Positions 1 through 31,484 of a stretch of 31,484 bases of DNA are shown piece after piece. The DNA lies in assembly GCA_016748015.1 (NCBI GenBank), contig JAAOMT010000326.1, forward strand, positions 1 through 31,484, given 5' to 3'. The stretch is from Geosiphon pyriformis uo1 (lineage: Eukaryota; Fungi; Glomeromycota). Position 1 is the first letter of the stretch. Each line of letters opens with the position of its first letter. Both the position numbers and the translations under genes were made by a program. The notes beneath the pieces were generated by a model that saw nothing but the letters and a program-made list of their open reading frames with translations, ran no database searches and was not told the DNA's origin.

Positions 1-235
1 CGGCGAATTTCTGTAAATTTCGGCGAATTTTTGAATGTTACAAAGTTCAGGGTATTGTGTAATTTGATCATCTTACTTTCTGTTATACTAATTAGACTAT
101 TTTAATTGAATCATGATATGTGATAATTGATTAAATAATAAATGATAATTTGAAATAATATTAATATATTAATGAATTATAGAAATTATAAGGGTAATTT
201 CATGCTAATTAATAGCTAAAATTCTACTGGTAACA
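1..235 (-). repeat. 3' LTR of Gypsy copy A (partial, U3 end)
   Basis: Near-identical to 7662-7837; ends in CTGGTAACA (TGTTACCAG on the element strand); directly adjacent to the PPT. Confidence 0.92.
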
Positions 236-719
236 TAATCTTCTCCTCAAGACTGAGCTCCATCGAAGTCCAAGCACTATCTGTGATATTGAGATAGTGA
301 TCTAAAATGATTGAAGTAATCTGGTCTGAAAATTGTTGAAATTTCAGTTCTGTGAGTTTGCCAATGTATTGGACTTTCATTGATTGCAGTATTAGATTTT
401 GTAGAACATTTTCACAAGTATTAAACAAATCATAGAGTCTAAAAGCTGCTCTAAGTTTGTAGTGAGTGTTTGTTGGTCCAGCTGCTGTTTTGAATTCATT
501 GTAAATTTGTTTTTGTATAACTTTAAGAGTGAGATTTGTTGGTACAAGTTCTAATTTTCGTTTATAATGTGTTCTTTCAATATAAAAATATCTATATATA
601 AGAGTATGTTTATTATTTTGTTTATTAAAATACTGTAGAAGTTTTTGTTGTATTGTAACATTTGGTAAAATGTTAATAGGAGCAATTAAAAAGTTTTTTT
701 TTAAAGCTTGCTTTAAAAG
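216..719 (-). pseudogene. ORF3 of Gypsy copy A (unknown protein after integrase; true 5' end lost at adapter junction)
   Basis: Open frame that aligns without gaps to the stop-interrupted frame at 15225-15944 in copy B (NEFKTxAGPTN, YKLRAAxRLYDLF, QYIGKLTELKFQQF). The MYKRQ start in the ORF track is adapter-derived. Confidence 0.8.
239..248 (-). other. Polypurine tract (GAGGAGAAGA), copy A
   Basis: Purine run 3 nt from the 3' LTR start; copy B has GAGAAAGAGA at the same position. Confidence 0.8.
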
Positions 720-738
720 CTGTCTCTTATACACATCT
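720..738 (+). other. Tn5 mosaic end / Nextera adapter CTGTCTCTTATACACATCT (assembly artefact)
   Basis: Exact 19/19 match to the Tn5 ME sequence, located where ~420 bp present in copy B (15741-16160) are missing. Confidence 0.96.
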
Positions 739-2007
739 ATTGTTTCTAGAATGATAGTGTTTCAGTCTGTCTCCATGTACAACTTTTGCTAATATTTTGT
801 CATCAAGTCTTAACTTATATGATCCATTGCCTAGAATTTCGTGAATATAAAATGGTCCATTCCATTTGTTTTCAAATTTCCCACTCTATTGTTTTTCAGC
901 CTTAGTTCTGTGTAAGAGAACTTTATTTCCAACTTTAAATTCGTTGGTAATAGATGGTAATTTGTTGTCATGTCTTTCTTTTTGTTGAGCTTGGGAATGT
1001 TCAATATGAGCTGCTGCTATTCTTCTTTTTCCTTCCAGTGTACTAAGAAGCGTATAGGCTCTTCTTTGAAGTGTTTCTTGAAAGTTTTTTTCATTGATTG
1101 GTTGTACTGGGTATGTTTCTACTGTGAAATTAATTGGTAATGTTGCTGTCCTTCCATAAGTAAGATCAAATGGTGTGTGTTTTGTAATATCTTGTTTTAG
1201 TGTTCTGTATGCTAGTAACACTGATGAAATAAAAATATCCCATTCTTGTTCAAAGTCTGTTGAGACTTTGGCTAAAGATTCACACAATGTTCTGTTGAAA
1301 TGTTCTACAAGTCTATTTGTTTGAGGGTGATAAGGTGATGATAGAGGTCTTTTAACATTGAACCATTCACAAATTTCTTGTATCAAGTTGTTCACAAAAT
1401 GTGTTCTTTGATCAGATAAGAGTTCAATTGGGCATCCATGTCTACAAATAATGTCTTCATAGATGAATTTTGCTACTGATTTTGCATCTGCTCTTTGGAT
1501 GGCTCTAGCTTCAGGCCATTTGGTAAGATAATCCACTGCAACTGCAATATAACAATTTCCTTGGGTTGTGATAAGTAATGGTCCAATTAAATCAATTCCA
1601 ACTCTGTCAAAAGGTTGTCCAACTTTGATTGGATTTAAAGGTTCTGTGGGGCGAGTTCCTTCTCTTCTTTGGCAGTTATCACACGATTTTACATATTGTC
1701 AAATGTCTTTTTGCATATGAGGCCAAAAATAATGTTCAAGGGTTCTTTGAATTGTTTCCTCTTTTCCCAAGTGTGCTGAAGACGGATCTGTGTGCATGTT
1801 GTATAAAATTGTTTCTTTTTCATTCTCTTGTACTAATCTGAGTGGCTGGTTTGGTTTTCTGTGATTTTTATAATAAATTTTGTTCTGGTGTATGAAATAT
1901 TGTTTTAATTGGTGTTGTAAGCGGTGTTTTTCACTTGGAGACCAGTTTTCTGGCATGATAAGGGTCTCCAAATAATTTTTAAGATTGCTGTAGTTTCTGA
2001 GATCCAT
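739..2007 (-). pseudogene. Integrase, copy A (HHCC zinc domain, DDE core, GPF/SH3-like tail; internal stops)
   Basis: MHTDPSSAH...YFWP...KSCDNC; GIDLIGP; LLSDQRTHF; NRLVEHFNRTL; KWNGPFYIHEILGNGSYKL. Confidence 0.93.
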
Positions 2008-2064
2008 TTTTGTTTGGTTATTTTGTTGGTAAGTTAGTAAGTTGTGGTGGAATTGTTGTTGGTA

Positions 2065-2768
2065 TTAATCTTGTCTCATTTTTGAGAGGCTATCAACATT
2101 GGTATGTAGTTTTCCTGGTTTGTGGTGTACAATATATTTGTAGTCTGCTAGGAAGTCATTCCATTGAGACTGTTTGGCACTTTGTTCAGTTTTCTTTTTA
2201 TTGAGCCATTTGAGACCAATGTTGTCTGTTATTATGTCAAATTCTTTTCCATTTTTCAGATATTGTTGAAAATGTTTAAAAGCCCAAATAACTGCAGCAG
2301 CTTTTAATTCAGTTGAGCCATATTTGAGTTCTGTTGGCTTGAGTGTTCTACTGACAATAACTTGTTCTTGGCCATTTTCATCCAATTGTGATAAGATGGC
2401 ACCAAATGCTATGTGTGAGGCATCGGTGGCTAATTGGAATCGTTTGTTGAAGTCTGGGTAAGCAAAAACTGGGGCTGTTGTCAATTTTGTTTTGAGAATT
2501 TCAAAAGCTTTTTGTTGTTCTTTAGTCCATTTGTATGGTACGTTTTTGTTGGTAAGATAATTAAGTGGTTTGGCAATTTCTGAGAATCCTTTTATGAATT
2601 TTCAATAGTAAGAAGCTAATCCCACAAATCCTCTTAATTCTGTAGTATTTCTGAGGGTTTGAAAGTTTTTGACAGCATTGATTGTTCCTGGATTTGGTTT
2701 GATTCCATCTTTACTAACTATGTGTTTAAGAAAGATTAAACTTGTTTTTCCAAAGTGACATTTCTCAA
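2065..2768 (-). pseudogene. RT C-terminus/connection and RNase H, copy A
   Basis: EKCHFGKTSLIFLKHIVS, LRGFVGLASYY, LATDAS, YGSTELK, IITDN, KPGKLHTNVDSLS. Confidence 0.93.
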
Positions 2769-3324
2769 NNNNNNNNNNNNNNNNNNNNNNNNNNNNNNNN
2801 NNNNNNNNNNNNNNNNNNNNNNNNNNNNNNNNNNNNNNNNNNNNNNNNNNNNNNNNNNNNNNNNNNNNNNNNNNNNNNNNNNNNNNNNNNNNNNNNNNNN
2901 NNNNNNNNNNNNNNNNNNNNNNNNNNNNNNNNNNNNNNNNNNNNNNNNNNNNNNNNNNNNNNNNNNNNNNNNNNNNNNNNNNNNNNNNNNNNNNNNNNNN
3001 NNNNNNNNNNNNNNNNNNNNNNNNNNNNNNNNNNNNNNNNNNNNNNNNNNNNNNNNNNNNNNNNNNNNNNNNNNNNNNNNNNNNNNNNNNNNNNNNNNNN
3101 NNNNNNNNNNNNNNNNNNNNNNNNNNNNNNNNNNNNNNNNNNNNNNNNNNNNNNNNNNNNNNNNNNNNNNNNNNNNNNNNNNNNNNNNNNNNNNNNNNNN
3201 NNNNNNNNNNNNNNNNNNNNNNNNNNNNNNNNNNNNNNNNNNNNNNNNNNNNNNNNNNNNNNNNNNNNNNNNNNNNNNNNNNNNNNNNNNNNNNNNNNNN
3301 NNNNNNNNNNNNNNNNNNNNNNNN
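2769..3324. other. Scaffold gap (556 N) covering the RT core of copy A
   Basis: N run; the flanks map to about 18188 and 19100 of copy B, so ~0.9 kb is expected here. Confidence 0.95.
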
Positions 3325-3550
3325 AAATTTTTTCATTCCTTTGGGAATATAAATGTTTGGAATTGATATTTCATGCTTCAAACAGATTTGTTCATTGGAT
3401 TCAAAGATTTGTTGTGTAGTGGTGGGTTTTGAGCAAGTGTAAATTTCGTGATGTTCTCCAAAAAGTGAAATGGTAATTGGCTGAGGAAATTGAAGAATCT
3501 GGTGAGATTTATTTTGTGTATTAAGAACTATGTTTACTGGAACTGTAAAT

Positions 3551-3980
3551 CATCCAGTTGAACCAAAATCTTGAGTTCCTCTTTCACTTTTTCCCAATTG
3601 TTCTCTGTTGTTTACTGATTGTAAACTCGAAATGTTGATTAAGGGTAATTAAATTGCTTGAGCAATTTTTTCAGCATGTTCAATTTTGAATGGTTTGTCT
3701 GTCTCATTCTGTAACATGATGGTAATGTCTCCAGTATATCCTGCATCTATAACTCCTCCTCTAATATTGATTCCTTTGCTTGCCAATGATGATCTGGAGG
3801 CAATTTGAACTATTGCTCCTGGTGGAATTTCAAGAACAATTTTTAGATTGATTTTTGTCAAAGACTTTGGTTGGAGAATCAAAGTATCTTTTCCTGGGTA
3901 TCTCAAGTCATATCCAGCATCAATTTTGTGTGCTTTTTCTGGTCTGATTCCTTGGCCATGGTTGTCAAAATATTTAAGTT
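3551..3980 (-). pseudogene. dut: dUTPase domain of pol, copy A
   Basis: All five trimeric dUTPase motifs: DAGYDL, ASRSSLA, GVIDAGYTG, KIAQAI, RGTQDFGSTG. A stop after IAQAI interrupts the frame. Confidence 0.93.
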
Positions 3981-4094
3981 GTAGAGGTAGTTGCTTTTCA
4001 AGAAGATAGATGGGAGTGGTTGGTAGTTCTTCTACTTGTTCAGATACTCCAAATTCGATTTCATTTTTATCATTCTCATCTGGCAGAGGAATGC

Positions 4095-4715
4095 TAAGAG
4101 CATAACATTCTAAACACCATTGGTCATCACAAGACATAACACATTTTTCACATAATTGAATGTTTATTTGCTCTAATCATTGAATTTGAGCTTCTTTGGT
4201 CGGATATGTGTGACTTGCAATTTGGTGGTAGGTTTCTACTTCATCTTCATAATCAAATCCAGCTAATTCCATGATGTACTCAATATATTCAGCTTCTTTT
4301 ATTTGGCAGACATCTTCTTGAATGGCTCCATTGATTAATGCTATTGCTAAGTCAAAAATCATTTCAGCATCATGAGGGTAGTAGTAAAGTTTATTGAAAG
4401 CACTGTTGTATGCTGCATCAAATGGTGTTCCTCTTCTGACTTTTTTCGAAATTGATAGAGCATATTAACAGGTTTGATCACATACTCCTCCTCTTATTGC
4501 TACATCAATCCAATTGCATTCTTCTGGTAGTATTTCTCCACATGTAAGGCAAGGTGTGTTGTCCCATTTTCCACTTCTTTTTGGAGATCTAAATCGTTCT
4601 CTATGGCATGCTTTGCAAAAGTAACAGATATGAGTTTCATATTTCTCTTCTGGAGAAATACATGCTCCCATTGATGAAAGTTTTTTGTTGCAATCTTTGC
4701 ATTTGAGTAGAATAT
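4095..4715 (-). pseudogene. Cys-rich domain of unknown function between protease and dUTPase, copy A
   Basis: CKDC, CYFCKAC, CLTC, CDQTC, C..C..SCDDQWCLEC; in frame with the dUTPase; conserved in copy B. Confidence 0.75.
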
Positions 4716-4919
4716 AGAGTGGTTGTTTCTGTGGTTCTGGTGTAGAATATCTAACTTTCTTCCATCCCCTTGATTCTTCGAAAATCTCTTGTTCAGTTTC
4801 TTCAGCCCAATTGGATGTTGATCCAAGAGCCATATAGGTTTCAGTAAGTGGCATTTCTTTCTCCTCTTCAAATTCAAATACTGGAGCTTTTTTCTGATCG
4901 TTTGTTAAAGGTACCACAG

Positions 4920-5290
4920 GTTGCAGGTACTATGGTATATTGTTCTTGGTATGAGATTTTAAGTTCTTGAGTTTCCCAGTTCAGGTTTGCATTGGCCTTG
5001 AGAAGCCAATCATTTCTGACTAGAGCTTGGTATTGGGGTACATCCATAACAAGAACTTTAACTAGAATGGTGATTCCATCAATTGAAAAAGGGAAATCAT
5101 TAATTTCTCCTACTGGAGTCTTCTTTATACCATCAGCTGTGACAATAACTGTTTGAGCTGGTCTGTCTACATTTCATTTGAGTTGTTGCATCAGCTGGTA
5201 AGTGATAATACTTTCAGCTGATCCACTATCTAAGATTAAGCAAATGGGTTTTCCTTTTACTGTAGCTTCTGTGTACATGGCAGTAATTGC
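4920..5290 (-). pseudogene. Retropepsin-like aspartic protease, copy A
   Basis: ICLILDSGSAESII active-site motif, VTADG flap, ALVRNDWL C-terminal motif. Confidence 0.88.
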
Positions 5291-5854
5291 TTTCTGTTCA
5301 TTGATTGCTGTATTACTAAGCAGAAATGGTGATTCATTTGCCTCAAATTCAAATGGAAATATATCTGACAGATTAGCATTTTAGGCAATTTGAGCTGGGG
5401 GAATGGTGTGGTTGGAAGAGTTTAATCTTGGTGCTGCAATTTCATCTTCAGAAAGTGCAGTTTGTTGAAAATTCGATTCCTCTGGTATTGTAAGATAACT
5501 GGGTTGAGTGTGATAGTGATTGGGTTTTTGCTGGCCCGAATTTCGGGGAACCAACTGGTTATTTAGATTGATTCTATTGTGGTTATTCTGCAATTGATTT
5601 TGGGGTGTGGATTGGTTATGTTGAACCAATCTTCTTGCTAGTACTTGATATTGTTGAGTGGATGGTGTCTGATATGGCTGAATTAGTAAAGGTTGCTAAT
5701 ATTGTTGCTGCATTGATTGTAGAGCTGGTGGATAGTAACTGTTTTGATTTTGTGGTCTTGGTGAATAATAAGTTGGTGGTGGAGATTGGTAATAAGATTG
5801 TTGTGGTGAAGAGTAACGTTGATCACTCCTGTTTTGTTGGTCCCTTTGTAATTT

Positions 5855-7351
5855 CCTACAATCTCGTTTTCAGTGTCCTGGAATTCCACAATAATGACAA
5901 TTTTGAGATTGGTTGTTGGATGATGATCCAAAATTGTTTTGGTTGCATTGTTGTGGGAGTTGATATCTTTGTGGTTGTTGTTGCTGTTGTTGTTGGTTTG
6001 TGAAGTAGCTTTCAACTTTTTTTGTGAGTTGGTCTATCTTCTTTTCAGCTGCTGAGCTGGTTTTTCCAATTGCAAGGTTTACAAGCTTGGTGTGATTTGC
6101 TTCTTCTATTGCCATTTCATAGCTCTTTGCATGTCTAATAGCAGTTGCTAAGTCTGCTGGAGCATGTGGACAGACTTTCTTAATCAGTTTGTCTTTTAAT
6201 CCTGCTATAAACTAATCCAGAATTTGAGCATTAGAATTGTAGTCATTGGTTTCTAATTGTCGAATTCGTCTGAGAAGTTTGTTAAATCTTCCAAGATAGG
6301 TCATAACAGATTCAGATGTTTCTTGTTTGATATTGCGAAAGCGGTTTCTGAGAGTGATAGAGGTATTGTTGTCGGTAAATTGTTGTAGAAAAGCATCTTT
6401 GAATGCTTGCCAGTTTTCAAATGGTTCTTTTAAATTTTTAAATCATTCTTCTGCTGTTCCTTGGAGAAAGTAGGGAATTGCTTTGAGCATTCTTGCTGCA
6501 ATCCAACCATTTGCATCTCCTGCTTTTTGAACTTTGTCAAGCCATTCTTGGGGACTGGTATTATTGTCTTTATCAGTGAATTTTGGGATTTTTGCAATGT
6601 AAGCAGTTGCCATTTCTTCTTCGTTTTCTGAAATTTCTTCTGGTTCTGATTTAGTTTCTTTACTTTCCAAGCTTTCTGAGTGATTACTTTCGTTTTCCTG
6701 TAAGTAATCAATGATATTGGCACTTGTTGATATTGGTTTCTGCTGTTGAATAGGATTTCTAGGTGACTAAAAATCTTCTGGTTTGGAGAAATGGCTAAGC
6801 GGTGAACTTGGTGTTTGTGGTTGAACAAATGAAATTGGAAATAGTGTAATAAAAAGTGGTAATTTGACACTGGTTCCTTGTTCAGGTGTTTGCAAGTGTT
6901 TGGCAGTTGTTTTTTGTAGTGTTAAAGTGTTTGGAGTGGTTCTTGAGTATTGCTTCAATCTTTGTTTGTCTTTATTGCTTGTTTCTGTCTCTGATTCAAA
7001 ATCAAAAGAGTATTTAGACTGTACTGGGTATTTTTCTTCACAATACTTAATAATATTAAAATTAAGTTCTTGGAAGTAGGTAGCAAAAGTTTCACTGTTT
7101 AGGTCTTTTGTTCCCAAGTGTGAATAATGCACTAAATTATTGTAAAAGTTGCTTCTAACTTCTGAAATGTTGTAGTTTCCAAAAAAATAATTGTTGATGT
7201 GGTTTTCAATATATTGGTATACTGATTTCTTTACAATTTCAATTCCGTCTGGAATGTTGAATCTTTGCTTGCAGTGGGTGTAAATTGACTGGTAATACTC
7301 TAGAGTTGCTGTGTCTGGTGTGGTCGCCACTTTGAATTTGTTGTTGCTGTG
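5855..7351 (-). pseudogene. gag: Gag (capsid + CCHC knuckle) with long N-terminal extension, copy A
   Basis: PQEWLDKVQKAGDANGW...LQGTAEE; IKQETSESVMTY (major homology-like region); CHYCGIPGH*KRDC. The 6767-7330 ORF is in the same frame as 6443-6670 and 5870-6115. Confidence 0.88.
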
Positions 7352-7355
7352 TTAT

Positions 7356-7373
7356 TTCCATAGAAGAGCACCA
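7356..7373 (-). other. Primer binding site, copy A (TGGTGCTCTTCTATGGAA)
   Basis: Starts with TGG 2 nt after the LTR-terminal CA; matches the copy B PBS apart from transitions. Confidence 0.8.
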
Positions 7374-7375
7374 AA

Positions 7376-7837
7376 TGTTACCAGAGGTTTTTGGTCTCTT
7401 TTTTTAAATGTTGGTAATGTTGATTTGCTGTAAATTCACGTTTTTAGGAAGTAGTTGAACCTCCAATAACTGAATTTATCTTCAAATTATCTCCTATAAT
7501 TTGAACTGCTGGGCTTATAAATGGAATAGCCAATTTCTTGCCAGTTACTTTATGTAGTTATGTTGTAGTAAATGTCAACTCTTTCCCAGGAATTGCTCGT
7601 CTGGAAGCTCACTAAAAATGTGTAGTTACTTTGCTGTAAAANNNNNNNNNNNNNNNNNNNNTAATTTGATCATCTTACTTTCTGTTATACTAATTAGATT
7701 ATTTTAATTGAATTGTGATATGTGATAATTGATTAAATAATAAATGATAATTTGAAATGATATTAATATACTAATGAATTATAGAAATTATAAGGGTAAT
7801 TTCATGCTAATTAATAGCTAAAATTCTACTGGTAATA
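7376..7837 (-). repeat. 5' LTR of copy A (middle collapsed in 20-N gap 7642-7661)
   Basis: TGTTACCAG...CTGGTAATA termini; left part homologous to 23130-23400, right part to 60-235. Confidence 0.92.
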
Positions 7838-9790
7838 ACGTCTTTGTGGTATATATTTGTTTGTGTAATTCAGAATTGAAAGGCTACCCAAAGCATTCTA
7901 TTATTGCTGATGTACTCACTGGATGAGCTTTTCTGGAAGCTCATTATCATACTTTCTTGTCGGCTTTGTTTGGCATATGTTCAGAATTCTTTGATCAACA
8001 ATTTTGTAAAAATGTAGAAAATATATGTGGTTATGTGTTTGACATTTTTATTAGTGACAAAGATGACAAAATATTTGAATTGCAAAACATATTTTGGAAT
8101 AACATGTTAGAACAGATAAAATTGCAACAGATCTTGAACAAGCTAGTGTCTATTGTTGTAGGAGAGTTAAAAAGCCATTACAAAGACCTTATGATTACTT
8201 TAAAAAACCTGCACAACCTCTTTTTATTTAAAGTAATAATAGCTCTTGATGAGGCCAGTATATTAATTAACAAAAAGAATAACAAAGGTAATTTTTATAA
8301 CTTATAGAGGGCACTACAGGCTATTTCACACAGGAGCAATGCCTGTTTTATAGCACTTTTCACAGATACACTTTCAAAAGTCTCGAATTTCTCTCTTGCC
8401 AAATGCCATGATCCATCCACCAGAGTTGGTCATGGAGAGAGACTATACAAACCATTTTACCTTCTTAATGTATTTGATTGCCACATGTAATAACCAGCAA
8501 ATATTATAGTTTTATCATCAATAGCTCAAATTTGCAATATGAGACGATTTCTTTGGGCAGATATTGATGAAAGAGCTATTATACAATATGCCATGAAAAA
8601 AATCCTCTATAACAGAGAGAAAGCCAGAAACATATATGAAGTGGAGCATAAAGTAGTTATTGAAAAAGTAACAAAAGCACTAGTAATTCTTAGACCACAG
8701 CTCTATTTAAAAATTTCAAACCTTTCACAGTAAGCATCTAAGTTAGTCAGTAGCCATATGAGAATCTTGTGCCATGTTGATGAGACATAAAAATTCCTTG
8801 CTACAACATCTCCTAGTGAATTCATGTTGGCTGAGGCTGCAACCCATATAATAAATTGCTCTGAGATTCTTATGTAAGTTTTGGACCACTTAGTCAGCTC
8901 AATTAGAAATCATATTGTTGTCAATGCAGGTGATCAGGGTAAACTTGTTGGCAGAATCCTGTGTCTTCTGGCAATTGACAAAGTAATTCAGTTAAAATTC
9001 AAACAATCAGAATCCAAACTCTAGAACATGTACTCACAGCCCATTACTGTACAAAAATTTTTTGACACACTTGTTGGTTCAAAGTCATGCAAAAAGCTTT
9101 AGTCCAATTTTTGCTAAAAAAGCCAATGGTGTGATGCTTTACAATAGCAAGATCAAGTTTAATTATTTCGTATATATTGAATTCACTCTTACTAGGCTGA
9201 ATCTTATCAACTTTTTCTTTTATGGGGCAGCTGTGTTTTGTAAGCAAAATCAAAAAGGAGTGGATATCATCATTCCAGTTGCCATGGTTTGAGATAATAA
9301 AACTCCAATTACAGAGAAGAATGTGATATTTGTTGGTATTCAAGTCAAGAATCATGAAGCTGATGATTCAACTGGTAATAAAAATCAGCAAGAAAGAAGC
9401 ACACAATTATTCAAATGACAAAAGATGAATAATATATTCAAACAAACAGCTTGCTATATTGGCATTGATAACTGCAAACCCTTTTCTTTACCTTATCTTG
9501 GGATTTACATGAGTCTTGAAGTAACATTTGAAGGTATTGAATACAATAGCACTTTAGATATTAGAGTGATAACATAAACAGATTCCAAGGATAGAATAGG
9601 ACATTTGAGCATTTATGGACTCTCAAAAAACATGTACGCATGTTTCAATAATGCAGATAATGACATAATAGAATCACTATTGCACAAGTTGTTGATATCT
9701 TATGTTGACCCTGTCAAAAAAAAAATGGCATTCTGTATAGTGAACATAAAGCAAGTAATAAATGAGTTCAATAGTATAAGGAGATTGTGA
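7838..9790 (+). pseudogene. Decayed P-loop NTPase + PD-(D/E)xK restriction-endonuclease-like gene (Crinkler-type CR-NTPase/REase family); 5' part displaced by Gypsy A
   Basis: Reading through stops: VVYICL..GYPKHS, IIALDEAS (Walker B), FTDTLS, KPFYLL, LVSSHMR, SPSEFMLAEAA, GDQGKLVGRIL, FNYF, GAAVFCKQNQKGVDIIIP, GIQVKN (nuclease D...QxK). Family assignment is from motif recall, not a search. Confidence 0.65.
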
Positions 9791-10081
9791 AGAATATGGA
9801 GTCTTTATAGTATAATTACAGTATGTCAGTGAATTGTTGTCTTTTTTTGTTACATCTACTAATCCTCTGTTATGCTAAAAAAGTAAAAAAGAAAAACACA
9901 AAAGGGCATAGACAGTACAATAAAAATGAAACAATAGTTATTATTGTTCTAATCTAGTAATTTCTCACTGGCAAAAAACTATTATTGGATTGTGCAATAA
10001 TAATAAAATCAATAAAACTTGTCAAATATGGTGTGAAAATTTTACAAAATAATAAAAATTTATATATAAGATTAACCATAT

Positions 10082-10990
10082 ATGAAAAATTATAATGATA
10101 ATAATTCAACCAAATACAAAAAAGCAATATGTTTCCTAGAGATAGATTGTAAATGTGGTTGTTCAAAAATGATTTCAAGAGAAAAGTTTGCTGAATTATG
10201 TGAGGTGTTTCACACTTTTTTTAGATCCGAACAAGACATATTTTTAATGGCCCAGCTGAAAGCAGTAAATAATGAAAAAATAACTGCCAGCCAACATCTT
10301 AAAAAAAATGCATACTAATAAAAGAAATTTTTACTACTGAGATCACAATACATCTCTTTGTCAGAAAACATATCTCAACATATTAGGAATTAGTCACATT
10401 CACTTTGAAAACATTAAAAATCACTTAGTAACATATGGTATAATATCACACATTCATAGTAACATAAAACAAATACCATAATAAAAAACCAAAATAACAA
10501 TTAATATAACTGTTGCTATTGTTGTGAAAAATTTTCTCAAGAATTACACTGAAATACACGGATTATCAAGTCTTGATAGAAATGTTAACCAAATTACTCA
10601 ATCATTTACACTTTTGCCAGCTAAAACTAGTTATAAATCAGTTTATCCTAATTTTATTGCAGGTCTTGAAAATGATAAAACATTAAAATTGTTAAAATAT
10701 GATGTATTTTGCAAGTTATGGCATCAATTAATGTCTTATATTCAAATCATGAGTCTGCGAATGGATTTATGTAACATGTGCCAACATTTTCAGAATGGCT
10801 TATAGTATAATGCTCATAAGGAAGAAAAAGCAAAAGATTTACTTAGTTAAGGCTAAATTAGAAAGAAACTATTACAACAAAAATATGAAATTAGCAGAAC
10901 AACAAAGAAAATTAGTAGACAAAAATTATCTTGTAATAGGAATTAAAGTTGATTATTGTAATGTTGATGCTAATATAAATTATATTAGTG
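10082..10990 (+). pseudogene. Decayed probable DNA-transposon transposase, N-terminal half (Sola/CMC-like, unresolved)
   Basis: CKCGC, SLCQKTYLNILGIS, FLKNYTEIHGLSS.DR, LLPAKTSYKSVY, FCKLWHQL..IQIMSLRMDLCNMC, KAKLERNYY. This Cys/His pattern precedes the DDE core in such transposases; no catalytic core or TIR seen. Confidence 0.45.
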
Positions 10991-11625
10991 TATTATTTTT
11001 TAATAATATAAATTGTTTTTTTACTATTTAAATTTTTTATTGTTTTTTAAAAAAAATAGTAATTAATATATTTATAAAACTAATTTTATACATTAAATTT
11101 TTACTAATTTAATTTACTTATAAAAGTTAAATTATTTTTTTACTATTTATTAATGCGTTATATTTAATTATAACAATAATAATTGGCATTAATAATCTAA
11201 ATTTAATGCAAATTTTAATAAAAATATTATAAATACATAATAATTTTTATTATTATAGTTATATAAATAAAATACTTTTATAATTTTTTAATACTATTAT
11301 TATTGTTAAAATATTGTAAAAAAACAATTTTAAATATATTAAAGTTGGCTATTTAACAATTAAACTTTAATATTATAAGTTAATAGTATTTAAAAAAATA
11401 AAAAATAATTTAAAAAGCTTTAATATTATTTTAATTGTTATTTTTTTATATTATTTAGTTATTTTTAAGTATTGTTTTCTTTGTTAATATTATAAAATTT
11501 AAAAATATTAGATTTTAAATAATTTAATCTGAAAAGTTTTAAATTTTTCTAATATTAAAATTAAGTTTTTTTTAAGTTTTTTTTAATTTTTTTTAATTTT
11601 TTAATTTAAATTTAATTAAAATAAT
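10990..11625. other. Extremely AT-rich low-complexity tract
   Basis: Very few C or G bases; no ORF. Confidence 0.8.
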
Positions 11626-11752
11626 AGAAAAACTTCTTTCTTTCCTACCTCCCAAATCTTACAAAGAGCATTTTTGTAAAAAAAAAGTTTTTGTTTTTTG
11701 TTTTTTCTGTTATATTACTCTTAATATTTCTCAAGTTAGTAATTTTTTTGTG

Positions 11753-12475
11753 ATGAACCTAAAAACTGCTTCTGGTAGCAATATGTTAAAGAAAAAAACA
11801 CCAAAAAAAGCCCTTTATAATCCTGTTAGTGGTATTTTTTTTCAGAAAAAAAAGGTTTCAGTTGGCAACATTAAGTATTCAGACAATAAAAAGCAAATTT
11901 TTTTGACCAAACCTACTGTTAATGGTAGAATATTCTTGAATATGGATAGTGAGTTCAGTGAAAATAATGTTTCTGGTGCTGCAATAAATTCTGGTGGGAG
12001 TTTTTCTTTTGGCTCAGTGGCAACAACTCTCAAAGCTAAGAAATTTTATTCTGGTCTGGTTGGTGGCTCTTCTCTCAGTACAATTAACTTTAAAATAAAT
12101 GATAATAAGGTCTTTTTTCCCCTTCTCTTAATTTTTCTTTTGATAAAAAATAGGTTAATTCAAAAATAGTTAAGATTTAGGTGGAAATGGCTGTAAAAAA
12201 ATCCTTTGCATTAGACATAAACCTTTTAGCTGTGGAAAAAAAATCAATAACAGCAAAAATACAAATTATTAGAAAAATTTTTCAACTGTTAATGGTTTTG
12301 GGGGGACTACTACCTCCTTAAAATTTAAAAAAATCATCAGATCTATCTTTATGTCAAAAATAAACATAGAAAAAATCATTTTATTAGCCAAAGAAAAAGG
12401 GATCATCATAAACACTAATCTCAAAAAACAAAGAATGTGTTCAGATTGGACCATAGTAATTAAAGAGATTCCCAT
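11753..12475 (+). pseudogene. LINE ORF1 5' fragment (duplicate copy)
   Basis: MNLKTASGSN...IVIKEIP, near-identical to 13564-14286. Confidence 0.8.
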
Positions 12476-13169
12476 TGTTACTGGAGGTTTTTGGTCTCTT
12501 TTCTGTAATATTGTTGATATTTGTTTGCTGTGAATTCACGTTTTCTGGATGTAGTTGAACCTCCAGTAACTGAATTTTAACTTCAAATTATTTTCTATAA
12601 TTTGAACTTGCTGGGCTTATAAGTGGAATGGCCAATTCCATGCCAGTTACTTTATGTAGTTACATTGTAGTAAACGTTAACTCTTTCCCAGAAATTGCTC
12701 ATCTAAAAGTTCACTAAAAATATGTGTAGTTACTTTGCTGTAAAAGTCAACTCTTCTACAGGAATCTCATCTGTAGGCTACCTTAATGATTGTAATAAGA
12801 AAAGAAAAAGAAAAATAAAAAAAATATAAAAGAAATAGAATTTTATCAAGAGAAACATTTTCGATCCAGGCCTGGAGTCACTAACTGTTTATTGAAATTG
12901 GTAGCTAATCAATTTCAAAATGTTAGTTGAGTTTTGAGGATTTTCCAAGTGTAATACTTAAAGAATTTGGTTTTTTGAATTATTTGATATTTATTTTTTT
13001 TGTGTATGTAGGAATGGTTCTAAGTGATAAATCTAAAGTAAGATATATTTTCTCGAAAAGAGAAGCTCTTCTTTTATACAACTTGTTGTAACACTATTCT
13101 ATGAACTTGAACTTTGCTATTTTCTACAATTTCACTAAACTAAAGATACATTTTGGCAAACTACAAGTT
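12476..13169 (-). repeat. Partial third LTR of the Gypsy B family
   Basis: Begins TGTTACTGG; aligns to 14287-14969 and 23130-23812; truncated by the gap. Confidence 0.92.
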
Positions 13170-13563
13170 NNNNNNNNNNNNNNNNNNNNAGTTAATAGTA
13201 TTTAAAAAAATAAAAAATAATTTAAAAAGCTTTAATATTATTTTAATTGTTATTTTTTTATATTATTTAGTTATTTTTAAGTATTTTTTCTTTGTTAATA
13301 TTATAAAATTTAAAAATATCAGATTTTAAATAATTTAATCTGAAAAGTTTGAAATTTTTCTAATATTAAAATTAAGTTTTTTTTAAGTATTTTTTAATTT
13401 TTTTTAATTTTTTAATTTAAATTTAATTAAAATAATAGAAAAACTTCTTTCTTTCCTACTTCCCAAATCTTACAAAGAGCATTTTTGTAAAAAAAAAGTT
13501 TTTGTTTTTTGTTTTTTCTGTTATATTACTCTTAATATTTCTCAAGTTAGTAATATTTTTGTA

Positions 13564-14286
13564 ATGAACCTAAAAACTGCTTCTGGTAGCAATATGTTAA
13601 AGAAAAAAACACCAAAAAAAGCCCTTTATAATCCTGTTGGTGGTACTTTTTTTCAGAAAAAAAAGGTTTCAGTTGGCAACATTAAGTATTCAGACAATAA
13701 AAAGCAAATTTTCTTAACCAAATCTACTGTTAATGGTAGAATATTCTTGAATATGAATAGTGAGTTCAGTGAAAATAATGTTTCTGGTGCTGCAATAAAT
13801 TCTGGTGGGAGTTTTTCTCTTGGTTCAGTAACAACAACTCTCAAAGCTAAGAAATTTTATTCTGGTTTGGTTGGTGGCTCTTCTCTCAGTACAATTAACT
13901 TTAAAATAGATGATGATAAGGTCCTCTTTCCCCTTCTCTTAATTTTTCTTTTGATAAAAAATAGGTTAATTCAAAAATAGTTAAGATTCAGGTGGAAATG
14001 GCTGTAAAAAAATCTTTTGCATTAGACATAAACCTTTTAGCTGTGAAAGAAAAATCAATAACAGCAAAAATACAAATTATTAGAAAAATTTTTCAACTGT
14101 TAATAGTTTTGGGGGGACTACTACCTTCTTAAAATTTGAAGAAATCATCAGATCTATCTTTATGTCAAAAATAAGCATGGAAAAAATCATTTTATTAGCC
14201 AAAGAAAAAGGAATCATCATAAACACTAATCTCAAAAAACAAAGAATATGTTCAGATTGGGCCATAGTAATTAAAGAGATTCCCAT
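13564..14286 (+). pseudogene. LINE ORF1, 5' part
   Basis: Lys/Ser-rich N-terminus; frame continues at 24104 after the Gypsy insertion. Confidence 0.8.
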
Positions 14287-15256
14287 TGTTACCGGAGGTT
14301 TTTGGTCTCTTTTCTGTAATGTTGTTGATACTTGTTTGCTGTGAATTCACATTTTCTGGATGTGGTTGAACCTCCAGTAACTGAATTTTAATTTCAAATT
14401 ATCTTCTATAATTTGAACTTGCTGAACTTATAAGTAGAATAACTAATTCCATGCCAGTTACTTTATGTAGTTACATTGTAGTAAATGTTAACTCTTTCCC
14501 AGGAATTGCTCATCTGGAAGCTCACTAAAAATATGTATAGTTACTTTGCTGTGAAAGTCAACTCTTTTACAGGAATCTCATCTGTAGGCTACCTTAATGA
14601 TTGTAATAAGAAAATAAAAATAAAAATAAAAAAAATAGAATTTTATCAAGAGAAACATTTTTGATCCAAGCCTGGAGTCACTAACAGTTTACTGAAATTA
14701 GTAGCTAATCAATTTCAAAACGTTAGTTGAGTTTTGGGGATTTTCCAAGTATAATACTTAAAGAATTTGGTTTTTCGAATTATTTGATATTTATTTCTTT
14801 TGTGTATGTAGGAATAGTTCTAAGTGATAAATCTAAAGTAAGATACATTTTCTCGAAGAAAGAAGCTCTTCTTTTATACAACTTGTCGTAACACTATTCT
14901 ATGAACTTAAACTTTGCTATTTTCTACAATTTTGCTGAACTAAAAATACATTTTGGCGAATTACAAGTTATTTCTGCAAACTATTAGATATTTTGGTGAA
15001 CTATCAATTATTTCGGCAAATTTCTACAAATTTTGGCAAACTTTTGAATGTTACATAGTTCAGGGTATTGCATGATTTAATCATCGCAATTAGGTTACAT
15101 TTGTATTGTGTACAAATTGAGTTATTAATCAAATGATAATTTTGGACATTTTGTTAATGTAATAAGTGATAATTTGAAACGATAATATGCTAATTAATAA
15201 TAGGATTTATAAAATAATTTCATGCTAAATAATATCTTTAATTTCATTTGATAACA
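14287..15256 (-). repeat. 3' LTR of copy B (970 bp)
   Basis: TGTTACCGG...TTGATAACA; same length as and colinear with 23130-24099. Confidence 0.96.
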
Positions 15257-15944
15257 TAATCTCTTTCTCAAGACTGAGTTCCGTCGAAATCCAAGTACTG
15301 TCTGTAATTTCCAGATAGTAATCCAAAATTATTGAAGAAATTTGGTCTAAAAATTGTTGAAATTTCAGTTCTGTGAGCTTTCCAATGTATTGAATCTTCA
15401 AAGGTCATAATATTGGGTTTTGTAGGACATTTTTACAGGTGTAGAATAGGTCATAAAGTCTAAGAGCAGCTCTGAGCTTATAGCGACTGTTTGTTGGTCC
15501 AGCTATTGTCTTGAATTCATTGTGAAGTTGTTTCTGAATAGCTTCTTTTGTGAGGTTTGCTGTTGTAAGTTCCAGTTTCCATTCGTAGAATGTTTTTCCA
15601 ATGTGGAAATATCTATAGATTAGAGGATATTCAGTGTTTTCCTCATTGAGACACAGTTGAAGTCTTTGTTAAATTGTAGCATTTGGTGGAATACTAATCA
15701 GAGTGAGCATTAAGTTTTCTCTTAAAGCAAGCTATAAAAGTTCTGGCAGGTGAATTCCAGAATAACTTCTTGTATTCTTTTTATATGGGTGATATTTTCG
15801 TGAATTTGGGGCTAAATTTGTAACTACTTCTGTTTAGGTATAATTAATGTGGTTTTCAGTAACAGTAATGAATAATTCGGGTATTGTTTTTAAAACTAAC
15901 ATTAGTTTTTGGGATAATTGTTGAATGTTTTGAGAAATAGTCAT
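15225..15944 (-). pseudogene. ORF3 of copy B (240 codons, 4 in-frame stops, no frameshift; absent from ORF track)
   Basis: ATG at 15944 to TAG at 15225 is 720 nt. Manual translation MTISQNIQQL...IYRYFHIGKTF...YKLRAALRLYDLF...QYIGKLTELKFQQF...IKDII*; homologous to 216-719. Confidence 0.8.
15260..15269 (-). other. Polypurine tract (GAGAAAGAGA), copy B
   Basis: Purine run 3 nt from the 3' LTR. Confidence 0.8.
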
Positions 15945-16043
15945 TCTAAGAGATTTGAAAAAAAATTATTTTTGGTGTATGGGTTTTTATGTTATTTTTG
16001 TTTTGATTGTTTCTAAATTATAAGGGATAACTAGTAAATTAAA

Positions 16044-17429
16044 TTAAGTGTTCAGGTTGGAAGGTTGTTCAATGACAACTATTGGTTCTAAGTTTCGGGA
16101 AATATTTTCGAGATTGACTAAAGGGGAATGTGTACCAATTTGTGCAATTAATGGTTCAGGATTGTTTCTTGAATGATAGTATTTCAAACAATCTCCATGT
16201 GCAACTTTTGCTAAGATTTTGTCATCAAGTCTTAGCTTGTATGATCCGTTGCCTAGGACTTCATGGATAAAGAATGGTCCATCCCATTTGTTTTCAAATT
16301 TTTCACTCCATTGTTTTTCTGCTTTAGTTTTGTGTAAGAGAACTTTGTTTCTGATTTTAAATTCATTGGTGACTAGAGGCAAATTGTTGTCATGCCGTTC
16401 TTTTTATTGAGTTTGGGAGTGTTTAATATGGGTGGCTGCTATTTGTCGTTTTCCTTCCAATGTGCTAAGCAGAGTGTAGGCTCTTCACTAAAGCGTTTCT
16501 TGGAAATTGTTTTCATTAATTGGTTGTGCTGGGTATGTTTCCACTGTGAAACTAATTGGTAATGTTGCTGTTCTTCCGTAAGTTAAATCAAATGGTGTGT
16601 GTTTTGTGGTATCTTGTTTTAGTGTTCTATATGCTAGCAACACTGATGAAATAAAGATATCCCAATCTTGCTCAAAATCAATTGAGACTTTGGCTAATGA
16701 CTTACACACTATTCTGTTAAAACGTTCCACAAGTCCATTTGTTTGTGGATGGTAGGGTGAAGACAGAGGTCTTTTGACATTGAATTGTTTGCAAATTTCT
16801 TGTATCAGATTGTTCACAAAGTGTGTCCCCTGATCAGATAAAAGTTCAATTGGACATTCATGTCTATAAATGATGTTTTCATAGATGAAATTTGCTACTG
16901 ATTTTGCATCTGCTCGTTGAATGGCTTTGGCTTCGGGCCATTTAGTAAGATAGTCTATTGCTACTGCAATATAATGGTTTCCTTGAGTGGTAATAGATAG
17001 TGGTCTGACTAAATCAATACCAACTCAGTCAAAGGGTTGTCCAACTTTGATTGAATTTAATGGTTCAGTAGGGCATGTTCCTTCTCTTTTTTGACAACTA
17101 TTACAAGATTTGACATATTTGTAAATGTCTTTTCTCATTTAAGGCCAAAAGTAGTATTCTAGTGTTCTTTGGGTGGTGCTGTCTTTTCTGAAGTGGGCTG
17201 ATGAAGGATCTGAGTGCATGTTGTATAATATAGTCTCTTTTTCCTGTTCTTGTATTAATCTGAGTGGTTTGTCTAAGTTTTTGAAATTTCGATGATAAAT
17301 AATGTTGTTATGTAGGAAATATTGTTTGGCTTGTTGTTGTAGTCGATGTTTTTCATCTGGAGACCAATCTGTTGGAATTGTTAATGTTTCCAAATATTGT
17401 TTGAAATTGTTGTAGTTTTCCAAATTTAT
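16044..17429 (-). pseudogene. Integrase, copy B
   Basis: MHSDPSSAH..YFWP..KSCNSC; GIDLVRP; LLSDQGTHF; NGLVERFNR; KWDGPFFIHEVLGNGSYKL. All fragments share one frame; no chromodomain. Confidence 0.95.
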
Positions 17430-17480
17430 TGTTTGTTGGCTCTTTCGGTTGGTTAAGTTAAGTGTTGGTTTTTGTGTTTT

Positions 17481-18740
17481 CTAATCTTGTCTCATTCTGG
17501 AGAGACAGTCAACATTGGTGTGGAGTTTTCCTGGTTTGTGATGTACTATGTATCAATAGTTTGCTAGAAATTCTGTCCATCAGGTTTGTTTTGCATTCAG
17601 CTGAGTATTTTTGTTCTGAAGCCATTTGAGTCCAATATTATCAGTGATAATATCGAATTCTTTAGGCCTGAGATAAAGGTTGAAGTGGTGTAGGGCCCAA
17701 ATTACGGCTGCTGTTACTAGTTCTGTGGCAGGATAGTTTTTCTCAGCTGGTTTTAATGTTCTGCTAGCATAAGCAATTACTCGTTCATTTCCATTGTCAT
17801 CTAGTTGTGATAAGATGACACCAAAGACAGTATACGAAGCATCTGTAGCTAGTCGAAATTGGTTGCTGAAATCCAGGTAGGCGAAGATTGGAGCTGTTGT
17901 CAGTTTTTCCTTGAAAATTTTAAAAGCTTTTTGGTGTTTGGTAGTCCATTTGTATTCAACGTTTTTGGTGGTGAGCTGGTTAAGGGGTTTTGCAATTTCC
18001 GAGAATCCTTTGATAAACTTCCAATAGTAGGATGCTAATCTTATGAATTCTCTTAATTCTGTAGTATTTTGAGGAGTTTTGAAGTTTTTGACAACGCTGA
18101 TTTTTCCAGGGTCTGGTTTGATTCCATCTCTATTAATGATATGCCCAAGGAAGGCCAAGCTTGTTTTTTCAAAGTAGCATTTTTCGATGTTGAGTTTTAG
18201 TCCTGCTTTTTGTAATCATTGAAAAACTTCTCACAGGTGTTTTAAGTGTAATTCAAATGATGGAGAATAAACATCAGTATCATCAAGATAAATGACTACT
18301 GATTTCCAAAGAAGTCCTTGGTACACAACATCCATTAATCTCTGAAACGTTGCTGGTGCATTGCATAATCCGAAAGGTATTACATTAAACTCGTAATTTC
18401 CGCCTTGGGTGGTGAATGCTGTTTTGGGGTGATCTTTGAGATCCATAGCAACTTGCCAGTAACCGCTTTCTAAATCTAGTGTTAAAAAGTATTTGGATTT
18501 TTCAAGGGCATCCAACATGTCATCAATCTGGAGAAGGGGGTAGGCATCTCCAATTGTAACACTGTTGAGTTGTCGATAGTCAACACAAAATCGAATCTTC
18601 CCATTTTTTTTTTTAACTAGCACTACAAGTGAAGCCCAAGAACTCATGGAGGGTTGGATGAGCCCATTGTTAAGCATTTGTTGTACTTCTTCTTGGATGA
18701 ATTGGTGGCTTTCTAGAGCAACTCGATATGCTTGTTGTTT
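17481..18740 (-). pseudogene. pol: Reverse transcriptase + RNase H, copy B
   Basis: VLVKKKNGKIRFCVDYRQLN, TLDLESGYWQV, PFGLCNAPATFQR, YLDD, FLGHII, LATDAS, NYPATEL, IITDN. Confidence 0.97.
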
Positions 18741-19321
18741 TCTTGGTTTGGCATCTCCTGTGTAAATTTGGTGTTAGACCAAATCGGTTCTTTCCAAGTC
18801 ATTGTTGTTTTCAACAAAGATATCGGCAAATTTTACAATTAGCTCTTTGAGCTGGGTCTGTTGTTGTGGTTTAAGTTGTCCCATATTGATTCGAGATAGT
18901 TTTTCCATGACAACATGATAGTTTTTGGAGCTGGGGTTTGGGTTGATTTTTGGTAGTAAATGTCCAATAATTTTAGAGAAATTGGGGACTGTTTGGGGTA
19001 ATTCTTGTTGGAATATATTACTGTGAATAACTCCAATTTCTAAATTATTTAATAAAATTATAGGGTAATTATTGGAGTTGTAAAAAGTAACTTGGACTTT
19101 CTTTGTTCCTTCTGGAATATAAATGTTTGGAATTGAAATATTATGTTCCAAGCAGACTTGTTCATTGGACTCAAAAATTTGTTGTGTGGTTGTTGGCTTT
19201 GGGCAGGTGTAGATTTCCAGATGTTCTCCAAAGGGTGAGATGGTAATTGGTTGTGGAAGTCTTAGAATCTGGTGAGATTCTTTCTGTGTGTTAAGAGCTA
19301 TATTAACTGGAACTGTGAATC

Positions 19322-19750
19322 GTTCAGTTGAACCAAAACCTTGAGTTCCTCTATTGCTTTTTCCTAATTGTTCTCTTTGATTGACTAGTTGCAAACCCAA
19401 AATGTTGATTAAGGGTAGGTAAATAGCTTGGGCAATTTTTTCAGCATGTTTGATCTTAAATGGTTTGTCAGTTTCGTTTTGAAGCATCACTGTAATGTTT
19501 CCAGTATATCCAGCATTAATTATTCCTCCTCTGACATTGATTCCTTTGCTTGCCAGAGAGGACTGGGAGGTAATTTGAACCATTGCTTCTGGTGGGATTT
19601 CGAATGCAATTTTTAAGTTGATTTTTGTGAGGGATTTGGGTTTGAGAACAAGAGTATCTTTGCCTAGATATTTTAGGTCATATCTAGTATCAATTTCGTG
19701 TGCTTTTTCAGGTTTTATTCCTTGTCCATTGTTGTTGAAGTATTTAAGTT
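19322..19750 (-). pseudogene. dut: dUTPase domain of pol, copy B
   Basis: DTRYDL, TSQSSLA, GIINAGYTG, KIAQAI, RGTQGFGST; same frame as RT. Confidence 0.93.
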
Positions 19751-19864
19751 GTAAGACAGGCTGATTTTCAATAAGGTAGATAGGTATTGTTTTACTTTCT
19801 TCCATTATTTCAGGTTCTCCAAATTCAATTTCGTTCTCATCATTTTTGCTGGGCAAGGAGATAC

Positions 19865-20495
19865 TAAGAGTGTAGCATTTAGAACATTACTGTTCATCGC
19901 AAGGCATAATGCATTCTTCACATAGCCTAATGTTCATTTGCTTTAATTGTTGAATTTGAGCTTCTTGGGTTGGGTAGGTGTGACTTGCAATTTGGTGGTA
20001 GACTTCTATTTCATCTTCGTAATTGAATCCAGCTAATTCCATGGTGTATTCAATGTATTCTGCTTCCTTTATTTGACAAACATCTTTTTTAGTAGCTCCA
20101 TTAATTAATGCCATTGCTAGATCGAAAATCATTTTAGCATCATGGGGGTAGTGATAAAATTTGTTGAGAGCACTGTTGTATACTGCATTAAAGGGTGTTC
20201 TTTTTTTTACTTTTTCTGAAATTGATAAAGCATATTGGCAAGTCTGATTGCAGACTTCGCCTCTCATGGCTACATCAATCCAATTGCATTCTTCTGGTAG
20301 CATATTTCCACAAGTCAAACAAGAGGTGTTATCCTATTTTCTATTTTTTTTTATTAGATGGCCCCATTGTTCTCTGTGGCAAGCCTTGCAGTAATAACAA
20401 GTATGATTCTCATATTCTTCTTCAAGTGAAATGCAGGCTCCCATTGACAATAGTTTCTTGTGGCAGTCCTTACATTTAAGGGGAATATAGGGGCA
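19865..20495 (-). pseudogene. Cys-rich domain of unknown function, copy B
   Basis: IPLKCKDCHKK, TCYYCKACH, CLTCG, CNQTC, LCEECIMPCDEQ*CLKC. Confidence 0.75.
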
Positions 20496-20699
20496 TTGTT
20501 TCCTTGGTTCGGGTTTTGGGTAAGGGATATTCCATCCAAAGGTTTCGGGTTTAGTGTGTGGGTAAAATGTTCTTGTTCTGTTTTATTGGCCCAGTTGGAC
20601 GTTGATCCCAGAGCCATGAATGTTTCAATGAGAGGTTTTTTCTCTTCCGGTTCGAATTCAAAAGCCGGGGCTTTTTCAGAGCATTTGTTGAATATACCA

Positions 20700-21080
20700 C
20701 AAATGGCAGGTACCCGGGTGTGTTGTCCTTGGTAGGAGATTGTTAACTCTTGTGTTTCCCAATTCAGATTAGCATTGGCTTTTTGAAGCCAATCATTTCT
20801 GATGAGAGCTTGGTATTGGGGTGTGTCCATTACAAGAACTTTGACTGGAATGGTGATTCCATCAAGTGTAAACAAAAAATTGTCAATTTCTCCTACTGGG
20901 GTCTTTTTCATGCCATCAGTAGTAATGATTACTGTTTGAGCTGGTCAGTCGACATTTCTTTTCAACTGTTGCATTAACTGGTAGATGATAATGCTTCTGG
21001 TGGATTCACTGTCTAGGATCAAGCGAATTGTCTTTCCTTTGACTTCAGCTTTAGTGTACATGGCCGTAATTGCTTTTTGT
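20700..21080 (-). pseudogene. Aspartic protease, copy B
   Basis: IRLILDSEST (DSG mutated), ITTDG, ALIRNDWL. Confidence 0.88.
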
Positions 21081-21619
21081 TCATTGGCAGCTGCATTGCT
21101 AAGCAGAAATGGTGACTTATTTGCTTTGAACTCAAAAGGGAATATATCTGAAAGGTTAGTGTTTTTAGCGATTCTGGCTGGTGGAATTGTGGTGAGAGTA
21201 TAGAAAGGGTTTTGTTGTTGTTGTGCTGCAGCTCTACCTTCTGAGAGTGCAGTATGGTGAAAATCTTGTTCTTCCAGTATTGTTAAATAACTGGGTTGAG
21301 TGTGGTAGTAGTTGGGTTTTGGTTGAGTGGTATTTCGGAGAACCAATTGGTTGTTTGAACTGATTCTATTGTTGTTTACTTGGTATCAGTTTTGTGGTGT
21401 GAATTGATTTTGTGTAATCAGTCTTCGAGCAGATATTTGATAATGTTGTGTGGGTGGTTGTTGGTATTGCTGTTGGATTGGCTATGGGGCTGGCTGATAA
21501 TAGTTATTTTGGTATTGGGGTCTTGGTAGATAGTAAGCTGGTGGTGGTGGTTAATAATAAGATTGCTGTGGTAGAGAGTAATGTTGATTACTCCTATTTT
21601 GTTGGTCTCATTGTAGCTT

Positions 21620-23105
21620 TCTGCAATCTTTTTTCCAGTGACCAGAGATTCCACAGTAATGGCAATTCTGAGGCTGGTTATTGGAAAGTGGTGCAAAGTT
21701 ATTTTGATTTCATCTTTGGGGTTGCTGTTGTTGTTGATTGGTAAAATAGTTTTCAACCTTCTTTGTGAGTTGGTCAATTTTTTCCTCGGCTGCTGAGCTG
21801 GTTTCTCCAATTGCCAAATTTACAAGTTTTGTGCGGTTGGCCTCTTCCATGGCCATTTCATATCTTTTCGCATGCTGTATGACAGAGTTTAAATCTTCTG
21901 GCACATGTGGGCGAACCTTTTTAATTAGTTTATTTTTTAGACCAGCAATAAATTGATCCAAGATTTGAGCATCGAAATAATAATCGTTTGTTTTAAGTTG
22001 GTGAATTTGTCTGAAAAGTTTGTTGAATTTCCCAATATAAGTCATAACAGATTCAGAGGGTTCTTGTTTGATATTTCGAAAATGATTGCGAAGGGTGATG
22101 GAAGTATTATTGTTAGTGAACTGTTCAAAGAAAGCTGCTTTGAAAGCGTTCCAATCATTAAATGGGGCGGCCAAGTTTTCAAACCATTCTCCTGCTGTTC
22201 CTTTGAGAAAGTAGGGAATTGTTCTTAACATTCTGGCAGCATTCCATTCATTTGCATCTCCTGCTTTAGTAACTTGGTCGAGCCATTCTTGGGGACTGGT
22301 CTCAATGTCTTCTCCATTAAATTCAGGGATTTTTGCGATGTATGTTGTCATTTTGTTTTCTTTGTTTTCACTGTCTATTGATTCTTCTTCAGATATTTCT
22401 GGTTTGTTTTCTTCATTTGCTGCTGTCTTAGAGTGTTTACTTTGATTTTCAGCTAGAAAGTCAAGGAGATTGGAACTAGTTTGAAGAGGTTTCTTGTTGT
22501 CTGATGGGACTTCTGAGTGATGTAAAATCTTCTGGTCTTGCAAATCAATTTAAGGGTAAATTAGGCGTTTGTGCTTGTGTAAGTGAAACTGGAAAAGGTG
22601 TGATAGTAAGTGGAAGTTTTGAACTGGTTCCTTGTTCAGGTGTTTGTAAATAGTTGGCAGTTGTTTTTGGTAGTGTTGAAGTATTTGGGATGGTTCTTGA
22701 ATATTGTTTCAATTTGTTTTTGCCTTTGTTGCTTGTTTCTGTTTCCGATTCAAAATCAATAGTGTATTAAAACTGCACTGAATATGTCTCTTCACAGTAT
22801 TTGATAATGTTAAAATTAAGTTCGTAAAAGTAAGTGGCAAGTGTTTTGCTGTTAAGGTCTTCAGTTCCCAACTGTGAATAGTGTGCTAAATTATTGTAAA
22901 GATTGCTTCTAACTTCTGAGATATTGTAATTTCCAAAAAGATAATTGTTGATGCGGTTTTCAATGTATTGGTATACTGATTTCTTGACAACTTCAATTCC
23001 GTCTGGAATGTTGAATCTTTGTTTGCAGTGGGTGTAAATTGATTGGTAATACTCTAAAGTTGTTGCATCTGGTGTGGTCGCCACTTTGAATTTGTTGTTG
23101 CTGTG
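21620..23105 (-). pseudogene. gag: Gag with N-terminal extension and CCHC knuckle, copy B
   Basis: IPEFNGED..PQEWLDQV..LKGTAGEWF..IKQEPSESVMTY; CHYCGISGHWKKDC at ~21622-21663; one frameshift near 22490. Confidence 0.9.
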
Positions 23106-23109
23106 TTAT

Positions 23110-23127
23110 TTCTGTGGGAGAGCACCA
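23110..23127 (-). other. Primer binding site, copy B (TGGTGCTCTCCCACAGAA)
   Basis: 18-nt TGG-initiated tract 2 nt after the 5' LTR; complementary to a tRNA ending ...GGAGAGCACCA. Confidence 0.85.
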
Positions 23128-23713
23128 AATGTTACCAGAGGTTTTTGGTCTCTTTTCTGTAATGTTGTTGATACTTGTTTGCTGTGAATTCACGTTTTCT
23201 GGATGTGATTGAACCTCCAGTAACTGAATTTTAACTTCAAATTATCTTCTATAATTTGAACTTGCTGGACTTATAAGTGAAATGGCCAATTCCATGCCAG
23301 TTACTTTATGTAGTTACGTTGTAGTAAACATTAACTCTTTCCCAGGAATTGCTCGTCTGGAAGCTCACTAAAAATATGTGTAGTTACTTTGCTGTGAAAG
23401 TCAACTCTTCTACAGAAATCTCATCTGTAGGCTACCTTAATGATTGTAATAAGAAAATAAAAATAAAAATAAAAGAAATAGAATTTTATCAAGAGAAACA
23501 TTTTCGATCCAGGCCTGGAGTCACTAACCGTTTATTGAAATTGGTAGCTAATCAATTTCAAAACGTTAGTTGAGTTTTGGGAATTTTCCAAGTGTAATAC
23601 TTAAAGAATTTGGTTTTTCGAATTATTTGATATTTATTTCTTTTGTGTATATAGGAATAGTTCTAAGTAATAAATCTAAAGTAAGATACATTTTCTCGAA
23701 AAGAAAAGCTCTT

Positions 23714-23721
23714 CTTTTATA
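23714..23721 (-). promoter_or_regulatory. Putative LTR TATA box (TATAAAAG); AATAAA ~75 nt downstream at 23633-23638
   Basis: Retained in all three B-family LTR copies, in the element's sense orientation, downstream of the U3 repeat array. Confidence 0.55.
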
Positions 23722-23770
23722 CAACTTGTCATAACACTATTCTATGAACTTAAACTTTGCTATTTTCTAC

Positions 23771-23884
23771 AATTTTGCTGAACTAAAGATACATTTCGGT
23801 AAATTACAAATTATTTCTGCAAACTATTAGATATTTTGATGAACTATCAATTATTTCAGCGAATTTCTACAAATTTTGGCAAAC
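23771..23884. repeat. Six-unit, ~20-bp-period array in LTR U3 (core ATTTCGGCGAAY)
   Basis: Cores start near 23772, 23793, 23813, 23833, 23853 and 23873; also at ~14929-15041 and 1-30. Confidence 0.75.
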
Positions 23885-24103
23885 TTTTGAATGTTACATA
23901 GTTCGGGGTATTGCATGATTTGATCATTGCAATTAGGTTACATTTGTGTTGTGTACAAATTGGATTATTAATCAAATGATAATTTCGAACATTTTGCTAA
24001 TGTAATAAGTGATAATTTGAAATGATAATATGCTAATTAATGATAGGATTTATAAGATAATTTCATGCTAAATAATATCTCTAATTTCATCTGGTAACAC
24101 CAT

Positions 24104-25241
24104 GAACACACCTAAAGAAAAAATTGTTACTGCAATAGCTAAGTTTGATAAAATTAAGTTAATCAAAATTTAATTAATTGGTATGTAATAAAAGACTATG
24201 GTAAAATTTACTAAATTTGATCAGCTGAACAGTTGGTTTCTAAATAGTCATTCTTAATTGAAAAAAATTCAGTGCATGTAGCCATGGTTATAAATAATTA
24301 TAATACTTAGATATCTAAGAATCAATTTAAGACACTACTATTATTTTGCCAGTGAGAACAACTGTTTATGATTTGGGTGTTCTTTTGAAAAGAGGAAATG
24401 AAAAAACATGTATCATAAATTGATTATTGAATTCTGGCAATAGGATTTACTGTGCTGTAGTTGGTTTTAAGTCTAAAAATAGAATAGAATCTGTATATTG
24501 CATTAAGCTGATATTTGGTGAAGTTAAACTCTCTTGGGCAAGATTAGATCTGGTTTGGTGTAATAAGTGTGAGAAGTTAAGTCATTCTGCATTAGAGTGT
24601 AATACAGCAAGTATGGCTGCCCCTTTGGCTGCAAAGTCATTTAAGAAGTCTATTTCTGAGGTGAATTGTCTTTATTTGACCAAGTTGTACACTAAAAAGA
24701 GTGTTTCTATTTTTCATCCTGCTGTCTTTGGTGGCAAATCTTAGGCCCAAGTGGTTTCCTTTGCTGTCTATTTGGGAAATAGTTCCCATTTGGATTTTGG
24801 TTCTGGTTTTTTGAATGTCAAGAAACATTTGTTGGTTGTTCAGAATATTCTTCTGTAGTTGACTACTTAGCTTCTTTGGAATAATCTTTGGAACTCTTGG
24901 TTAACCAAGTATCAAGTATAGTGTGCAAGTTAAATAATATAAAGCTGGTGCTCTTGATATCTGTCTCCAATTTTATTGTCTCAATTATTCTTATTCCAAC
25001 ACTATTAGTACCAGATCTGGATATGATTTTGGATGATATGTTGATAATTCTTATTTTTTCGCTTTCAGTTGTTAACAGTGTCACTTCTGGTCTTGGTTCA
25101 AGTAGTTCAAAGATTCTTACCACTAAGGTGGATGGTCTGAAATAAAAAATGGTTGTTTTGGAAGTGTTAGTCAACTCAGTTTTGAAGAAGTTAGATCATC
25201 TGTGCTCTAATTTGGGTTCTTCAGCTCTCCTTTTATCTTAA
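24104..25241 (+). pseudogene. LINE ORF1, 3' part (RRM-like regions and CCHC knuckle)
   Basis: NTPKEKIVTAIAKFDKIKLIK; RIYCAVVGF; CNKCEKLSHSALEC (CX2CX4HX4C) at 24559-24600; ends ...LLS*. Confidence 0.8.
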
Positions 25242-28200
25242 TGACAGATTTGGTTTGGAGGTTTGCTACATATAATATTAGGAGCATTAATGTTCCTGCA
25301 AAACTGGATGACATTGTTCATTGGCATAAAAATTTGAGTAACTTGGTTTCTATTGTTACTAAGACTAAATTAAGGTCTAACATTAGGCCATGAATTATGA
25401 ATAAGTTTAATGAAGTTTGGATTTTTACTTCTGAGCTGGATGTAAGATTTTTTAGTGTTGAGATTGCCATTATTATGAACAGTTCTTTAGCTTATTATGT
25501 ATCTAATATGAAAAAGATTTCTGGTCAGCTGATTTCTGTGTGTCTTTGTTTAAGAACAAACTTTCAGTTATAATCTTGGAGTTGTATACTGGTGCTTTTA
25601 TTGATGTATGTTTTAACCAAGCTTTTGATATCAATTTTTTGATCTCTAAAGTGGTTAATTCAAGTTTTTTTACAGTTTTGAATGGTGACTTCAATGAAAA
25701 TAAAGCCAAGAGAAATGCAAGTTTCAAGTTTTGTGTGGATCTGGGCTTGGTTAATATTTTTAATAAATATTCTTTTACTAAAGCTTCTACTTGAAGCAAT
25801 TTCAGAGGTGTAAAAAGGGTAATAGATTTTATTTTTGTGAGTGAAAATCTGGCTTCTGCTGTCACATCACATAGAGTCAATGACATATCTAAATTTTTTA
25901 ATATAGATCATAAGTCAGTTTCAATTTCAATTAATTTGGGTGGACTTTTGAACACTTGTCTTATCAGCACTCATAAGCAGACCAACTGTAATCAGTGAAA
26001 GTTTAAATTGAAGAATACTAATGAGACTTAATGGTTGTATTTTAAGAAGTGTTTTTCTGCTGAATTGTTAGTTAGATCCACCACTTTTGAAAATACAAAA
26101 GACAATGATGACTTGGATATAATATAGAAAGTGTTAGAAAAAGCCATAATACAAGCTACTACTAAGATGTTTTCTAAGAGTTGGTATAGTAAATATGATT
26201 GTTCAAGGAACAAACAATCTTCAAAATTCTATAAATTGGAGCTGCTTATTGCTAAGATTGTGAGATGTTAGAATTCAGGAGATTTTCTGAATTTTGACTG
26301 TCTAGTTAAAATTTGGTCAGCTATTGATATGGTTGAGACATCCAAGATTACTAGTATGGTTCTAGATAGTAAAAGTTCAGTAAAACTGCTTAGGCATTTG
26401 TCAGTAGTAAGGAAAGAGTATTGAAGATCTAAGTTTTATAAGTCAAAAACTGCTGAAAACACAGCTATTAGGAAGGCAATTAACTATTATATGGAAAAGT
26501 TTTGTTCTGACAAAGAGCATATAATCAAAAGCATTTTGAAATACCCATTTTGCAAGGTTGTTTTGGATTACTTGGTAGTAGATGATGCAATAGTGATTAA
26601 GCCTGATGAAGTAAAGCTTAAAGTTAATGAGATCATAGAAAGATGAAAAAAAAATAGTCAGTGCTTTTGAAGATGCCCAATCTTTGGTCTTATTAATATA
26701 TGTCTTTAGATTATGTGAATAATAATGCTTTCTCTGGTGTAATGAAGGTGATTAACATGGGAGAATTGTCTTTGGTTGTTAACAATTTGCCAAATAACAA
26801 AGCTGCTGAATTGTTAGGAATACCTAATAAACTTTGAAAACACTATAATAAAAAGATGTTGGTTTGTCTTTTAACATTATTGAATATATGTTTGGCTTTG
26901 AGTGCAGTTCCAATTTTCTGGAAAAGAGTATGGGTTTCAATGATCCCAAAATTTTATGAATGGAATGGCATATTAATGAACACTAAGCCTATTGTATTAA
27001 TTAAGACTGCTCAGAAAATCTTGTCCAAGATTTTTTCCGACCAAATATTTTCAACTTATAGCAAATTTAATGTTCTTTATGGTAATAATTTTTTAGTGCT
27101 GAAGGGTACTTCAACTCAATTTTTTATTTTTGCCATTGGTCAATTGTTGAAGATGCTTTAGAGAAAAATAAAGAGTTCTGGCTAGTATTATAGAACATAC
27201 ACAAAGCTTATGATTTGATAGACTGGTATTATCTAAAGATTAGCCTGTATTACATCAAAATATACAATCAGTTTATTGGGTTTTTTGGTAACATTTATGA
27301 GAATAGAATTAATAGAGTGATAATAAATTTTGGGCTTTCAAACAGTTACAAAGTACATGATGGTTTAGATCAAAGTGAAGTCTTTTCTTCACTTCTATAG
27401 AGGATCTTTTATGATCCACTTTTGTGTAAGATAAAAAAACATAAACACTTATATAGATATAGAATTAATACTAGGTTTATGGTAAAGTCTGGTAAGGTTA
27501 AAACAGTTGAAGAAAAAACTTTTTTTTTGGCAGCTGGTGCCTTTGTTAATAATACAATTTGGATTGGAAGTTGTCAAACTTCCACACAGCATATTTTGAA
27601 TAATGCTAATAGATTTTTTGAAGTCAATAATATTTTAATTAATAATGATAAAATGGTAGCTATTCTGATCAATTAAAGCATCAAGTTTGCTTTACTGTTA
27701 ATTAATGGTCTGCCAATTTCAATTGCTAAAAGGGATAAGGCACACAGATACTTGGGCATTTTTTTATCCACTGAGGGTCTCTCTAAGCCTAATTTGGCTC
27801 AGGCTCATATGAATGTAAGATTTTTTTCTAATGTTGTATTAAGAAAAACTATCATAGATAAACAATTTTCTTACTTGGTTTCAGCTATTTTGTAGCCAAT
27901 TTTTAGCTATAGAATGCAGTTTAATTTTGTCTCTGTGGTTGTATGCCACAAGTGGAATGTAATAATCAGAAAAAGTTTTAAAGCCAAGACTGGTTTACTG
28001 TGTAATTTTTTAGTGAGGTTTTGCATCATCCATTTTTGTATGATTTAAAATTTTTTGAGCAAGTACAGGCTAAAGAGAAGCTGGCCACACTGATTTTTTT
28101 CTCCAATGCTTATGGCATTATTGGACATTTGTTTAAACATAAGTTTTTAGATATGCAGGTTTTGAAGTGATCTTCTTTGGACTTTTTACAATATTTTGTT

Positions 28201-29916
28201 AGGTTGTAAGTTAGTCCAGTAAATAATTTTTTGGCTGGTGTGATAAAATTTTTTTGAAAAATAAGCTTTTTTTGGCAAACAATCTGCCCAATGCTTTTCA
28301 TAGATCCAGCAAGTTTCTAATATCTAGAATCTTGGGGTATTCCTTATATTATAATTCTGTTTTTTTTTGAAATAATTTAGTATTGCCTTTAATGATAGGC
28401 TTCTGGACAAAAGAGGAAAGGTAATAAACTAGAAAATGTTTTAGTAGTGAAAAAAGTTAGATCTGAGAGGCTCTGTATCTTACTGGTTTATTCTAGCTAC
28501 TGAGTTTATAAACAAGCAAGTTTTTTTGAAGGCTAACTTTACTATACTCCTGAATTACCAGTGCTGAATGTTTTAGAATCTGAGGCATTTTTTAATGTCC
28601 ATGGTAAACTGATGAAGGTTTGGTCTAATTGTATTGAGATCTACACAGATAAGTCCTTAAAGAGTGCTAGTTTTGCTAAGATGGCAAGTGATGTGACTGC
28701 TTATTTTCTGGCCACAAACATGGGTATTGGGGTTAGAGTGCTTGGGCTTTTGTTTTCTATTTTGGCTGAATTGCAAGCAATTGTTTTGGCCTTAGAATAT
28801 ATTCTGTTTTTTTGTGTTATAGTTCTGTATTTGGACAGCCAATTTGCAATTGATACTTGTATAGCAGAGTTTTTTTTGTTATGCTTAATTTTTGCAATCA
28901 TTGCTAGATTAAGAGATTGTATATTGTCAATCTTATCAAGAATAAAAACATTTTGGTTAAGTAGGTAAAAGTTAAAAGACATTCTAAGGTTCTGGACAAT
29001 ATTAAGACTAATAAATTAGTAAGTAAGACTGCTTTTTTTTCACTTTTTTTACCAGTTGAGATTCGGGAATAGATTCTGGTGGCTAAAATACTGCTGTATT
29101 TAGTAACACTTGTCATTTTGTTTGTAATCTGTACCAATTAATTTGCTGTGCTTAATAAAAGGCTGGTTCTGGCTATAGTGTTGTTTAAAATGTCATGATT
29201 AGGAGAATAGATTGGAATATTATTGTGAAAGTTTGGCATTTTGATTTACATATGCTCTCTGAATTTACTAGTAAGAGCTTGGCTAGTATACACACTTACC
29301 TAATGAAAGCAATACATAAGCAATTGTTGGTAGCAGTTAGGAAGAGATTATATAACAAAGATTATCCTAAGGTGCTGTGCTTGCTGTGTGGTGAGGTAGA
29401 GATATCTGATCATGTTTTTACTTGTTTTAGTAATATTGAATTCCATAAAGACATTTTGAATAAAGCTGCTAAGAAATAGGTATTGTTAACTGGTTTTTCC
29501 TGTTTATTAAATGTTTTATGTTTACTTTCAATATGCTTTTCTGACATAGGCTTATACTCTGCTATATGCAAGAGTTTCATATTAAAAAATTGGTTTGCTG
29601 AAGCCATCCAAATATTTGAGGAAAAAAAAAGACTGCTTTGGTTTTTATTAAATATGTTAAGTTTGTAATTAAATTACATTATTCTAAGATATAACTTACT
29701 AGATCCAAACATAGAGTAGATATAAAGAAAGCTGGTTTAATCAAGAATAATGGCATGGTTTCAGAATTGTCTCAATGTTTAGTATTAATATTGTCAGATG
29801 AAATGATTCACATGCTTGGTGTTTTGGAATTTTTTGTTGTCAATTTTGATAAACACAGATTGTGTCATTTTTTTTCTGGTTTAAGTGATGATGTGTATGT
29901 TTGCATAAATGTGTAG
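25241..29916 (+). pseudogene. LINE ORF2: APE endonuclease, RT, RNase H, C-terminal zinc finger
   Basis: FATYNIRSIN, LNGDFNE, IDFIFVS, IDHKSV (APE); NIHKAYD, GLDQSEVFSSLL, AFVNNT (decayed FVDD), YLGIF (RT); IYTDKS, AELQAI, YLDSQ (RNase H); CLLCGEVEISDHVFTC. Confidence 0.9.
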
Positions 29917-30164
29917 TGTAGTTTTGTCTGGTTCGAATGACTGGTCATATGTAGAAAGTGCATGAACTGTATTTAGTCTGTTCTACTTAGTTTGGTTCTA
30001 TGTACTAAATAGCAATTAGGCTTTACTTATTAAATTATGTAATAAAAAATAGTAATTATAAAAATAAAAACATAAAAAATTATAATTAAAATTCTTTAAA
30101 ATATTCTTTATATTTTTTAAATAAACTGGTATTTTTAGTATTGCTTTAAAATAAAAACCAAAAT

Positions 30165-31484
30165 TTTTTTATTATTATTAAATATTTAATAAATAAAGTC
30201 TAATTGCTATTTAATATATAGAATTAAATTAAGTGACTTAAACAAAATACAATTCACACTTTTACTACATATAATTAGCCACTTAGATCAAATAAGACAA
30301 CATTAAATGTCTATATAAATATATATATTTTTATCTAAACCAAAAAAAAACACTGTTTATATCTACTAAAACTAACTGCAAATGACTCTATTATACTAAG
30401 CAGCTAAACTATTTTATCTAATAACATAAATATTAAACAACAAGACAAACTTAAAACTATGTTACTATCTTTGACCAATCCAGCTTTTTTTATGTCCATT
30501 TTATGTTTTGATTTCATAAATTATATCTTAGTTTAATGCAATTCTACCAAATTTTTTATATATTTAACAAAAGCAAAAGTTATTTTTACTCTTTCATTAA
30601 AAACTATAGCAGTTTTAGCATAATAATCTTTTAGCACAAATTTTTTGCAAATTGCCATATACAAATTTACATCTAATAAACATTAAGAAAATATTTATAG
30701 AACAGCAAAAAAAGATGAAAAATAAGTACTTATCAATAATATTTATTTTTTAAAAGCTTTTAACAAAATATTTTCTTAAATACTATTATCTTTAGTACAA
30801 TCAAAAACATGCTCAGATAATTCTACTTTACTACATAACAAACACAGTACACCAGAATATATTTTATTATACAATTTTTTCTAACTGCTATTAGTAATTA
30901 CTTGTACATAGCTTTTATTAAGTACATATGCTTATTTGCAGACTTTTTACTAGTAAACTCAGAAAACATATGTGAATTAAGATGTTAAATTTTTGTGGTA
31001 GTTAGCCAATTTACTTTCTTAATTAATGCATTTAGAATTATATTATATTCAGAACTGGTCTTTTATTAAATACAACAAATATATATGTATAAATTACAAA
31101 CAAAATAGCAAGTATTGCCAAACAGAACTATATTTTCAGCCATTATAAAATGTTTTTAAATCCCAATTGACAGAAAAAAAAGAAAGTAAGCAGTTTTATC
31201 TACTATTATATTAGCTTAAATATTGCTTAGAATATTTAAATAACTTTAATTTTTATCCATATAACAAAAAAATTTTCATTTCTAATCAAATTAGCAATAT
31301 GTTTTCTCTCTATTTAACACTGATTATAAAAGTCTGGTATAGCAAATAAAACTTTAAAAACACACACATCAATAATAAATTGGCTATCCAAATATAAAAT
31401 TACTGTATAAAAAAATAGAATACACTTTAAGAATAGTACAATAATCTGTAACTTGGCTATTGTAAAGAACAAAATCTTATGTAT
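30165..31484 (-). mobile_element. Second, more decayed LINE of the same family (3' end; continues beyond window)
   Basis: 30186-30230 is the reverse complement of the 29990-30033 3' UTR. The minus strand reads YSGVLCLLCSKVELSEHVF (~30805-30862) and ILYLDSQF (~31378-31400). Confidence 0.82.

Follow-up and report, generated by a model that had tools for sequence, protein, structure and literature searches.

Does the Ty3/Gypsy element at the centre of this window (the whole stretch of 31,484 nucleotides that was analysed) encode its integrase as a separate gene, and is it an undescribed kind of system? In the textbook view of LTR elements, the integrase enters the particle fused to Pol. The preliminary description of the locus proposed an ancestor with one frame of about 5.6 kb, a stop, an integrase frame of about 460 codons and a 240-codon ORF3, and considered cargo modules and a detached integrase in one family to be possibly new. 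The features that we assigned, in the reading direction of the element, are as follows:

14287..24099, minus strand: whole element (element B), a decayed full-length Ty3/Gypsy element
24100..24103 and 14283..14286, minus strand: two copies of a 4-bp target-site duplication, ATGG (both flanks read)
23130..24099, minus strand: 5' LTR, 970 bp, TGTTA...TAACA (self-BLAST; ends read in the sequence)
23110..23127, minus strand: primer-binding-site-like sequence beginning TGGTG, 2 nt past the LTR (sequence)
22352..23105, minus strand: N-terminal extension, about 245 codons, frameshifted in B near 22495-22555 (dN/dS 0.19-0.24 versus 0.69-0.72 in shifted frames)
21800..22351, minus strand: capsid, Retrotrans_gag (PF03732, E 3e-14)
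21617..21667, minus strand: CCHC zinc knuckle (PF00098, E 0.001, under the curated cut-off; motif read directly)
21100..21600, minus strand: Q/N/P/Y-rich linker (dN/dS 0.16)
20675..21091, minus strand: aspartic protease (PF13650, PF08284)
19833..20522, minus strand: Cys-rich domain, in which CxxC clusters surround a core predicted to be helical (dN/dS 0.12)
19326..19709, minus strand: trimeric-type dUTPase (PF00692, E 3.5e-18)
18903..19307, minus strand: domain of about 135 aa between dUTPase and RT (dN/dS 0.11 over 69 codons)
17484..18902, minus strand: RT and RNase H (PF00078, PF17917, PF17919)
17481..17483, minus strand: fixed stop ending ORF1, TAG in B and TAA in A (A/B alignment; run X1 contigs)
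17430..17480, minus strand: A/C-rich spacer of 51 nt in B and 57 nt in A, whose translation is not conserved (17 codons, 29% identity)
16044..17429, minus strand: stand-alone integrase with YPYY, H2C2, DDE and GPY/F (Pfam; motif alignment)
15225..15944, minus strand: ORF3, predicted soluble helical protein, extending into the 3' LTR through the polypurine-tract-like stretch (ORF; family profile)
15260..15269, minus strand: polypurine-tract-like stretch (sequence)
14287..15256, minus strand: 3' LTR (self-BLAST)
1..7835, minus strand: copy A, from a sister subfamily and about 77% identical; contains N gaps and a join made by an adapter (self-BLAST; sequence comparison)

The two LTRs of B (24099-23130 versus 15256-14287) are 94.4% identical over 970 aligned bases and differ by 53 transitions and one transversion; the series TAACA, two to three nucleotides, TGGTG is also found in relatives. 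Stop codons abound in both A and B, as do frameshifts, and the latter fall at different sites (near 4893 in A; near 20555 and 22495-22555 in B), hence they represent decay, as had been proposed. Two Geosiphon gene models, P0056 and P0158, which may include predicted introns, cross both B shifts in one frame. The join between integrase and ORF3 in copy A is an adapter artefact at 720-738. All 120 homologues listed for the dUTPase region (the best 120 of 289) are Geosiphon pyriformis proteins, and a search of viral contigs gave three matches, all weak. The stretch 14287-24099 is a dead copy of an abundant, multi-copy Ty3/Gypsy LTR retrotransposon, the host being, judging from homology, likely G. 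pyriformis, whose genome is reported in PMC11952901 to be covered by LTR elements to the extent of 41.2%.

The single ancestral frame of about 5.6 kb was recovered at 23105-17484, in the order N-terminal extension, capsid, CCHC, protease, Cys-rich domain, dUTPase, RT and RNase H, followed by the fixed stop. Pfam matches in B comprise the capsid, CCHC, protease, dUTPase, RT, RNase H, and the H2C2 and core parts of the integrase, so that the Ty3/Gypsy order of domains, capsid, protease, RT, RNase H, then integrase, is present. The A-versus-B dN/dS values of the modules (0.11-0.24, one RNase H row that was out of frame being left out) indicate purifying selection, the shifted-frame controls for two modules giving 0.48-1.07; the extra modules are real coding sequence. 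The N-terminal extension contains no ATG in A or B, the first ATG of the ORF1 frame lying at the capsid start, and gene model P0158 continues from the extension into the capsid. The extension matched neither Pfam (first 187 codons of B, whole of A) nor, when that of the window was compared, the conserved pre-capsid domain of relatives. In an RNase H tree, the element groups with L001 and P0127 (support 97); this tree shows no direction of evolution, since it is a quick, midpoint-rooted version with 'continues' labels set by eye.

As for the cargo, the Cys-rich domain was found in 96 of the 120 listed Geosiphon proteins and gave no match in 80 relatives, nor any profile match with the Cys-rich inserts that relatives carry; its structural model is mostly of low confidence (pLDDT 38.7 for the combined Cys/dUTPase model). 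The dUTPase of copy A matched 73 solved sequences (best E 5e-12), and the five motifs of trimeric dUTPases are recognisable in the A/B copies. Exact motif words occur in 70, 29, 46, 95 and 31 of 111 decayed Geosiphon copies. The domain of about 135 aa that follows was considered as a second dUTPase and gave no profile match to dUTPase in shallow alignments. The Cys-rich/dUTPase cargo was found in none of 25 relatives.

As relatives we used 80 metagenomic loci fetched by DNA patterns in the integrase catalytic core. An RNase H end lies upstream in 55 of these, and the integrase is unfused in all 55; it has its own in-frame ATG in 52 of the 55, at the exact expected codon in 48, and a purine stands at position -3 in 62 of 71 cases. 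Annotated proteins of Rhizophagus irregularis include intact integrases that stand alone, among them GBC53574.1 and GET66802.1. The Y/F-P-Y/F-Y/F positions are kept in 102, 104, 114 and 114 of 120 integrase homologues. In copy B, Pfam revealed no chromodomain at E 0.1, and the integrase ends about 45 aa past its SH3-like part.

Downstream, the proposed ORF3 measures 239 codons plus a stop (15944-15225), and the stop at 15405-15407 is decay according to contig comparison. Its family, with 606 representatives, includes the window protein at E 7e-6 against a profile built without it; it is present at 30 loci overall, and at 19 of the 33 with at least 800 nt downstream, not being detected in the other 14. 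None of 150 family members has a membrane-like segment (hydropathy >1.6; 1.2 in the window ORF3), which rules against an env, and the median pI is 8.8. A confident model (pLDDT 95.8) was obtained for the relative P0287 (143 aa), not for the 239-aa protein of the window. Pfam gave no consistent family among 133 members, solved sequences no match below E 0.14, and Foldseek of the model against PDB and viral libraries no match; a wide fold search reached a best Z of 5.0. These results together do not prove a new fold. A resemblance to closterovirus coat proteins (atlas likeness 0.94, 152 shared features) was unsupported by the fold searches. According to these profiles and models, ORF3 belongs to a conserved, lineage-wide family, soluble and all-helical by prediction, and is not an env. 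The unfused integrase with its own AUG in relatives, together with this conserved family, implies that the detached integrase and ORF3 are lineage-wide in Glomeromycotina-type elements.

The split can hardly be put down to degeneration, or to chance in a comparison of two defunct copies, for all the stops and frameshifts scattered throughout both: among 30 aligned stop positions in A and B the junction stop alone is shared, the other 29 being private to one copy; in 614 aligned run X1 contigs no alternative letter reaches 12% at 17481-17483, whereas the decay stop at 17553-17555 shows alternative letters at 43-50%; and relatives whose ORF1 frames stay open for 1457-1849 codons still terminate before the integrase. 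The stop and the subsequent integrase frame (461 codons from 17429) thus stand as proposed. A leaky stop, past which translation would continue into the usual RT-RNase H-integrase fusion, is also improbable. RT and integrase do share one frame in A, in B and in the closest relative L001, the spacers of A and B stay in frame without stops, as readthrough would predict, and the integrase start position reads ATA in B and ATG in A (only 22 nt separate it from the end of the stretch compared with the run X1 contigs, so that the reading does not extend to other B-type copies). Nevertheless, the integrase occupies frames 0, 1 and 2 relative to ORF1 at 9, 22 and 21 loci, that is, out of frame in 43 of 52 relatives; the identity of the stop and its 3' context vary among relatives, and the spacer is not conserved as protein. 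Moreover, the Met column of copy A is the start of 100 of 120 integrase homologues, a set limited to 234-748 aa, which cannot reveal fused forms. For the lineage, these sequence comparisons already largely refute readthrough.

The lineage thus carries three separate genes (a Gag-protease-RT-RNase H frame, an integrase with its own start, and ORF3), integrase and ORF3 not being parts of one long protein, and we lean, with modest confidence, towards an integrase made by ribosomes that restart past the first stop. Stop and start overlap in 13 of 52 loci, including TAATG and ATGA, and the start lies within 120 nt of the stop in a further 28. Short spacers hold 5 ATG versus 31.8 in shuffles (none of 1000 as low), a depletion to be expected of whatever scanning route is used, a separate short mRNA among them. 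Against reinitiation we counted the spacers longer than 120 nt (11 of 52), the ATA in copy B and the 14 of 33 loci without detected ORF3. Ribosomes usually restart with low efficiency once they have translated a very long ORF. The same three genes could possibly, and with less probability, be expressed otherwise, integrase and ORF3 each having a shorter message of its own (made by splicing from the 5' LTR or begun at internal promoters) or arising, in some subclades, from internal ribosome entry at structured RNA. Spacers of up to about 500 nt are common among relatives, and the spacer of copy A contains TACTAAC, which we take to be a branch-like word; ORF3s of LTR elements are described in PMC5408684 as typically borne on spliced messages. 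However, YAG is not in excess before the integrase AUG (15/28 versus 18.4 expected), and the 13 overlapping junctions need neither acceptor nor promoter. Internal entry would agree with an RNA structure that one subclade bears 0-30 nt ahead of the AUG and that shows covariation (16 loci; 7 of 11 pairs changed on both sides), but this structure is missing from the window spacers; an Rfam scan of nine relative loci gave no matches. Termination-reinitiation on one RNA thus appears the most likely route of integrase synthesis.

If reinitiation operates, one LTR-to-LTR RNA would yield the ORF1 polyprotein without gag-pol recoding, and some of the ribosomes that terminate would start anew at the AUG of the integrase, either across a short spacer poor in AUG or where stop and start overlap. 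As a free protein, the integrase would reach the cDNA through binding to RNA, to capsid or to RT, rather than being cut from Pol; ORF3 would be a soluble accessory protein, probably nucleic-acid binding and not an envelope; and the dUTPase, gained in the family of the element, would prevent uracil from entering the cDNA. A bolder reading, which we regard as unlikely, is a tricistronic lineage with a free integrase loaded in trans, ORF3 as a new-fold driver of reinitiation or integrase loading, and the YPYY integrase (TGTNR ends, 4-bp duplication) as a link, still living, from Gypsy integrases to Ginger1 transposases that may have kept the state preceding fusion to Pol.

With canonical Ty3/Gypsy elements (Metaviridae; Ty3, DGLT-A) the element shares LTRs, capsid, CCHC and the order PR-RT-RH-IN, and with DGLT-A a single gag-pol frame (as described in PMC5911963). 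It differs in that the integrase is a separate gene with its own AUG instead of lying inside the pol ORF, a usual arrangement but not one that decides membership of the superfamily, in the conserved non-env ORF3 and in the lack of a chromodomain match. The YPYY-integrase Gypsy group (Athila/Tat, Cer1, Gypsy-1-I_RO, DGLT-A1) and Ginger1 have in common with it Y/F-P-Y/F-Y/F before H2C2, DDE and GPY/F, TGTNR ends, a 4-bp duplication and a unit of about 400 aa (Bao et al. 2010, PMC2836005); a separate integrase ORF is not mentioned in the relevant sections of that paper. Going by the description there, Ginger1 lacks an RT, is bounded by inverted repeats, targets CCGG/CCGT and carries protease domains at its C-terminus; the element combines YPYY-H2C2-DDE-GPY/F with direct LTRs and an RT. 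A dUTPase between protease and RT is likewise described for PosPlaTy3-5, Phanerochaete and Tuber elements (PMC2864245) and, together with an ORF3, for bdelloid Juno, Vesta and TelKA (PMC5408684). In those accounts the integrase is part of pol and a Cys-rich domain before the dUTPase is not mentioned, and the ORF3s (PMC5408684) are env-like, GDSL, DEDDy or membrane proteins, unlike that of the window. The overlapping junctions of our relatives resemble those of CHV1, HvV190S and SART1, where the downstream gene begins at or just past the upstream stop; the first two are RNA viruses of fungi and SART1 is a non-LTR retrotransposon, and reinitiation after long ORFs is experimental there and inferred here (PMC10275272).

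Of the proposal of an undescribed system, the layout and the extra modules are thus borne out, and the idea of a one-family invention is not, the detached integrase and ORF3 being common to a wide lineage. The dUTPase cargo, judging from the relatives compared, is seen only in the element's own family, yet it is not new, given these published precedents. Among the published papers searched, none was found to describe an integrase ORF of this separate kind. The element belongs to a Ty3/Gypsy lineage that is unusual but does not amount to a new kind of system.

These results describe a large, apparently still intact lineage in mycorrhizal fungi without a Pol-fused integrase. Its ORF3 stands for a protein family of 600 clusters, for which there is a confident model (of a relative) and no known match. 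A free integrase bears on the open question of the Gypsy-Ginger1 origin, and a stand-alone integrase could mislead annotation, since one fungal survey, according to PMC5751038, used the rve domain as a Ginger marker. Two testable questions follow, namely how translation of the downstream enzyme is achieved behind a very long ORF and by what means an integrase that is not fused locates its cDNA, and R. irregularis, with its intact stand-alone integrases, offers a tractable host for both.

Copies B and A of the element and their N-terminal extension lie in the window as follows:

14287-24099, minus strand: copy B, full-length element, a single unit
24099-23130 and 15256-14287, minus strand: copy B LTRs, 970 aligned bases, 94.4% identity
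1-7835: copy A, sister copy, ~77% identical to copy B, containing N gaps
23105-22352 (B) and 7351-6614 (A): N-terminal extension, ~245 codons, under purifying selection

The LTRs of copy B, which start with TGTTA and end with TAACA, differ in their alignment by 53 transitions and one transversion; ATGG is present on both flanks, and a TGGTG primer-site-like sequence lies 2 nt past the 5' LTR. The Pfam scan matched the capsid, CCHC, protease, dUTPase, RT, RNase H, and integrase H2C2 and core domains, matched the SH3-like integrase tail weakly, and retrieved nothing for the N-terminal extension and ORF3. According to its LTRs and domain order, this is a Ty3/Gypsy element; chromovirus and env-bearing identities were both rejected. 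The layout itself is almost certainly a real, well supported Ty3/Gypsy architecture.

From the protein search with the dUTPase-containing frame, 289 proteins were retrieved; all 120 of the 289 that were listed are Geosiphon pyriformis gene models (45-91% identity), and the window therefore very likely belongs to this fungus. The family has at least as many copies as the dUTPase-frame homologues found. According to the available part of PMC11952901, LTR elements represent 41.2% of the G. pyriformis genome.

Other features of the window were also inspected. The 5' part of copy A ORF3 is missing for a technical reason, a library adapter join: at 720-738, an exact 19-nt adapter, which we take to be a transposase (Nextera-type) sequence, fuses the integrase end to mid-ORF3, and this join is an assembly artefact. 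Two tandem near-duplicates (11378-13169 and 13190-14969, 94.9%), separated by a 20-N gap, repeat part of the copy B 3' LTR with the same flank and may represent either a haplotype/assembly duplication or an old local one. On the plus strand, a heavily decayed element at ~24400-29900, with motifs scattered across frames, had no Pfam match at E 0.001; we take the motifs to be CCHC, endonuclease-, RT- and RNase H-like, and the element to be non-LTR (LINE-like). A broken coding remnant at ~8700-9900 (plus strand), presumably recalling a Crinkler-type restriction-endonuclease-like domain, had no match in Pfam.

The preliminary description attributed the frameshifts to decay and the stop between ORF1 and integrase to the ancestor, and both readings hold: frameshift sites differ between A and B, the reading frame stays open across both B sites in other Geosiphon gene models, and, among 30 aligned stop positions, the one after RNase H (TAA in A, TAG in B) is the sole one shared. 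The A-versus-B dN/dS is 0.11-0.24 in every module compared (N-extension, capsid, linker, protease, Cys-rich domain, dUTPase, post-dUTPase domain, integrase, and ORF3), against 0.48-1.07 when the N-extension and ORF3 are read in shifted frames as controls; identity in the spacer upstream of integrase is only 29%. Among 614 contigs of sequencing run X1 over 17405-17590, no alternative letter reached 12% at this stop, other letters made up 43-50% at a decay stop 70 nt away, and 15 contigs diverged from B inside the junction stop and ran on with an A-like spacer; since X1 may derive from the same sample as the window, these contigs show other copies in the same genome, not an independent source.

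The N-extension contains no ATG in A or B and starts directly 3' of an in-frame stop that follows the primer site, which suggests a non-AUG or spliced-leader start; a GTG near 23084, in strong context, is a candidate. It showed no match to the pre-capsid domain that most relatives also have. That domain carries a CxxCxP..F..FW.W-like motif, had no counterpart in Pfam in the loci scanned, and is common to the ORF1 N-terminus of L004, L010, L014, L018, L026, L030, L038, L052, L063, L069 and L080 (metagenomic loci). The protease-RT interval spans 591 codons in the window and 38-279 in the 25 relatives with both domains, none of which gave a dUTPase hit. In the 120 listed Geosiphon proteins (of 289), the Cys-rich domain occurs in 96, and the dUTPase and post-dUTPase domain in all 120, by construction, as the proteins were found with that region. 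Judged from these sequences, the dUTPase cargo is family-specific among the relatives compared, yet its position is already known elsewhere: in the parts available, PMC2864245 places a dUTPase between protease and RT in PosPlaTy3-5, and PMC5408684 reports the same placement, plus an ORF3, in bdelloid elements.

Since the search with the copy A integrase (919 proteins, E 1e-20 or better) was restricted to proteins of 234-748 aa, the layout was tested on DNA. The best 120 of the 919 measure 376-453 aa, and several named ones are from Rhizophagus irregularis and R. clarus; Entrophospora is present among cluster members. Of these 120, 100 have a Met start at the column of copy A's Met, and 17 start downstream of that region. 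Catalytic-core patterns matched 568 metagenomic stretches, of which the best 80 were considered; 25 without an RNase H end on the contig were set aside. None of the 55 scored loci has integrase fused to RNase H; an in-frame ATG lies no more than 45 nt from where it is expected in 52 of them, and precisely there in 48. Several relatives have a fully open ORF1 of 1229-1849 codons, and some carry terminal repeats and match the element in their LTR-end/primer-site pattern; they are therefore intact LTR elements. In a quick RNase H tree (74 rows), A and B group with locus L001 and protein P0127 (support 97), whose RNase H terminates at the same residue. On this sequence evidence, the detached integrase is lineage-wide. 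Detachment and extra modules had been described within a single family; the detachment stands, and the restriction to one family does not for integrase and ORF3.

Two variants were observed. Loci L021, L023, L024, L026, L030, L031, L044, L051 and L052 form a subclade with an extra in-frame stop between protease and RT (gag-PR, RT-RH and IN as separate frames), with no primer site evident in those inspected. In L018, L037, L038, L047, L063, L066, L071, L073, L078 and L080, ORF1 extends 220-400 codons past RNase H as an acidic tail, Cys/His-rich where read, for which none of the five loci scanned gave a Pfam match.

We found no description in the literature of an LTR lineage in which integrase has an ORF of its own, Repbase, GyDB and supplements lying outside the comparison. 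The parts available of PMC3248453, PMC5751038, PMC6839031, PMC10508981, PMC13468544, PMC2774666, PMC5911963, PMC11673190 and the preprints 10.64898/2026.05.21.726589 and 10.1101/2022.12.01.518749 contain none. The integrase has a YPYY motif, reported in the portion available of Bao et al. (PMC2836005) for Ginger1, Athila/Tat, Cer1, DGLT-A1 and Gypsy-1-I_RO; Ginger1 also resembles the element in its TGTNR ends and 4-bp duplication.

An iterated profile revealed a single ORF3 family 3' of integrase in 30 loci, including 19 of the 33 whose downstream DNA extends for 800 nt or more. The window ORF3 matches a profile built without it (E 7e-6) and is 29% identical to that of L001. The family comprises 606 representatives at 50% identity; three of ten looked up are named, from Rhizophagus, Gigaspora and Glomus. 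An envelope protein was rejected, as none of 150 members has a membrane-like segment; 87 of the 150 have a pI above 8.5. A relative's ORF3 gave a confident all-helical model (pLDDT 95.8), for which fold searches gave no clear match. Our best guess is that ORF3 may be a nucleic-acid-binding accessory protein.

How is the integrase translated? Over 52 junctions, its frame relative to the upstream ORF is 0, 1 or 2 in 9, 22 and 21 cases, so neither readthrough nor a fixed frameshift can be the rule for the lineage. Short spacers are poor in ATG (5 observed versus 31.8 in shuffles), 62 of 71 starts have a purine at -3, and YAG acceptors show no enrichment upstream; together, these features fit scanning to what would be a genuine start codon, a position that reads ATA in copy B. 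Stop and start overlap at 13 junctions, lie 1-120 nt apart at 28 and farther at 11. The overlaps point to termination-reinitiation, described for CHV1, HvV190S and SART1 (PMC10275272, in the part available). The main rival, in which integrase would come from a short mRNA of its own or by internal entry, gains support from the long spacers and from a conserved, covarying RNA structure of ~40 nt that lies directly 5' of the AUG in one subclade, at 16 loci (L018, L020, L029, L036, L038, L039, L047, L054, L059, L063, L069, L071, L073, L076, L078 and L080). With 11 predicted pairs, 7 changed on both sides, and no Rfam match in the five loci scanned, this structure is a candidate translation or processing signal.

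We lean slightly towards reinitiation, in which ribosomes restarting near the ORF1 stop would produce the integrase. Such a free integrase would reach the cDNA by binding RNA, capsid or RT.
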